DNA of 64,000 bases from Cyanophora paradoxa CCMP329 (taxonomy: Eukaryota; Plantae; Glaucophyta), in the NCBI GenBank assembly GCA_004431415.1, contig QPMI01000193.1, positions 116,787 through 180,786 of the forward strand, read 5' to 3'. Shown here piece after piece: positions 1 to 64,000 of the stretch (position 1 is the stretch's first letter; each line of letters opens with the position of its first letter). Below the pieces are notes generated by a model. The model searched no databases. It had not been told where the DNA came from and saw only the letters and a program-made list of their open reading frames with translations. The translations under genes were made by a program, and so were the position numbers.

Positions 1-610
1 GAGGGGCCGAGGACGGAGGAAAGCGCGCGGCGGCTGCAGCTGTTAAGAAAATGAAGTGGTTCTATAGCTAGTGCCACGGCGTGCAAATGACGCGCCCCCG
101 CGCCTCGCGCAGTGTAACTTATAAAATTACAATTACGGGATCTACTCGGTGACTTGCGGTCAGCTGCAGGGCCGACGGGACTCGCGATCGGGGCTCTACT
201 AGGCTATAGCTAGCTGCTAGCACCGCAGCCGCCTGCCATGGCCACGTATTCGCGGGTGGCACCGCGCCCCACAATTGCAACTTCGAATTCCATGTGCACG
301 CCGTGACGTGCATGCAATCGCGCGAAGGCCCACCGAATTCGAAGGAGGAGCTGGCGCGCGTCGACGCTTGATGCCCCTCCCTGCTCAGCGGCCTCTCGAC
401 CCCTTCACTGCAGCTCACGTTCCAGCTTTTCCGTTGTCTCGAGAGGCCTCCGGCACAACCCTAGAGCTACCTCTATCTTGAAGAATCGTCCGACGTTCCC
501 CTTGCAGCCCCCTAGTGCCGCAGGCCCTGATGCCCGTAAGATCCCGAGGCCCCCGCGCTCTCGATCAGCCACGCTGCGCATTTCGGACTCGCGATGCCTA
601 TCAGGGGGGA

Positions 611-3118
<2,508 letters not shown>

Positions 3119-3258
3119 CCGCTGCCGAATCCCTGGCCGGGTACGCTGTTGGACGAGTTGGCAACTTCAGCGGGTTTGAGGCGCCGGCCTCAGCACAGCG
3201 ATCGATATCTTGCAGCACGTTGAAGCCGGTTGAAGCCTGCGGCGGAGCAGCGACGTGC

Positions 3259-6130
3259 ATGAGCGCGGCCCCCGGGCCCGCCTCGATCGTCGGCCGAGCG
3301 ATGCCGCGCGTGAAGACGCGGGTGCGCGTGCCGACGCGCGCGGTCGGCCACAGCTTCGCAGGTCGTCGAGCTCGCCCGCTTACCGCGTGCGCAGCTGGTC
3401 CGTGAGACCGGCCCGCCGCCCCTGCTCGAGCTCTGCATCCGAAACGCGGCGCGCCGGCTGAACCGCCTCCCCGACGACTGCATCGCGGTGCGCGCGGCGT
3501 CGCCTCAGCGCTGCACCGCGCGGACCGACGCCCGCGCGCCGCCGCAGACGCTGCAGGCGCTCCCGTTCGAGCTGGCGGAGCGCATCATGGCGGCGCTCGT
3601 CGAGAAGAAGGTGCGGCGCGCCGCGCGGCCGCGGGAAGCTTTCTCGGCCGCCGCGCGGGGCGCCGGGGTCGGCAAGACACCAGAGCTAGCGCCTTGGCGC
3701 GCGAGGGAGCATGCGCGGAATCCCCACCGGGCCCGGTGGATCGGTGGCGCTCACCCTGTGTAGCTAAGCTCTTGGAGCACCAAAGGCTAAACTCTCTAAG
3801 CTCACTTAAAGCCACCTCCGAACTCGCGCGACGACCTGATCTGTAAAGCTCGTTCTGCGCCCTTAGGACCTCTCTGCGATCAATTTCTTCGTCACGATCG
3901 GCGTACCCGTGGAGGTGCCCGCGTGCCTCTTCCCCTCCCCGCCCTCCGTCTTCCACGCCCCGCGCTAACACCGTACCCCGCCCAGTCCCTCGAGCTGCGG
4001 CGCTTCTCCAAGACCGATCGCATCTTCTTCGAGAACCTCGCCCGGTACCCCCCACCACAACCGGTCCCCGCCAGCACCGACTCGCCTCATCGAGTACCCT
4101 CCGCCCGCTAGCTCCCCGGTCTCCTCCTCCATACGCCGCATCTCCTTCCCTATGGACGCCGAGGTATCCCGTGTACCCCCCACCCCCGGTCCTGTACTCC
4201 GCGTGCCTCAACCGAGTACCCAGGACGCCGAGCTGGAGCTTGTCGCCGCCGTTTGCCCCAACCTCGAGCGCATCGACGTGTCCTCCTGCCTTTCCAGTAC
4301 CCCCCACCCCTGACCCCGTACCCCCCCACCCTCAAGTCAACGCACCGGCGCGCAGTGACGCTCGGGGGCATCGTGCGGGCGCTGCGGGCGCGGCCGGGCG
4401 TGACGGAGCTGCTCGCCTTCAACTCCGCGCAGGCCCGCGCCCCTCCCCCCCATCCGTCCATCCATCCACCCGCCTGCCGACCGCTTGTGCCGGCAGGTCT
4501 CGGCGGCGGACGCGGAGTTCGACGCGGGGGCCTTCTCGGGGCTGGAGGCCCTCTCCCTCGGCTCCGGCTCCCGCCTCCACGACGACGCCCTCGCAGCCAT
4601 CGCCAGGCCCGCCCCCAGCCCCCCCTCTCCCTTCCCTTCCCTTCCCCCCCCCCCCCCCCCCCCTCTCTTACAAAGCTGCCGCGGGGCTGGCCCCCTCCCC
4701 TCGTCCTCGAGCTCTCCGCCCCGCCCCGCCCCGCGCCGCCCGCCCCGCGCCGCCCGCGCCGCCCCGCGCCTCGCCGCTGATGCGGGGTGCATGTAGGAGC
4801 TGTCCGCGGCTGGAGCGGCTGCTGCTGCGGGAGTGCTGGCGCCTCTCGGACGCCTCGCTGGCGGCCCTCGCCGAGCACTGCCCCCGCCTCGCCCTCCTCG
4901 CCCTCTCCGACGCCCGCGAGGTCCCCGGCCCCCCGCCCCAGCCCCTCCTCGCCCCTCCCCCGCCTCCAGCTCCTCGCTAGCTCCTGGCCCACCTTAGAAA
5001 CGCCCGCCATTCATGAAAGAGGGCGACGAGCGCGAGCCGGCGGGCCCCGGGCGACACCCCGTACCCCCCGACGCCTCGCCCCCGCAGGTGACGGACTTCG
5101 GGCTGGCGAAGCTCGCGCGCCGCTGCCCGAGGCTCGCCGAGCTCGAGCTCAAGTCCCTCCCCCAGGCCCGCCCTCCTCCCCCAGAGCGAGACGCTAGCAC
5201 GGGGAGAGACAGAGAAGCGAGCAGGAGCACAGAGGGCGCTCCGGGGCTCTTCCGCCGCCCCGCCCTTCCCCCGCCCTTCCTCGCCTTCGCCTGATCGGCC
5301 TCGGGGCGGGGGGCCAGGTGACGGACCTCTTCCTGTCGCGGGCGGCGGCGTGCCTGCCGGGCCTCGCCGCCCTCCACCTCGAGCACCTCCCCAAGGCCCC
5401 CCCGCCGCGCCGCGCCCCGCCCCCGAGGGCTCTGAGGGGCCGGGGCGCAGGTGACGGACGAGGGCGTGCTGCGCATCGCCCGCGCCTGCACGCGCCTCCG
5501 CGCCCTCGGCCTCCACCACCTCGACAGGCGCCCCCGCGCCCCGCCCGGCCCCTGCTCGCCCGCGGCCGCTGAGAGGGGGCGGGGCAGCTGCTCGGGGGCC
5601 TGGCGGATGCGCTGGCGGGCTCCCGGCGCCCTGCCTGGCGGCCCTCGCCGAGCTCCGCCTCTCCTCCCTCCACACCTCCGACGCCGCCCTCTGCGCCCTC
5701 GCCGCCCGGCCCGCCCCCCGCCCCGCCCCCGCCGCAGGAGCCGCCCCCCGCGCCCCCGCTGAGGCCCGCGCAGGTGCCCCCTCGTGCGCCTCTCCCTCAT
5801 CGGGTGCACGGTCAAGGTGCGCAAGTGGTGCCCCCCTCCGCCCCAGCTCCCCCCAGCTCCCCCCACTAAAGGCGCTTGGGCGGCAGCGGGCCCCCGACCG
5901 ACCCCACATCGCCCGCGCCCTCCGGTGCCCCCCGCTGCATGACCCCAGGCGAACACAGCAACGCCTGTACCCCCATTCTCACGGGCCTCCCTCCAGGGCG
6001 GCGCGGGGGGCGGGGCTCGAGGTGGAGACCGACGGGTCCCTCCCCGAGGCGCGCCCGCACCCGGCCCCGTGCCCGAACGATCCACGTACCCCCCGCGCGC
6101 TGGTCTGAGCGGGCTCCGGACAGGTGGTAG
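3259..6130 (+). CDS. Multi-exon leucine-rich-repeat protein, cysteine-containing LRR subtype (FBXL/AMN1-like); 3' end uncertain
   Basis: Exons encode LRR_CC-type repeats: CPRLERLLLRECWRLSDASLAALAEHCPRLALLAL, VTDFGLAKLARRCPRLAELELKSLPQVTD, VTDEGVLRIARACTRLRALGL. The N-terminal LLELCIRNAA..LQALPFELAERIMAAL is F-box-like. Head-to-head with trpS, ~140 bp between ATGs. Confidence 0.8.
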
Positions 6131-6249
6131 ACTTCGCATGCAGCTGGGGCGACTAGGGCAGCAGTAGAGGCTGTAGAGCCAGTGCTGGCCTGCTTCAAAC
6201 TTGAAAACTTTGATGCAAGCAAGCTTGCACCGCAGCACCGCCTACCGAG

Positions 6250-6647
6250 CACCGTGGCACGCGCCGCTCAGCGGCTGCCCGCAGCCGAGCACGCTGCCCG
6301 GCACTCGTGCTTGAGCTTGCACCGCAAAACCGCTTGCGCCGCTGCCTAGCTGCGCCGCTGATCGCAGCAGAGCACGCCCGGCCGTCCAGACCGTGTTCTC
6401 TAGATCTTGCTGCGCTCAGCACGCCGCCGAAATCGAGCTTATACCGCAGTACCGCGTGCGCATGCGCCGCTGCCCGCAGCCGAGCACGCGTGACCGAGCC
6501 GAGGGGTCGCGCGCGAAGCGCGCGACCCCGAGGGGAGGACTCTGCGCATGTGCGTGCCACTAGGACTCTTTCATTAGATCTAGATCCCGGTTCCCCCCTT
6601 GCACGGAAGTTGCACCCCCGGCGCGAAAATCGCGGCCGGGCCACTAG
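6250..6647 (+). mobile_element. 3' portion of a non-autonomous Helitron/Helentron-like element (copy C); 5' boundary approximate
   Basis: Ends in CCCGGTTCCCCCCTTGCAC, a GC hairpin (CCCGGCGCG-AAAAT-CGCGGCCGGG) and CTAG, as at 28921 and 36294. 6344-6490 is repeated at 7463-7605 inside copy A. Confidence 0.65.
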
Positions 6648-8418
6648 TTGCAAGGGGGGAAAGAAGACCGAAGGTCTTCCCCCCTTGCTTCCCGTTCCCT
6701 CGCTTCAGCCAAAAGTTTTCTATGAGGCCATTTTCGAGGTCCAGTATGCAACACCAGAAAAAAATGATGCTTTATTCGCGTTCCGATTGGCTCGGTGGAC
6801 CGGTCAGCCTTCGACTTTCGAGCGTCAAATGTTGAAAAATTACCGGATGAGTTGTGGTTAGGGGTGAAACCTGGGCGAAGTCTTTTTCCACTTGCGCTAA
6901 ATAAATGTTCAGTCGAGGGGAAAAAGTGGTTTCACAGCTCGTTTTTTTTCCTAATCGACTCGACATGCCCGTTGTATGGGCAAGGGTAGCCGGCGATCGC
7001 GATAACTTTTCACCCGTCGCAGAACGGCTAGTCTCCTCGCAACAGCTTGTAGCCGGCAAGCTACCGGGTAGAATGCACTAGCTTGCGCCGGGGAATTCCG
7101 AACACCCGAGGGGAAATTGGTCAAAAACCGGATTTCGGCCGTGTCGGGTCGACCGGTAAAAAAAACGAGCTGTGAATTTTCGAGGGGAAAACGAACTTCT
7201 CCTCACTCCGGTCTTTGAATTTCTTGCGCGGTTATGCATGGAACCAGTTCTCCCTAGCTGTCTCCTCTAGATTTCGGCTTCGTCGCAGTGCATGCGCCTC
7301 GTACGCCTTGCGCATGCTCTTCGTTGCGCGGTTCTGCATGGATCCCGGAACGTTAACCACTTCTCCCTAGCGCTGTCTCCTCTAGATTTCCACTTTCTCG
7401 CACTGCGCCGCGTACGCCGCACGGTACCCGTGCCGCCTGGACTACTTTTGACTGCATACGGTGCCTAGCTGCGCCGCTGATTGCAGCCGAGCACGCCCGG
7501 CCGTGCAGATCTAGACCGTGCTCTCTTGCTGCGCTCAGCACGTCTCCGAAATCGAGCTTATACCGCAGAACCGCGTGCGCTGCGCATGCCCGCAGCCGAG
7601 CACGCCGGCCGGGCCGGGCGCTCTTGTTGCGGTCGACACTCCGCTGCTCGGCTTCTCGGTTTCGCCGCGGTGCTTGCTTCGGCAGATTGCCCCGCAGCCT
7701 TATAATTATGCCCGGTAGCTATAGTAGCTTCGCCAAATTGCGCGCGTGAGTCTGCTGCTGTGCAAGTCCGCATCAGATGGGACGGCGAGCTGCGCATGCA
7801 GCCGCTTCTGTGCCCGGAGACGTCGTCCCGGGGCGGGACTTTTTTCCAAATAACTGTCGTCCTGTGCAGGAACCTTTCTCGAAGCGTGTGCGCTTCGATG
7901 CAGCTATCATCATGGCTATTACGAACGCCGGCCCGCTACGGCCGCTGGCTGCACTGCAGCTTAAGCTTCAGCAGTGTTTGCAACAGCCGCCAGTTACCTT
8001 ATTCAGCAGCAGCTCAGCGGAAGCCCTTCCCTTGGCGGGTTTCAGACGACGATAAGAGGCGCTCGAGGCGGCGGGACGCCTCACCATGCTCTTGCAAGAC
8101 GGCGTTCTTCAGGACCGGCGCCGCTGGCTGCCGCTCATGATCACCCCCAAGGTCGACTTCCGCCCCGATCCCCTCCAGAAGGCCTGGATCGACTATGTCT
8201 ACGGCGAGCCCTCTGCAGACATCACCATCATCTTTTAGCCAGCTGTTCAGGGTTAGCGGTAGGCCGTGCGAACAGAGTTGATGCGGAGCGTTTTTTGGCT
8301 CCAGAACAATCTTTCATATAGTGTGCGCTGAGTCTGTCGACGTCCTTTCATTTGCTCTTTTTTTATTCGATTTCATCGCAGCGTGTGCTTATCGGGCCTT
8401 TTCTATTATCGGGCCTTT

Positions 8419-9906
8419 TTGGAAACGGGGTAGGGCCCCCGTTTTCGGTAACTCACAAAATGACGAGTCTGCTCATCTCCCGATCCAGCTCCGAGCTCTT
8501 AACCCAGTGTTAGTGCATGCATAAGAGCCCCGAATTCGTTGTCAGAACCCGGAAAGAGCGGAATGCTGCGCGGAAAAAAGGACCGGACCCTTTCCTAAAC
8601 TATCCCTTGCAGCGCCTGATCCTGTGGTCGCATAGGGGCCGGACCAAGTGCATAAGAAAGCTCTTGCAATGCTCGGCAGAGCTTGTCATACATGCCAGTG
8701 CTCGGGAAGCAGCGCGTGGCGCGCTAGGCCGCATCAAGTACCTGTTGTACCGAACGCGGAATAACTTGGTGGCCTGCGGCCAAAAGGTCGGCGCTAGCCG
8801 TTCTTGCTTCAGCTTCGAGCTTGATCTCGAGCTTGAGACTCGCGATGAAGTCTGATGGTTTGAGCATTGAGCTTGAGCTCAAGCCACAAAGCCTGTGCTC
8901 AAGCGGAACGCGCTTGACAGCGAGCCAAGAGGCTTAATATAGAGCTCGAGCTTGAGCTCGATCGAGTTTGAGCTCAAGTTCATCGACCGGCTCTCTGTTA
9001 TTACCGAGTGTCGCCGCTCGGTTGTACCCGTCGCTCGCGATCGAAGTGTGCACCGAGTCGCTTCTCTCCTTGCGCGCGGGGGCGTCCTTGAGCATGTCGG
9101 GCATCAACTACATCTACGATTTAGATGTTTGAACGCGTTTCGGAGCTCCCACCGTGCCTGTATCGCGCAGCTGCAGAAGAGTCGCACACACATCGCGATC
9201 AGCAATTTCTTAGGCGAAGGCTTGTTTTTACGTGTAATCGCGTCTTTCGACGGCCACGCTTTCGGATCTGAGAAAATGGTCTGGAGATATTGACCTCCTC
9301 TACACTTTGAACGCGATTCCTGTTCGTCTGGTTCGTTCCTAGTCGAGTGCGCTCCTGCCAAAGAATTTGTATGAGAGCCATGAACTTAGAAGCAATTAAC
9401 GGCTAGCGCCGAAAAAAAGAGCTCCTGCGAGTTTCGGCCTATCGAGTTGCAGTACCCGTGCATTAAGCCGGCGAGCTAGCCGACAGGCTCGCTAGCTGGC
9501 CAGCGTAGCTAGGTGAGCTCCGGCGCCGGCTAGCGGCTTGCAGGACTTCAATTCGGCGCGCCGCGGCGCCGGCCGCCCGGCGCTGGCGCCGCCCCGGGCC
9601 ATGGCCAGCTGCAGCCTGCAGGCTGTACGGTTGCCGGCCGGCGCCGCGGCGCTGGCCACCTCAGCTCCGGATCCGCACTGCGGCAGCTGCGCATGCCGAT
9701 GCATATGGCGAGCTCGAGCTGATATCGATGCCATGATGCGCGCGCGCATGCGCAGCTGCACTGCGGCAGCTGCCGCAGTGCAGCTGCGCATGCCGATGGC
9801 GAGCTAGCTTATAGCGCTCGCCGAGTCAACTCGGCGAGCGCGAGCACCCAGCTAGCTCGACCTAGGCCTACCCCGTTTCCAACCGGCGGCCGCCGGGCCG
9901 GCCCAG
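8419..9906 (+). mobile_element. Second family of Helentron-like non-autonomous element, nested in copy A
   Basis: A 16-bp inverted repeat, TTGGAAACGGGGTAGG (8419-8434) / CCTACCCCGTTTCCAA (9867-9882). The left arm is part of a local hairpin (AAACGGGG..CCCCGTTT). The right arm is followed by a GC stem-loop and CCAG|T. Confidence 0.55.
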
Positions 9907-10029
9907 TCAGAGGCTCATGCATATGATCAGCGGCTCAGAGCCCGAGAAGAGGCCGCCGCGTGCTAGTCTATTTTTTTTAATCATAATCTGTGTTCAACGG
10001 TTTATCTTTAACCTTCGACCTGCCGCGCG

Positions 10030-10285
10030 TGTCGGATGAGAGGATTCCCACCCGGTGCAGCGTCCGTGCGGTCACGCACGGGCTGGGGCTGTAGCTGGGA
10101 GCACAAGTGGTCTATTCACAAGTGTACCCGTCCAGGGATCGCGTACCCCCAAACGGAGTCGCGCCCGGCGCTAAGTCAGAATACAGAGAGTGCTAGAGCT
10201 AGCTGCTCGATAGCACTAGACTAGGGCTAGCGGCTACGCATAGACTGCCGGCTAGCCTAATCCGAGGGAATCGCGGCACGCGACA
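10030..10285 (-). repeat. 3' LTR
   Basis: TGTCG...CGACA termini; no difference from 28433-28688 seen by eye. Confidence 0.97.
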
Positions 10286-10297
10286 ACTCCTCACTCT
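10286..10297 (-). other. Polypurine tract
   Basis: AGAGTGAGGAGT on the minus strand, immediately upstream of the 3' LTR. Confidence 0.7.
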
Positions 10298-10974
10298 GCA
10301 TACGGTGCGTCCTCGCACCGGACCGCGCCAAGCCGAACGTCGAGTCTGCATGCTCGACGGGGCGTCCACCCCACCGCCGGGGTGTGCACCAACCACGGCA
10401 GCGACAGGGCGGCGGCGAGTGAACTCCTCTCGAAGTAGAATGTCCGTCGTCAGCAACCAGATATGCCAGGTAGCATAGCTCGCGACCGAAATAGGAGCCG
10501 ATACCAGCATAGTGCATGTACCTAGGCAACCCCAGGCCAAGCTCGAAAGATGGAAAAGCATAGAACTCGAAACCCCCAAAAGCTGGCCCAAACTCGCTCC
10601 AACGGCGAGAGCCGAAGGAGAGTGGCACGGATGGGAAGTTTCACCGCCTCGGGAAGAAACCAGCGAGGAGGTATCCGGGCCGCCCATCAGGCCCAACGAA
10701 AGGATAGGGCACGACTGAGTGCACCCCCAGCCAGCAACCTCGAGCCCCTCACGGACCCGCAGGCACCCGGGAGGCCTACACCCAGCCACTCTCCACGAGC
10801 GACGGGCCCAGATCCCAGAAAATGGAACGAAAGGCCCAGATGGCGCCCCGTGATTGGCCACCAGCCAACCCACGTCCCACCTCGGAAGCCAGGGCTGAGG
10901 CAAAGCGGGCAAAGAAATCTGCCCCACGGCGCAAGCACAGCGATCGCAAAGGGAACAGCAATGGGACGAGCTTC

Positions 10975-13635
10975 TCACAGGTCGTCGACCAAAATCGCGT
11001 CATCCATCTCAACCTCGTCGCCCTCGGCAGCCCGCTCGGGGCCCTCGGCGTCGACGTCAGGGGCGAGAGGTGGATTTTGTTCTTGAGCGGGCGAGTCCGC
11101 GAGTGCGGGGTCGATCGCCGGCTCGTCGGCGTTCACAGCAGTCTTCCGAGGCCGACCAACGCGGGGACGGGCTTGAGACTCGGAGAGACGCGTGCGGAAC
11201 GGAAGCATGCAGTCGATGTGGGCAACAGTCTCACGCAGAGGACGGGTACGGGCATCGTCCTTGGCGGAGTAGGGCTTAGCCGACCCCTTGACCGTGTAGG
11301 TGTAACCGCCAGGGTTAACACCAGTCACAGTGTAGGGCCCGACCCACGAATTGTACAGCCCTTTGTTGTGTTCGCCCATCCAGCACAATACCTTGTCGCC
11401 AACCTCAAAGCGGCGACGATGAGGCGGGTTGCCGGTGCGAGCAACCATGCGGTTCCGATAGAACCGACGGTACTCGCGCGAGGCAGCGTCGGCGCTCGCG
11501 GCAGCTCGCGTCATCGCGAGAAGGTAATCAGCCGGGTGCGTGTGGTCGGGGTTCACGAAGCGGACGCCGGCTCCGAAGCGCACTTCGCAGGGCAGGTGCA
11601 CTTCAGAACCGCGGTGCAAGACCATCGGGGAGAACCCGGTGGCGGAGTGCACGGTGGTCCGCAACGCGAGAACGATATCGGCGTTGTAAAGAGGCCAGTC
11701 AGAGAGCGGCCGCTTGTGCTCACGGCACATGGCGTAAGCGAGAGTCTTGTAGACTCCGCCCAGGCGCTCGGCGCCGCCGTTCGAGGCGTGGTGGTAGGCG
11801 GCCGCGTGCACGAACCGGGTACCCTTCTCCTTGAAGAACGCGTTCCACGCGCCCCCAACGAGTTGGGACCCGCGGTCCGTCAGGATGCGCGCGGGCACGC
11901 CCTCGTGCGTATAGAAGTCGATCGCGGTGGCGAGCAAGGCCTCGCCGGAGATACGGGAGAGCGGGTAGATATAGCAGAACTTGGTGTATGCGTCGACGTA
12001 CGCGATGATGTATCGCGAACCGTCTTCGTGCATATCCAAGTGGAAGATATCCACCTGCCACAGGTCTCCCTTGCCCGAAGGCTGTATCACCTGAATGGCG
12101 GTACGGCGGGGCTTCGCGGCCTTCGCGAACTGACAGTGCGGGCATGACCGCACAAAGCGAGCGATGGAGGCGTACATGCCAGGCCACCAGAACCGCAGGG
12201 CGATCCGACGGGCTATCACGGGCGCGCCTCGATGGGCCCAGCCCTCGTGATAGGCGTAGAGCACCCTGTCGATCCAAGCGTCCGGCAAGACGGGTAGGAA
12301 CCGGCCGGCAGGGACCAAGGGGTTGCGCTCGATGACGCCGTCGTCGGCCAGGCTGAACTCGCCGGCCAGGCGTGCAAAGCGCTCCTTGGCCCGCAGGCAG
12401 TGAGCGCAGCTGGGCGAGCAGGGATCTGCGTCGCGCCTCGAGCCGCGGGTACAGACAGTTGGATTCTCGCCCTCTGCGTGGAAGGCGAGAAGCTTCTTGC
12501 AGAAGGAATCCTCCTTCTGAGCGGCGAGCAGACGCTTGCGCTTCTCGGGCGGGAACATACGGCGCAGCGCGTCGGGGAGCGCCCCATCGACGGCTGGCGA
12601 GGGTCCGCAGGCCCACGCGTCGAGGACGGTATCCACGAAGACCGGCTTGCACGGCGGGCGAACGTCCCGGCCTCTAGGGTCGAGTTCTACCCACCGCTGC
12701 GGGGCAGCGGCCTCGGCGGCGACCGTCTCAGGCTCGAGCGGGGCGGCGTCGTCGGAAGCCTGCCCGCGGGCAGAGGGGCGACCTCGAGCCCGCGGCGCTG
12801 GCTTGGGGTCCGGGGGGACCGGCCGAACGCGGATCTGGTGGCGAGCAGTCTCCGGGGAGAGCGAGCGTCGGCGCGGAGGCCCGGGAGGCGGCTCGCCCTC
12901 AGGGTCCTCCGGCTCCCACTCAATATGAATCGGCACCGGCCGATCCGAGGGGTCGACCGGGGAGCGCCAGTGGCGCGTGTTGTACTCATCTCGAGGCTGC
13001 CGCCTCAAGGCGGGGCCGCGAGGGAAGAGCGCGTCGGGATGCAGGGGCCGCGGCTCGGCAAATCCCTTGGCGCCCCACCGACGGGGCCCGGTTTCCGAGC
13101 GCTTCGGGACTCGCTCCGCAAGAGCGAGGGGGAAGCCGTCAGCGTCGCAGGCGTCGGAGGGGACAGGCCCTTCCGGCAGCGACTCGTCATCGATCTCGCC
13201 CGAGGCCTCGGCCTCTGCGTGAGCGTCCTCTAGCAGCGCGGCCGGGGCGCCCAGGTCGCCCTCAGGGGCGTCGGGCATCTCCGCGTCCGAGGGAGCCTCG
13301 CGCTCCTCGACAGCGGGCGCCGGGCCCGGCTCTCGTCGTTTCGGGGGCGGCGAGACCGACTCTGGCGCGGGAGGCGCGAAGCGCTCTGGGGCGGCCCGCG
13401 CTCGCTTGCGCGTGGCGGCGTCAGTAGCCGAGGCGGAGGCCTTGGCCTCAGCGAACCCAGCCGACGCAGCAAGCTTGGCGAGCTCGCGGGGCAGGCGTCG
13501 CGGCGCGCGCTCTGGCGGCGGGGGCTCGGCGTCGGAATCGGTTTCCGCAGCACCGCCAGCCTCACCCTCAGGCTCGGGCGCGGGCGCTTCAGGGGCGCCG
13601 GCGTCGGGCTCGGCCTCAGGAGCACTGGCTGGCAC
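10975..13635 (-). CDS. Pol C-terminal part: long acidic/Pro-rich spacer plus integrase
   Basis: HHCC zinc motif (AYHEGWAH...CPHC), DDE core (WQVDIF, ILTDRGSQ, SNGGAERL) and GPY motif (WVGPYTV); no chromodomain visible. Confidence 0.95.
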   Translation of the reverse strand: MPASAPEAEPDAGAPEAPAPEPEGEAGGAAETDSDAEPPPPERAPRRLPRELAKLAASAGFAEAKASASATDAATRKRARAAPERFAPPAPESVSPPPKRREPGPAPAVEEREAPSDAEMPDAPEGDLGAPAALLEDAHAEAEASGEIDDESLPEGPVPSDACDADGFPLALAERVPKRSETGPRRWGAKGFAEPRPLHPDALFPRGPALRRQPRDEYNTRHWRSPVDPSDRPVPIHIEWEPEDPEGEPPPGPPRRRSLSPETARHQIRVRPVPPDPKPAPRARGRPSARGQASDDAAPLEPETVAAEAAAPQRWVELDPRGRDVRPPCKPVFVDTVLDAWACGPSPAVDGALPDALRRMFPPEKRKRLLAAQKEDSFCKKLLAFHAEGENPTVCTRGSRRDADPCSPSCAHCLRAKERFARLAGEFSLADDGVIERNPLVPAGRFLPVLPDAWIDRVLYAYHEGWAHRGAPVIARRIALRFWWPGMYASIARFVRSCPHCQFAKAAKPRRTAIQVIQPSGKGDLWQVDIFHLDMHEDGSRYIIAYVDAYTKFCYIYPLSRISGEALLATAIDFYTHEGVPARILTDRGSQLVGGAWNAFFKEKGTRFVHAAAYHHASNGGAERLGGVYKTLAYAMCREHKRPLSDWPLYNADIVLALRTTVHSATGFSPMVLHRGSEVHLPCEVRFGAGVRFVNPDHTHPADYLLAMTRAAASADAASREYRRFYRNRMVARTGNPPHRRRFEVGDKVLCWMGEHNKGLYNSWVGPYTVTGVNPGGYTYTVKGSAKPYSAKDDARTRPLRETVAHIDCMLPFRTRLSESQARPRVGRPRKTAVNADEPAIDPALADSPAQEQNPPLAPDVDAEGPERAAEGDEVEMDDAILVDDL

Positions 13636-15433
13636 AGGGGCCGCGACTCCTCCTCTGCATAAGAGGAGCGGCCCGGCGGGGAAGAGGGGGCGCTCGCAGG
13701 CGCCGCCCGGGGCGCTCGGCGTCTAGCGGCTCGGCCACCCTCGGCTGGGGCTTCCGCGCGGAAGCCGGCGGAGTTGGCGAGCTGGCGCAGGGCCCGCTCG
13801 GTCGGGCCAGCTGCATCCTAAAGATGCCCAGCGGGACGTCGGGATCCTCAGGCTCAGCCCCTACAGCATGTTGCGGGATGCCGAAGCCTTCGGCGCCCTT
13901 GTAGGCCGCGGGCTTGGACGAGGAACCGTCTGCACCGCCTGGCTGCCAGACGGGGTGGTCCTTAGGGAGACGCGAGCACGCGTCGGGACCCCCGTTCTGC
14001 TTGCCAGGGCGGTAGACGATCTCAAAGTCGTAGGCCTGCAAGAGCAGGGACCAGCGACCGAGGCGGCCCGTCGTCGGGTCCAGCGTCTTCAGCCACTGGA
14101 GGGCGTGGTGGTCGGTCCGCACCAGGAACTGGGGGCCGCCCAGCAGATAGTGGCGCCAATACTTAATGGCCCAGACTACTGCGAGGCACTCCAGCTCCGT
14201 AGCGGAGTAGTTCATCTCGGCCGGCAGCAGCGTGCGGCTGATGAACGCGAGCGGCCGCTCGACGCCTTTGTCGTCGGCCTGGCTCAGAATTGCGCCGATA
14301 GCGTAGGTGCTGGCGTCCGTCTGGAGAATGAAGGGCTTCGAGAAGTCCGGGAACCGCAATATAATATCGCGGCCCAGGAGTTCTTTCAGCTCCTTAAAGG
14401 CGCGGTCGGCGGGGCCGTCCTCTGGCCAACTCCAGACGGCGTCCTTCAATAGAAGGCGCTGCATGGCGTGCACCACTTTGGAGAAGTTCTCGACAAAGCG
14501 GCGGTAGTAGCCGGCGAGGCCGAGGAACGAGCGGAGCTCGTCCGCGTTCTTCGGCGTCTGCCAGTCCGTGATCACCTTGGTCTTCGCAGGGTCCTGGCGG
14601 ATCCCTTCGGCGGAGATGCGGTGGCCGAGAAGGTCGATTTCAGGCACGCAGAAGCGGCACTTCGACGGCTTCAGGCGCAGGTTCGCCTTAGAGATCGTCT
14701 CGAAGAGCGCCTTCAAGTCTAGAAGGTGCTGATCGATGGACGGTGAGAAGACCGTGATATCGTCGATGTACGCGACGACGCAGGTGGTCAGCAAGGGGCC
14801 CAGGATCGCAGTGATCGCGCGGGAGAATGCCGCGGGCCCGTTCGTGACCCCAAACGGCGTAACCTTCCACTGAAAGTGACCCCAGGGGACCACAAATGCA
14901 GTGTAGGCTCGGGAGCCGGGGTGCAGAGGCAGCTGCCAGAAGCCGGCAGTCGCGTCAGCAGTCGAGAAGACCATCGAGCCGCGGAGGCGCTCGAGCTGGT
15001 CGTCTATGCGGGGTAGGGGAAACACGTCCCGCTCGGTGATCTGATTCAGCCTCCGATAGTCGACACAGAAACGCCAAGTGCCGTCCTTTTTGGGGGCCAG
15101 CACTACCGGCGAGCCATATGCCGCTTGGGAGGGCTCGATCAGCCCAAGCTCAAGGAGTTTCTGAATTTCCTTGCGGGCGTGTTCCTCGGCGTGCGGGTTC
15201 ATACGCCGCGGAGGCGTGAACACCGGAAGGCGAGTCGTGAGTTTGATCACGTGCTCGTAATAGAGCAGGTTGCTGGTGCCCTCTTTGGCCTCGACCTTGT
15301 CTGCGAAGACATCCTTGTAGCGCCGCAGGAGCGCGTGAAGTTCGGCTTTCTGCGCCGTCGTGATTGACGGGTGAGAGCCGAGCTCAGGAATCTTCTTCAG
15401 CAGCTCTTGCCACTCCTCCTCTGCATTAGGCAC
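13616..15433 (-). CDS. Reverse transcriptase-RNase H (Ty3/Gypsy type)
   Basis: KKDGTWRFCVDYRRLN, FPLPRIDD, PFGVTNGPAAF and YIDD; RNase H motifs QTDASTYAIGAILSQ, ELECLAVVWAI and TDHHAL. Confidence 0.97.
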   Translation of the reverse strand: MPNAEEEWQELLKKIPELGSHPSITTAQKAELHALLRRYKDVFADKVEAKEGTSNLLYYEHVIKLTTRLPVFTPPRRMNPHAEEHARKEIQKLLELGLIEPSQAAYGSPVVLAPKKDGTWRFCVDYRRLNQITERDVFPLPRIDDQLERLRGSMVFSTADATAGFWQLPLHPGSRAYTAFVVPWGHFQWKVTPFGVTNGPAAFSRAITAILGPLLTTCVVAYIDDITVFSPSIDQHLLDLKALFETISKANLRLKPSKCRFCVPEIDLLGHRISAEGIRQDPAKTKVITDWQTPKNADELRSFLGLAGYYRRFVENFSKVVHAMQRLLLKDAVWSWPEDGPADRAFKELKELLGRDIILRFPDFSKPFILQTDASTYAIGAILSQADDKGVERPLAFISRTLLPAEMNYSATELECLAVVWAIKYWRHYLLGGPQFLVRTDHHALQWLKTLDPTTGRLGRWSLLLQAYDFEIVYRPGKQNGGPDACSRLPKDHPVWQPGGADGSSSKPAAYKGAEGFGIPQHAVGAEPEDPDVPLGIFRMQLARPSGPCASSPTPPASARKPQPRVAEPLDAERPGRRLRAPPLPRRAAPLMQRRSRGPCASQCS

Positions 15434-16405
15434 CGGCCGCGGTGCCTCAGCGGGCTTCGCGTCGGGTGCTGCAGTCGTAGGGGTGGGGCATCGGGCCGGG
15501 CCGAAAGCGAGGCTGTGACCACACTCTGGGGTGGGGCCTCGGCGTCGGCGACCGGTGCGGCCTTGCGGACCGTAACGTCGCCGCGCATGGCGCGGACTGC
15601 ATCGAGCAAGTCGCGCTCCGCTTTTTCGGAGAGACCGGGGAAGGTCGAGCGCAGGGTGGCGTCTCTGGGGACGGACACTGCCTCGACTGCGGCGACGAAC
15701 TCGTCGACCGAGGGCCTGTGATCGGGGCCGGCGTTGGGGACGCGCTTCGTGACGACGTGCTCATAGCATCGTCGTCGAGGCTAATGATGCTCATAGCATC
15801 AAGGTCCTGCAACGGCCGGTCGGCTGTGTCGAAGGGCAGCTCGCCAAACGTGACGACTATATCGTCGACGTCGTAGGGCGGTGCGCGGGGTGGGTCGGCG
15901 GGCTCAGCAGGCGCTGCGCTAGACAGAGCGCGCTGCTTTTCCGCCTCATCTACGACAGAACGTAGGGTGGAGATTATTTTCTCAACGTCTTTGGCGGGCT
16001 CATATGCCGCGCCAAGCATGCGTGCTTTTCTATTAAAGTGGCGGAGTCCAGTGCGGCGTTTGGCAGGCACGATTCGCAGCCGGCGAATCAAGAGGTCTGT
16101 CAATGCACTCGCACTACAAGGCATTTGCTCAGGTTCGTACTCAAAATCACCAGGCGGTAGGGCGACCGCCGAAGCGACCGCTACTACCGATCCTAGCGGC
16201 AGGGTTACCGGCTGCCGGCCAGGATTGCACAACCGCACGTGAAACATTTTGTCTCCCGGGTGATTATGCAGCTGGTAAGGGCAGAGTACGCCCAAGGCTT
16301 GCGGGGACTCCGGCGACGGCTCGACGTAGAGGTGCGGCAACTCACGCGTTGCCGGGCCCTGCCCATTGAGCGTGCATGGGACGAGGGCCTCTCCGACGGG
16401 GAGCT

Positions 16406-17713
16406 TTACTGGTCCCAGGACTCGGACCAGGATCCCAAGCTGGTCCGGAGCCGAAAAGGGACGACGACTTCGCGGTGCAGGTGGTCACGGGCCCGGAGGC
16501 ACCACCCGGACAGCGTCGTGTCGATCTGGCCGTGGACGGCCTGGATCGCGTCCAGGCCGAGCAGAATGTCCGGCTCAACGCCCATGGCGCCGCGCGGGAC
16601 GACGAAGACGCGGCGGCAGAAGCGGAGCGAGCCCAGAACGAAGACTACGTCGGCGCGGCGACAACGAATTTTGTCCCGGTCCATGAAACCGCGGACTATC
16701 GTGTGGCCCTCGACGTAATTGACTTCGTCGGGCGGCAGGCGGTCGAGGACTTCCTGGGGAACTACAGTTCCCTGGGCGCCCGTGTCGACAACAATGCGAG
16801 CGGGCCGTTCAGCGCCGGAGCGGCCGTTCGGCAGGCGCATAGCAATGCTGCCGTGAATGTGCAGTGTCTTTGGCCGGAAGAATTCCAGGGCCCGGTCGCG
16901 CGGGAAGCTAGGTCGGGCGCGGCGGACGTGGAATTCTGGTTCCGGCGGCGCGGGTGGACCCGACAGGTCCGTTGCGCTTGCGGTTGGGGATGGGGGCCGG
17001 GACTGGCGAGCCGCGGCTCGCTCGGCGACTCGGCGCTGCTCTGCCTGGTCGGCCAACGGCGAGGGCTTGGTCCGCTTGCGCGGGCCCGGGCCGTGGCGGT
17101 TGGCGTAGAGCAACTCGTCGCTGGGCGGGTCATAGCCGGCGCGCGTTCCCAGCGGCGTCTCCTCTGCCGGGCGGGGCACGGCGAGGGACGGGCGGTTTTT
17201 GGAGCCCAGGGCGTGGCCCGCGGGCATGAGAGCTTCCTCGTCGGAGGTCAGGCCCTCGGGGTAAATGATCGCGGCGGCCTCGAGCGCGTTCTGCGGGGCG
17301 AACGCCGCTGTCGGCGCTGAACCCGAGAACCACGCGCGAGTCGGCCGTGGCGGGGCCTTGTAGCCCGTTTTGCGCATCGAGATGCCGTAGCGGTCCATGA
17401 TCGCCTGATGCACCGCGCGTAAGGCGGGCTCCAGGGTCTTTGGATCGACCTGCAGCATTTGCGCGGGGTTCGACAGCCAGTTGAAGACCAGCACGGTCGA
17501 GCGCGGCCCGAGCTTGTGCAGCAGGCGGCGGGCCCAGGCCGGCGCAGGCTCGCGGCTCTTTGGTGGGGCCGGGGCGGGCGGCGCGGCTGGCGCCGGCGGC
17601 GCGACTGTTTGAGCGGGCGGCTCGTGGACGACCGTCTGGACGCGGCGGATCGAGATGTACTTCTCGTCCGCCGGCACCGGCACAGCGGCCCGGACCGACG
17701 CCGGCGTATGCAA
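16406..17713 (-). CDS. Retropepsin-like aspartic protease region
   Basis: IVVDTGAQGTVV active site and DILLGLDAI C-terminal motif. Confidence 0.9.
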   Translation of the reverse strand: MHTPASVRAAVPVPADEKYISIRRVQTVVHEPPAQTVAPPAPAAPPAPAPPKSREPAPAWARRLLHKLGPRSTVLVFNWLSNPAQMLQVDPKTLEPALRAVHQAIMDRYGISMRKTGYKAPPRPTRAWFSGSAPTAAFAPQNALEAAAIIYPEGLTSDEEALMPAGHALGSKNRPSLAVPRPAEETPLGTRAGYDPPSDELLYANRHGPGPRKRTKPSPLADQAEQRRVAERAAARQSRPPSPTASATDLSGPPAPPEPEFHVRRARPSFPRDRALEFFRPKTLHIHGSIAMRLPNGRSGAERPARIVVDTGAQGTVVPQEVLDRLPPDEVNYVEGHTIVRGFMDRDKIRCRRADVVFVLGSLRFCRRVFVVPRGAMGVEPDILLGLDAIQAVHGQIDTTLSGWCLRARDHLHREVVVPFRLRTSLGSWSESWDQ

Positions 17714-20700
17714 GTGGGCGGGAAGGTCACAGGGCGCGCGGGCCTCGTGCCCGCGGGGTGACGACGCTTCTGCGACGGTGTATACCGCGAAGAAGGGCTT
17801 TGGTTGGCTTTTGCCGCGGCCTGCATTGCCACGCGAGCCTCGTGCTGGCGCTCGCGCTCAAGCAAGGCTCGCCAGTCTTTGGTGCGATCGAGCGTGGCCC
17901 GCAGAGCCTCGAGATCGGCACGGGGCCCGTCTGGGAGGAGCGAGATCATCATGCCCGTCTCCCCAGCGGAGAGGCTGATCTGCATATCGATGCCGGCCCG
18001 GAGGGCGCGGCAGACGTCTTCCAGGGCCCGCCGAGCGGCCTGCTTTGCCTGGGCGAAGGCTTCGTCTGAGACCTTCTGAGCGCCGCCGGGCTTGGCGCGC
18101 GTCTCGGCGTGGCTAGCGCGGTGCGGATCTGGCGCTCGACTGTTTGAAGCCAAAGCCCCAATTCCGTGACCCCTTGGCCCCGGATCTTCACGTCGCGGCA
18201 GCTCGAGCACTCGCGCACAAACTGCAGGAGGCCCCTGCTGGGACGTCAGCCTGGGGGTTGAAAGTCGTGGCGGCGGAGGCGCGCGGCGCGGCCACTGAGG
18301 CGCGCGGCTGCTCCGGCGTCGACTGGTCTGCGCGCGGCGGCTCGGCCTGGCTCGCACGCGATGACCGCTCCTGGGCCTGAGAGATGGAGGCGCGACCCTC
18401 CGCAGGCTTGGACGGCGCCGCCGACTGCGGACCGGCCTCGCTCTGCCCCTCAGGCCCCTCTAGAAAGGGCTGCTGGCGCTCGTTGCGTCCGCCGTCGGCG
18501 GCTGCCCACCGATGGTGGCGCGGCGGCGCGGGCGAGGACGACGCGGACTGAGCGTCCATCTGGTTCTGGAGCTTGATCAGGACCAGCGCGGTGGCCTGCT
18601 CAGCTCGCGCGGACGCCGAGAGCGAGTCTGGCATCTCAGCGTACTGCGCCTTCCAGACCATGTCGAAGAGCTCGCGCAATGTGGGCGGGCAGCCTCGCAG
18701 GCGGGCGTCGTTCTCGTGCCGCTTGTACGCAGCGTCTACGGCGCCGCGCGGCGGGTCCGGCGGGCGGCGAGAGGACTGGCTGCTGCGAGGGCTGCGGCGG
18801 TCTCGCGGCGAGGCGCGGTCGCGCGAGCCCTTCTTCGAGCTTTTGCGCCGCTTATCGTCATGGCGGGGCTCCGGCTCGGGCTCCGATCGCGCGAGCGCGA
18901 GCGGGAGCTAGAGCGGGACGGTGTTCGGCTCCGGCGGCGTTCCCGCGAGCCTCGGCGAGGGCTCCGCCTGTCGCGAGTGTCGCGAGCCGTGGACCGTCGG
19001 CTCGGCGGGCTGCGGTCGCGGCGCGGCGGCGAGCGATCACGGCGGTCCGGGAGCGGCGGCGGGAGGCCTCGCGGTCCCGGCGGTCCGGCGAAGGGCGTCG
19101 GGAGCCCTCGCGATCGCGGCGTTCCAACGAACGGCGGGACGGCGGCGGCGCCGGGATTGCCGGTGGGGCTCCGGGGAGCGCTCGCGGCGCGTGGAGGGGC
19201 CCGCGTCTCGCGCCTGTCTGGGGTGCGAGAGCGGCGACTGGACGGGCTCGGCGCGGCTCGGGTGTGCGCGAGCGGCGCTGAGACGAGGCCCGCTCAGGGT
19301 CCGGCGGGCCTGCGACGCGCGACTGGCCGTGTCGTCCCTGCGGCTCGAGCTTGCCTCGGCCTGGCGGCTCGAGCTGGGCGGCGGCATCAAGGTCCGGGAG
19401 GGAGTCTCAGCCGGCGGGGCTTGGTCTGGCGGAGCGCTCTCGGCGATCCGCTCGACCTTCACCTTCCCGTCCGAGACGGTTACGCGCATGGTCTTGGGGT
19501 CATACCCCTGCTGCCGCGCGAGGAACGCATCCAGCCCGAACGGGTCGTTCGGGTCGACAGCGGGTTGTGCGGGTTGCGCCTGGCCACCGCCGCGGTCGCC
19601 GCCACGGTCACGGTGGCCTCGGCCGTCGCGACCGCGGTGCCGGCCGCCCCGCTGGTGACCCTGCCCGCGGCCGCCTCGGCCAACGGCCTGGCCCGCGTTG
19701 CGCCGGGGCCGCGCCTGCTGCGGCGCCGTCGGCGGCGCGGCGGTCTGCGCAGCGGCCTGCGCCGGCGCGGGCGCCGACGGGGTGGCGGATGGCGCCGCCT
19801 CGGCGGGTCGTCCGCGAGCCCGCCGACGATGGTTGAGGGCGGCTGGAACCGCACGCCCGCCCACGTCGCGCGGACCGCTCCTTCGTAGATCGGCTGGTAC
19901 GGCGTGCGAACCAGAAGGCTTTCGGCCTCCTTATCGACAGCCGCCGTCGCAGTCAGGCTGCGCCGGGCCGAGGGCGCGGCGCCCTTGTTCTGGACCGCGT
20001 CCCACATCAGCGCCGGGCGCAGAGCCTCAACGTCCCAGTCGGGGAGCACGGGGTCGTCCGTCTCCCAGTCGATCGGGCGCGCGAGGCGGATCGCGACATT
20101 CAGATCGGCGTAGAGCGAACGGAGCATCGTCTCGAACTGAGGCCGCAGGGTATAGCCTCATCGGTAAAGATGAGCCCCAGCGGGAAGTTCCCGGGACAGT
20201 TCTCCAGCTCCTCGGCGGCGCGGGCGGCCTCAAGGTGGCGCTGTATCCCACTCTTGCCCCGGCGCCAAGGTCATCGCCGGCGGGCCACGCGTCCTCGGCG
20301 CCGGCCATCGGGGGCGAGCCGAGCTCAAGACGCTGGTACCCGAGACCGTGCGGCATGTTTGTGAGGTACGCGCGGATGCCGTCCGCCAGCGCGCGGGCAT
20401 CCGAGTCGGCGCACTCATCCCTCGTCATAGTGCGCAAGAGGGCCCTGAAGACCTCGGCCACGTTCTGGGCATGGCGGCGTTCAGGGGCGCACAGTTGTCC
20501 ACCCGCTGCGCGAGCAGCGGGATGCGGGATACTGGAAGCCCTGCAGCATCGCGAGCAGGATCCGCCCACAGATCGCCGCACGACCCTCGTGGTCCGGCAC
20601 GACCGCATTGTTCGGGCCAAACTTCCACGCAAGCGTGGGATGACCGTCCGGGTACGTCGGCCTCGCGTCCGCGTCGAAGACCTTCTTGCCCTGAGGCAAG

Positions 20701-23700
20701 ACGTCGGACCCGCGGTCCGGCTTGGCCGTCGGCTTAGTCAGGAAGGCCTCGTGAATGAACACCATCAGACCGTCCGGCACCACGCAGCGGAACGAGTTCA
20801 ACACCTTGTTGAAGTCATCCATGTGATCGGCGACCGCCCGAGCGATCTCGGGGACGTAGTCAGCCGGGCGTTCCGACTCGACGTCCATGGCCGCAGCCGA
20901 CAGAAAGTCATCAGCCCAGTGCTGGCTGCGGAGGTGCTTGCCCGGCGCGTGACGCTGGAAGAAGCGCGCGTGCCAGGCCAGCGTAAAACCGATGGCCGTC
21001 GCGAGGATTTCCTCTTCCGCCGGGATCGGCGCCCAAGGGCACGTCCCCGGAGGTGAGTTCGGGAAAGGCGGCAGCTCGTAACCGAACGCGGTGACGAGCC
21101 GCGGGTTCGCGTGGCTCTTCTTGGGCTGGCTCGCAAGCTGGGCGACCGTCACTGCGAGCCACAGCTTCTTGTTCTCGCGCTGGTGCGGCGCGCCCCCTGC
21201 GACGTCCTTGTCGCAGGCAGCGTTCGGCGCGGGCGTGGCCGTGCCTGCCACGAGGCGGGGCGCGTAGATGCGCCGCGTCTGCAGGCGACCCTCAACGTTC
21301 TCGACGCGCTTGTCGGCGAGCGGGCGCAGCAGGGCCAGCACGGCGACGTCGCGCGCGAAGCGGGTCGCGAACGGCGTCCTGGCGTCCTCCTCGTTCGGGT
21401 CGGCGATGTTACCGCCCAAGACTGAGGTGTGCAGGGTGGGCGCTCGGGGTGCGGCATGTACGGCGGCGGGGCGTTCCGCGCGCCGCCGCCTTCGTGGAAG
21501 AAGGCGGTATACAGCACCCGCGAGACCTGGCCCAGGGTCGAACACACGGGTGCGTGGGCTGTGCCCTCGTGCGTGAGATCCCAGGCGCCCGTGTACGTCG
21601 GGACGGCAGACTGTGCGGTACGGGTCCCGACCGCGAGTACTGCACGATATCCAAGCTGACGCCGCAGGCGGCGTGCGGGAATGCAAGCCCCTGCAGGTCG
21701 AAGAGCTCCGGATCCTCGTCGAACGGCCGCTGAGGCGGGCCTACGAGCGAGAACCAGTTCACTATGCCGCGCGCGGCGGGGCCGACGCGCTTGAGCATAG
21801 TTGAGCACAGCTCGCCCATGTGCTGGTCCTGCAGCGTGAGCACGTCGACGTTGTACTCGTCAACGTCGCCGGCGTGCTGCCAGCGCAAGGGGTAGCTGAT
21901 CGCGGGCAGCGTTGCCCATTCAGTGAACCCTGGCTCATAGCATTCCAGGGGCCGGAAAAACGCGTGTTTCCGGTCCATGTACTCGCGCAAGAGCTTGTGA
22001 TCGTTGGCGTACGTCGGGTCCGCCAACGAGAACAGCGGCCGCGGCTGCCAGTCCTTGTGCGGCTCGAACGGCCTGTGCGCCGCCGCAGGGATGGCAGCCG
22101 GCGCCTCTTCCTTCTCGCCCTCTTCCTCTTCGCTCTCGACATGGTCAATGTCGAGCGGCTCGAGGCGGGGCTCAGGCTCATCGGCGATGTAGGTGCCCAC
22201 AAGCGCATCGTCGAACGTGAACGACTGCCGTGCAGCGTGACGCTCGAGGGCATGCAAGACCTTCTCCTGGAAGGCCGCGCGCTGGGCGGTCAGGGCCAAG
22301 CCCCTGTGCGGGTCGCTCTCGGCGGCTTCCTCCTGCGCGCGCGTCCCTAGCTGCAGGTGGCGGCGCAGCCAGCGAACCCCGTACGGGAACTCCAGGCCGG
22401 CGCGTTCCGCGGAGGAACGGTGGTCCCAACCGCCTCGGCGCGGAACATGGTGTGAGCACGCAAGAGGTACTGGGCCCACTGCGGCGGGATGACGGCCGCG
22501 CTCGGGTTGAAGCGGCCCCCGTGCGTCCACCGCGGCAGGCGCGTGGCAGGGATCGTCCAACGCAGAGTCAGGAAGTGCTCCAACTGCTGCTCCGTCCACT
22601 CATGCAGGTGGAACGGGAGATCGTGGGAGTGGGGCGTGACGGGGCCACGGAGCCCCAGCGCGATCATGAAGAGCTCGAACGCGGCCGCGTTGAGCCGCGC
22701 GAGGCGAACGGTGCGATCGGCTCTGAGCGCGACGCGGCCCTCCGGCGGCTCCTCGTGCGGCACGGGCGGCCCATCCAGGCGGTTCTGGATTGGCGTGCTC
22801 CTCTCGCTGGCGAGAAACGCCTTGAGGTGCGGGACCCGCAGGTCCTCGAACGTGCCCTTCAGTGCGTCGAAGGGGATGCTCCAGCGGTGGGCGAGATCAG
22901 ACCGGGCCGTCATGGGCCACTCGGTGATCTGTTTCCCCTCACAGAGCCGAGGCGGGCACCCCGGCACTGCGAGGACGCCGCTCATCACGCCATAGCCTCG
23001 TACAGGGCCCGCTGGCTCAGGTTCTCATCGATAGCCGACGGCGGCGGCGGCGGCGGCGCTTCCTCGGGCGCCTCATCGCCGTCGCCCCGCTCGCCCATCT
23101 CGGCGTCTTCCCCTCAGCCTGCCCACGGCGGGCGCTGCGGGTTCGTGGCCCCTGCGAGCCGCGCCCACGGGTGCTGACGCGCACGACCCCGTCCCGCGGC
23201 CACGCTCGCCGCGACGGGCGGCCTGCCGGGAGCCGGCGCGGTCGCGCGCGCGACGTCGAGTAGCGGCTCGCTCAGGCGAGGCTCGACAGGCGCGGGCTCA
23301 GTGGCGGGCGGCGTCGGAGCGGCGGTGGGCCGCGGCGCCATCGGCTCGCAAGCGGCGGCCATGTTGCCGCGGCGTGCAAGGTCACGAGCTTCGCCGTCGG
23401 TGCAGGCGGCGGGACAGGAACGGGCGCCGGCCGCGCCGGCGCTGGCGGGTCCCTCGGCGAGAGCGCCTTCACAGGCGGGCGCGGCGGCAGGCAGGCCTTA
23501 GCCTCCTTGATCGTCGCGCTGACGGCCTTCGCCGTGTAGGCGCCCGTCGTGTCCGACGCCGGCTTCGGCGTGGTGGGCAGGTCGTGGAGAGGAGTGGGGG
23601 TGCGGCTGCCTGCATCCGTGCGCCACTTCTCCACGAGCGCGATCATGTCCTTGACAGCCTCGTCATTGAAACCGGCCCGCTTCTTCAGCAGCCTACGGAA

Positions 23701-26200
23701 TAGAATGACGAGGTGGGCCCGGTCGCCCGCCTTGGCCCCCTCGATGTACCGGAGCAGCTCCGCGGCCCCGGCGGATCCGGGAACCGTGCGGGCCCAGGCT
23801 GCATCGCACAGGGCGGTGAGCGGCGGGCGCGGGCCGAGCTGGCTCAGCACGTAGAGCTCCTCAGGCACGATCGTGGGCAGCTGCCCGCCTCGCGTCGTGC
23901 CGTGCAGGGGCAACTGCGTGGTGCGCGTGATCGGGCGCACGCGGCCGACCCTCCACGTGCCAGGCTCTGCCCCGTGCAGGCGCGGCCAGTGCAGCCAGGT
24001 GTCGCACAAGTGCAGGTCCCGGAGGTGCAGAACGCGGGCGGCGGCGACGCGGGGCTCCACCGGAACGCGTTCAACCGTGCGGGACTCGCCCTCGCTCACG
24101 ACCGGGAAGGCGGGGCACGGCCGTCGCGGTACGCGGTCAGACGCTCCGCGAGCGCTGCCCGCAGCCATCCCTCGGCGTCCCGATCCGAGCGGAGACGTGC
24201 CCGCCCGGGATCGGAACCTCAACGGAGGCAGCCAGGACGGCAAGCGAGTGAACGGCTTCCGTGAACTCCGAGTCCGAGGGGACAAGAGGGTTCCCGTCGG
24301 CCAGGGCAACGGCGCTCTTGTGGGCGTCGTGGGGACCGGCGCGGCCGCCGATGCAAGCCACGGTCTTCCACTGGATCGCGTGCTCGAGGGCCAGCAGGGC
24401 GAAGCCATAGGCGTCGACCCGCGCGTCCACCATGAGCGGCTCGGCGAACTTAAAGAAGCGGCCGAGGATCTTCTCGACGGCGCCGGCGGTGCCCGGGGCA
24501 CCGTAGTCGACGCGGTGCAGGAAATAGCCCGCAACAGTCGAGGCGCACGCAAGGCGGAGGCGGTCCTGTGCCGGCAACAGCTCGCTCAGCTCGATTAGCT
24601 GGCGCGGCCCGACACTGTCATCTCGTGCGGCTCGAGAGAGGCCGCCACGGGCGAGTGCTGGCCAATGCTCCAGTGGCGGCGGTATGGCTCCAGCCAGCCG
24701 GCGGTAGCGACGCACTCGTCCCCAAGCTTCGTAAGCTTGTGGGCGTCGGGCTCGACTGCGGGGCGACCCTCGGGCGTGAGGCCCTCGGCGTGCGGCCACG
24801 CGTGGCCCCGGCCCACTTCGCGGCGACGCGAGAGGCCTGGTGCGTGAGGCTCATGATTTCATAATAGTGCGTCGGCCAGGCGTGAGCCAGCGTGTCCTGG
24901 GACAGCGGGTCATGCCCCAGCATCTGCAGGAACGCAGTGGGGAGGGTCCGCGAGCCGAGGTACGTGCTCTCGGTGGCGAGCGGCTGAGAGAACGCCGCAA
25001 GCAAGAAGGAGAGCGTCTGGCGGGTGCGGGCCGGGCAGCGGAACGCAGTGGCATACCACTGCTCGTCCCGGACCTCGATCAGCCCCTCGCTCACAGTGCA
25101 GCCGCAGTGAGTCTCGCACGGCGCTGGTACAGGAACGCCGCGCGGTCGAGCGGGACCGACGCGGCGCCCTTCAGCTTGTGCGCGTCCACGTTCCAGAGAG
25201 GAACGGGCCCAGCTCGTGCTCGCGGCCCTTCACCGGCTCTAACTCAACGGCTCCGAAGTGAGTGAGGTCTAGGCCGGGGCTAGCGCTGAGGAGGCGAGCG
25301 CGGTTGAGGCGCAGGGTCTCCTTAGACGCTACGGTCGCGTCCTCGTCGGCGAGGGAGGCGCCGTCGTCGGTCACCTCGAGGCTCGCTACCGTCTCGGCCC
25401 CGAGGAGTACCCCAGGCAGCAGCCCACGCCGGCGGCGGGGTCCGCCGGAGCCTCGGCGGCGGCGGTCTCGGGGACCGACTTGGTGGGAGCGAGCTCCGTC
25501 GCGGGCTCGGGACCCTTCGCTTCTGCGTCAGCGCCCTCGACCTCCGTTGGGTCCGGGGCGGCCGCCAAGAGGAGTGCGACCTCCTCAAGGGCGGCGTCCA
25601 CGATGCCGGCGGCGAGCTCGGCGGGGAAAGAAGTCGGCACGGGCGTCGGCGCGGGACCCTTCGCTGCTGCGTCAGCGCCCTCGACCTCCGTTGGGTCCGG
25701 GGCGGCCGCCAAGAGGAGTGCGATTTCCTCGAGGGCGGCGTCCACTGCGTCGAACGCGACCTTCTTCTCCCCTCGTCCAGGCCCGACTCCGGGCGGGTCG
25801 GCAACAGGTCCTGCGCCTCGCAGGGGCCGGCCTCTCGGCTCCCGTGGGGCACAGGTCTGGGCGGCTTTCCCGGACAGCTGCACTACTGCGATCGCGAAAG
25901 CGGTGGCGGCTGCGGCGACCGCGTTGAGAGCGGGGCCGTCCCGGGGTCCTGCAGCGCGGCGGCGTGCGCCGCGGCCGCTGCGGTGAAGGCTCGGAAGGTA
26001 TCGTCGACCAACGCCTCGTCGCTGCGCACGATGCGCACACGGTACACGTGCTTTTCCTTGCCAAGCTCGGCGGGCGCCGGGCCGCCGTGGGCCCCGACCC
26101 GTGGCCGCCGGTCGGCGCGGGAAGCAGTGCAGTCGCGGACGGGCCGGCGGCGCCGCTTCGGGCAGCCTGCTCGAGCATGGCGCGCGCGATCGTGAAGGCG
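17714..26200 (-). CDS. ~8.5-kb run of overlapping, frame-shifted ORFs of unknown function between Gag and protease
   Basis: Protein-like, same-strand ORFs abut one another (25094-24618, 24799-24137, 24552-23272, 22988-22347, 22599-21409, 21686-20481, 20632-20027, 20127-19480, 18679-18188, 18357-17248). No domain recognised. Confidence 0.7.
25509..25745 (-). repeat. Two ~93-bp coding direct repeats within the retroelement
   Basis: Encodes DAALEE(I/V)ALLLAAAPDPTEVEGADA(A/E)AKGP twice. Confidence 0.85.
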
Positions 26201-26206
26201 TTGGGG

Positions 26207-27888
26207 TCAGCCCAGGGCGCCGGCGTCGCGGGCGGCACGGGCGGGGCTGCAGCGGCGGCGGCGTGTTCTGCAAGCGCGCGGCGGACCGCGGCCTCGAGCG
26301 TCTGCGCCTGGGCCGGCAGGACGCGGCCAGGTGGCCGGTTTGCCGCAGTTGTAGCACGCCCGGGGCCCTGCAGCTTGCTGGGGCGGGGGCTCGAGCGGCC
26401 GTTCCCACCTGCGGCGCGGGGTAGAACCGGCGCTTCGGGTCACCGGTGCCTGCGCCCGTTGGCCCGCGGCGCTTGGCCGGGTTGATTGCCGACCACTCGG
26501 CAGAGGCCGCGGGTTGGTCCGGCACTCAAACGAGTAGTGCGACTCGCCGCAGTGGCACGGCCGCCGGGGCTTCTCGGGGAGACCCCGGGCCTTCAGGAAG
26601 TCTTTGATCTTCTGCTGATAGACCGGGTCGTCAAGGCGGGGCGGCGGTGCGGACGCCGACGGGTAGAGCGCGCGGACTACGACGAGGGGCTCGTCCCGAG
26701 CAATGAGCTGCAGGAACGAGATGACCTCGGCGTTCTGATCCTCGGCGTCGTCCGCGTCCCACCCGTACGCGTTTGCCTCAAGCTCTGCGATCTCGGCTTC
26801 CGACACCGTCGTCGCGAGCATGATGCGCGTGCCCGCGCCGGCGCCCGCGTTCGAGCGCGAGGGACGACGGGGACAGCTGGCGTGTGCGTGATCGGCGGCG
26901 CGCTCTGCGGCGTGCGCGAGGCAGCCGTGGGCGCCTGCAGCGGCGTCCCGCGCGAGCCCAGCACTAGGGCCGAGCCGGGGACTTTGGAGATATCGACGTC
27001 CCAGGCGCCCAGTTCATTGGTGCGCTTGGTTACCAGGTCGATGACCGCAGAGGGTCCCGTGATCTCGCGGTCCGCGATCTTCTGCGACAGCTCGTCATAG
27101 ATCTTCCGAGCCGTGGAGAAGTTCGTCATCATGTGCCGGCGATCGGTGTCCGAAATCTCGGAGTCTTCGAAGTCGCGGCACTGATTGCGAGTGCGGCGCT
27201 TGAGCATCTGGCCCGCGTGGCGCATGAGTGCCATAAGCGGTGTCTCGTGCGCCTCGCGGCACTCCGGGATGATGCTCAAGTCGAGGACGCGGCGATAGAA
27301 CGCCTCCGGCGCCTCGCCCACGTGCGGCAGGTCGAGGAGCGCCTTGTACCGGTCAGGGTTCCGCATCTCGGCGTCATCTTCGAGACGGCGCCTGATCGCG
27401 GTGTACGTGACCGTGAGGGCGGTCCGCTGCAAGCCCTCCTCGGCTTGCGCGATCTTCTCGTCGAGCGTCTCGAGGATCGCGACGTCTCGCGGGTCCGCCG
27501 TGCTCGTGCGCGCACGCTCGGCCCGGTACGCCTTCAGCTTCTCGAGCTCGCGAGTGTCGATCTGCTCGGCGCTCTGGAACAGCGAGATGTTCTGGCGCAC
27601 GGGGTGCCCGTGATCTAGCGTGCCGAGAAGAGCCCACCCAGTTCGCTTCTGCACTTCAATGTGTGCAGTCGGCGAGACACTGAGCAAGTCCTTGCTCATG
27701 CTCGCGCAGCTCTCGAACTGGCGGAGGTGGTCCTGAACCGTGCGCTGATCGCTGCCCGGCGGCAGCTTCGGCAGGCTCTGGATCCATTGCAAAACATTTG
27801 ATCCGCTCATAGAGTCCATGTCGGCGGCGCCACGCGCGTGCGCGGCCCGGACGACGAACTCCGCGGAGGCTCCGGTCCCCGAGGACAT
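26207..27888 (-). CDS. Gag (capsid plus two zinc knuckles), frame-shifted
   Basis: LPKLPPGSDQRTVQDHLRQFE and the MHR-like HVGEAPEAFYRRVLDL. Knuckles are CHCGESHYSFEC and CYNCGKP/GHLAASC, the latter split by a 1-bp deletion. Confidence 0.8.
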
Positions 27889-28432
27889 TCTCAGGTCAAG
27901 CGGCGACGTAATGCCACGCTTTTCCGTGAGAGAATGTGCCTCGCTCGAGATCCGAGGCCGTCGTGGTCCACAGCAGCGGCGAGCAAGCTCACTAGCTCGG
28001 CTGCGGCGATTCCGGAGACAGCTCGGGCGCGCACGCCTCAGCCGTCGATCCGATCGCTCTTCGTCTTGTCCAGCACGATCGCAACAGCCGGAGAAGGCTG
28101 GCGTCGCGGCGAGTGACTAGCGACCGATCAGGAATGATCCCACGGGCTCGCACGCAGCTCGCTCAGGAAACGGCGACGATCCGATCGGGACGGGGATCCC
28201 TCGGTATTCGCGCGCGTTCCTGGATCCGCAGGACTAAGTTCTGGTTCTTTCCAGAATGTTCGGTCGCCAACTGCGGATCAGCCCGGAGCGGCGCAGGCGG
28301 GGCGCGAGAAGCGACCCACGACCTCTGCTGAGGTCTACCTGCGCGCCGGCTGAGCCGCGGTCGCCGAGCTGGGTCGGTTGCTGATGACGGGTCGCTGATG
28401 ATCGGGGTTGGGCTCCGTGAGCAGATGGCGCC

Positions 28433-28688
28433 TGTCGGATGAGAGGATTCCCACCCGGTGCAGCGTCCGTGCGGTCACGCACGGGCTGGGGCTGTAGCTG
28501 GGAGCACAAGTGGTCTATTCACAAGTGTACCCGTCCAGGGATCGCGTACCCCCAAACGGAGTCGCGCCCGGCGCTAAGTCAGAATACAGAGAGTGCTAGA
28601 GCTAGCTGCTCGATAGCACTAGACTAGGGCTAGCGGCTACGCATAGACTGCCGGCTAGCCTAATCCGAGGGAATCGCGGCACGCGACA
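28433..28688 (-). repeat. 5' LTR
   Basis: 256-bp direct repeat of 10030-10285. Confidence 0.97.
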
Positions 28689-28991
28689 GCGCGCACTGGG
28701 CCGGGGTCGATCTGCCGCGCGCATGTGGCGTGCCACTAGGACTCACGGCGGGGTCCTTGAGGTCGACGCCGGACTTGGCCGCCTCCGTCGTGACGGTCTG
28801 CGCATGCAATATCAATTAAGCTTTAAGGTGCCATTAATTACGTTTTAATTAATGTAGTTTTTCATTAGATCCCGGTTCCCCCCTTGCACCCCCGGCGCGA
28901 GAATCGCGGCCGGGCCACTAGTATGTACTATATATAATCGGACGTCCCGGTCCGACGCGAACGGTCGCCCCCAGCTAGCGCTGCAGTACTA

Positions 28992-30919
28992 CCGTGTAAT
29001 ACTTATTTACTGTGCCACAATTTTTAAATTACTGCGTTAACGTTCCAAAAACTTTCTGCGCCGGTAGGCCTAGGCGCTTTAATTTGCTGCGCTACCAAAT
29101 TACTGCGTTCCATCGGCCTCGAAAATGTATCTGTTCGGTACGGCCCGATTAAACTAGGGGGAGCGATTGGCGAGAGACCGAAGCGCTTAACACGAGCTAG
29201 TACGCATCTTAATGCATATCCAATGCTCAGTCTCTCGCGGACGCGGTACAAAAATTTCCTAGATGTATGGCCATACAAAGGCGACGACGAAAAGGCCAGT
29301 TTCGCGGCGAGCTAGCCGAGCTAGCAGTGCGCCCGGCCGGCGTCTTATTGCCCCAGCGTTCGAGTCCCGGGAAGGGCAGTTGGGGGGAGCGGGCCCTCAG
29401 CGGGGGGGCCTGGGCGTGCCTTGAGCTGCCTAGCCTTGCGCTGTCGAGGGCTGAAGAGGGGGCCGGGGCGCAGCGACCTGGCGGGAGGCCAAAAATGTTT
29501 TTCTGGCGGGCTTCTGGCGGGAGCCCAAAAATGTTTTTCATCTCGGCTGATCTAAAATGCACTTCCTACGTACCTGCCCGGTCTCGCGCCAGTCACTCGC
29601 TGTGCTCCGCTTTAATTTCGGCTGGACTTGTATGGCATTATTTGCCAAGTTGTTAGCAAAGGGGGTAATACTGCGCTACCAAATTACTGCGTTCTAAAAT
29701 TTGTTTTTTGGTGAATTACCGGCCACAGTCTCTATTTTTGTTTTTGGTGAATTACCGGCCACAGTCTCTAGACACCAGCACTGCGGGGGCTGCCCAGGGG
29801 GCATAAAGACAAAAAAGCAAAATAACTAAGACAAGAGCACGAAGAAAGATAAGACAAAGAGCCAAAATGGACAATAATAAAGAAAAGACACAGAGCTCGA
29901 GCTCGAGACAGATCGAGAAGAGACGATAAAGCGAGCAGATCTAGGGACAGAGGATGACTGACACGAATCGAAGAAGAGCCAGAGCTAGAGAGACCATCAA
30001 GATCGGAAGGAATTACATCACTAAGAAGCGGAGGACAAAATTGAGAAAGATAAATAACAGGAAGCAGACCGTCGGACAAGTAAGAGGAACAACAAGACGA
30101 CGTGGAGGCGGAGGCGAAGCAGGACGATGCGAAAGGGCAGAGCTACGGCACGAGGTCGACGAGGACACAGGAGGCGGAGCAGGCGGATCAAGAGCAGGCA
30201 AAAGGACAGTCAAAGGAATCACTAAAGCCGGCCGGGGTCGAGGCGGGCAGTCGAACTGCAAACGACGGCGAACAACAGGTCGAGCACGAGGACTATAGCT
30301 AGTAGTGAAACTAACTCTAGCATCAACACTACGATCAGAATCCGAACCAGACCGAACTAAACTAGAAGACGAAGTACGCCGGCGCCGGCGGGATACGACC
30401 AGCGAAGCAGAAGACGAAGGCAAAGGCGGCAGTCCGGTATCAAGAACAAAGGCCGGAGGGTCCAGCCCGGCAAACCGCCGGAGGGAAGTAGAAGGAGACG
30501 CAGGCTCGGCAAGCCGGCGACGGGTACGACCACGAGTCCGGGAGGAGATCGGGGAAGCCGGTCCCGGAGCTGAGGGCCCAAGAGCAGCTGCAGAGCCAGG
30601 AGAAGGTAAGCCCGGCGAGAAATCTGACCCGGAGCCGGAACCCAGCGAACGACGACGACGAATTCGAGGCCCCCGAGGAGCCACGACGGGGGAGCTACCG
30701 AGCAAAGTACTGACAGCCGGCGCCGAACACAGCGGCGGAGGTACCCCGCAGATAGTGGCAGGCGGAGAGTCCAGGGTCGAGCGAGAGATCCGCCGACGGG
30801 AACGCGGGGGAGGCCGACGAGACGGGCTCTAGACACCAGCACGAGCTCGTTCTAAAATTTTTGTGCGCATGCGCAGTAGTTATATATATATGTCAGCGCG
30901 GTAATTAAGTATTACACGG
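28992..30919. mobile_element. Tc1/mariner-type non-autonomous element (TA TSD) with nested insert
   Basis: TIR CCGTGTAATACTTA(T/A)TTAC at both ends, each flanked by TA; internal repeats of AAATTACTGCGTT. Confidence 0.7.
29703..30847 (-). mobile_element. Retroposed (non-LTR-type) 5'-truncated insertion
   Basis: 13-bp direct repeat CGTTCTAAAATTT (29690-29702 / 30848-30860), an A-rich tail on the minus strand, a Ser/Pro/Arg-rich ORF tail (30705-30013) and a T-rich 3' region. The same 3' end recurs at ~37590-37652. Confidence 0.6.
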
Positions 30920-31789
30920 TAGTGGGCCAGTGGCCCACTCTGTGACTGGCCCCCCAATGGGCCCCCATGCATGGGCCACGGGGCCAGTACCGGCGCGATG
31001 ATATTACTAATTCTTGGGAAATAAGTTTTAATCGTGAGTCGTGACAGCCCTGAGTCCCGTGACCCAGTCGCGATCGCTCACTGCGCTCAGCTCCCCCGCA
31101 GGCTCAGCGGCTGCAGCTGAATGTGACTGAATCAGTCATACTGCAGCTGAGTCCGACGGTCAACTCGAGGTTCAGTAGTCTAGTCAGGCTACAGCCTACC
31201 GGTACCGTGCGGTAACTAGTAAGGCGCCGTAACGGCGGTACCGTGCAAAAAACTGATGGAAATGACCCGGAAATGATCCAGATGCGGAAATGATCCAGAT
31301 CTAGAGTCTAGATGCGATCCATCTAATTATAATTATATATATATAAGTTGCTTGCCCCCCTGCTTGTTCAATTTTTTTTGCAAAAGTGGACGTCGCATTG
31401 ATACACCACGGCACATGTATCAATGGTCTACGTGACGTGCCCTTCCGACCGGTCATCTATCTAGCCGAGGATGCTAGCTAGGTGCCGGCCATGGGTCGCT
31501 CAATATGGGAGGTTCGCCTGAGTGGGGGAGCCATGGTTTTCGGTGATAGCCGTAACCAGACCCGCGCGCCCACCCCGTGATCAACTCCTCCATCCCTCAT
31601 GAGCCCTGGAAGTGAAATGTCTCGCAGTCCACCGCCCGCCCTTGCCGCCGCTCCGCCACCCCTCCTCCTCCTGATTCCGCCTCCTCCCTCCTCCTCACCT
31701 GCGCCCCAGGACTCCGATTAATCGGTGTCCCGTTTTGTCAATGCCCCCCTGCTTGTTCAAGTCTTACACCGTAACTAGTAAGTTACACG

Positions 31790-32152
31790 TAGGGGCGCGT
31801 TTCGAACAAAATCGCCTTGTTCATGATCAGTGTTCGTTCCGAAGTTCGTTCAGTATACGTAGCCCCCGTGTTCATTGTTCAGTGAACATGTTCGAACTGC
31901 GAGCCCGCGCTCCCCCCCCCCCCCCCCCCCCCCCACCCCCACCCCTACCTGTGTCTGTCAAGTTTCTGACGGTTTCCGTGCCGAAACTTGCCCGAAAGTG
32001 GCCCGAAACCGGGGCCCGGGGGCCCCCCTGCCGAAGAAGTCGGTGTTCATGAACAGCAGTTTCGTTGTTCATGTTCGTTCAGTTCAGTAAAAAGGCTGTT
32101 CGTTCACGTTCGTTCGAAATATCATAGTATGTTCGTTCAAGGAGCGCCCCTA
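31790..32152. mobile_element. hAT-superfamily MITE (363 bp)
   Basis: TIR TAGGGGCGC / GCGCCCCTA, 8-bp TSD GTTACACG (31782-31789 / 32153-32160) and many subterminal (T)GTTC(G/A) motifs. Confidence 0.88.
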
Positions 32153-32305
32153 GTTACACGGTACCGCCGTACCGGCCGCCGGCTGGCCCAGTGGGCCCGG
32201 CGGCCGGTACGGCGGTACCGGCACTGGTCCGGCAGGCGGCGGCAGCTGAGCCTCAGCTGCAGGGCCTGGAAGGCCCTGGAAATTGGCTGGAATCCTGGCA
32301 TGGAT

Positions 32306-32555
32306 CCGGAGTCTCAGTGTCTCACTGTCAGACTAGTGTCAGTCAGTGTCAGAGTCTGGAGGGAAAAACTGGGGAGATAAATTGATTGGGGGCAGCTCTT
32401 AGTAGCCTCTTACTCTTTCTGCTGCCGGTACCGGAGTCTCAGTGTCTCACTGTCAGACTAGTGTCAGTCAGTGTCAGAGTCTGGAGGGAAAAACTGGGGA
32501 GATAAATTGATTGGGGGCAGCTCTTAGTAGCCTCTTACTCTTTCTGCTGCCGGTA
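32306..32555. repeat. Tandem duplication, 2 x 125 bp
   Basis: CCGGAGTCTCAGTGTC...GCTGCCGGTA is repeated at 32306 and 32431. Confidence 0.92.
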
Positions 32556-32831
32556 CTACGGTACCGCCGACGGTCCGCCGTACCGAGCCTCGTAGAAGCC
32601 TGCATGCGCACCTCGCAGGAGTTGCGGCCACCGGTACCTGCAGGCCCGGACCGTTCAAACTCCTTCGAGGCCATGATCATGATCATGAGATACCTAGCCC
32701 AGAGCTCCAGCGCTAGCTGGCAGCTGAAGTTCGCGTGATATACGTATACGTATACTATACATCGTTCGCGGCCCGGCGGTCGTGAGCGCTAGCAGATTTT
32801 GATCTAGAGAGCAATCGCAATATTAATCGCA

Positions 32832-34700
32832 ATGAGCACCACCGGCGAGACGAAGGTCATCACGTACAAGACTGGGGATTGCTCGGGAGACTTGCTTAAC
32901 CACGCGACGTACTACATCCACAAGGGACCCTTAACAGCCTCGAATTTATCAACCTACTGCAACAAACTCGGTGTCTTCTCGTACAAAGCAGAAGCAACGG
33001 AAACGGGGGGAACTGACAAGGCGCGCCGCTTATAATTGCGCATAACTTTAAAGCGCATTTGACAGTCCAATCGCGAGGCTCATATGCATCCTGTTAACGT
33101 TGAGTTCACCTTGCGCGCATACGCGCGCATGCGCGCATATGCATGCGCAGGGATGCACGATTTGGTACGTATACGTATATATACGTACACGTATACGTAC
33201 ATTTGTACACGTGTATCGATATCTAGATCTGGCTATTTTCCATTAATATTTACTTACATGTTAACGTTTTGAATTCGACGTCGACAGCCCGAACAAAAAT
33301 CCGCGATTCGAGTACCAGTACTTCGACAACACGGATTGCTCGGGCTCGCCCGTCACGTACAGTGCCTGGTAAGCGCGTACGTATATACGAATCTGACCGC
33401 CCTCGTCGACATCATTTTTTAGATTAATGTCCACATTTACATATACATGTACAGGTACAGCTACAACGACCACGTTCAGCCCTGGGGCGTGCTTCAACCT
33501 GTGAAAGAAGAGGCGAAGCCTTGGCTTTCATGCGTGCGCATGCGACTCTTAATTTGCATGCAAATGATCATGAAACGTCGCTCATGATCATGTCGGAGCT
33601 CGAGTGAAATTTGACGTTTCTCTTGATTACGCGCAGACTAAGTTCAAGCACGCGGCGTACAAAGTCCGACTTGTTGACGCACCTGGTCATTCGTCAGAAT
33701 GGTACTTAGTTTACGCACGAGCTCGTCAATTACAATTGCACTCGGGTCGTCACAGATGTTGATCACGATTCTGCGCGCGCGCAGCATCAAATGGTATATG
33801 TACATATAGACATTGTTGCAAGGATTCGATTCGTCTTGCTGACCAATTTGTGCGGCGGAATTCGAACATGTACACGTGCACACGCGTTCGCTAATTCAAC
33901 AGCTGGGTGCGCATGCGCTCATCAATATTAATCATGATCATGATCATATGCATGTGTGTTCTAAATATTAATAACAAAGCCTGACAATACAACGCCTGCA
34001 GGACAACACGTACATCTCCAATTACCAGATCAATGGCCAATACCAGTGTTTCGCGGTGCGTATCGACTTTTTCGAATTCGATGTACAGCTTGCAGACCTC
34101 GACTTCAAAAATATTATGATCATACATATATTATATTTACATGCGCGCATGCGCACGCGCAGAACTCCGACTGTACCGGAGCTGTCAAGCCCCCGAACAC
34201 GACGTTGTTTTCCATATCCTACCGGTATTCTGATGATCATGATGCATACGCATGGGGTCATGACCTTAAGCTTGCCAGTTGCATATATAATTGCCAGTCT
34301 AGCTCAAGTAATTAAATTGCAAGAGTCTCAATTGCAAGAAATAATACGTATACCATGATATCGATCGATATCATGGTATCATAAAATATGTATATGCATG
34401 ATACCGTAATACGGTAGGTCGGAAGCGGAGAAATGTCCCACGAGCACGTTCTCGTCAAAAGGTTGGTAATCCTCATATACACATTGTGTAAACGTGCACG
34501 TGTATACGTACATGTTATCTTTCATTCCAAGTTGACGCCGACCACCACCTCCTCAGATGGCTTCGTTTGCAAGCAGGTGCTGCCTCTGTTCTCTGAAAGC
34601 TCGAGCGAAAGGCTTTATTATACGCTTAAGCTCAACCGGTACCGGTACCAAATCTTTTATAGGGCACTGGAAGCTGGTTGCTTGATGAAGTGCCTCAAGT
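32832..34700 (+). pseudogene. Degenerate multi-exon gene for a cysteine-rich, probably extracellular protein
   Basis: Coding-like islands with a repeated xDC(S/T)G motif (TYKTGDCSGD, YFDNTDCSGSP, NSDCTGAV, FSPGACFNL), separated by AT-rich palindromic DNA. Confidence 0.4.
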
Positions 34701-35253
34701 GGTCAATGTCGAGGTGCAGTCATTTGCAATTGAATACTAAAATTAATATTAATATTATATATAATGCGTATAAACATCATGCGCATATCTGATTGCGAGC
34801 TCAAGATCTTGACTTGAATCTGATCGCTTCAATCTATATTAATTATAATTACCTGATGGAACTTCAGCCAGTGGACGCGGGCGCTGGCGCGGAGTTCGAG
34901 GAGCTCGAGGCGGCAGCTTTCGAGGACGAGCTCGCGATCGACGACTTCGCTGGGCTCGAGGCGGCCTGTGTCGCGTAGCCTAGCGTAGCCTATGGGGCCC
35001 GGGCGCCGGCGCCCGCATATTGTACGGTCTGCCGGGGCCGTGCACGTGATTTCGAACTCTAGATCTGCTACTACGTGCACGTGAACGCTGTGACGTGTGA
35101 TGCCAATTGCAATTGATATTGCAGTAATACTACTATGATATGCATTGCAAACCTGAAATGCATGTGCCTGCGCATGCGCAGTGCGCACTAGTACTACGGA
35201 ACTCGTATACACTGAATTTCGGAAGTCTTTCGGGGTGAATCAAAAGAACAATA

Positions 35254-36294
35254 TTGCAAGGGGGGAAAGAAGACCGAAGGTCTTCCCCCCTTGCTCCCCG
35301 TTCCCTCGCTTCAGCCAAAATTTTTCTTTGAGGCCGTTTTCGAGGTCCAGTTTGCAACGCGGGAAAAAAGGGGCTTATTCGCGTTCCGATTGGCTCGGTG
35401 GACCGGTCAGCCTTCTCGCGAAAACTGGTTTTCGAGGGGAAAACCAACTTCGCGCTCATGATCACTCCTCTAGATGTGGGCTCTCGTTCGCGCGGCGGTG
35501 CGCTGCGTCACGCGGCGGTTTTGCATGGCATGCACTTCTCCCTAGCGGCGGGCTCACTATGCGCTCGACGAGTCGGAGCCTCGGAGCTCTCAGTGAAATG
35601 TCATTCCAATGCCGCAGAAAGAATTGAAAGAAGGTAGCTCTTGACCAGGTAGCTCTTGACCTTGAACGGGAGGCTGTCGGAAGAGACGCCGAGGATCCGC
35701 TGGCCCAGGCGCCGGCCCCGCACTTCCTTCGGCACAAGGACGCTCCCCGTGTTTGCGTCCGTCGACGTCGCTCCCCGCGGGCTCTCCGCTCGGATCAATT
35801 TCGGGGTGAATTCGTCGGAGACGCGACTGCGCATGCAGGGGCGGAGGGACGTGAGGGGCATTCGCGGTGTTTCGGGATCGAACGCGAGATTCGGGATCGA
35901 TCGAACGCACTGCGCCCGAACACGATGGCGAGCTCGAGGCGGGCGGACGAGGCCTTGCGCTCGGCAGAGCCGCAGGCGGCGCACTCGTGGGCGCGGTTTG
36001 AGAAGCTTTAAGCGGTTAAGAATGCAATCGACGTCGACGATCTGGAAGAGGTCCGAACGGTCCCCGTACGCGTTCAGCAGCACCCAGTCCTCCGATCTGC
36101 GAGAACGCACGCGCCGTCGACGTCGTCTCTGTGTGTACCTTTACACTTCAACCTGCCGCGCGCGCTGGGCCGGGGTCGATCTAGATCGATATCTGCCCCG
36201 TGCACGCGTAGTGTCCGTGCCACTACGACTCTTTCATTAGATCCCCGGTTCCCCCCTTGCACCCCCGGCGCGCCAAACGCGGCCGGGCCCCTAG
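35254..36294 (+). mobile_element. Non-autonomous Helitron/Helentron-like element (copy B, 1,041 bp)
   Basis: A|TTGCAAGGGGGG hairpin start; subTIR, hairpin and CTAG|T end; no TSD. Both ends are homologous to copy A. Confidence 0.78.
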
Positions 36295-36862
36295 TAACTG
36301 TAATACTAGTTTATATTACTAGCTCTTCACTTCACTACCGGCCCAGGCTGGGAATTTGAAACTCGCAAGGCGGAGGCTGCCACTGGTAAGTTCTGAACAC
36401 ATTTGGGACCATCCGAAGTTCCAAGATTCCGAACTACGGCCGCTGCGAGCTTCAAGAGGAAGAAAAAAGGAAAATATCCTGCCAGCAAAACTGCCCACCA
36501 ATGGTGTAATTGCCTGACTGATAAATTGAGTCGAAAAAAACATTGCTTTGCCAGCCCGCATAGTATTGGGCTTTCGTGTACCCGGGCATGGTGATATATA
36601 TACAAGTCCAAACACCCGCTCAAGTACCAGTGTACCCAGTTGAGTTGAAATCGCTTACTAGTACTACGGCGAGTCCAGTCCAAAAGCTACAGTCTAAAAC
36701 TCGGGCGACTTGGTGATTGGTCAATTAAACCAAGCAATTCCGATTGCCAAGTTGGCCAGCTAGCAAGCGGGGGGGGTGCGGGGGGGGCGGAGCCCCCCCT
36801 GCTTGTTATATTAATCAAAGTGAACGCCCGGTTGAGATATATTATTCGCAAGTTAAAAAATC

Positions 36863-37383
36863 GCAACAAGCGAGTCCATGCGGAGCAGGAGTGGCCTTGG
36901 GTCTTGGCCCCGACTCTTGGGGTTTGAAGGGGTGAGGGTGGCCGCTCTTTAAAAGCTTTGTTTTAAAACGGGGCCCGCAACCGCGCGCGGTTACTGTTGA
37001 GAGGACTACGCCGCCTAGTAGCTTCTAGCTTGGTCTAGCTAGCGCCAGCGACACGTATACGCGTACGTATACGCCGATAGCTAGGCTTCGTCGTATAGCA
37101 ACGCCGGCGCCTGCTGGCGCGGCCGCGGCGCCGGCGTCGATATCGATATCGATCGCGACGTCGACGTCGGCGCCCGGCGCCGGCGCTGCGCAGTGCGCAT
37201 GCTAGCTACAGCGCTAGCGCTGGCGCTCGATCGCGATCGTTAACGTTGATCGCGATCGTTTGCGAAGCGACGCGCGGCGATTCCGCCGGCGAAGCGCCTA
37301 TAGTGACTCCAGCCTTCCAGCCGGGTACAGAGGCTCTTTGCAACAAGCGAGTCCCTGCGGAGCAGGAGTGGCCTTGGGTCTTG
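36863..37383. repeat. 44-bp direct repeats (36863-36906, 37340-37383) bracketing a palindrome-rich tract
   Basis: GCAACAAGCGAGTCC(A/C)TGCGGAGCAGGAGTGGCCTTGGGTCTTG occurs twice with one mismatch. Confidence 0.85.
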
Positions 37384-37881
37384 CAATTGGTACGTTGTGC
37401 CGCAAGGGTACAGATATCGATGCGGGGCCCAATCGGCCGCAATTGTACCGAGTACAGGCCCCGAGGGGCCCATTGGTCGTCTCAGCTGAATCATTGAATG
37501 AAAACGACTTTCGGCGGTTTTTGGAGGTGGTTAATAATTATCTTTGAATCATTCGAATGTAACTCGCAGTAATAAGGCTCTGTCTAAATTGTTTATTTTT
37601 TTTGTGAATTACCGGCCACAGACTCTAGACACCAGCACTGCGGGGGCTGCCCAACTAACGCATCAAGTATATTTAAAACCCACCTCGTGGCACACAACGA
37701 CCCTGACTCATACAAATTTGCTGGCCGGCCACGTGGCGCTCCGTTAATTTGGAAACTATTTCCTAACGAATGGGGTGCGGTCTCTTGAAATTGATAATTT
37801 TCAAATTTCGACTTGCAATTGGAGGACCAATGTGATTTGCGCTTTCTTTTTTTTCCGGAAAATGCTTTTCGGTGCTTCTCG

Positions 37882-38343
37882 ACGTGCTGTTAGTGTCCTT
37901 TAGAGGCATCAAATTGAAAAACCGCCTCGGCCATCTTGCTGCCCAAGGTCGAAAATGGGTATCTACGTCCAAAAATTTTGTCCTGAATCGCATTTTGAAT
38001 CCACGGACAGGACAGGCACAGACCTAAGGGCCTCTCCTTTCCCCAAGGCCGATTTCCATCGGCGAAGGGGAAGCAAGCTGGAACCAATGACAATCGCGCT
38101 TGTCCGTGAATGGGTGAATTGACTTTTTGTGCCAATGGCGATCGGGCTTGACGCGAACAATTTCGTTCGTACGTGCTGTTAGTGCATGTTAGAGGTGTCA
38201 CATTTGAAAAGTAGCGCCGCCATCGTGCTCCCTAGGGTCGAAAATGGGTACCTAGATCCAAAACTTTTGACCTGAATCGCATTTTGAATCCACTGACAAG
38301 ACAGGCACAGACCTAAGGGCCTCTCCTTTCCCCAAGGCCGATT
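37882..38343. repeat. Diverged ~173-bp direct repeats with 289-bp period
   Basis: ACGTGCTGTTAGTG...CCCCAAGGCCGATT at 37882-38054 and 38171-38343. Confidence 0.85.
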
Positions 38344-38371
38344 GCATGGAATTCGTAGGTGAGAGAGGGAA

Positions 38372-40735
38372 CTACGTCCTGCTCCTAGAGGCAGGCTTGC
38401 TGGGCACGAACCAGCCGTGGCCCGGCGGGGGAGACGGCGGGTCGCGGACTGGCGGGCCGGCGGGAGTGGCCGGGACCGCTGCGGCGGCGATCGCGGCAGC
38501 GACAGCGCCACCCGCATCGGGAGCATTGCCGGAGGCCGGCAGACCCGCGGGGGCGGGCGGGCCCTCGGGCTCGGCCGGGCGCGGCTGCGGGGTCATGGGC
38601 GGGGGAGACTCGGGCGCCGGCTCCTGCCGTGCCCGCTGGGGCGTGGGGTGGGGCGGCGTCGCCGGCTCGGGGGCGCCCTCCTCTCCCCCTTCCTCCCGCT
38701 CCCGCTTGATGCCCGAGATCGGCAGCGGGAGGACTCTCCGGGCGGGGGTAGAAGTAGCCGACGCGGCCTTGGGGGGCAAGGAGGCGGCCCGCTGGGGGGA
38801 GACGGGAAGCAGCGCCTGCGGCTGCAGCTCGGCTGCGGGGGCGATGCGGCGAGAGGGCCACACGGCAACAAGAAAGCGCGCCGTGCCACTGGCGTCGGCG
38901 TACCCCCCCGCGCCCCGGGCGGAGAGCTCCGAGAGGGGGGCGAAGGGCCACCCGCGACCCTCCTCGGCGAGGGATACCGGTTTGTCCGTCGCCTCGAACG
39001 TCAGGGTCCTCGCCTTGTCCTCGTTCAGGAGGCTGGGGTACAGCGTTAGAGGAGGCAGATGAGGGCAAAGCATCGGTTGCAGCGCACCTCATCGCGAATC
39101 GGGCGCTTTTGGGGGCAGACGCGGTGCGGATTTGAGAGCGCTGGCGCAGGTAGACGCCGAGGTGCGTAACTGCGAGCCACCAGGTCAGGCCCGGACCCGA
39201 CGGAGGCGGGGAGGGAAGAGGGGGCTGAGGGCGAACGTGGGGCATCGGGGTCCGAGCGCGCTCCCGGAGCACGGTCCGGGCATAGGGCGAGCTCCCTGAG
39301 GCATACCCCCGTCAGCGGTTGGGGAGGGCTTTGAGCGGGGGTACAGCAGACCAGGGAATGCTGGGGACCGAACAGTCGCTGGGGGCCGAGGCCCACTCCT
39401 CCACCTTCCCCCCGCGGATCTGCGCGGGGGACATCGATTCAGAGAATGGGAGGGATGGGGGTACAGCAACGGCAAGAGGGGTACCTGATCCGCCAACTTC
39501 GCGAAGCCCTTCACGGATACGACGAACGAGAGGAAGGCACCCTGGGGATACCAACATCTCAGTTTGGGGTACAGTATTTCACCGGGCAGAAGCGGGTACC
39601 GAGTTCTTCTGAGAGATGAGGATCTCCGGGTGCCGAGCGCAAACGCCGGAGCCGGAGCCCAAGCCCGAGCCCGAGCCCGCGCCCGAGCCCGAGCCCGAGC
39701 TCGAGCTCGAGCTGCTGGAGCTAGCATGCGCGATCGGGCCCGCCGTAGCCGCACTCTCCCTCGCCGCCGCCGCCTCGAGCTCAGCCTCCGCCGCCGCCAC
39801 CCGCGCCGCCGCCTCAGCCGCCGCCCGCTCCGCCGCCGCCGCCGACTCCTCCGCCGCCGCCCGCGCCGCCACCGCCGCGTTGTACCGCTCCGCGCAGCGC
39901 GCCCGGCACTCGCCTGCGCGCCGGCCGCGGATCGAATCGCGTTCGCCCGGCGGAGAAAGGCGGCGGGAGGGCGGCGCACGCTCGTGGGCGTCCCGCTCGC
40001 GGGCGAGGAGCAGCTCGCGGCACCCGAGGTCGGCGAACGCGCAGGGCCGCGGGAGGCTCCCGCACGCCTCCTCGTGCGCCTGCGCGGGGAGCTCGCGGCC
40101 GGCCGGGGGCCCGAGGCAGCGCGCGGTGCGGGGCCCGGCGGTCGCACCGGGAGGTCGGCGCGCCGGAGGAGCATCCCGCAGCCGCGGCACGCTGAGGCGA
40201 GGAACTCGCAGGCCGTCCCGTGCCCCGCCCGCTCCGAGAAGGGGCCACTCCACCCGCACCCGAGGGCGACGTTCGGGCAGCTGCCCGCCCGTCAGCGCAA
40301 GGCAGGCGCAGGCGGCGGCGCGCCCGCCGGCGGACCGCGAGGGGAGCCGGTCGATCTGCCGCTGCACGTACGGCATCGAAATGACCTGTTCGCGCTCGAC
40401 CTGCTTCCCGCACCTGCGGCATGCCCGTCGGCGGCGAGCGAGAGACGGGCGGCATCGGGCGCGGCGGGCTCACGCGGGGCACTTGGAAACCGCGCAACCT
40501 CCGAATAGGTCGTCCGCGCAACGCTTGCACACGCAGTGCTGCAGCGCACACGAGACGGAGACCTACGCGGCGGCTCAGCTGCAGCAACTTTGGCGCGAAG
40601 ACAATCAGGGCCGCGGAGGCTGACCGGCCAGGTTAGCACGTGCGTACAGAGGCCGCAGATGAGCTCTTCGTTGACATCGCCGAGAAAGATGTCTCGCGTG
40701 CGACGCTCTGGGGGGCTCCCGCTGTCGCTGGCCAT
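38372..40735 (-). CDS. TRAF-like E3 ligase, copy 1: C3HC4 RING, TRAF/SIAH zinc fingers, coiled coil, MATH-like domain, Pro-rich tail
   Basis: Spliced RING EELICGLCTHVLTWPVSVSCALQHCVCKRC..KCPxC. Fingers CPNVALGCGWSG..HGTAC, CRGCG..HEEAC and CAFADLGC..HE. Ala/Glu coiled coil. MATH-like FVVSVKGFAKL..WWLAV..LGVYL..GWPFAPLSEL..GY..RFLVAV. Confidence 0.8.
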
Positions 40736-42675
40736 CCGAGCCGGGGCGGCGCGTGCGGCGGTAAGAGGAAGTCGCGACAGTGTTCTTCGGAAAGATCGGA
40801 TCGGTCTGGCCGGCGCTCGTCGCGGCTGCTGCGAAGTACTGGCGCGCCCTGACGCAACTTTGAGCTGCGCGCTGGCTTGTTGCCGTTGAATAACTAGAGG
40901 CGAAGCCCGTCGCTAGAGGCTCGGGAGCTCATGCCATGGAAGTCCGAAGTCGATTAAGTTGGGTACGCGATTCCCGCGGCTTGGGAGTTGGGTCAAGCGC
41001 TCAACGTGCGTCGCACGGCCAGCTGCAGCGAACGCATAGCCCTAGCAGCGGTGGCCCTGTTCCCCGTCGCCATCCCATCCACGGTCGGTTCGACTGGCGC
41101 TGGAAATGACGCGCACCTCCGCATCCGCAGCAAGCCGCCGGAGCGTAAGGAGCTCGCGGACGTGCTCTCGTCCGTCCCGCCGTTGACGACGGAACCTGAG
41201 CCGGAGAACCTGCCGTCGTTCGATGAGCTGGTGTGCCGCGAAGCCTGCGCAGCCTCAGAGATCTAAAACGAGTCCCAGGCGCACGCACGTCTCGCTCGCT
41301 GAGGGACATGTGCCAGGTCTCCGCGCGCGCGCGGGAGGTGGAGAATTTGATCGAGAAGGATCCGGAGCTCGAGCTCCGCCGATCGAGGAGGACCAGACGG
41401 GCTCGCCGTTCGATGAAGACGAGCGCAACGAGGCGCTCGCAAAGGCCGCTCGGGAGCTCGTGCGTCCTTTCCGCGGCTCCGCGGCGGCTGATCGATATCC
41501 CTTGACTTGGGAATTCCCAACGCCAGAACGCTCCGGTCGTTCGAGCGTGCGTCCTCGGCCCTGGTTTTGAAAGCTTGTTCTTCCTGACGCCTCGCTTCGC
41601 TCTCCAGGCTCCTCCGCAAGGGCGCGTCGGAGTGGTTCAGCGGCTTCGAGGTCCGCGCGCGTCGGAATTCGATTCGATCTCGCGCGCGCCGCTGACGGCG
41701 CAGGCTCCAGGCGGAGGAGAAGAACGCGGTCTCGGCCCTCTTCCAGGCGGGATCCGGCGAAGGCAAAATGAGGGAGCGCGAGCACCCGCTCCTTGCTGGC
41801 CTCAACGCTGTCTACGTGCGCCGCGGCTGCGCCCCGGGCTATCGCGTACCCCCTCACCTGGCTCCCGTTCGTTTGCAGGATGATTCCTCGGAGCTCAACA
41901 CGGCCAGCTACAAGCTGATCCTGCGGGACTACCTCCGTGTCATCGGGGTAACCCTCGATTCCGCGTTCCCCCTCCTCTCGAGGACGCGCTCATACCCCGG
42001 GCCAGACTCGCGTCGACGAGATCCGTACCCTGCGGAGCAAGCGCACGTGCACTCTGGTCATGTCGATGATCGCTAAGTCGCAGCTCAACCTCGCTACGTT
42101 CGTACCCCGACCGCTTTGGGAGGGTTTCGGAGATCCGTCGCGTTGATGGCCGGGGTACGTCGATGCAGGTGGTACCTGCAGGGGTGCGATATCGCCCCCG
42201 CCCCGCGCAAGTTCCCCCCAGACCTCTACCTGGACGATGCGGGGTACGCTTTCGCGCATGCGCGTCGCGATCGGACCGCGCGCCCCGTAACCCCACGTCC
42301 GATGAAGGGAGTACCCCTACGTGGACAACGACGGGAACACGTTCCTCGACCACCTGTACGACAGCGACAGCGGGAAGCTCCGGTGCCGCCCCGCGTCCGC
42401 CTGAACCGCCCCCGCTCGTGCTCGAGCCCGGGGCGCCTGTGCAGCGAGTTCGTGGCGCTGGTGAAGGACGAGAGGACGCGCGCCGCGCTCCTCAACCACG
42501 GGCTCGCCTCCGCCGCCGGCGAGACCCTCCTCATGCGGGCGCGCCCTTCGCCCCCCCCCCCCCCCCCCCCCCCCCCCGCCACGCCCCCCTTCGAGAGACG
42601 CGCTGACCGGGCAGGGGCCGGGGCAGGCGTCGCGGCACGGGAACAGGGCGGCCTTGCGCGTCCTGCTCAAGTTCG
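38630..42675. repeat. Segmental duplication, copy 1 (paralog of ~52010-56151)
   Basis: Collinear, highly similar but clearly diverged sequence covering the TRAF-like gene, the divergent promoter and the first exons of the TRP gene. Confidence 0.93.
40936..42675 (+). pseudogene. Truncated 5' copy of the ankyrin-TRP channel gene
   Basis: Same exons as 54297-56150, cut within the first ankyrin repeat (..RHGNRAALRVLLKF|). Confidence 0.8.
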
Positions 42676-43129
42676 AATTTTTCGTTTCGAAATTTCGACA
42701 ATTCCGACGTCAACCTCAGTTTAATTTCGATTCCGACCTCCATTTTGATCGATCACATGTGCGAGACGATCACTTGTGCTTAGATCACTAGTGCTTATCA
42801 TGAGCCAGGGCGCAGACGTACATGTGCGAACATTAATATTGTTACGTTTATACTGCAAGTCAAAACAGCTAGCGTTACGTATACTGCTAGTAAGTTGCGC
42901 ATGCATATGCTATATATAGCTAGGTTAATTAGCTGTCATGATCATCTCGTGTACATGTCATGTCAGAATGCAGCAACTGCTCTGTATACGTACACAGCTC
43001 ACTTGCAATTGCACGTCCGTGCATGCGCACGTGCCCTTTCCCCGCAACGTGTGGCTATGGTATACGAATATATACGTATACGTATGGCACCGTACGCGTG
43101 TAGCGTGTACAATGATACTACAATCGATC

Positions 43130-45080
43130 ACAGCAAATCGCTATCTTCCGAGGGTTTGGGCACGCCTTTCCTGGCAGAGGAGAGGCCCCTTGGCTTTGGC
43201 TTTGGCGTTCTACTCTCTGGCTCGCGCCCTTGCGGACGCCTCGGTCCAGTCTTCTTGCGAGTTCCCTCCTCTGCATCCGTGCCGTCGCTGACTTGATCCC
43301 CCATTCGACCGGGAGTCCGTAGCGCTGGTTTGGACCGCCGTGCCGCACTCCTCGTCAGTTGCGTTTCTGCGGGCCAGGTCAGCGCAGCTTGCACAATTGT
43401 TTTCAAGCTACATCCACACCTTCATTTGCGTCGTCGTCCGACCCGGAAGTGGGGATACTTGCGTCGTCGTCGCTCGACACAGCAGCAGTGGCTGGTTTCT
43501 TCTTCTTCCTCTGCCCAACCTTCGGCGGTTTCAGGAACATGCGGTGCATGGAGAGTTGAGGCCAACAAACCTCGGTGCCTGGCACTTCTGGCCGACTGCT
43601 CGATGGAGTCCTCGAGGCATTCTCGTCGGTCTTCTTCTTGGCCTGCGCGCCAACCCGGCTATCGCCAGTTTTCGCAGTGCCTCCAGGTTTCCGAGCTCCA
43701 GCTGCACGTCCAACTCAGCCCGGATGCATGTGGTGGTTGCGGCAAGAGAAACGAACAAGTTTCAGATTCCGACATGCTCTCTTTCTGAACGGATGGCCGC
43801 TGACGGCGTGTCGAATTCAGCAACTCGATCGTGACGTCAGCAGGCTCTGCTGCCGCCGCCGCTGATCCTTTCCTCGTCGATGAGGCAGCTGCCGAAGTTC
43901 GTCGCAGAGGTGTCCTTGGAATTGCCTCGTTGTCCCCTGGCACTGTCGTATTGAAAATCAAATCGAAGCTAGATCTAGAGCTGAAGTCGGACCGGATTGA
44001 CTTGAGATATTAAACTAGTCAGCTAGTATTTGAAGACTTTCATTTGGAGATCCGGAGAGACTTTAATTTGGATTTCCGGTCTTCGATTTGGAGAGACTTC
44101 GATTTTAGGGGGAGTGACGAGCTCGACGGGAAAGGCCTAGGCCTGCTAAAAGTAGCAAAACCAAAAAGCCAAAAGCACGCACGGTTGAAGATCGACAGAG
44201 AGACTGCATTGCGCGTGGAGTGTGAGCGCAAGCAGACCCAAAAATCAGTTGAAGCGGGGTGCGCACATGGGAAGAGCTCCTCCGCATCCTCGAACTTCGC
44301 GAGGGTCTTCCCGTTGCGCAGCGCAGTCACCGAGCCGTGGCCGTCGCCAAGGGCGGCGGGGTCCACGAGGAAGAGCACGTCGCCAGCTGCATCCGTCTCG
44401 TCCATTCCGTCCACACGGGCGCCCTGCGGATGTCAGCTGCGGCCCTTTTAACCGCGTGGGGCGCGACGCACTGTCGCAGGGGAGAGGCTGAGGGCAAGGC
44501 CACTTGCAGGGGAGCCGTCCGGGTTCAGTACCCGCACGACGAGGGGAACCTTCTCCAGCTCGATGCTCTCCACCCGCTCTGCCCCTGCTGCAACTCGCAC
44601 TTGCGAAGAGACGATAGTAACAGCCTTCGCCATGACTTCTACGTTTTTCTCCCCTATTTCGGATTTGAAAGGTCAGTTTCCAATGCAGTTGCGCTCGCAT
44701 AAGCATGCACCAGGAAGAAGGCCAGTGAACTCCACTCTGGTGCTCAATTGCCGCCCCTTCTTTCGCTGCTCCTCGTTGCCTTTACGATCGAAGACAACAA
44801 TTGCAGCGCCCGGAATCTCCCACTGCCTGGAGCGAACGTCTGCATCTCTGCAACCCGAGAACTCGAGCTCCACCTGTGAAACCAGCCGAATCAGGTACTG
44901 ACGGTCAGAGAGAAGAAGAGAACCGTGAACCACAAGAGATCCGGAGCCAGCGGATGCCGAGCCCGTCGGAGACGCCCGCGGCTTGGCAGCAGCCATCGTG
45001 TCGGCAAACCTGCATTGCTTCAATGCGACTGCGACTGTCGTTCTGTGAGGTTTGAGGGCAAGCGCACGATCCAGCACGGC
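43130..45080 (-). CDS. Coding-like exons of unknown function, possibly the cytoplasmic tail of the upstream membrane protein or a separate relic
   Basis: ORFs 45077-44673, 44633-44448, 44414-44040, 43961-43659 and 43758-43531 have protein-like composition; their connection is not established. Confidence 0.4.
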
Positions 45081-45199
45081 TCTTCTGTGGCTCGGTCGGT
45101 GGCGGGATCTGTCTCAATCTCCGCAGCTTTGGAATGTAGCCATCCCACTGTGTGAAATAAGGACACTACAGGCACAGTAAGGATACACGAAGAGCGCAC

Positions 45200-48100
45200 G
45201 TAGAGACTGTACTCAGTAAGCGGCTTGAAGAGGTTGTGAACTGGGGCGAGGAAACTGCGGGGGCGGTTCTGAGTGACAACAACCGCTGTGTGACAGAAGT
45301 ACTGCGAGCTTACGCTGGGACAGGTTTCGCAAGCAAGCCGAAGTACACCCAGCAAGCGACTCCAACGAGAAGGAAGAATCCCGCAATCGAGCCGATGACA
45401 ATACCTGCAATGGCGCCCGCTGAAAGACCATCCGATGTGCCAGAGGATCCCGGCAGAGGGCTGGGTGCTGGCGCTGAGATGTTGGTTAACATAATGAGAA
45501 AGTGGCGATTCGTGGCTATTCATGATCATGCGGCTCACGAGTGTTAATGGTGATGGAGGAACTCTTAAGGGGCAACTGTGGAGAAAGCCAAGATCTGAAA
45601 ACCACGTAAGACTGTTGCAAAGCAACCGACAAGAATCAGAAGCGCACGTAGGAAGTGGAGTCTTCAGTTGTGACAGAACTTGAGACGGAGAAGTCTCGCC
45701 CGACGCAGCGGAAGCCAAGATTTCAACAACGACAATCACCGAGCCCGGTCGGATGCTCTGAATAATGAGCCTGTTCCTCGAAACCTTTGTTGATCCTTGA
45801 TTCAGATTCTGAAGAGAAATATAAGCTGTCAATGGGCGGTGAAAGGGGAGCCGGGTGCAGTACCTTGAAAACACGATCTAAAACAAAAGTCTCGAATGAG
45901 CTCGAAATCGAGTTGTACGGAATGTCGATCGTCAGGGACAGGAGTCTGAGAACAGCGATCAGATGATGGTATGTGTTACGAAACCGAGAGTGCATACGCG
46001 GAAGTCTCAGAAGGAGGCGGCCGATCGGGCGTTGGAGAAGGGGAGGGCGCGGCACCTGCAGTCGGATTGTTAAGCGAGAAAAAAGCACCATTGACGCCAC
46101 AGACCCAAAGCAAGATGCAGTGTGCCTGGAGGCACAGTGTCACGTGTCACGTCAACATGCAGAGTGGAATCCCCGGCCGTGTAGAGCAGAGTCACGTTCG
46201 ACTGCGTCAGGGCAGGGTTCCACGGAAGTGCCTGCAGCGTGGCAACGAGAGTGTTGTCGGGCGCTGCTGTCAAGGGGGCCACCAGTTGCAAGCCAGGTCC
46301 TAATAAGAACGGCTTGAAATCCTCCAGAGCTGCTTCGGTCCAAGGAGGCAGAGATCTCTGCACAACGACCGGAAAGAGTATGTGCGAGAAAACAATGGGC
46401 TGCCCCCCTCCACAAGAGTATGGCCCTGCAAGCCGTGCGACATCACGGATCACACATCAAAATATGCTGGGGCGGTGTACACACCTGAATCATTGGCGAA
46501 GAAGAGGGGTTCTGGAAAAGTCGATCCAAGCCAGTTCCCAGAGAAATATGGCCCGAGAGTTGTGAGAACAGCTTCCACAACTGAAGGCGGGTCTTGATCG
46601 TCGCTGGTCGGAGACACCTCAATCTGCCCACAAGGTCAGGGGCAGCAGAGCAAAAGAACATTTGTGGCGGGAGGCGACCTCCACTCCCACACGGCCCGCA
46701 GCTGTGGGAAAGGATTTGATGACAGCCAGCCGGCTTTGATTGACGCGAAGTTGGGCAGGAGCCCCTACAATTGCTGATGTGAGTGCAGAGAGAAGGGAGC
46801 CATCTGAAGGGTTGAACGAAGCGTATGGGTGCTGGAAAGAGAGTCTGATGAGTGAAGAAGCGGGCGATGACCGCTCTCGGCACGATGGTTGTGGTCCCAG
46901 CGAAACACGAGCAGCGATAATCGATGCATTCACAGATGCTACCGGGACGGTTGATGAGTCCTTCCATCGCACGCTCAGCGAAAGGGAGGTGCTGGCGGGT
47001 CCCAGCGGGTTGTGGAGGAAATCCACCGTGTATGGCGGAGCTGCTCCAGAAATCGAGCCAGCAGTACCAAAGGATGGTCCCCCATCAACGACGGCCAGCA
47101 GGTCGGAAGGGAGAAACGAGAGTACAGCCGTGCCCTTGACGAAGCAGCGCATTCTGCCTCCGTACGGAAGCCGCCTTCGCAAGCAATCGAGGGAGATGTT
47201 TTCCAAGTCCAGGATCGGCAATTCGACGCGCCACCCTTCTGACCCGCCATTCCACTTGACAGAGAGGATCACAGGTGAACCATCCGTTGCAGAAGGGAGA
47301 GCCGTGGCGTTGAAAGAAAGAGCATCGGACTGAAGTGGGCCGGGAGCAAGGAAACCAGATGGCGAGACAAGCGGGGAGAGAGAGAGGGATGACGACGAGG
47401 AACTAGCCGAAAGAAGGTCCAATGTAATGTTCCCGAAAACTGATCCGAGCAGCTTGCATGTTGCTGTCAAGCCTCGGCGCAGCCGTGCAGGCGTGCAGGT
47501 GAGCGAGCCATCAACAAGGTCTGCGCAGATCATTAGCCAAGAAGTTCAGGCAGAGAGAGCCGAGAGGGCGGAACAGGGCACCGTAGAGCCGCAGGGGGAT
47601 CGCGATGGTGCCCCCTCCAACGGTGGAGGAGAACTCGAGTACGAGGCCAGTGCTGGGCGAAGATGCGGTCGACGAGGTCACGACAACAGCGCTAAAAACT
47701 CCCTGCTGGAAACTCGTTGAATTGACCAATGTAGCTGAGCTGGCGGACTTGAGGCCTATGATGTCGCCGTTTTCCAAAGAGAAGCCTTGAGCGGGGGACA
47801 CTGTGGCAACGGTAAGGGAACAGATGACAGGGAGATGTTGGGGGCAGCACCAATGCAGGAGAAAGCGACACCTCGTCGAACAACGCCACTTCCGCACGCC
47901 GGTATCACGTCTGCAAAGGAAGCTGTTACATGATTTCCAAGCTTAAAACGGAGGAAGGGCTCAAGTGACCGAAGATAGTGAGAGAGGTCGACAGAGAAAG
48001 AGCTGATGAAGCAGAAGGTGAAGCAAACGCCCATTCCACTCCAATGGAGGTTTCGGGTGTTGAGAGGCTTGGCGAGATCAGAACCGTGAAGTTCAACGTG

Positions 48101-51100
48101 AGGCCAACCGGTGACAGCCAGCGCGCTGTTACGACCTGCCCGTCCACACGCACAGCAAGGTCCTCAGAAATGACCATCCCGAGTGCAGGGCCAAGCTGCA
48201 CGGCGCAGGTAATATTTGTGCCTCGGCGCACACGCCTGGGGCACATGAGTTGCGACCCGCTAGTGTCGCCACCTGCAGATTGCATCAAAAACGCATTGGT
48301 GGAGAAAGAGTGTCGAGGAGATGGATCACCTATTATTGTGAAGATGCGCTCTGGGACAGGGGTAAGGGAGTTGTCAGCCCATCTAAGGGCTAAGGTGAAG
48401 TTGGAGGCTTGGAAGCTGCTCGGGACGGTTACAGTGAAGTTCATGGAGTCCGACAGGACCAGATCTGAAATGAACTCCGAGACAACCAATCGCAGATCAG
48501 CGGCGCGCAATGATCCCACTGTAGATAGCTCCAGCCTGCATTTCACGCTCTGGCCTCGCTGCAGGCGGAACACATCACAAGCGATTGAGCCGGCTGCAAT
48601 ATCGAAAATTTCGTAGTCGACTGACGATGGGTGCGTGCCTGCTCCAATTACTCCTGTCCACATTGGCGTGATCTGGACGAACATGATTAACTAGTTACAG
48701 TAGCAACCACCCTTGAGAAGGGAACTGAATCACCGAGATGTTGGAGAATGTTGACGACGTGGACAGAGAAATGTTTGCGGTGGCCAAACTCGTGGTGCCT
48801 GAACTAGAGAGGGAGACAGGCGAACTGGTGCCAGCTTCTGGTGGGGTGATTGATAACGTTTCAGCCAGGTCCCCCGGCTGTAGCGCCTGGTCGTTCGGAT
48901 TGAGAGTTATTGCAGTCATCGTACACCTGCTCACAAAGTTAAAAAGAAGAATCGAAATCGACAGCGGAATCAGATACCGGATCAAGTCACTTCGACGAAC
49001 ACGTCCAGCCTCGGGTGTGCAAGCGAACGTGGCGCCTGTGCACTGTAGTAAGTTCTACTTCAAAATACAAATGGTGAAAACCGTCACATACCTATTAGGA
49101 ATAGTGCAGATTGGAGCGTGCCAGAAACACGAACATTGGCGGAGCCGCCAACCGCTGTGCGGTTCCAGACTGCAGACACCCGGAAGCTGCCAGACTGACG
49201 CACAGAGGAAGCTGTGAACGGAAGGACGAACACAGCAGTTGTGCTCGTAAATGACCCCAAGCGAGTTGGTGCAAATGTGCCTGTCCGAATTTGAAGTCAG
49301 CCAGGGAGTGGATAAACTACAGGTTGGCGGCACCTGCGGTGACATCTTCAGTCACAATGCCCTGAAAATCCGAAGCGTTCAAGTTCCCAACGGGAGTGCC
49401 ACTGAGGGTGCAGAGAACCGTTCCGCCTGCACAAGGTTTGCAAAGCAGGGCAACAAAGCATACAAGAAATCAAACATACCGGGTCGCACACGAGACGATG
49501 GGCACGAAAAGATGCTCTGTTGTAAATCTGTACGGCAAGAGATTAAGGTATGCAGCAAGCGCTAACGACAAGCATATGTGTTCAGTGCAGACCTACAAGC
49601 GACACAGGAAAGGACGATGACCGTGTTGCTGTGAGTACGGGCCCGCTCCCAACAGCTGAGGCCCAAGACAGACTGAGCGCTGTCAAGCTGGCTGTGGACG
49701 TTGCCGTGCTTGCAATTGGTGCGCTAAACGGAGGCGTGTGAGGTGAAGGTTGGAGCGCAAGGAAAGAGCAATAACATACGTGTAAGTGTAAGCGAATGTG
49801 AAAGACGAGTCGTTCGTCATCGCAAGGGCGCCAACATCGGGAACAGGGCGATTCAAGTTGCTGTCAAAATCGCCGGCCTGCAGGTCGCCCGGGAAGAACG
49901 TCTTCCCATCTGCTGCTGCGCCACATACAGTGGAGGCGCCGTAACGGAGTCGGGACGCTCGACATGAGAAGACGGCATCTGCAATCCGTGTTTCAAAAGC
50001 CAAACTCTAGGAGAGCAATTGATTCATTTTGGCATACCAATGACATGTGTGCGCGAGACTGGGGTGGGCACAATGGTTGATTGCTTCTCGTCCACACTCT
50101 GTTGATTGTGCTTGTATAAGAGGCCCACGTATAGTGCGAAAGCAGATTCACCTTGGTCCACCGGAAGTTATACTCAATCGCTCCTCGTGAAGCAGAGGGC
50201 GATACGAGAACGGTGAGAGTCGTCGGCGAAGTCGATTCGAGTACGCCGAAGCTGCTGTCAATTGCTCCAGACACTTCTATATCCGATTGAATCGCATTGC
50301 CAATCAACTGCGAAAAGCCAATAGTCAATAAAGCAAGATACTCGTTAATAATTCGTGAGAAATAAAAACAGATGTGAAGCATTTTCATACCTCGCACTTC
50401 ACAGAGCCGCCTCGGCGAACTCGAGATGTTTTAATTTCAATGGTTAGGTCCAGCAGAGCATCAATGCGAGAACTCGCTATGAAAGCCGAATCTTGGACAC
50501 CGTCTGGAAGGCACCGTCAAAATGCAAGGAGCGAAATGAGCGATTAAAAAGCAAGTTGGACGTAAACCCTGCACGCACAAGTCGCATTTGAGAACCAATT
50601 CAGGGAGATCTCCATACACGCAGCACCACCAGGGCAGGAAGTGGCGACAGCGGCATCAACTGCAAGCTGAACGGATACAGCTAGGCGAGATGTGCCCCCC
50701 ACTTCAGGAACAGCTGCATTCCCAAAAGCGTAGGGCCTGGTCGTGTGATCAATCTGCACATTTTCGTTACGACGTGCACGCATGCATGTCACAGGGGGAC
50801 GTCAACTCACTGCCGCCACCGCAAAATCTGTTGAAAGAAGGGATCCCAGAGCCACAGTCGCCGTCTGTACAGAGAGTTCAGTATCGCATAAATCATGTTC
50901 ACTCAAGAGGATGACGAACGGCTAAGCAGCGGACGCTGCCGTTCCGCCATGCACGCGTGGGGCAAACAAGGTTGGCTCCACTGAAGTCTGATGTAAACGC
51001 ACAATAAATATTACTCTATGTTACGCAACAAGCTCGCCCCCAAAAAAACTCACCTAGGACTTGAATCTGCCCACGTGCAAGGACAGGTGACTGTGCGGGG

Positions 51101-52009
51101 AACACACCCAACACACCAGGCACAAGAGCGGTGCCAGGCGCAAACACAACCGTCAAGTCGCTGGCAGCGGCAGCAGTATAGCTGGAAGGAGCGCTAATGT
51201 CGAATTTGACGCCGGTTTCCGATATTTCCACGTTGCCGAAGGAGAGTTGCGTCTGGCTCGTCGATATTGAGAAGTCGCTAACAAGGAGATTTTGTAGGCC
51301 GACGAAGGTCAGCTCCGAACTGCAAGTAACAGGGACAGAGCCTGGTGAATTCAGCGCTGCAGTTCGTCGAATGCGCGAGATGCTCTTGTTTTGCGGCTGG
51401 CAGAGAATGTTCGTAGGTGTGGTCGTTAGAATACCTGCGCCAGGGGCATAGAGTGAGCCAGGCGCTTTGTCCTTTCGCTAAATGCTTTGATTTGACAACA
51501 TTGGGACTAATGGATGCGTAATATATCTTACCAATAACGCCAACCGTCCCACTCCCGATGACGCTTCCTCCAGTGGGGTAGCGGACTCTGCGAACAACGT
51601 CGCATTTGCCCAGGACACGGCAAGACAAACCACGCACTCGATACTAAAGGATGTGCGCGTCGTTGAATCTGAAACGCGTGCATAGAACTTGTACAGGCTG
51701 CCCAGCTCTGCACCAGTGACTGTGAAGGAGGCTGGCTGCGTCGCTCCAAACGGCCAAACGTTTCCGACACGAGCGGCATCCGCTGGTACTTCCACGCTGG
51801 CCGTGATCTCCGTTTCGGGAATGCCCCGGCAAGCTAAGGCGCACTCGGCAAACCTTCCACGCAGGAGGCGAGCCGGGCTGCACGAGACATCACAGGACTG
51901 AGCGTTCGCAGAGCTCGAAAGAAGGCCCAGAAGCGCCGCTGCGAGTACAAGCCAGGCCGAGGCTCGCAAGCTGCTCGTGAACCCGCCGTTGATAAAGCGC
52001 TTCTGCTGC
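45200..52009 (-). CDS. Large multi-exon type I membrane/cell-surface protein with Cys-paired beta-rich repeats, SEA-like module and one TM helix
   Basis: Signal-peptide-like AWLVLAAALLGLLSSSANAQ. Repeated CxxxR(L/V)xxG....C units (CSPARLLRGRFAEC, CRASRLRYGASTVC, CDVFRLQRGQSVKC, CPRRVRRGTNITC, CTPARLRRGLTATC, CLRRRLPYGGRMRC). SEA-like IQSIRPGSVIVVVEIL. TM LSAGAIAGIVIGSIAGFFLLVGVACWVYF. Confidence 0.75.
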
Positions 52010-52995
52010 GCCCGCTGGGGCGTGGGGTGGGGCGGCGTCGCCGGCTCGGGCGCGCCCTCCTCTTTCTCGACGTCCCGCTCCCGCTTGATGCCCGAGATCG
52101 GCAGCTGGAGGGCTCTCCGGGCGGGGGTAGAGGTAGCCGACGCGGCCTTGGGGGGCGGAGAGGGGGTCCGCTGGGGGGAGACGGGAAGCAAAGCCTGCGG
52201 CTGCGCTTCAAATGCGAGGGCGATGCGGCGAGAGGGCCACGCGGCCACCAGGAAACGCACGATGCAATTGGCATCGGCGTACCCCGCCGCGCCGCCGGCG
52301 GATAGCAGGGTCCTCGCCTTGTCCTCGTTCAGGAGGCTGGGGTACTGCGTCAGAGGAGGCAGAGGAGGACAAAGCATCGGTTGCAGCGCACCTCATCGCG
52401 AATCGGGCGCTTTGGGGTGCAGATGCAGTGCGGATTTGAGAGCGCTGGCGCAGGTAGACGCCGAGGTGCGTTACTGCGAGCCACCAGGTCAGGCCCGGAC
52501 CCGAAGGAGGTGGGGGACGGGGGGGGGGGGGGGGAAGGGGGGGGGGAGGGGGGGGGGCGGAAGAGGGGGCTGGGGGCGAACGTGGGGCATCGGGGTCCGA
52601 GCGCGCTCCCGGAGCGCGGTCCGGGCATAGAGCGAGCTCCCTGCAGCGTACCTCCGTCAGCGGTTGGGGAGGGCTTTGAGCGGGGGTACAGCAGACCAGG
52701 GAATGCTGGGGACCGAACAGTCGCTGGGGGCCGAGGCCCACTCCTCCACCTTCCCCCCGCGAATCTGCGCGATGGATTTCAATTCAGAGAATGGGAGGGA
52801 TGGGGGTACAGCAACGGCAAGAGGGGTACCTGGCCCGTCAGCTTCGCGAAGCCCTTCACGGATACGACGAACGAGAGGAAGGCGCCCTGGGGGTACCACC
52901 GTCTCAGCGAGGGGTACAGTATTTCACTGGACAGAAGGGAGTACCGAGTTCCTCTGGGAGATAAGGAGGTCCGGGTGCCGGGCGCAGACGCCGGG

Positions 52996-53028
<33 letters not shown>

Positions 53029-54106
53029 CGAGGCCGGAGCCGATCCCGAGCTCGAGCTCGAGCTGCTAGAGCTAGCATGCGCGATCGGATCCGCCGTGAT
53101 CGCACTCTCCCTCGCCGCCGCCGCCTTGAGCTCAGCCTCCGCCGTCGCCACCCGAGCCACCGCCTCAGACTCCGCCCGCTCCGCCGCCGCTGCCCGCTCC
53201 TCCGCCGCCGCCGACTCCTCCGCCGCCGCCCGCGCCGCTGCTGCCGCGTTGTACCGATCTGCGCAGCGCGTCCGACACTCGCCTGCGCACCGGCCGCGGA
53301 TCGAATCGCGTTCGCCCGGCGGAGAAAGGCGGCGGGGAGGGCGGCGCACGCTCGTGGGCGTCCCGCTCGCGGGCGAGGAGCAGCTCGCGGCACCCGAGAT
53401 CGGCGAACGCGCAGGGCCGCGGGAGGCTCCCGCACGCCTCCTCGTGCGCCTGCGCGGGGGAGCTCGCGGCCGGCCGGGGGCCCGAGGCAGCGCGCGGTGC
53501 GGGGCCCGGCGGTCGCACCGGGAGGTCGGCGCGCCGGAGGAGCATCCCGCAGCCGCGGCACGCTGAGGCGAGGAACTCGCAGACCGCTCCGTGCCCCGCC
53601 CGCTCCGAGAAGGGGCCCGTCCACCCGCACCCGAGGGCGACGTTCGGGCAGCTGCCCGCCCGTCAGCGCAAGGCAGGCGCAGCCGGCGGCGCGCCCGCCG
53701 GCGGACCGCGAGGGGAGCCGGTCGATCTGCCGCTGCACGTACGGCATCGGAATGACCTGTTCGCGCTCGATTTGCTTCCCGCACCTGCGGCAGGCCCGCG
53801 GGCGGTGAGCGAGAGACGGGCGGCATCGGGCGCGGCGGGCTCACGCGGGGCACTTGGAGACCGCGCAGCCTCCGAATAGGTCGTCCGCGCAACGCTTGCA
53901 CACACAGTGCTGCAGCGCACAGGAGACGGAGACCTGCGCGGCGGCTCAGCTGCAGCAACTTTGGCGCGAAGACAATCAGGGCCGCGGAGGCTGACCGGCC
54001 AGGTTAGCACGTGCGTACAGAGGCCGCAGATTAGCTCTTCGTTGACATCGCCGACAAAGATGTCTCGCGTGCGACGCTCTGGGGGGCTTCCACTGTCGCT
54101 GGCCAT
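52010..54106 (-). CDS. TRAF-like gene, copy 2, with 25-aa in-frame MATH deletion, read through in frame into the surface protein
   Basis: Paralog of 38372-40735; ORF 52377-51478 spans the junction without a stop. Confidence 0.75.
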
Positions 54107-56028
54107 CCGATGCGGCGCGGTTCGTGGGAAGCCGCCACAGCGCTCTTCGGAAATGCCGGATTCGGTCTATCCGGCGCTCGTCGCGGCTGCTGCGAAGTAC
54201 TGGCGCGCCCTGACGCAACTTTGAGCTGCGCGCTGGCCTGTTGCCGTTGAATCGCTAGACGCGAAGCCCGTCGCTAGAGGCTCGGGAGCTCAGACCATGG
54301 AAGCCGACTGGGTTGTTGATATCAAAGTCGTTGACTCGCCAGTAGGCGGACGAGAAGAGCAGCTGTACCCTAGGCACAGCCTGGCCCCCACTTGACTTGT
54401 GTACCCCAAAGGGCAGCCTCCTGAGCCTCGCGCTCGCTGGGTATCCGAAGGCGCCTGTTGAAGGCGCCTGTACGATGAAGGACAAGCTTTTAACGTGCGT
54501 CGCGCACCCAGCGACTGAATAGCCCCAGCAGCGGTGGCCATGTTCCCGGTCGACATCATGGCTAGGTTCGCCTGCGGCTGGAAATGACGCGCTCCTCCGC
54601 ATCCGCAGCAAGCCGCCGGAGCGTAAGGAGCTCGCGGACGTGCTCTCGTCCGTCCCGCCGTTGACGACGGAACCTGAGCCGGAGAACCTGCCGTCGTTCG
54701 ATGAGCTGGTGTGCCACGAGGCCTGCGAAGCCTCAGAGATCTAGAACGGGCCCAGGCACACGCACGTCTCGCTCGCTGAGGGACACGTCCCAGGTCTCCG
54801 CGCGCGCGCGGGAGGTGGAGAATTTGATCGAGAAGGAGGAGGACCAGACGGGCTCGCCATTCGATGAAGACGAGCGCAACGAGGCGCTCGCAAAGGCCGC
54901 TCGGGAGCTCGTGCGTCCTTTCCGCGGCCGTGCAATGCGCGTCGCGCCCGGCTAGCGCTAATCCCTTGCATATGCATGCGCATGTTGACTTTTCCCAATG
55001 CCAGAACGCTCCGGTTGTTCGAGCGTGCGTCCTCGGCCCTTGTTTTGAAAGCTTGTTCTTCCTGACGCCTCGCTTCGCTCTCCAGGCTCCTCCGCAAGGG
55101 CGCGTCGGAGTGGTTCAGCGGCTTCGAGGTCCGCGCGCGTCGGAATTCGATTCGATCTCGCGCGCGCCGCTGACGGCGCAGGCTCCAGGCGGAGGAGAAG
55201 AACGCGGTCTCGGCCCTCTTCCAGGCGGGATCCGGCGAAGGCAAAATGAGGGAGCGCGAGCACCCGCTCCTCGCCGGTCTCAACGCTGTCTACGTGCGCC
55301 GCGCCTGTGCCCCGGGAGATCGCGTACCTCCTCACATCCCGGCCCTCCCGTTCGTTTGCAGGATGATTCCTCGGAGCTCAACACGGCCAGCTACAAGCTG
55401 ATCCTGCGGGACTACCTCCGTGTCATCGGGGTAACCCTCGATTCCGCGTTCCCCCTCCTCTCGAGAACGCGCTCACACCCCGGGCCAGACTCGCGTCCAC
55501 GAGATCCGTACCCTGCGGAGCAAGCGCACCCTCGTCATGTCGATGATCGCTAAGTCGCAGTTCAACCTCGCTACGTTCGTACCCCGACCGCTTTGGGAGG
55601 GTTTCAGAGATCCGTCGCGTTGATGGCCCGGGGTACGTCGATGCAGGTGGTATCTGCAGGGGTGCGAAATCGCCCCCGCCCCGCGCAAGTTCCCCCCAGA
55701 CCTCTACCTGGACGATGCCGGGTACGCTTTCGCGCATGCGCGTCGGACCGCGTACCCCGTAACCCCACGTCCGATGAAGGGAGTACCCCTACGTGGACAA
55801 CGACGGGAACACGTTCCTCGACCACCTGTACGACAGCGACAGCGGGAAGCTCCGGTGCCGCCCCGCGCCCGCCTGATCATAAACCGCCCCCGCTCGGGCT
55901 CGAGCCCGGGGCGCCTTTGCAGCGAGTTCGTGGCGCTGGTGAAGGACGAGAGGACGCGCGCCGCGCTCCTGAACCACGGGCTCGCCTCCGCCGCCGGCGA
56001 GACCCTCCTCATGCGGGCGCGCCCTTCG

Positions 56029-56059
<31 letters not shown>

Positions 56060-56151
56060 CCCCCCTTCGAGAGGCGCGCTGACCGGGCGGGGGCCGGGGC
56101 AGGCGTCGCGGCACGGGAACAGGGCGGCCGTGCGCGTCCTGCTCAAGTTCG
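52010..56151. repeat. Segmental duplication, copy 2
   Basis: Direct repeat of 38630-42675. Confidence 0.93.
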
Positions 56152-59100
56152 GGGCCGACCCGATGGTCGCCGACAAGAAGGGCGAGACCGTGCGCCCCGC
56201 CGCCCCCGCCGTCGCTGCCGCCCCGTTCGATCCCGCGCAGGCCCCGTTCTACGCCCTGCGGTTCACCGACCCGAAAACGAGCGTACCCCTCCGCTACTTC
56301 TTCACCCGCAAGGGCCACTGGTGAGGCGCCCTACCCCCCACCTCCCGTCTTCCCGGGTATTGATCCCGTACCCCCCACAGGCGATCTTACGGGGCGTACA
56401 AGAACCTGGACCTCGACCGCGTGCGCCCCCGCCCCAAGGGGTACCGGGCTCCCTCCTTCGAACCCGGCGCAGGCGGAGGAGGCGCTCGATGCGGAGCGCT
56501 TCGCGGGCTCGGACGACGCGCGCACCCTCGGCCATCTCGGCCTCACTCCTCCACTGACAGTGGCGGCAGGACAACGCACTGGCTAAGGCTTCGCCGGCGC
56601 GCCACATCAAGCGCGTGCTCTCCGCCAAGGGGCAGAGCCTCCTGCAGTGCGCTCCGGGCCCTCCATCCTCGGAAGCCGGAGGCCGGGCCGGTGCTCGGGG
56701 TCTCTGACGGGAGGCGGGGGCGCGGCGGGGGCAGCGGGGTGGCGCGGCTGGGGAACAGCGCGGCGTGCCGGCAGCTCCTTCAGGACTACGACTTCGCCGA
56801 CGTGCGCCCAGCCCTGCCCCCGCCCCGCGCCCCGCGCTCCTGCCCCCCGCTTTCCCTCACAATCATGAGCAAGAAACATCTCTGTATCCGTCTAGTGCAT
56901 TCCTAAGAGCGCTGTCTGGTGCATTTCCGCTCCTCTGCCATCTCCCCTATTCCTCCTCCTCCTCTTCCTCCTCCTCCTTCCCCCCCCCCCCACCACCCCC
57001 CCCCCCCCTCCCGAGCAAATAAACAGTGCCGCGGCACTGCCGCCCCCGCGAATAGTGCCGTGCGGTATGCGCTCATGTTCGGATGCCGCCGATGACGCAG
57101 CGCCCCGCCCGGCGCGGCCCCCGCAGATGATTGACGTGCCGGACTCGGACCGGCGCACCCCGCTGGTGCGGCGCCCGCCCCGAGCCCGCCCAGCCGCACC
57201 GGCCTCGCTCATCGCCCCCCGCAGATCCTCGCCACCATGGGCGGCTTCGCCCCCGTCATGCGGTGCGCGTTACCTTCTCGCCAAACGCCGCTGCACGCTC
57301 GGCTCGTCTCGGTTGTTCTCACTTGGGCGCCGGCGCGCGGCGGCAGGCTCCTGCTGGCGCTCCCGGAGGCGGCCTCCGAGGAGGCCGCCGGGGAGAAGCC
57401 GCCCGAGAAGGGCGCGGGGGCCGCCCCCCGCCGCCCCAAGGCCCCCACCTGGAAGGTGCCGCGCCCCCGGGAGAGGCCCCGCGGTCGAGGCGCTCGGGCC
57501 TCGGCTCTGCAGCGAGCGAAGCAAAGCGCGGAGGGCGCCGGGGGGGCGCGCGCGCCCTCGCCCTGGAGCTCATCGGCGTCGGTCGCGCAGGGGGCGGACC
57601 GGTACGCGGAGGACCGGTTGAAGCGGACGGCGCTGCACTACGCCCTCGCCGCCACCGACCTTGCCGCCGTCGCGTGCGCCCCGCAACCCCGCAGCAGCCG
57701 CCGGCCGCCCCGCCTGACGCGGCGCAGGATCCTGCTGGGGAGCGAGGGGGGCGCCCCCGCCAGTGCCGCCTCCGTCCCCGAGGAGATGAAGGAGGCGCGG
57801 CCGCCCGCCCCCCCTCTTCCCCTGCTCGCGATTCGACCCGCCCCCGCCTCCCCGGCAGGTCCTGCGCCGCACCGTCTACGAGGGGGGAGTGACCCCGCTC
57901 ATGGCGCGCCCGCCGCCCCGCGCCGCGCCCTCCCTGGCCCCCCCGGGCTAGGCTGAAGCCGCCCTCCCCGCCCAGAAATTCGTGACGAGCGACCCGGGCA
58001 TGGTCAACCTCTTCCTCCAGGCTCGCCCCGCCCCGCCCCGCCCGCACCCCGGCCTTCCGCCCCCGCGACCGCCCCCGCAGAGCGGGGCCGACCCGAACGC
58101 GGTGGATGCGCGCCGGCGCACGGCCCTGATGTACCTCGCCGCCGGCTGCCACACCGCGTGAGCTCGCCCGCCCCGCGCACCCCTCGGGCGGCGTCGAGAG
58201 GCGGCGGGGCAGGGGCGAGGAGGTGGTGCGGGCGTCGCTGGGGCACCTGCTGGACCGGGAGGCGGAGGTGGCGGCGCAGGACGCCCTCGGCCGCACCGCC
58301 CTCCACTACGCCGCCCACCGCCTCCAGGTCACTACCCCTCCCACCCGCAGCACAGCGCCGCCGCCGCTCGGGGTGAGCCGGGGCGGGGCGGGGCGGCCAG
58401 GACGGGGAGGCCGCGGCCACGCTCGTCTTCCGCGAGATCCTCGAGAAGGCGCGCGCCCTCGTTTCCCAGACTTCTGTGCGGCGAACGCTGAGGCGGCCTG
58501 GGGCAGGACCCCGGGCTGCTGTGGACGGCGGACGCGTTCGGGCGGCTGCCCGTCACGTACGCCGCCATGTACGGCTTCGGCGAGCAGGCCTTCAAGAAGG
58601 TCCCGCCCGCCCCGCGGCCCCCAGAGCCCCAGCGATGGCTCGAGATCTAGGGCGGAGGGGGGGAGGCGGGCGGCGCGAGGCTGATAATGATCGCGCGCCG
58701 GGGCCGCCGCAGGTCTTCTCGGACCACCAGACGAAGGAGCTCGCCGCCGCCGACAGCGATGGCATGAACCCGGTGCGCATTCCCCCCAGCTTCCCGACCG
58801 CGACGTGAAGGGGACTTGGACGATGTCGGCTCTCGCGTTTACGCCGCCCTGACGCCCTCCGGCAGCTCCTCTGGGCGGCGTACGCGGGGCGGGAGGAGAC
58901 GCCGCTGATCGCGAAGATGGTGCGGGGCCGGCGCCAGCGCCGCAGCCGCCACGCGCGCGCGCGTCGCGCCTCGGGGCCGTGACGGGCGGGCGGGCAGATC
59001 TGGAGCTCCATCAGCTGGGACGCCTGGTTCAGCGTCAAGGCGCGCCGCCGCGTTCGACGCTCCCCGGGGGCGCTCGCCTCTGACTCCCCCGCAGCTCGAG

Positions 59101-62100
59101 TACTGCGACCTCCTCATGCTCTTCCAGCCCCAGGCCCGCCGCCGCCCCCGCCCCGCGCTCGCCGCCCCGAGCGCCGCCCGGCTGACGCGCCGGGCAGGAC
59201 CGCCTCGGCGTGATCGAGATCCTCGCCAGCAAGAAGACCCCCGTCAACTTCGAGAACGTGCGCCCGGCCACGAGACCGCGCTCCGCCGTGCCGGCGCGCG
59301 CGTGACTGAGTGCGCTTGGGGGGCGGGGGCAGGTGGTGCGAAGCCGGTGCTCGGAGGTGGACGGGGAGGACGCGCGGGCGCACGCCGCCATGGCCTTCGC
59401 GCTTCACTTTGGGCGCCTCGCCGCCGTCGAGGAGGTGAGGAACGATCCCCGCGAGCGAGCGGGGCCGGATTGGGCGAGGGTGCCGAGGGGGCGCGGGCGC
59501 AGGCGCGGCGGGACGAGTACGAGGAGATGCAGAAGAAGGCGCTCGCCCTCGCCGAGAAGCTCCTCGACGAGGCCCCCGCCGACTCGCCCGTCGCCCAGCG
59601 CAAGGCGCGCCGCTCGCCCGCTGCGCAGCCCTCTCTCTAGCACCTCCGCGATCTCGAGGGTGCGAGGTTCCGCGGGCGCGCCGTGGACTGACGGGCGGAG
59701 CGCGGCAGCTCGTGGTGGACCTGGGCCACAAGACGGCGGCGCTGAACGAGCGCAAGCGGCGCGCCGTCGCCGCCCGCCGCGACACCGTGCCCCCCGCCCC
59801 TCTACCTCCCCGCCCCCCGGCGCTCTCTTCTCAGCCCCTCGGAACTCCCCGCAGAAGCGCCACGAGGCCGCTCTGGAGGAGCACAAGTACTCGTGCCTGC
59901 GCGCCCTGGTGCGCGCCTTCCTGCTTGCGGCTCCTGTTCCAGCGCTCGGCTTCGAGCGCAGGGGGCCGCAGAAGGACGGGCGGCGCGGGGCGCTGCAGTA
60001 CCTGTTCGGGGGCCAGGGCCTCTCGGCGGACGAGCGGCGGCGCCTGCTCGCCGGCCTCGTCGCCGGCAACCCCGAGGTCCCCGCCCGCGCCCCGGCGCCC
60101 CCGCGCCCCGGCGCGAGGGGCGAGGGGGCTGCAGGCGGAGAGCCGGGGCGAGCCGCCGGCGCTCTTCGACACGACCCACGAGCTCTTCGACGCGCTGCGC
60201 GGCGGCAAGGACGTCCGCTTCCACGTGCGCCCCCGCCCGCCCGGCCCCGCGATGCGCCGGCCGGCCTCCGAGGCGCCCGCTCGCCTCGCCCCGCAGAACG
60301 TGCAGGTGCTCACCGCCGGCCCCGACCACGAGTCGGAGGAGCAGCGCGCCAAGAGGGGCTTCCTCTGCGGCATCAGCCGTGCGCGCCCGCCCCGCCGCCC
60401 TCTGCCCTCGCGCGCGTCGCCGCCACCGACGCGGAGGCCGGCGCCGCAGTGAAGTGCATGGCGGGGGCCCAAGGCGAGGAGGGCGAGGAGGAGATTTCCA
60501 CGTCGGTCGGGACCAGTGCGCCGCCCCGCGCGCTGCCGACGACCCGCGCGCGGCCGACCTGCCCGCCCCGCCGCGGCTCGCGCGCGTCGCAGCGTGGAGC
60601 CACCGGCTCGAGATCACGTGGACGGACCTGGTGCGATGCCGCGCCCCGCGGGCGGCTGCCGCGCTGCCCTTCGCCCTCGCGCTCTGATCAGACCCCGACC
60701 GGGGCGGCAGGTGACGGAGGAGGAGGCGGAGGCGGGCGAGGAGGCGGCCGCGCGCGACATCGTCGGCCTGCGCCTCTGGTGCGCCGGCGTCGGACTTGAG
60801 GCCGACGCGGGGCCCCGCGGCACCGTGCCGACGGCCTCCGCGGCAGGTACGACGAGCTGCCCGAGGACTACCACGAGGACGGCGAGCCGACCCGCGCCGT
60901 CTGCGGCGTCGAGGTGCTGCCGCCCCCGCGCCGCCGCCCGCTCGGGGCCGGACCGACGGCGGGGCGGGGGCAGGTGGCGCGGGCGGCGCGGGGGAGGCCC
61001 GGCAAGACCGTGAGCACGCTGATCGGGCGCAACGTGGGGCCCAACGGGGAGCGCCTCGACATGCACGACATCCGCGTCCCGGCCGACCACCAGGCCCGCC
61101 CCCCCCCCCCCACCTCACCGGATCGGCGTTATTCGCCGAGAGCCGCCGGCTGGGTCGGCGGCGGCGGCGGGGGCGCTCACGGGCGGGGCGGCAGGTGGTG
61201 GGCATGGCCGGCCTCGCCCGCACGTGGCTCTTCGACCTGGGCCTCGTCGTGCGGCCCCGCGGGCCCCTCTTCGCCTCCAAGCTCAAGTGCGCGCGCGCCG
61301 CCGGCCCCTCCGAGCGCCCCCGCGCCCACGCGCCGCCAGGGGGATCATGGAGGAGAACCCGGCGCCGGCCGCGCCGGCCGCCAAGGAGGCCGCCAAGCCG
61401 GAGGAGGTCAAGGAGGGGGCCCCCAGGGCGATGAGCATCATCGAGGTGCGCCCGCGCCCTCCCGCCGCCCGGGGCCGCCCCCGCCCACCGCGGGCGGGAA
61501 GATGGCGCTGGAGATCGGGCCGAGCGCCGGCAAGATCCTCGCCCACCCGCGCGTCGCCGAGCGCCTCTCCTCCACCGTCCGCTCCGCCCCCCGCCCCTCT
61601 CATTGCCCTCTCTCCTCTCGAGCGCCACCACGTGCGCAGTGGCGGGGGGAGACGAAGGCGGAGGAGTCGCTGCTGGACCAGCTGGTCATCAAGCCGATCT
61701 TCTCCGTCCTCGGGCAGTGGCGCGCGGGGGGGAAGCCCGGCTCGCGGGCCGCCGAGGAGGAGGAGGAGGGGCCGGGCGGGGGCGTGCCGGCGTGGAACCT
61801 CTTCGCCCGGAAGGACGCCGTCTTCGGGACGCCCCGCGGCAAGTTCTTCCTCGAGTCCGCCCCCGCCCCCCGCCTCCCCCGCCCTCGCGCCCGGCGCGCC
61901 CCGACGCCGGCGTGCCGCCAGGTTCCTCTTCTACATCTTCCTCCTCGCCACCTTCACCCTCGGTCCGCGCCCCCGCCCCCGCCCCCGCCCTCGCCTCGCG
62001 CTGAGCCTGGGGACGCGCCGGCAGCGCTGAACTGGCAGACGGAGGGGGTCAACGGGGCGGACCTGCTCCTCCTCGCCCTCATCGCCTCCTTCGTCGTCGC

Positions 62101-62662
62101 CGAGTCCTCCCAGGCCCGCCCCCGCCCCGCCCCGCCCCGCCGCCGGCCCCCCGCGCGAGCCCAGCCCCCCGGGCGGCGCAGGTGCTCCAGGACGGGTGGA
62201 AGTACTTCTTCAACGTGTGGAACGTCGCCGACGTCATCATGTGCGCGCAGCGCGCCCCAGCCCGCGCGGCCGCGCGGCGCGCGCCTGATCTCGATCGGCG
62301 GGGGCGCGCGCAGGGTGCTCATCTTCGCGGCCTACTACATCATCCGCCTGAAGAACGTCTTCGACTTCAGGTGATTCCTCCCTCTCTTCGCTTGCTCTTG
62401 TGGGCGAGCCTTGTTCGACGCCTCGGCAGCCACGCGGACGTCGTCACCGCGTACCGCATCCTCGCGTTCAACTCGATCCTTCTCTGGACGCGCCTGCTGA
62501 ACACCTGGTTCGCTGCCCTCGCGAGGCCCCCTCGGCCGGCTGCGGCCGGGCCGCCGGCCGCTCGTGACGCTCGGCCGCAGCGACCTGCACCCGACGCTGG
62601 GGCCGCTCCTGACCATCATCAAGAACAGTGCGCTGTTTCACCTCGGCCGCTGTCGGGCGCTG

Positions 62663-62695
<33 letters not shown>

Positions 62696-64000
62696 CGGGG
62701 CGCTGAGGGGCGGGGCGGGCAGTGGCGACGGACACGCTGACGTTCCTCGTCGTGCTGCTCCTGGTCATGCTCGGCTTCTCGCAGCTCATCCACCTCCTCA
62801 TCATCCGCGTCCTCGTCCGCCCCCCGCCTCGCCGCCCCCCTCAATGCCCCACGCCGGCTCATCGCCGGGCCTCGCCAGGAGGAGAACGAGCAGCGGCCGG
62901 GCGACACGGTCCTCCTCATGTTCAAGACCATCCTGGGCGACGCGCGCCCTCCCCCTTTCCCCTCGATTGTAGCCCAGCGCCGCCTCACCTCGCGGGGGCC
63001 GGCGGGGCGCGCAGGGCGACATCGACTTCGTGATCGAGCACTCGTCCACGGTCGGCTTCCTCATCTACTCCTTCTACCTGAGCGCGCCCGCCGCCCCTCC
63101 CCGCCCCGCCCCGCCCGCGTGGGCGCTGACGCCCCGGCCCCGCCAGTCTTCTCCGTCATCATGCTCCTGAACCTGCTCATCGCCGTCTACGGCGGCACCT
63201 ACGGCAAGATCGGTCCGCCCCCTCCGCCCTCCGCCTCCCCCGTGGCCCCCGAGCTGTGTGCCGACCGGCCCCCCCGCAGCGGACCGGGCGGAGAACCAGT
63301 TCCAGTTCACGCGCGCCGAGACCTACCTGGAGTACGCCGGTGCGCCCCCCGCCCGAACTCGCGGCGCGAGGCGGCGGGCAGCGAGCGAGCGAGGCGGGGC
63401 AGGGCGCGAGTACGTGCCGCCCCCGTTCAACCTCATCCAGTTCGCCGTCCGCTGCCTCCTCGAGTGGCCCCTCGGCCTCGTCGACCGGTGCCCCGCGCCG
63501 CGCCGCGCTCAAACGCGAGGCCGGCCGACGCGCCCCGCAGGTGCTTCTGCGTGGACAAGGTTCCGGAGAAGCGGGCGGGGGCGGACGACGACGAGTACGA
63601 GAACGCTGACGAGGAGGAGCCGGCCCCGACGGCGCTCGGCAGGGCCGTCGACGGCCTCGGCACGAAGGTGCGCGACCTCGTGCCATCCGCTCTCGCCCTC
63701 GGCCGACCCCGGACGCGCCCCGGGCGCGCCCCGCCCTGGCCTGCGTGTGCCGCAGGTCTCGTCGGTCGCGCTGCTGCTGGTCCTGTTGCCCTTCGCCGTC
63801 GCCCTCGCGCTCCCCGTCCTCGCCTTCCAGCTGGCGCGCCGAGCCCCGCCGATCGCGCGCGGCGCCGCCGGCGGCTCTGATCGCGGGGGCCGCGGGCGCG
63901 GGCAGATGCGGCACTCGCGGGGCCCCGCCGGCCGCTCCATGGCCGACATCGTCTCCGGCAAGAAGGCGCGCACCGCACACGAGGGGCCCGAAGGCCGCTC
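54297..64000 (+). CDS. Ankyrin-repeat TRP cation channel, very many short exons; start uncertain, 3' end beyond window
   Basis: Ankyrin motifs GETLLMRASRHGNRAAVRVLLKFGADP, KRTALHYA, GADPNAVDARRRTALMYLA and DALGRTALHYAA. Six-TM region with KYFFNVWNVADVIM, LGPLLTIIKNM, pore LLMFKTILGD, S6 IMLLNLLIAVYGGTYGKI, TRP-box-like ENQFQFTRA and box 2 VPPPFNLI. Confidence 0.92.

What the first reader, a model, noticed from the sequence alone, without database searches (positions are those of the whole stretch)
6381..6590. Fold-back micro-insertions distinguish paralogous copies: a palindrome-generating mutational process
Seen: at homologous positions, repeat copies differ by short insertions that invert or duplicate the adjacent bases and create palindromes. 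ctct[agatct]tgc (6398) vs ctcttgc (7523). caga[tctaga]ccg (7506) vs cagaccg (6387). ttagatc[tagatc]cc (6574) vs ttagatccc (28865). gtcgatct[agatcgatatct]gcc (36175) vs gtcgatctgcc (28706). In one duplicated intron, ccttg[catatgcatgcgcatg]ttgac (54964) vs ccttgacttgggaattcccaa (41500). The young LTR interior and conserved exons largely lack such tracts. Inference: a recurrent repair or replication mechanism (hairpin opening with P-nucleotide addition, or snap-back template switching) iteratively rewrites unconstrained or silenced DNA. It may act as a genome-defence-like process.
Basis: partly seen in the sequence, partly recalled or inferred. Interest (0 to 1): 0.8.

Follow-up and report, generated by a model that had tools for sequence, protein, structure and literature searches.

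The report
Stereotyped palindrome-making six-base insertion scars
The non-coding DNA of this GC-rich algal genome (probably the glaucophyte Cyanophora paradoxa) is peppered with one stereotyped scar, three bases XYZ turned into XYZ + reverse complement + XYZ; the scar is real, recurrent and apparently undescribed, and most likely marks hairpin-type break repair such as transposon excision.

Summary
All four cited short indels are present. They are one event type: a trinucleotide W becomes W.rc(W).W, a 6-bp insertion that creates two overlapping hexamer palindromes. The 12-nt example is two nested events, and the intermediate form occurs in independent reads.

In 17.9 kb of non-coding DNA there are 202 such 9-mers against about 9 in shuffles. 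They hold 54% of all palindromic hexamers there. No target motif or flanking microhomology was found. The young Gypsy interior and an exon-rich gene show no excess.

Of 13 six-base indels between repeat copies, 11 are perfect W.rc(W).W. A second class, W-C-rc(W)-G-W, occurs 27 times against 0.85 expected; its mirror G..C occurs once. Exact contigs from 2012 and 2024 runs cover four of the sites, so assembly error is unlikely.

Best reading (about 0.5): scars of two-ended breaks whose ends both carry W and pass through hairpins, most likely excision footprints of a transposon with a 3-bp target duplication and C...G ends (CACTA-like). A host template-switch process remains possible. The genome-defence idea is not supported.

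Other first-stage readers noted the same scar on other pieces of this genome. I found no paper describing it.

The parts
6399..6407 (.). TCT -> TCTAGATCT scar (cited example 1); the paralog at 7523 has TCT
   Evidence: An X1 contig of high word depth lacks exactly these 6 nt.
7507..7515 (.). AGA -> AGATCTAGA scar (cited example 2); the paralog at 6387 has AGA
   Evidence: Exact contigs spanning 7428-7575 occur in runs X2 and X10.
6576..6584 (.). AGA -> AGATCTAGA scar (cited example 3) in the tail of a high-copy repeat family
   Evidence: The three-copy alignment shows that both other copies lack it.
6457..6465 (.).
   Evidence: Collapsing 2+2 scars raises column identity of this pair from 0.80 to 0.88.
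36180..36194 (.). Two nested scars (cited example 4): TCT -> TCTAGATCT, then ATC -> ATCGATATC inside the product
   Evidence: The one-step intermediate (GTCGATCTAGATCTGCC) is the consensus of loose read ends in X1 and X2.
7791..7799 (.). TGC -> TGCGCATGC scar; the 6 nt are absent from other copies in all four runs
   Evidence: table 4 ('7791 left out 6'); sequence.
9699..9718 (.). Two scars, ATGCATATG and GAGCTCGAG, both absent from the nearby repeat copy at 9790-9806
41020..41028 (.). CAG -> CAGCTGCAG scar in copy 1 of the 4-kb segmental duplication
42044..42052 (.). CAC -> CACGTGCAC scar in copy 1 of the segmental duplication
42265..42273 (.). TCG -> TCGCGATCG scar in copy 1 of the segmental duplication, with flanks 100% identical
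8958..8963 (.). Two-base version of the scar (TC -> TCGATC, a 4-bp insertion)
   Evidence: A paralogous X18 contig leaves out 4 nt here; sequence. The k=2 class counts 132 against 62 outside k=3 sites.
9992..10002 (.). Example of the second class, GTT-C-AAC-G-GTT (W-C-rc(W)-G-W); 29 such sites lie in the window
   Evidence: 27 against 0.85 expected in non-coding DNA; the mirror G..C occurs once against 0.85.
28701..38600 (.). Main palindrome-rich non-coding stretch (introns and intergenic, 51-57% GC); 7 scars in the 28-30 kb bin and 23-42 per 2 kb across 30-38 kb
   Evidence: Perfect scars alone make up 8.2% of 30-38 kb.
10025..28688 (-). Young Ty3/Gypsy element, used as an internal control without excess scars
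   Evidence: LTRs at least 99.6% identical; RT, RNase H and integrase domains; 23 collapses against 15.3 expected.
28987..30924 (.). About 1.9-kb element with CACTA-type inverted termini (CACTACCGTGTAATAC); candidate relative of the scar-making element; no clean 3-bp duplication recovered

Best explanation
Shown: a single stereotyped insertion recurs throughout unconstrained DNA. A trinucleotide W becomes W.rc(W).W (+6 bp). A minor class is W-C-rc(W)-G-W (+8 bp). Two-base versions occur, and four- and five-base versions are rare. Events hit essentially any sequence, stack on earlier products, decay by substitution and are absent from young or constrained DNA.

Inferred: each scar records a two-ended break. 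Both ends carry a copy of W, which means a 3-bp staggered cut, as in a target-site duplication. Each end passes through a covalently closed fold-back (hairpin). After opening, the two 3' tails anneal through the 3-nt inverted copy and are filled in. This gives W.rc(W).W without loss of flanking bases.

If each hairpin tip keeps one nucleotide of an excised element whose ends are 5'-C...G-3', the same joining gives W-C-rc(W)-G-W.

The most likely source is therefore excision of a cut-and-paste DNA transposon with a 3-bp target duplication and C...G termini (CACTA/En-Spm-like). A persistently hopping family leaves one scar per hop.
For: - The direct-inverted-direct form with a sharp 3-nt unit counts 202 against 8.9. 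No other P-nucleotide combination comes close.
- Flanks are kept intact.
- The second class has constant, strand-symmetric C and G: 27 against 0.85, with mirror and other spacer pairs at background. Constant bases not templated by the flanks fit element termini.
- The C and G appear together or not at all. One-sided forms count 7 and 8 against about 2.6 expected, whereas about 140 would be expected if the two ends behaved independently. This fits a concerted, two-fold symmetric reaction.
- The palindromes have no spacer, which points to enzyme-made hairpins rather than snap-back.
- A CACTA-type inverted-terminus element lies in the window.
- Unchecked first-stage notes report CACTA elements with 3-bp duplications elsewhere in this genome. 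These are leads only.
- The rate is feasible. From the density of perfect scars I estimate about 0.1 scars per substitution. This needs only rare hops per generation.
Against: - No occupied site (an element flanked by W...W at a position where a paralog has a scar) was found in the window or in the laid contigs.
- Known plant transposon footprints are heterogeneous; here one product dominates the classes tested.
- Two-, four- and five-base versions keep the inverted copy in step with the direct copy. A template switch gives this automatically; a fixed target duplication does not.
- The density, about one perfect scar per 90 bp of neutral DNA, is unprecedented for footprints.
- No transposase gene was identified here.
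Confidence: 0.5

Rival explanations
1. A host replication or repair error. The polymerase copies W and switches to the complementary strand, a displaced short flap or the other end's short 5' overhang, for exactly those bases. It then switches back. This would be a micro-scale inverted triplication.
For: - The inverted copy always matches the direct copy in length across unit sizes 2-5.
- There is no target motif (at most 0.03 bit per position).
- The scars are spread over all unconstrained DNA.
- The ratio of perfect to one-mismatch sites fits steady accumulation.
- Larger relatives of this form are known: small inverted triplications in FEN1/rad27 mutants (PMC13334657), fold-back insertions at breaks (PMC11724301) and short-range template switching in apes (PMC7954356).
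Against: - It does not explain the constant, symmetric C...G class.
- There is no junction microhomology. Run lengths fit random flanks.
- Spacer-less 3-nt inverted copies are hard to prime.
- The two-fold symmetry argues for two equivalent ends rather than one nascent strand.
Confidence: 0.22
2. A host-encoded or domesticated hairpin-forming nuclease makes 3-bp staggered breaks without carrying an element. The breaks are resealed through the same hairpin route.
For: - It shares the same chemistry as the best explanation.
- It would account for the uniform product, the lack of occupied sites and the lack of a target motif.
Against: - The constant C...G bases have no source without element ends.
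- No candidate gene was seen in this window.
Confidence: 0.15
3. A genome-defence process, like repeat-induced point mutation, that targets repeated or silenced DNA.
For: Old repeat fragments at 6-10 kb are heavily scarred.
Against: - Single-copy introns and intergenic DNA are the most heavily scarred.
- The young Gypsy has no excess. If the organism is Cyanophora, this is the kind of element reported to be methylated (PMC12344493).
- The 93%-identical duplication has few scars.
Confidence: 0.03
4. An assembly or polishing artefact.
For: The region is high-copy, and short-read contigs are fragmented there.
Against: - Exact contigs from runs of 2012 and 2024 carry four of the scars.
- Copies with and without a given scar coexist in the same runs.
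Confidence: 0.01

Closest known systems
Excision footprints of plant hAT and CACTA transposons (hairpin model; from my own knowledge: Coen et al. 1986, Saedler and Nevers 1985, Hermes hairpins in Zhou et al. 2004)
   Same: The target duplication is retained on both sides, with an inverted copy of flank bases between. Flanking DNA is otherwise intact. CACTA elements have a 3-bp duplication and C...G termini.
   Different: Known footprints are heterogeneous and sparse. Here one product dominates the classes tested, and perfect scars alone make up 8% of a non-coding stretch. No occupied site has been linked to a scar yet.
P nucleotides at V(D)J coding joints (from my own knowledge)
   Same: Spacer-less palindromic additions templated by the end itself, arising from opened hairpins.
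   Different: P additions are 1-4 nt, variable, one-sided and come with nibbling. Here there is an exact 3-nt inverted copy plus a direct copy.
Small inverted triplications and DUP-TRP/INV-DUP rearrangements (PMC13334657, PMC11293582)
   Same: Direct-inverted-direct order, with iterative template switching proposed as the cause.
   Different: Units of about 150 bp or kilobases, a 30-bp spacer and 6-bp junction microhomology. Here the units are 3 nt, with no spacer and no microhomology.
Fold-back templated insertions at yeast double-strand breaks (PMC11724301) and polymerase-theta templated insertions (from my own knowledge)
   Same: Short inverted copies of break-adjacent sequence.
   Different: Those are 5-34 bp, microhomology-primed and often come with deletions. 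None is stereotyped at 3+3 nt or genome-saturating.

Membership tests
Cut-and-paste transposon excision footprint (CACTA-like, 3-bp duplication) | A direct duplication of fixed length equal to the element's target duplication flanks the scar | tested here: met
   A 3-nt direct copy is found at 202 sites against 8.9 expected. Minor 2-, 4- and 5-nt versions also exist.
Cut-and-paste transposon excision footprint (CACTA-like, 3-bp duplication) | Bases between the duplications are inverted flank bases and/or element-end bases | tested here: met
   rc(W) alone is the major class. C + rc(W) + G is the minor class, at 27 against 0.85.
Cut-and-paste transposon excision footprint (CACTA-like, 3-bp duplication) | The homologous site in another copy or allele is occupied by an element flanked by the same duplication | tested here: not met
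   No occupied site was found among window paralogs or contig joints. With only 64 kb and one 3.6-kb read lay, absence is weak evidence.
Cut-and-paste transposon excision footprint (CACTA-like, 3-bp duplication) | A matching element family and transposase exist in the genome | tested here: inconclusive
   One CACTA-type inverted-terminus element lies at 28987-30924, without a clean duplication. No transposase was found in the window. Other readers' notes are unchecked.
Template-switch inverted triplication | Direct-inverted-direct order, with the inverted segment co-extensive with the duplicated one | tested here: met
Template-switch inverted triplication | Microhomology at the switch junctions | tested here: not met
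   The period-6 run lengths (9: 77, 10: 37, 11: 27, 12: 12) match those expected from random flanks.
Repeat-targeted genome defence (like repeat-induced point mutation) | Preferential action on duplicated or young repeated DNA | tested here: not met
   The young Gypsy gives 23 against 15.3 expected; unique 30-38 kb gives 110 against 3.3.

The most novel reading that the evidence does not exclude
The scars are made by a lineage-specific break-and-reseal reaction not described in any organism. It could be a host or domesticated hairpin-forming enzyme, or a persistently active element. Its single stereotyped product has built a sizeable share of the non-coding DNA: at least 8% as perfect scars locally, and more with decayed ones. 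It would also have made most of the short palindromes. On this reading, scar insertion is a major, measurable source of new sequence, at roughly a tenth of the substitution rate.
Probability: 0.35. Interest if true: 0.9.

Novelty: new variant of a known kind. Interest (0 to 1): 0.82.

Why it matters
- A single indel type at about 10% of the substitution rate would dominate non-coding sequence evolution in this lineage. It would explain why the intergenic and intron DNA is a chain of short palindromes.
- It would bias alignments. Two nearby scars are read as blocks of mismatches.
- Because the product is stereotyped, events can be counted, dated and reversed computationally. This gives a rare natural read-out of a break-repair or transposon-excision pathway.
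- It also offers a tool to clean up paralog and transposon alignments.
- Each scar adds two codons in frame, so it could also act on proteins.
- If the organism is Cyanophora, this is a basic feature of the reference glaucophyte genome that I did not find described.

Tried and rejected
- Ten literature searches found no paper on this signature.
- Rfam found nothing in the window.
- Pfam on host open reading frames found nothing.
- The protein atlas search on the reverse transcriptase did not help identify the organism.
- The look-up of encoding contigs with a window ORF found no record. The closest proteins exist only as EukProt entries without DNA, so I could not fetch more of the genome or other strains.
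- The four runs laid matched the window exactly in the listed unique-region contigs, so I did not look for polymorphism between samples.
- The contig joint 8754 -> 9407 has a 3-nt overlap and looked like an occupied site. It turned out to be a repeat-structure difference without inverted termini. Other joints were likewise not elements.
- A pair scan for CACT[AG]/[TC]AGTG termini gave one hit with a GGC duplication. Its left end is the conserved tail of another repeat family, so it is probably chance.
- An apparent excess of extended palindromic flanks was an effect of double counting multi-hit runs.
- Other footprint forms are not clearly enriched: W+W, W-CG-W, and one-sided W.rc(W) at 253 against 205.

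Full report
SETTING

The window is GC-rich (51-79%) eukaryote-like DNA. It contains the following.
- A young 18.7-kb Ty3/Gypsy element at 10025-28688. Its LTRs are at least 99.6% identical, and it encodes reverse transcriptase, RNase H and integrase domains.
- A 4-kb segmental duplication, 38620-42675 against 51999-56151, at 87-93% identity.
- High-copy repeat fragments at 6-10 kb.

The nearest relatives of the Gypsy polyprotein are EukProt entries named tig..._g....t1. That contig-naming style is used for Cyanophora paradoxa genes. Together with about 100-120 Mb of contigs per run and runs dated 2012, the organism is probably C. paradoxa. This is an inference; run names are coded.

CHECKING THE OBSERVATION

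The four short examples are present as written. They all reduce to one event: a trinucleotide W becomes W.rc(W).W. AGA becomes AGATCTAGA at 6576 and 7507, and TCT becomes TCTAGATCT at 6399.

In the 6340/7460 repeat pair each copy carries two private events on different trinucleotides. BLAST and MAFFT hide the first pair of events as a block of mismatches, because the two 6-bp gaps compensate. Removing the four scars leaves one 3-nt gap and raises column identity from 0.80 to 0.88.

In the three-copy tail family only the 6576 copy has the insertion, so that insertion is derived.

The 12-nt insertion at 36180-36194 is two nested events: TCT becomes TCTAGATCT, then ATC becomes ATCGATATC inside the new sequence. 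The one-step intermediate is the consensus of loose read ends in runs X1 and X2.

Example 5 is only partly explained.

Further paralog-supported events:
- 6457 and 7581.
- 9699 and 9710.
- 41020, 42044 and 42265.
- 7791, where 6 nt are left out in all four runs.

In all, 11 of 13 six-base indels seen between copies are perfect W.rc(W).W. One more is off by a single base, and one lies in a coding repeat. A random 6-mer fits the form about once in 4,000.

STATISTICS

- Window-wide there are 284 such 9-mers against 56.5 in dinucleotide shuffles. Units of 2 and 4 give ratios of 1.2 and 2.2.
- The most over-represented 9-mers of the window are of this form.
- In 17.9 kb of palindrome-rich non-coding DNA the count is 202 against 8.9, a 23-fold excess. 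No other combination of direct copy plus partial inverted copy comes close.
- The 202 sites form 167 independent runs. Their length distribution matches single events in random flanks, plus 13 second hits on the same site. There is therefore no junction microhomology.
- The reconstructed targets show no motif, at most 0.03 bit per position. All trinucleotide classes except AAA/TTT are hit, over about a tenfold range.
- 54% of palindromic hexamers lie inside such a 9-mer, where about 3% would by chance. The figure is 7% in the Gypsy interior. Isolated palindromic hexamers are barely enriched, 253 against 205. The triple unit is therefore the primary product, and the palindromes are by-products.
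- Iterative collapse removes 8.2% of the 30-38 kb stretch in 110 steps, against 3.3 steps in shuffles. The Gypsy interior gives 23 against 15.3, and the exon-rich 44-52 kb gives 4 against 1.3.
- The excess of perfect sites (193) is about equal to the excess of one-mismatch sites (198). This is what steady insertion with neutral decay would give. It implies roughly 0.1 events per substitution per base; this is my own estimate.

INDEPENDENT DATA

The 6-10 kb stretch is high-copy, with word depth up to about 60,000. Exact contigs from three or four runs, dated 2012 and 2024, cover the scars at 7507, 8942, 9035 and 9168. Copies with and without a given scar coexist in the same runs. An assembly artefact is excluded for practical purposes.

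A SECOND CLASS

Following a lead from other first-stage notes, I tested spaced forms.
- W-C-rc(W)-G-W occurs 27 times against 0.85 expected in the non-coding set, and 29 times in the window.
- The mirror G..C occurs once. A..T, T..A and C..C occur once or twice each, and G..G occurs four times.
- The form reads the same on both strands.
- The C and G come together. One-sided forms count 7 and 8 against about 2.6 expected, whereas about 140 would be expected if the two ends behaved independently.

Smaller and larger units also exist.
- Two-base units count 132 against 62 outside the 3-nt sites. One 4-bp indel of this kind at 8958 is seen in a paralogous contig.
- Four-base units count 7 against 0.8, and five-base units 2 against 0.03.

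MECHANISM

What is shown is the product and how it accumulates. The rest is inference.
- The two-fold symmetry and the intact flanks point to a two-ended break in which both ends carry W, that is, a 3-bp stagger.
- The spacer-less inverted copy points to enzyme-made hairpins rather than snap-back.
- If both hairpins are opened at least 3 nt from the tip, the two 3' tails share only the rc(W)/W homology. Annealing and fill-in then give W.rc(W).W.
- If each tip keeps one base of an element with 5'-C...G-3' ends, the same joining gives W-C-rc(W)-G-W.

A 3-bp duplication with C...G termini is the hallmark of CACTA/En-Spm elements. One CACTA-type inverted-terminus element lies at 28987-30924.

I therefore favour transposon excision footprints, at about 0.5. 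Four things count against this reading: no occupied site was found, the product is far more uniform than known footprints, the unit size varies in step with the inverted copy, and the density is extreme. A host template-switch process (0.22) or an element-free hairpin nuclease (0.15) remain open.

Genome defence is not supported. Unique DNA is hit hardest and the young repeat is spared. If the organism is Cyanophora, young elements are the methylated class.

COMPARISON AND NOVELTY

The nearest known things are listed below. All are larger, more variable or dependent on microhomology.
- Hairpin-model footprints of plant transposons and V(D)J P nucleotides (from my own knowledge).
- Small inverted triplications in FEN1/rad27 mutants, with units of 148/160/148 bp, a 30-bp spacer and 6-bp junctions.
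- Fold-back insertions of 5-34 bp at yeast breaks.
- Short-range template switching in apes.

None of the ten literature searches found this scar described for any organism, or palindromes discussed in the Cyanophora genome papers. Many first-stage notes on other pieces of this genome describe the same scar. These are unchecked and are not independent support, but they suggest the feature is genome-wide.

LIMITS

The analysis rests on one 64-kb window. The organism identity is inferred. No polymorphism data were available. No occupied site or enzyme was identified.

Noticed in passing
window 9746-9793 (within 9651-9804): A perfect 48-nt palindrome sits inside a 154-nt imperfect inverted repeat. 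One arm has acquired two extra 6-bp scars, which the repeat copy at 9790-9806 lacks.
   Followed up: partly
window 6549-6812; 35254-36305; 28860-28930: A high-copy repeat family (word depth up to about 60,000 in reads) whose tail ends in ...CCACTAG. At 6648 a tail abuts a head. This may be the rolling-circle-like family noted by another reader.
   Followed up: no
window 32306-32556: An exact tandem duplication of a 125-bp unit (100% identity), hence very recent.
   Followed up: no
window 1012-1040, 2144-2170, 52520-52555, 62655-62690: Long G homopolymer tracts of 15-35 nt in GC-rich genic DNA.
   Followed up: no
window 6603-6613: An 11-nt insertion private to one repeat copy. It duplicates TTGCAC around GGAAG and is not of the W.rc(W).W form.
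   Followed up: no
window 41514-41523: GGGAATTCCC in copy 1, where copy 2 has TTCCC. This is a 5-nt one-sided inverted copy of the right flank, without the direct third unit.
   Followed up: no
window 44000-52000, minus strand: An exon-rich gene with long open reading frames (250-300 aa) that carry a repeated motif but have no Pfam match. It is nearly free of scars.
   Followed up: partly
window 28955-28986: The left flank of the CACTA-type element collapses through two nested scars (GCTAGCGCT, then CAGCTGCAG) to CAG.
   Followed up: partly

Follow-up and report, generated by a model that had tools for sequence, protein, structure and literature searches.

A 64,000-nucleotide stretch of DNA from Cyanophora paradoxa CCMP329, hereafter the window, contains an 18.7-kb element on the minus strand at positions 10030-28688. 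In all likelihood this is a recently integrated and probably autonomous retrotransposon of the Ty3/Gypsy type with a reading frame of ~5,650 codons, which would encode a Gag-like region, a lineage-specific region of ~2,800 amino acids (here called X), a protease (PR), a reverse transcriptase and RNase H (RT-RH), and an integrase (IN). The frame is broken at many sites in the window, and these breaks are likely consensus errors.

Ends, target site and pol domains

The ends of the element and its pol domains are represented by the following features:

28433..28688, minus strand: 5' LTR, 256 bp, with TG...CA ends, 256/256 identical to 10030-10285
10030..10285, minus strand: 3' LTR, 256 bp, 256/256 identical to 28433-28688
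10025..10029, unstranded, with a second copy at 28689-28693: target-site duplication GCGCG, 5 bp, present as a single copy in the empty-site paralogue at 36133-36182
28415..28432, minus strand: candidate primer-binding site, starting GGCGCCATCTGC, proposed from position only; it adjoins the 5' LTR and is non-canonical, without TGG
10286..10299, minus strand: polypurine tract GCAGAGTGAGGAGT, recognised by position and composition, directly upstream of the 3' LTR
16544..16807, minus strand: aspartic protease, with VDTGA at 16775-16789 (Pfam Asp_protease_2, E=7e-5, 23.9 bits, below the gathering score of 24.3 bits)
14615..15094, minus strand: reverse transcriptase, with YIDD at 14759-14770 (Pfam RVT_1, 2e-35; Ty3 RT 4ol8, 1.6e-85)
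14030..14407, minus strand: RNase H (Pfam RT_RNaseH, 1.7e-40)
11764..12285, minus strand: integrase, HHCC zinc domain and D,D,E core (Pfam Integrase_H2C2, 1e-13, and rve, 3e-12; PFV and Ty3 integrase in PDB)
11326..11346, minus strand: GPY/F motif WVGPYTV, integrase C-terminal region

The first-pass annotation had described a very young Gypsy element with tiny, identical LTRs and an intact target-site duplication, and all of this was borne out: the 256-bp LTRs contain no difference, and GCGCG is present at both ends. It had also placed the insertion within copy A of a rolling-circle element, with the empty site preserved at 36150-36180. The empty site was recovered in the paralogue at 36133-36182, to which the joined flanks with one copy of the duplication aligned at 44 of 50 positions, ungapped across the junction. 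Further colinear patches between the flank and the paralogue were located at 36232-36305 and 37592-37653, and the flank and the 36-kb paralogue have in common only such short repeated patches. The rolling-circle label, on the other hand, was not confirmed, since the flank ORFs of at least 220 amino acids, which represent the host sequence of the insertion, were without a Rep or helicase domain in a test for Helitrons. The element is recently integrated and is one copy of a young multi-copy family.

The genes for PR, RT, RNase H and IN are located on one strand in that order, with intact catalytic motifs and with spacers of ~480 amino acids between PR and RT and ~580 amino acids between RNase H and IN. 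The protease match was below threshold, but the VDTGA and LLGLD motifs lend it support. Among solved structures, the RT matched Ty3 with an E-value of 1.6e-85, caulimovirus with 1.6e-49 and retroviruses with ~1e-28. No Pfam match to a chromodomain, the mark of the chromoviruses, was obtained in the 880-amino-acid IN piece, which contains the GPY/F motif only. Because of the PR-RT-RH-IN order, the RT match to Ty3 and the GPY/F motif after the integrase, the element is on sequence criteria very probably a Ty3/Gypsy-type (Metaviridae-type) LTR retrotransposon, in agreement with the earlier classification.

The apparent giant reading frame and its breaks

The reading frame and the features in its N-terminal part are as follows:

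10975..27888, minus strand: Gag-X-Pol reading frame, ~5,650 codons if joined, with ~38 single-base gaps, delineated by codon periodicity, a Viterbi model and frameshift-aware alignment to sister models
26863..27888, minus strand: Gag-like N-terminal region, with the start MSSGTGASAE conserved in both families
~26525-26563, minus strand: second knuckle, CHC-type
26316..26356, minus strand: CCHC zinc knuckle of 41 nt, not 42, with one base missing within the motif (Pfam zf-CCHC in P0018 and P0001)

The frame starts with an ATG at 27888 and ends with a stop codon at 10975-10977, a span of 16.9 kb, such that ~91% of the element is coding. Codon periodicity was strong and strand-specific from 27.9 kb to 11 kb. 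The codon-usage Viterbi model assigned 15.2 kb of coding sequence to the minus strand between 27864 and 10978 (score 838), compared with 2.1 kb on the plus strand (score 30), and where the model made no call, sister gene models translate the sequence as protein. These models were taken from EukProt EP00741 Cyanophora paradoxa, from which 18 models of the family were retrieved. As given in the window, the frame consists of ~40 pieces, 36 of which were called by the codon model, separated by ~38 single-base breaks; the pieces were searched singly, with intact sister models used as continuous proxies. The earlier estimate of roughly 5,600 same-strand codons from 27888 to 10975, if joined, is thus close to the ~5,650 obtained here, although cut by the breaks, and the size of the element is indeed protein-coding, with a coding signal over ~16.9 kb of 18.7 kb. 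We noted apparent in-frame stops at ~23113 and 18908-18910; both are out of the true frame, and P0016, P0017 and P0018 read through them.

The N-terminal 330 amino acids gave no match to a Pfam Gag or capsid domain, and the region is referred to as Gag-like on the basis of its position and the zinc knuckles. Judged by the codon model alone, the frame apparently continues from the X region into PR (~17800) and through pol.

Every break corresponds to one missing base; examples are the breaks at 26864, 26334, 22411, 21635, 20524, 20465 and 20146. All 27 frame shifts in the Viterbi path were -1, and the frameshift-aware alignment of the window to P0018 contained 32 deletions in the window and 2 insertions. 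Gene models from other C. paradoxa contigs cross the breaks at 99.5% to 100% amino acid identity: P0010 was identical at 610 of 610 positions across 3 breaks, and P0018 contained 16 amino acid changes in 3,150 amino acids across 32 breaks. The breaks are private to the copy in the window, while other copies carry different breaks of their own, and each of the retrieved gene models that matches the window does so with at least one frame break. Because the sister models cross the single-base gaps at such high identity, the ~38 breaks most likely reflect errors of the long-read consensus that were left uncorrected in a GC-rich repeat, rather than introns or decay. The published C. paradoxa assembly was generated with PacBio RSII and Canu and has a GC content of 67.6%. 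We infer a tie between the breaks and the chemistry of that assembly; the window may stem from another assembly.

The frame changes could instead represent spliceosomal introns or programmed ribosomal frameshifts, in which case the element would be expressed from multiple exons or multiple ORFs. The genes of C. paradoxa are intron-rich, many retroelements have a -1 frameshift between gag and pol, and -1 is also the direction of the shift near 17800. We nevertheless consider this explanation unlikely. Aligned to the nucleotide, the sister proteins run through the breaks without skipping any sequence, by which introns are ruled out; one of the breaks is located inside a CCHC knuckle, and as many as ~38 programmed shifts are implausible. 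There may still be one real -1 site where the X region gives way to PR, and the true gag-pol boundary, for example a -1 frameshift programmed near 17800, could be hidden among the artefactual -1 shifts.

Less probable still is that the copy is a decayed, non-autonomous pseudogene in which the ~38 frameshifts are real deletions. The breaks are present in the sequence as given, and the lack of differences in 512 nt of LTR fits the indel rate, from which ~1.2 events are expected. Neutral decay is, however, expected to generate several substitutions per indel and indels of mixed sizes, whereas the breaks are all deletions of exactly 1 nt (32 deletions to 2 insertions relative to P0018, and 27 of 27 in the Viterbi path). 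Moreover, substitutions are almost absent in the comparisons to P0010 and P0018 (0 and 16, respectively), and each copy has its own private set of breaks. Uncorrected consensus errors therefore remain our preferred explanation.

The X region between Gag and the protease

The X region of ~2,800 amino acids consists of 2 large conserved blocks, followed by RGG-rich and Arg/Ser-rich tracts:

25493..25762, minus strand: 144-nt tandem duplication, repeated Ala/Leu/Glu-rich motif of 48 amino acids
23542..25398, minus strand: orphan conserved block A, ~570 amino acids, predicted to be mostly helical, 53% identity between the two families
19807..22991, minus strand: orphan conserved block B, ~1,000 amino acids, 45% to 48% identity between families
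19579..19681, minus strand: RGG-rich low-complexity stretch
18790..19300, minus strand: Arg/Ser-rich (RS-like) low-complexity stretch, with R41 and S22 per 100 amino acids in P0018
19033-19137, minus strand: 39-nt tandem repeats within the Arg/Ser-rich stretch

Outside pol, zf-CCHC was the only domain identified when Pfam was run on the refined pieces, on the long sister models and on every minus-strand ORF, and blocks A and B, searched as profiles against the PDB, returned nothing below E=0.2. A search of 1.84 billion representatives with block B gave matches from C. paradoxa only, and no relatives of block A were found in scans of viral, prokaryotic and metagenome contigs. Nor was a non-element paralogue of the X region found in C. 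paradoxa or elsewhere. The AlphaFold2 models had pLDDT values of 37 for block A and 29 for block B, which is too low for fold comparison and is due to the shallow alignments. More speculatively, the composition of the RGG and RS tracts may suggest a role in RNA binding or nuclear targeting.

It has been proposed for the Burro elements of planarians that an envelope-like region is located in frame between gag and PR (PMC6431247). By analogy, the element could be an endogenous retrovirus-like agent in which the X region, situated at the same place, is an envelope or fusion protein, and a conserved hydrophobic stretch at residues 597-620 of P0018 would fit such a role. This stretch is, however, the only hydrophobic segment, and it is weak and Ala-rich; there is no signal peptide and no Cys-rich ectodomain, no similarity was detected in Pfam or PDB, and the quality of the predicted models does not permit a comparison of folds. 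An envelope function for the X region is in our opinion very improbable.

The first-pass annotation had asked whether the middle region might be a nested element with its own ends, absent from sister copies. The sister model P0018, of 3,082 amino acids, covers the sequence from the Gag methionine to 17962, just before PR, with 3134 of 3150 positions identical, and colinear pieces of the element are present on at least 13 other contigs. Contigs of the assembly with copies of the family include tig00021572, tig00000788 and tig00000985. A more diverged family (P0017 and P0016) aligned end to end with 42% identity over 2,230 amino acids and has the same layout. Since P0018 spans from the Gag start to near PR and the diverged family has retained the layout, the middle 9 kb is, by sequence comparison, an in-frame, conserved part of the element and not a nested insert. 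A separately nested element or a captured host gene, confined in either case to the copy in the window, might be suspected from the unusual size and from the absence of Pfam domains in the interval from the zinc knuckles to PR. It is scarcely credible, because the region shares its strand and frame with gag, has no internal repeats or ends that we could find, is colinear in the sister models and in the diverged family, and lacks the non-element paralogue searched for above.

Comparison with other large elements

Transcription, reverse transcription and packaging are believed to restrict LTR retrotransposons to ~10 kb, and elements in which coding sequence makes up the excess length are rare, with Burro as the main case. 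Burro (also GYPSM1) comprises giant Gypsy-like LTR retrotransposons of planarians that are more than 30 kb in size (Grohme et al. 2018; Arkhipova and Yushenova 2019, PMC6431247). Their polyprotein of 4,873 to 5,140 amino acids contains an N-terminal Gag with CCHC knuckles and additional BIR, BCL2-like, MATH, ankyrin, dUTPase and Env-like domains (PMC6431247). In Burro as in the Cyanophora element, the size is due to coding sequence for a huge polyprotein, apparently a single one in the latter, which begins with Gag and its CCHC knuckles and continues in frame through thousands of additional residues before PR is reached. However, the Cyanophora element is 18.7 kb rather than more than 30 kb, its host is a glaucophyte alga rather than an animal, and its extra 2,800 amino acids match no family, whereas the extra domains of Burro are recognisable; none of the Pfam BIR, BCL2, MATH, ankyrin or dUTPase domains was found in it. 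Burro is the closest known analogue, by a likeness of architecture only.

Ogre and Cyclops of plants are also large Ty3/Gypsy elements and carry additional ORFs whose function is unknown (PMC6431247), and resemble the Cyanophora element in these respects. In Ogre, most of the size is contributed by LTRs of 1.9 to 6.5 kb and non-coding DNA, in contrast to the 256-bp LTRs and the high coding content of the Cyanophora element, and the extra ORF is separate and located upstream of gag rather than in frame between Gag and PR. The earlier generalisation, in which much of the size of large Gypsy elements is put down to long LTRs and non-coding DNA, thus holds for Ogre but is not general, Burro being a precedent for a giant Gag-X-Pol element.

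Among solved structures, Ty3 (PDB 4ol8, 7q5b) was the best match for RT-RNase H and also matched the integrase, and the 2 elements have in common the PR-RT-RH-IN order, short LTRs and a 5-bp target-site duplication. The Cyanophora element, at 3.5 times the 5.4 kb of Ty3, contains long PR-RT and RH-IN spacers and seems to have one frame only, whereas GAG3 and POL3 are separate frames in Ty3. Tf1 of S. pombe, of ~5 kb, produces Gag and Pol as one polyprotein without a frameshift, which offers a plausible expression model for the Cyanophora element. Tf1 self-primes, but no Tf1-like complement to the candidate primer-binding site was found in the Cyanophora LTR, and RNA scans of the whole window identified no tRNA gene and no Rfam family.

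From the established biology of Ty3/Gypsy elements, transcription would start from the 5' LTR, and a single Gag-X-Pol polyprotein would be translated, as happens in Tf1 and other single-ORF elements, and cut by the aspartic protease of the element. The extra 2,800 amino acids would be released as one or several accessory proteins. Reverse transcription would be primed beside the 5' LTR and at the polypurine tract, and integration would produce the 5-bp duplication.

A more far-reaching proposal, which we put forward tentatively and consider somewhat doubtful, is that the family has an unbroken frame for a single polyprotein of ~5,650 amino acids, half of which consists of conserved domains that are absent elsewhere in 1.84 billion protein clusters. 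Giant-polyprotein retroelements would then have originated independently in a deep-branching alga, and the accessory proteins would have new folds, possibly including an RNA-handling module similar to SR proteins. If true, the polyprotein would exceed the ORF1 product of Burro (4,873 to 5,140 amino acids) and be among the longest retroelement proteins described.

The element would represent a second giant-coding Gypsy element, in a glaucophyte, and if it is unrelated to Burro, Gag-X-Pol gigantism has arisen more than once. It offers ~2,800 amino acids of conserved, uncharacterised protein for study. The many gene models of this family in the C. paradoxa annotation are transposon fragments, most likely broken by consensus indels, and are not to be taken for orphan genes of the host.

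Structure and insertion site of the element

The evidence supports a very young element that belongs to a multi-copy Ty3/Gypsy family of the glaucophyte alga Cyanophora paradoxa; its LTRs measure 256 bp and its coding sequence about 17 kb. Its most likely product is a single Gag-X-Pol polyprotein of about 5,650 amino acids, half of which is orphan sequence. A direct-repeat search identified a single long pair in the window, at 10025-10285 and 28428-28688.

Features of the element in the window
10030-10285 and 28433-28688: LTR pair, 256 bp each, TG start and CA end, 256/256 identical
10025-10029 and 28689-28693: TSD GCGCG, adjoining each LTR
11.8-12.3 kb, minus strand: integrase (IN) zinc and core domains (Pfam)
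14.0-14.4 kb, minus strand: RNase H (Pfam)
14.6-15.1 kb, minus strand: RT (Pfam)
16.5-16.8 kb, minus strand: aspartic protease, PR (Pfam E=7e-5, 23.9 bits, just below the gathering score; also supported by the VDTGA motif)
18790-19300: Arg/Ser-rich tract, with 39-nt tandem repeats at 19033-19137, inside the polyprotein

The 2 flanks were joined with one copy of GCGCG and aligned to the region at about 36 kb, where they matched 36133-36182 without gaps across the junction (44/50), which identifies an empty-site paralogue. The LTRs, TSD and empty site described in the first-pass annotation are thus real, as indicated by the LTR identity, the GCGCG on both sides and the junction alignment. Downstream of the empty-site match there were 2 more colinear patches. 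The similarity between flanks and paralogue was confined to short patches of 78% to 94% identity, with those at 6340-6812, 7459-7605, 28860-28930 and 29735-29796 resembling 35254-35415, 36232-36305 and 37592-37653. No further copies of the element or its LTR were present elsewhere in the window, and no Helitron Rep/helicase domain was found in flank ORFs of at least 220 amino acids, so that 'rolling-circle copy A', as the first-pass annotation calls the host sequence, is a provisional name. The sequence directly after the 5' LTR (28415-28432) lacked the tRNA-type TGG of a primer-binding site, and no self-priming complement to it was found within the LTR. A perfect 48-nt palindrome was observed at 9746-9793, some 240 bp upstream of where the element inserted, and a perfect 126-nt tandem duplication at 32306-32556 in the lower-GC flank.

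Judged by its sequence, the minus-strand element is of the Ty3/Gypsy type. The catalytic motifs were intact (VDTGA, FCVDYR, YIDD, HHCC and D,D,E), IN was followed by a GPY/F motif, and no chromodomain was detected. The RT-RNase H region matched yeast Ty3 (1.6e-85), caulimovirus (1.6e-49) and retroviruses (~1e-28), while IN matched the PFV and Ty3 integrases. The spacers between PR and RT (~480 amino acids) and between RNase H and IN (~580 amino acids) were unusually long and had no Pfam match.

Coding signal and frame breaks

The GC content of the window is about 70%, and ORF length alone proves nothing, since long ORFs arise by chance on both strands. At 1-6000, 38000-42000 and 52000-64000, blocks of 69% to 79% GC carried long ORFs in either orientation. 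Six sampled ORFs from such blocks (1103-2338, 4994-6238, 39185-40174, 39616-40623, 51478-52377 and 52381-53808) had no meaningful Pfam match, the only one being a sub-threshold, low-complexity match to Trypan_PARP (E=0.00098), and the ORFs in these blocks probably belong either to host genes rich in introns or to further repeats.

Three-base periodicity (GC3 minus GC2) was strong and near-continuous on the minus strand from about 27.9 to 11.3 kb, with many frame changes. A codon-usage Viterbi model trained on 4 confident segments assigned 15.2 kb of coding sequence in 36 pieces to the minus strand (score 838) and 2.1 kb to the plus strand (score 30). Together with the identical LTRs and the pol domains, these strand-specific signals uphold the earlier proposal of a very young Gypsy element that combines short, 256-bp LTRs with a coding sequence of about 17 kb. 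All 27 frame changes in the Viterbi path were in the same direction, each corresponding to one missing base. A frame shift also lies within a CCHC zinc knuckle (26316-26356), which spans 41 nt where 42 are expected.

A word search with the first ORF matched solely EukProt proteins named tig000xxxxx_gNNNNN.t1, which an exact look-up placed in C. paradoxa (EP00741); the 2019 genome paper (PMC6704402) uses such names as well. Sister gene models from other contigs were aligned to the window with frameshift-aware protein-to-DNA alignment.

Sister gene models aligned to the window
P0010: 610/610 amino acids identical, 3 window deletions crossed
P0004: 427/428 amino acids identical, 4 window deletions crossed
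P0007: 562/576 amino acids identical, 9 window deletions crossed
P0001: 539/557 amino acids identical, 6 window deletions crossed

Model P0018 (3,082 amino acids, tig00021572) begins at the Gag methionine at 27888 and ends at 17962; its full-length alignment contained 3134/3150 identical amino acids and 32 window deletions versus 2 insertions. With the 6 shifts required by the codon model within pol included, there are about 38 breaks between 10975 and 27888 (single-base examples are 26864, 26496, 26334, 26314, 22411, 21635, 20524, 20465, 20146 and 19802). Introns are ruled out as their cause because the sister models cross the breaks with zero bases skipped. Real decay of the window copy is very unlikely, in that the breaks are all 1-nt deletions, are private to this copy and are accompanied by hardly any substitutions. 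Other copies of the element have their own, different single-base gaps. The broken frames are most likely assembly errors, best explained as residual homopolymer-type deletion errors in a consensus built from long reads of a GC-rich, multi-copy repeat.

The region between Gag and PR

At least 13 further contigs had gene models with colinear pieces of the 26.8-18.4 kb segment. A diverged second family (P0016, P0017 and P0003; tig00020849, tig00000658 and tig00000158) in the same genome had this Gag-X layout at 42% to 64% amino acid identity, which implies that the giant architecture arose long ago and has been kept. Its models P0017 (2,303 amino acids) and P0016 (1,795 amino acids) share the start MSSGTGASAE with P0018, to which the family aligned end to end with 42% identity over 2,230 amino acids. 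Conservation between the 2 families was evenly spread, with a sole dip in a Pro/Ala-rich linker. Two apparent stops, one near 23113 and the other at 18908-18910, fall outside the true frame. The pieces on other contigs, the span of P0018, the alignment of the diverged family and the position of the stops together show that Gag and the extra region read as one conserved frame. The alternative that the middle region is a separately nested element, absent from sister copies, fails on its colinearity on these contigs and in the diverged family. From the X region into PR and through pol, continuity of the frame is predicted by the codon model only, and one true -1 site near 17800, between the X region and PR, is possible.

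Layout of P0018 (amino acids)
1-330: Gag-like region
440-500: pair of zinc knuckles
~650-730: duplicated 48-aa motif
750-1300: conserved block A
1300-1450: linker rich in Pro and Ala
1450-2480: conserved block B
~2500-2620: RGG tract
~2620-2830: Arg/Ser-rich tract (R41 and S22 per 100 aa)
after 2830: short helical segment leading to PR

The extra region amounts to about 2,800 amino acids, and its sole Pfam match was zf-CCHC. Searches took the window's pieces one by one, with the intact sister models as proxies for the uninterrupted protein. An exhaustive phmmer search with 600 amino acids of block B against 1.84 billion cluster representatives returned 6 proteins, all from C. paradoxa. Profile searches of PDB sequences with blocks A and B yielded no match below E=0.2, and pattern scans with block A of viral, prokaryotic and metagenome contigs gave no match. 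AlphaFold2 models from shallow family alignments were unusable (pLDDT 37 and 29). The extra region contained one weak, conserved hydrophobic stretch, and no signal peptide or recognisable catalytic motif. The Arg/Ser-rich tract resembles the RS domain of SR proteins, which is unusual in a retrotransposon; as a guess, the RGG and RS tracts might serve in RNA binding or nuclear targeting.

Known giant elements and the source assembly

The view that large Gypsy elements owe their size to LTRs or non-coding DNA holds for Ogre, whose size is due mostly to long LTRs, but needs an exception for the planarian Burro/GYPSM1. This Gypsy-like element encodes an ORF1 polyprotein of 4,873-5,140 amino acids, with N-terminal Gag and CCHC knuckles and with many extra in-frame domains between Gag and PR (PMC6431247, a review of giant eukaryotic transposons). 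The architecture is the same as in the Cyanophora element, with extra sequence in frame between Gag and PR, although Burro has recognisable extra domains, a length of over 30 kb and an animal host. By this comparison, the Cyanophora element would be a second, independent case. No description of the family was found in a literature search.

The published 2019 assembly of C. paradoxa was produced from PacBio RSII reads with Canu 1.0, polished in 2 rounds of Quiver and corrected with Illumina data; the genome has 67.6% GC, and LTR elements account for only 1.77% of it (PMC6704402). The breaks described here suggest that consensus indels in GC-rich repeats were left uncorrected in the source assembly; further genes may be broken in this way, and the counts of orphan genes in the annotation may be inflated.

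Follow-up and report, generated by a model that had tools for sequence, protein, structure and literature searches.

Two orphan protein blocks between the nucleocapsid and protease of a giant Ty3/gypsy retrotransposon in Cyanophora paradoxa

The window, a stretch of 64,000 nucleotides from Cyanophora paradoxa, contains an 18.7 kb Ty3/gypsy retrotransposon on its minus strand, to which all features described here belong. The element is bounded by a 5' LTR (28433..28688) and a 3' LTR (10030..10285) of 256 bp with TG...CA termini, which are identical at 256/256 bases and flanked on their outer sides by the 5-bp target-site duplication GCGCG. Assembly polishing may account for part of the identity between the LTRs. 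The sequence GGCGCC directly follows the 5' LTR, and a purine-rich tract precedes the 3' LTR. The only ATG after the LTR, at 27888, opens a long ORF whose first part (26990..27888) is assigned by position to a capsid-like Gag region; sister copies share the same start, and no Pfam family matched this region. Two zinc-binding motifs of the nucleocapsid follow (26313..26560), namely a variant C-x-C-x3-H-x4-C motif and a CCHC knuckle, which correspond to PF00098 in sister copies and were placed by tblastn. Farther downstream are the aspartic protease with its DTG motif (16544..16807; PF13650, E 8.6e-05, slightly short of the curated cut-off), reverse transcriptase and RNase H (14030..15094; PF00078, PF17917, PF17919) and the integrase zinc-binding and core domains (11791..12285; PF17921, PF00665). 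An in-phase CCCTTTT heptamer after the protease (16454..16460) could mark a -1 frameshift site or be an artefact of the assembly. The Pfam domain order PR-RT-RNase H-IN is that of Ty3/gypsy elements, and Pfam detects no chromodomain after the integrase, which places the element outside the chromoviruses. The element is young.

Two blocks of protein sequence lie between the CCHC knuckle and the aspartic protease. Block 1 (23560..25400) is an orphan protein of ~600 aa (about 594 aa over 25374-23600) that continues the Gag frame in sister copies, and block 2 (19850..22990) is an orphan protein of ~1,050-1,066 aa (22990-19800), whose first 740 aa share 46-53% identity across two element families. 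They are separated by a Pro/Ala-rich linker (23000..23560), recognized by composition, with 24% Pro. The first-pass annotation had described two compositionally complex, Trp/His/Phe-rich blocks joined by a Pro-rich linker. This architecture holds on the minus strand, and the enrichment in Trp (2.0-2.3%) and His (3.6-3.9%) is real but modest, whereas the Phe content (2.7-4.1%) is ordinary. It had also placed ~1,900 aa of unassigned protein between nucleocapsid and protease; the location stands, and the two blocks come to about 1,650 aa, or ~1,890 aa with the linker, but the full unexplained stretch from knuckle to protease is ~3,200 aa. It also takes in a conserved helical segment and an acidic repeat, an RGG-rich box and an RS-rich tract, and other unplaced segments. 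At 25400..26050 the conserved segment, shared by both families and holding the most hydrophobic 19-residue window of the sister model P0023, is followed by the acidic two-copy repeat, whose end is a highly conserved stretch immediately upstream of block 1. The RGG-rich box (19580..19690) is read from P0023 and the window read-through, and the RS-rich tract (18760..19150; 35% Lys+Arg) from composition and P0023. Both tracts lie outside the blocks and are possibly part of a separate product.

Neither block has a clear membrane helix, the sole hydrophobicity windows above 1.6 being upstream of block 1, and Cys makes up 1-1.6% of the blocks. These two properties make an Env unlikely and would fit soluble intracellular proteins. 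A comparison of one block with the other ruled out that they are mutual duplicates. Cleavage motifs of the LRGG ubiquitin-tail type were found neither in P0023, P0025, P0019, P0026 and P0028 nor in the three minus frames of the element.

As assembled, the region is divided into many short frames, and the codon-usage path attributes nearly every break to one missing base. Short-read contigs from 20 DNA-like runs (86-88% of sampled words present) were compared with the window. Across 19700-25450 the main contigs differ from it by two substitutions and 20 gaps; each of the 12 rows listed, out of 21, is a single additional G or C present at the full depth of the main contigs, and the extra bases fall almost all at G or C runs. 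The frame correction proposed in the first-pass annotation opens both blocks when these bases are used: with an X inserted at seven listed places, block 1 is stop-free in one frame over 622 codons, and with an X at four listed places the part of block 2 at 23030-20540 is stop-free over 831 codons. The diverged sister model P0008 reads through block 1, switching window frame at the same break places. The published C. paradoxa assembly was made from PacBio reads (PMC6704402). Given the extra bases in the short-read contigs, the read-through of P0008 and the PacBio origin of the assembly, the frame breaks are most likely long-read assembly errors. Decay of the element as their source was rejected.

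The listed contigs together show 46 gaps in the coding part of 10300-28400 (49 rows, one of them after the stop). A single frame from the ATG at 27888 to a stop at 10975 would encode 5,653 aa if two junctions are read through, for which two further extra bases are needed near 17800 and 16460, both between listed contigs. If the CCCTTTT at 16460 is instead a true -1 frameshift site, the products could be a 3,841 aa Gag-cargo-protease and a frameshifted Pol. The frame from Gag to block 2 is continuous in natural sister gene models: P0023, the longest at 3,082 aa, runs from Gag past both blocks and ends before the protease, and P0025 (2,303 aa) likewise spans Gag and the two blocks.

Gene models that contain the blocks come from 22 contigs. 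Of the 16 models that include block 1, 15 start in Gag and the remaining one in the acidic repeat directly upstream. Main-contig depth is 1,750-1,960, compared with roughly 50-110 for contigs whose overlap with the stretch is limited to short chance matches, which suggests roughly 20-30 near-identical copies, depth being a rough guide rather than a copy count. A second family, on two contigs (P0019, P0025), repeats the arrangement of start, knuckles, block 1, linker and block 2, so the blocks are not peculiar to a single copy. Its models stop before the RGG box and RS tract, both of which are known from the first family only. Between the families, block 1 is 52.4% identical, the two parts of block 2 covered in both are 46.0% and 52.8% identical, and the capsid is 42.0% identical; the blocks are thus better conserved than the capsid, with long runs of identical residues in which W, Y, G, H, D and some C are conserved. 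Among 29 matching proteins, all 20 that were looked up are labelled C. paradoxa, and the other nine bear EukProt names in the same style. A single guessed RNA run barely covers the element and has no bearing on expression.

Selection was assessed from the best-supported 40 of 209 substitution rows, in two of which the window differs synonymously from every contig, while one lies outside the scored frames. In block 2, 10 of 13 listed substitutions are synonymous, against 29% expected (P 0.0005), and the block is clearly under purifying selection rather than evolving at a dN/dS near 1. The case is less clear for block 1, where 10 of 24 listed substitutions are synonymous against 30% expected (P 0.16). 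Two stretches of block 1 show fewer amino-acid differences from P0008 than the nucleotide differences predict (8 vs ~17 and 21 vs ~28), values equally low being reached in 7 and 25 of 400 simulations; this comparison assumes that the contigs belong to the subfamily of P0008, an assumption supported by the listed changes in one of the two stretches. Constraint on block 1 would therefore lean more on conservation between the families.

Searches for relatives led back to the same element families. A block 2 profile, searched with HMMER against the full set of 1.84 billion representatives, had 11 matches, all copies of the two families; no host donor gene was seen, and none of the 11 is a non-element donor. 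Word-seeded searches with block 1 (proteins of 322-2,000 and 1,058-3,020 aa) returned the same species only. Neither block matched anything in Pfam, PHROGs or NCBIfam, and PDB sequence searches, including profile searches, gave only the knuckle or chance matches. The earlier reading, in which no env, chromodomain, helicase, methyltransferase or nuclease motif was discernible, agrees with these blanks, and no clear match to a transposable-element domain or host gene emerged from Pfam, PHROGs, NCBIfam, PDB or HMMER searches. Nor was a catalytic motif recognized in the blocks. A match to zf_VAL1_N (E 0.017-0.35) was set aside as below the cut-off, its Cys pattern not being retained in the second family. 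Low-sensitivity scans with block 2 across viral and metagenome contigs found no relative, and the ESM Atlas gave no usable match for either block, a result that proves neither novelty nor absence. AlphaFold models of the blocks are unusable (pLDDT 32 and 29) because alignment depth is lacking, and Foldseek runs on them carry no meaning. That the capsid itself escapes Pfam warns that this lineage is thinly covered by the libraries, and absent matches consequently tell little about the novelty of the folds. No homolog, motif or usable structure links either block to a function.

The layout of the element, though not its cargo, has a precedent. The planarian giant gypsy-like elements Burro/GYPSM1 encode polyproteins of 4,873 and 5,140 aa in which in-frame cargo lies between the zinc knuckles and the protease; Burro exceeds 30 kb and its cargo comprises MATH, BIR, BCL2-like, ubiquitin-like and ankyrin domains together with an in-frame Env (PMC6431247). 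The first-pass expectation that extra ORFs do not lie inside the Gag-PR junction is therefore too strong, given the domains and in-frame Env that Burro/GYPSM1 are described as carrying there (PMC6431247). The Cyanophora element shares the huge Gag-led polyprotein with thousands of cargo residues between knuckles and protease, a likeness that is drawn from the 3,082 aa natural model and the short-read gaps, with one pre-protease junction between listed contigs. However, it is algal, 18.7 kb long and has 256-bp LTRs, in contrast to the planarian Burro of more than 30 kb. It gave no Pfam or PDB match to Burro-type MATH, BIR, BCL2-like, ubiquitin-like or ankyrin cargo, and no sign of an in-frame Env before the protease, judged by the lack of a membrane helix in the blocks, their low Cys content and sequence searches. 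On size and cargo it is not classed as Burro; the layout is already known, and the cargo is the new part.

Other elements with additional coding sequence resemble it in part. Gypsy-7a_cRei of Chlamydomonas reinhardtii is a recently spreading element of 15.4 kb with a PHD finger inside Gag-Pol (PMC9940879). It also represents a long, recently spreading algal Gypsy with an accessory domain within Gag-Pol, whereas the Cyanophora element lacks a PHD or chromodomain match and has far larger cargo. The additional ORFs of plant LTR elements such as Athila, Grande, RIRE2, Retand and Ogre are likewise extra coding sequences that are conserved family-wide, lack a host donor and are of obscure origin and function, but they are separate and mostly between pol and the 3' LTR (PMC7264820), unlike the Cyanophora cargo, which continues the frame within the Gag-protease junction. 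No description of the element family was found in searches of mainly open-access articles.

With high confidence, the blocks can be read as conserved, selected cargo that a young giant Ty3/gypsy element carries in one frame with its Gag. What the cargo does is more tentative. The leading reading, with a probability of roughly 0.4, is that the blocks are soluble helpers, released by the protease, that protect the 18 kb RNA from host processing or silencing. Because there is no break between cargo and Gag, the cargo would be translated with Gag and made at Gag levels. Cutting of Gag-Pol polyproteins by the protease is established behaviour, and the element's protease could cut in the flexible acidic, Pro-rich and RS-rich spacers that bound the blocks, releasing helper proteins that would help the 18 kb RNA to avoid being processed or silenced by the host and to get to the particle. 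RGG boxes and RS tracts mark RNA-binding, splicing-linked proteins, and their position right after block 2 may suggest roles in RNA binding and in the handling of RNA in the nucleus. The Cyanophora host methylates most repeats (PMC12344493). Despite this methylation, the element family stands at roughly 20-30 near-identical copies by depth. The need to keep an 18 kb RNA intact, the methylation of most repeats by the host and the RGG and RS tracts together favour helpers in RNA handling or silencing escape, and this reading is ranked above its structural, enzymatic and passenger rivals.

The blocks might alternatively be structural, serving as an extra shell, scaffold or exit protein to package or transmit the 18 kb genome in place of the Burro Env. 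Their unbroken fusion to Gag, which would likely give capsid-like amounts, their conservation above that of the capsid and a position matching that of the Burro Env (PMC6431247) would suit such a role. It is less probable than the helper reading; neither block has a clear membrane helix, cysteines are few and sequence searches matched no viral family or solved structure. Just as probable as the structural reading is the proposal that one or both blocks are captured enzymes of a known fold (a nuclease, methyltransferase, demethylase or protease) that have diverged past detection and act on host DNA, RNA or proteins. Retrotransposons are described as capturing such domains (PMC6431247; PMC12344493), and the long identical runs between families, with their conserved W, Y, G, H, D and few C, would be compatible with an enzyme in a lineage where even the capsid goes unrecognized. 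Against it, no catalytic motif was recognized, profile searches of PDB sequences gave chance matches only and the 11 block 2 HMMER matches include no non-element donor.

That the blocks are mere passengers, captured or nested sequence without function, is very improbable and already largely refuted. Although all searches end in one species and the synonymous excess of block 1 is not significant in the listed rows, two families that are about 50% apart both keep a frame open across thousands of codons, the blocks are more conserved than the capsid and block 2 shows its synonymous excess. A bolder reading, held to be less probable than either the structural or the enzymatic one, is that the blocks represent two new folds in an unprecedented retroelement system (a second shell or exit machine that serves an oversized particle without Env, or else a dedicated counter-silencing enzyme) inside a 5,653 aa polyprotein longer than those of Burro.

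The element indicates that giant polyproteins in the style of Burro also occur outside planarians. An alga kept in axenic culture has a young, many-copy family of them whose cargo is without known relative. Errors in the assembly of repeats disguise elements of this kind, which then look like ordinary multi-exon genes. Should the blocks help an 18 kb RNA to evade splicing or methylation-linked silencing, or enlarge the particle, they would bear on the way in which retroelements exceed the usual 10 kb limit and on what stands in for Env.

The stretch directly upstream of block 1, the first of the two orphan cargo proteins (window 25330-25480), is the best conserved between the two element families, reaching 74% identity over one 100-column window. 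It contains the motif Y-SSGAETVAS, which is similar to the start of the polyprotein (M-SSGTGAS) and is a candidate protease site.

The pol part of the polyprotein carries further segments. Approximately 400 Pro/Glu/Ala-rich residues (window 12600-13620), flanked by RNase H on one side and the integrase zinc domain on the other, constitute a second long insert of the polyprotein. Between protease and reverse transcriptase, a segment of beta-rich appearance (window 16150-16400) had no match in a Pfam search; at the corresponding position, the planarian giant gypsy-like element Burro encodes a dUTPase-like domain.

Outside the element, a block of approximately 4 kb occurs twice in the window (38620-42600 and 52000-56070; spacing 13.4 kb), with matched pieces 86-99% identical, and by our own reading its frames include a zinc-finger-like Cys/His start. 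Host genes at 1000-2740 and 57000-64000 contain numerous short GC-rich introns; judged by eye, one resembles a gene for tryptophanyl-tRNA synthetase and another is ankyrin/channel-like.

Copies of the element are themselves annotated in the host as multi-exon genes (EukProt models P0001-P0029), with predicted introns that jump over frame errors. Short-read depth is 2,300-3,900 (in X2) over pol (window 10300-16900) versus approximately 1,900 over the cargo; this excess suggests that there are related elements which, at 90% identity, have pol in common with this one but not its cargo.
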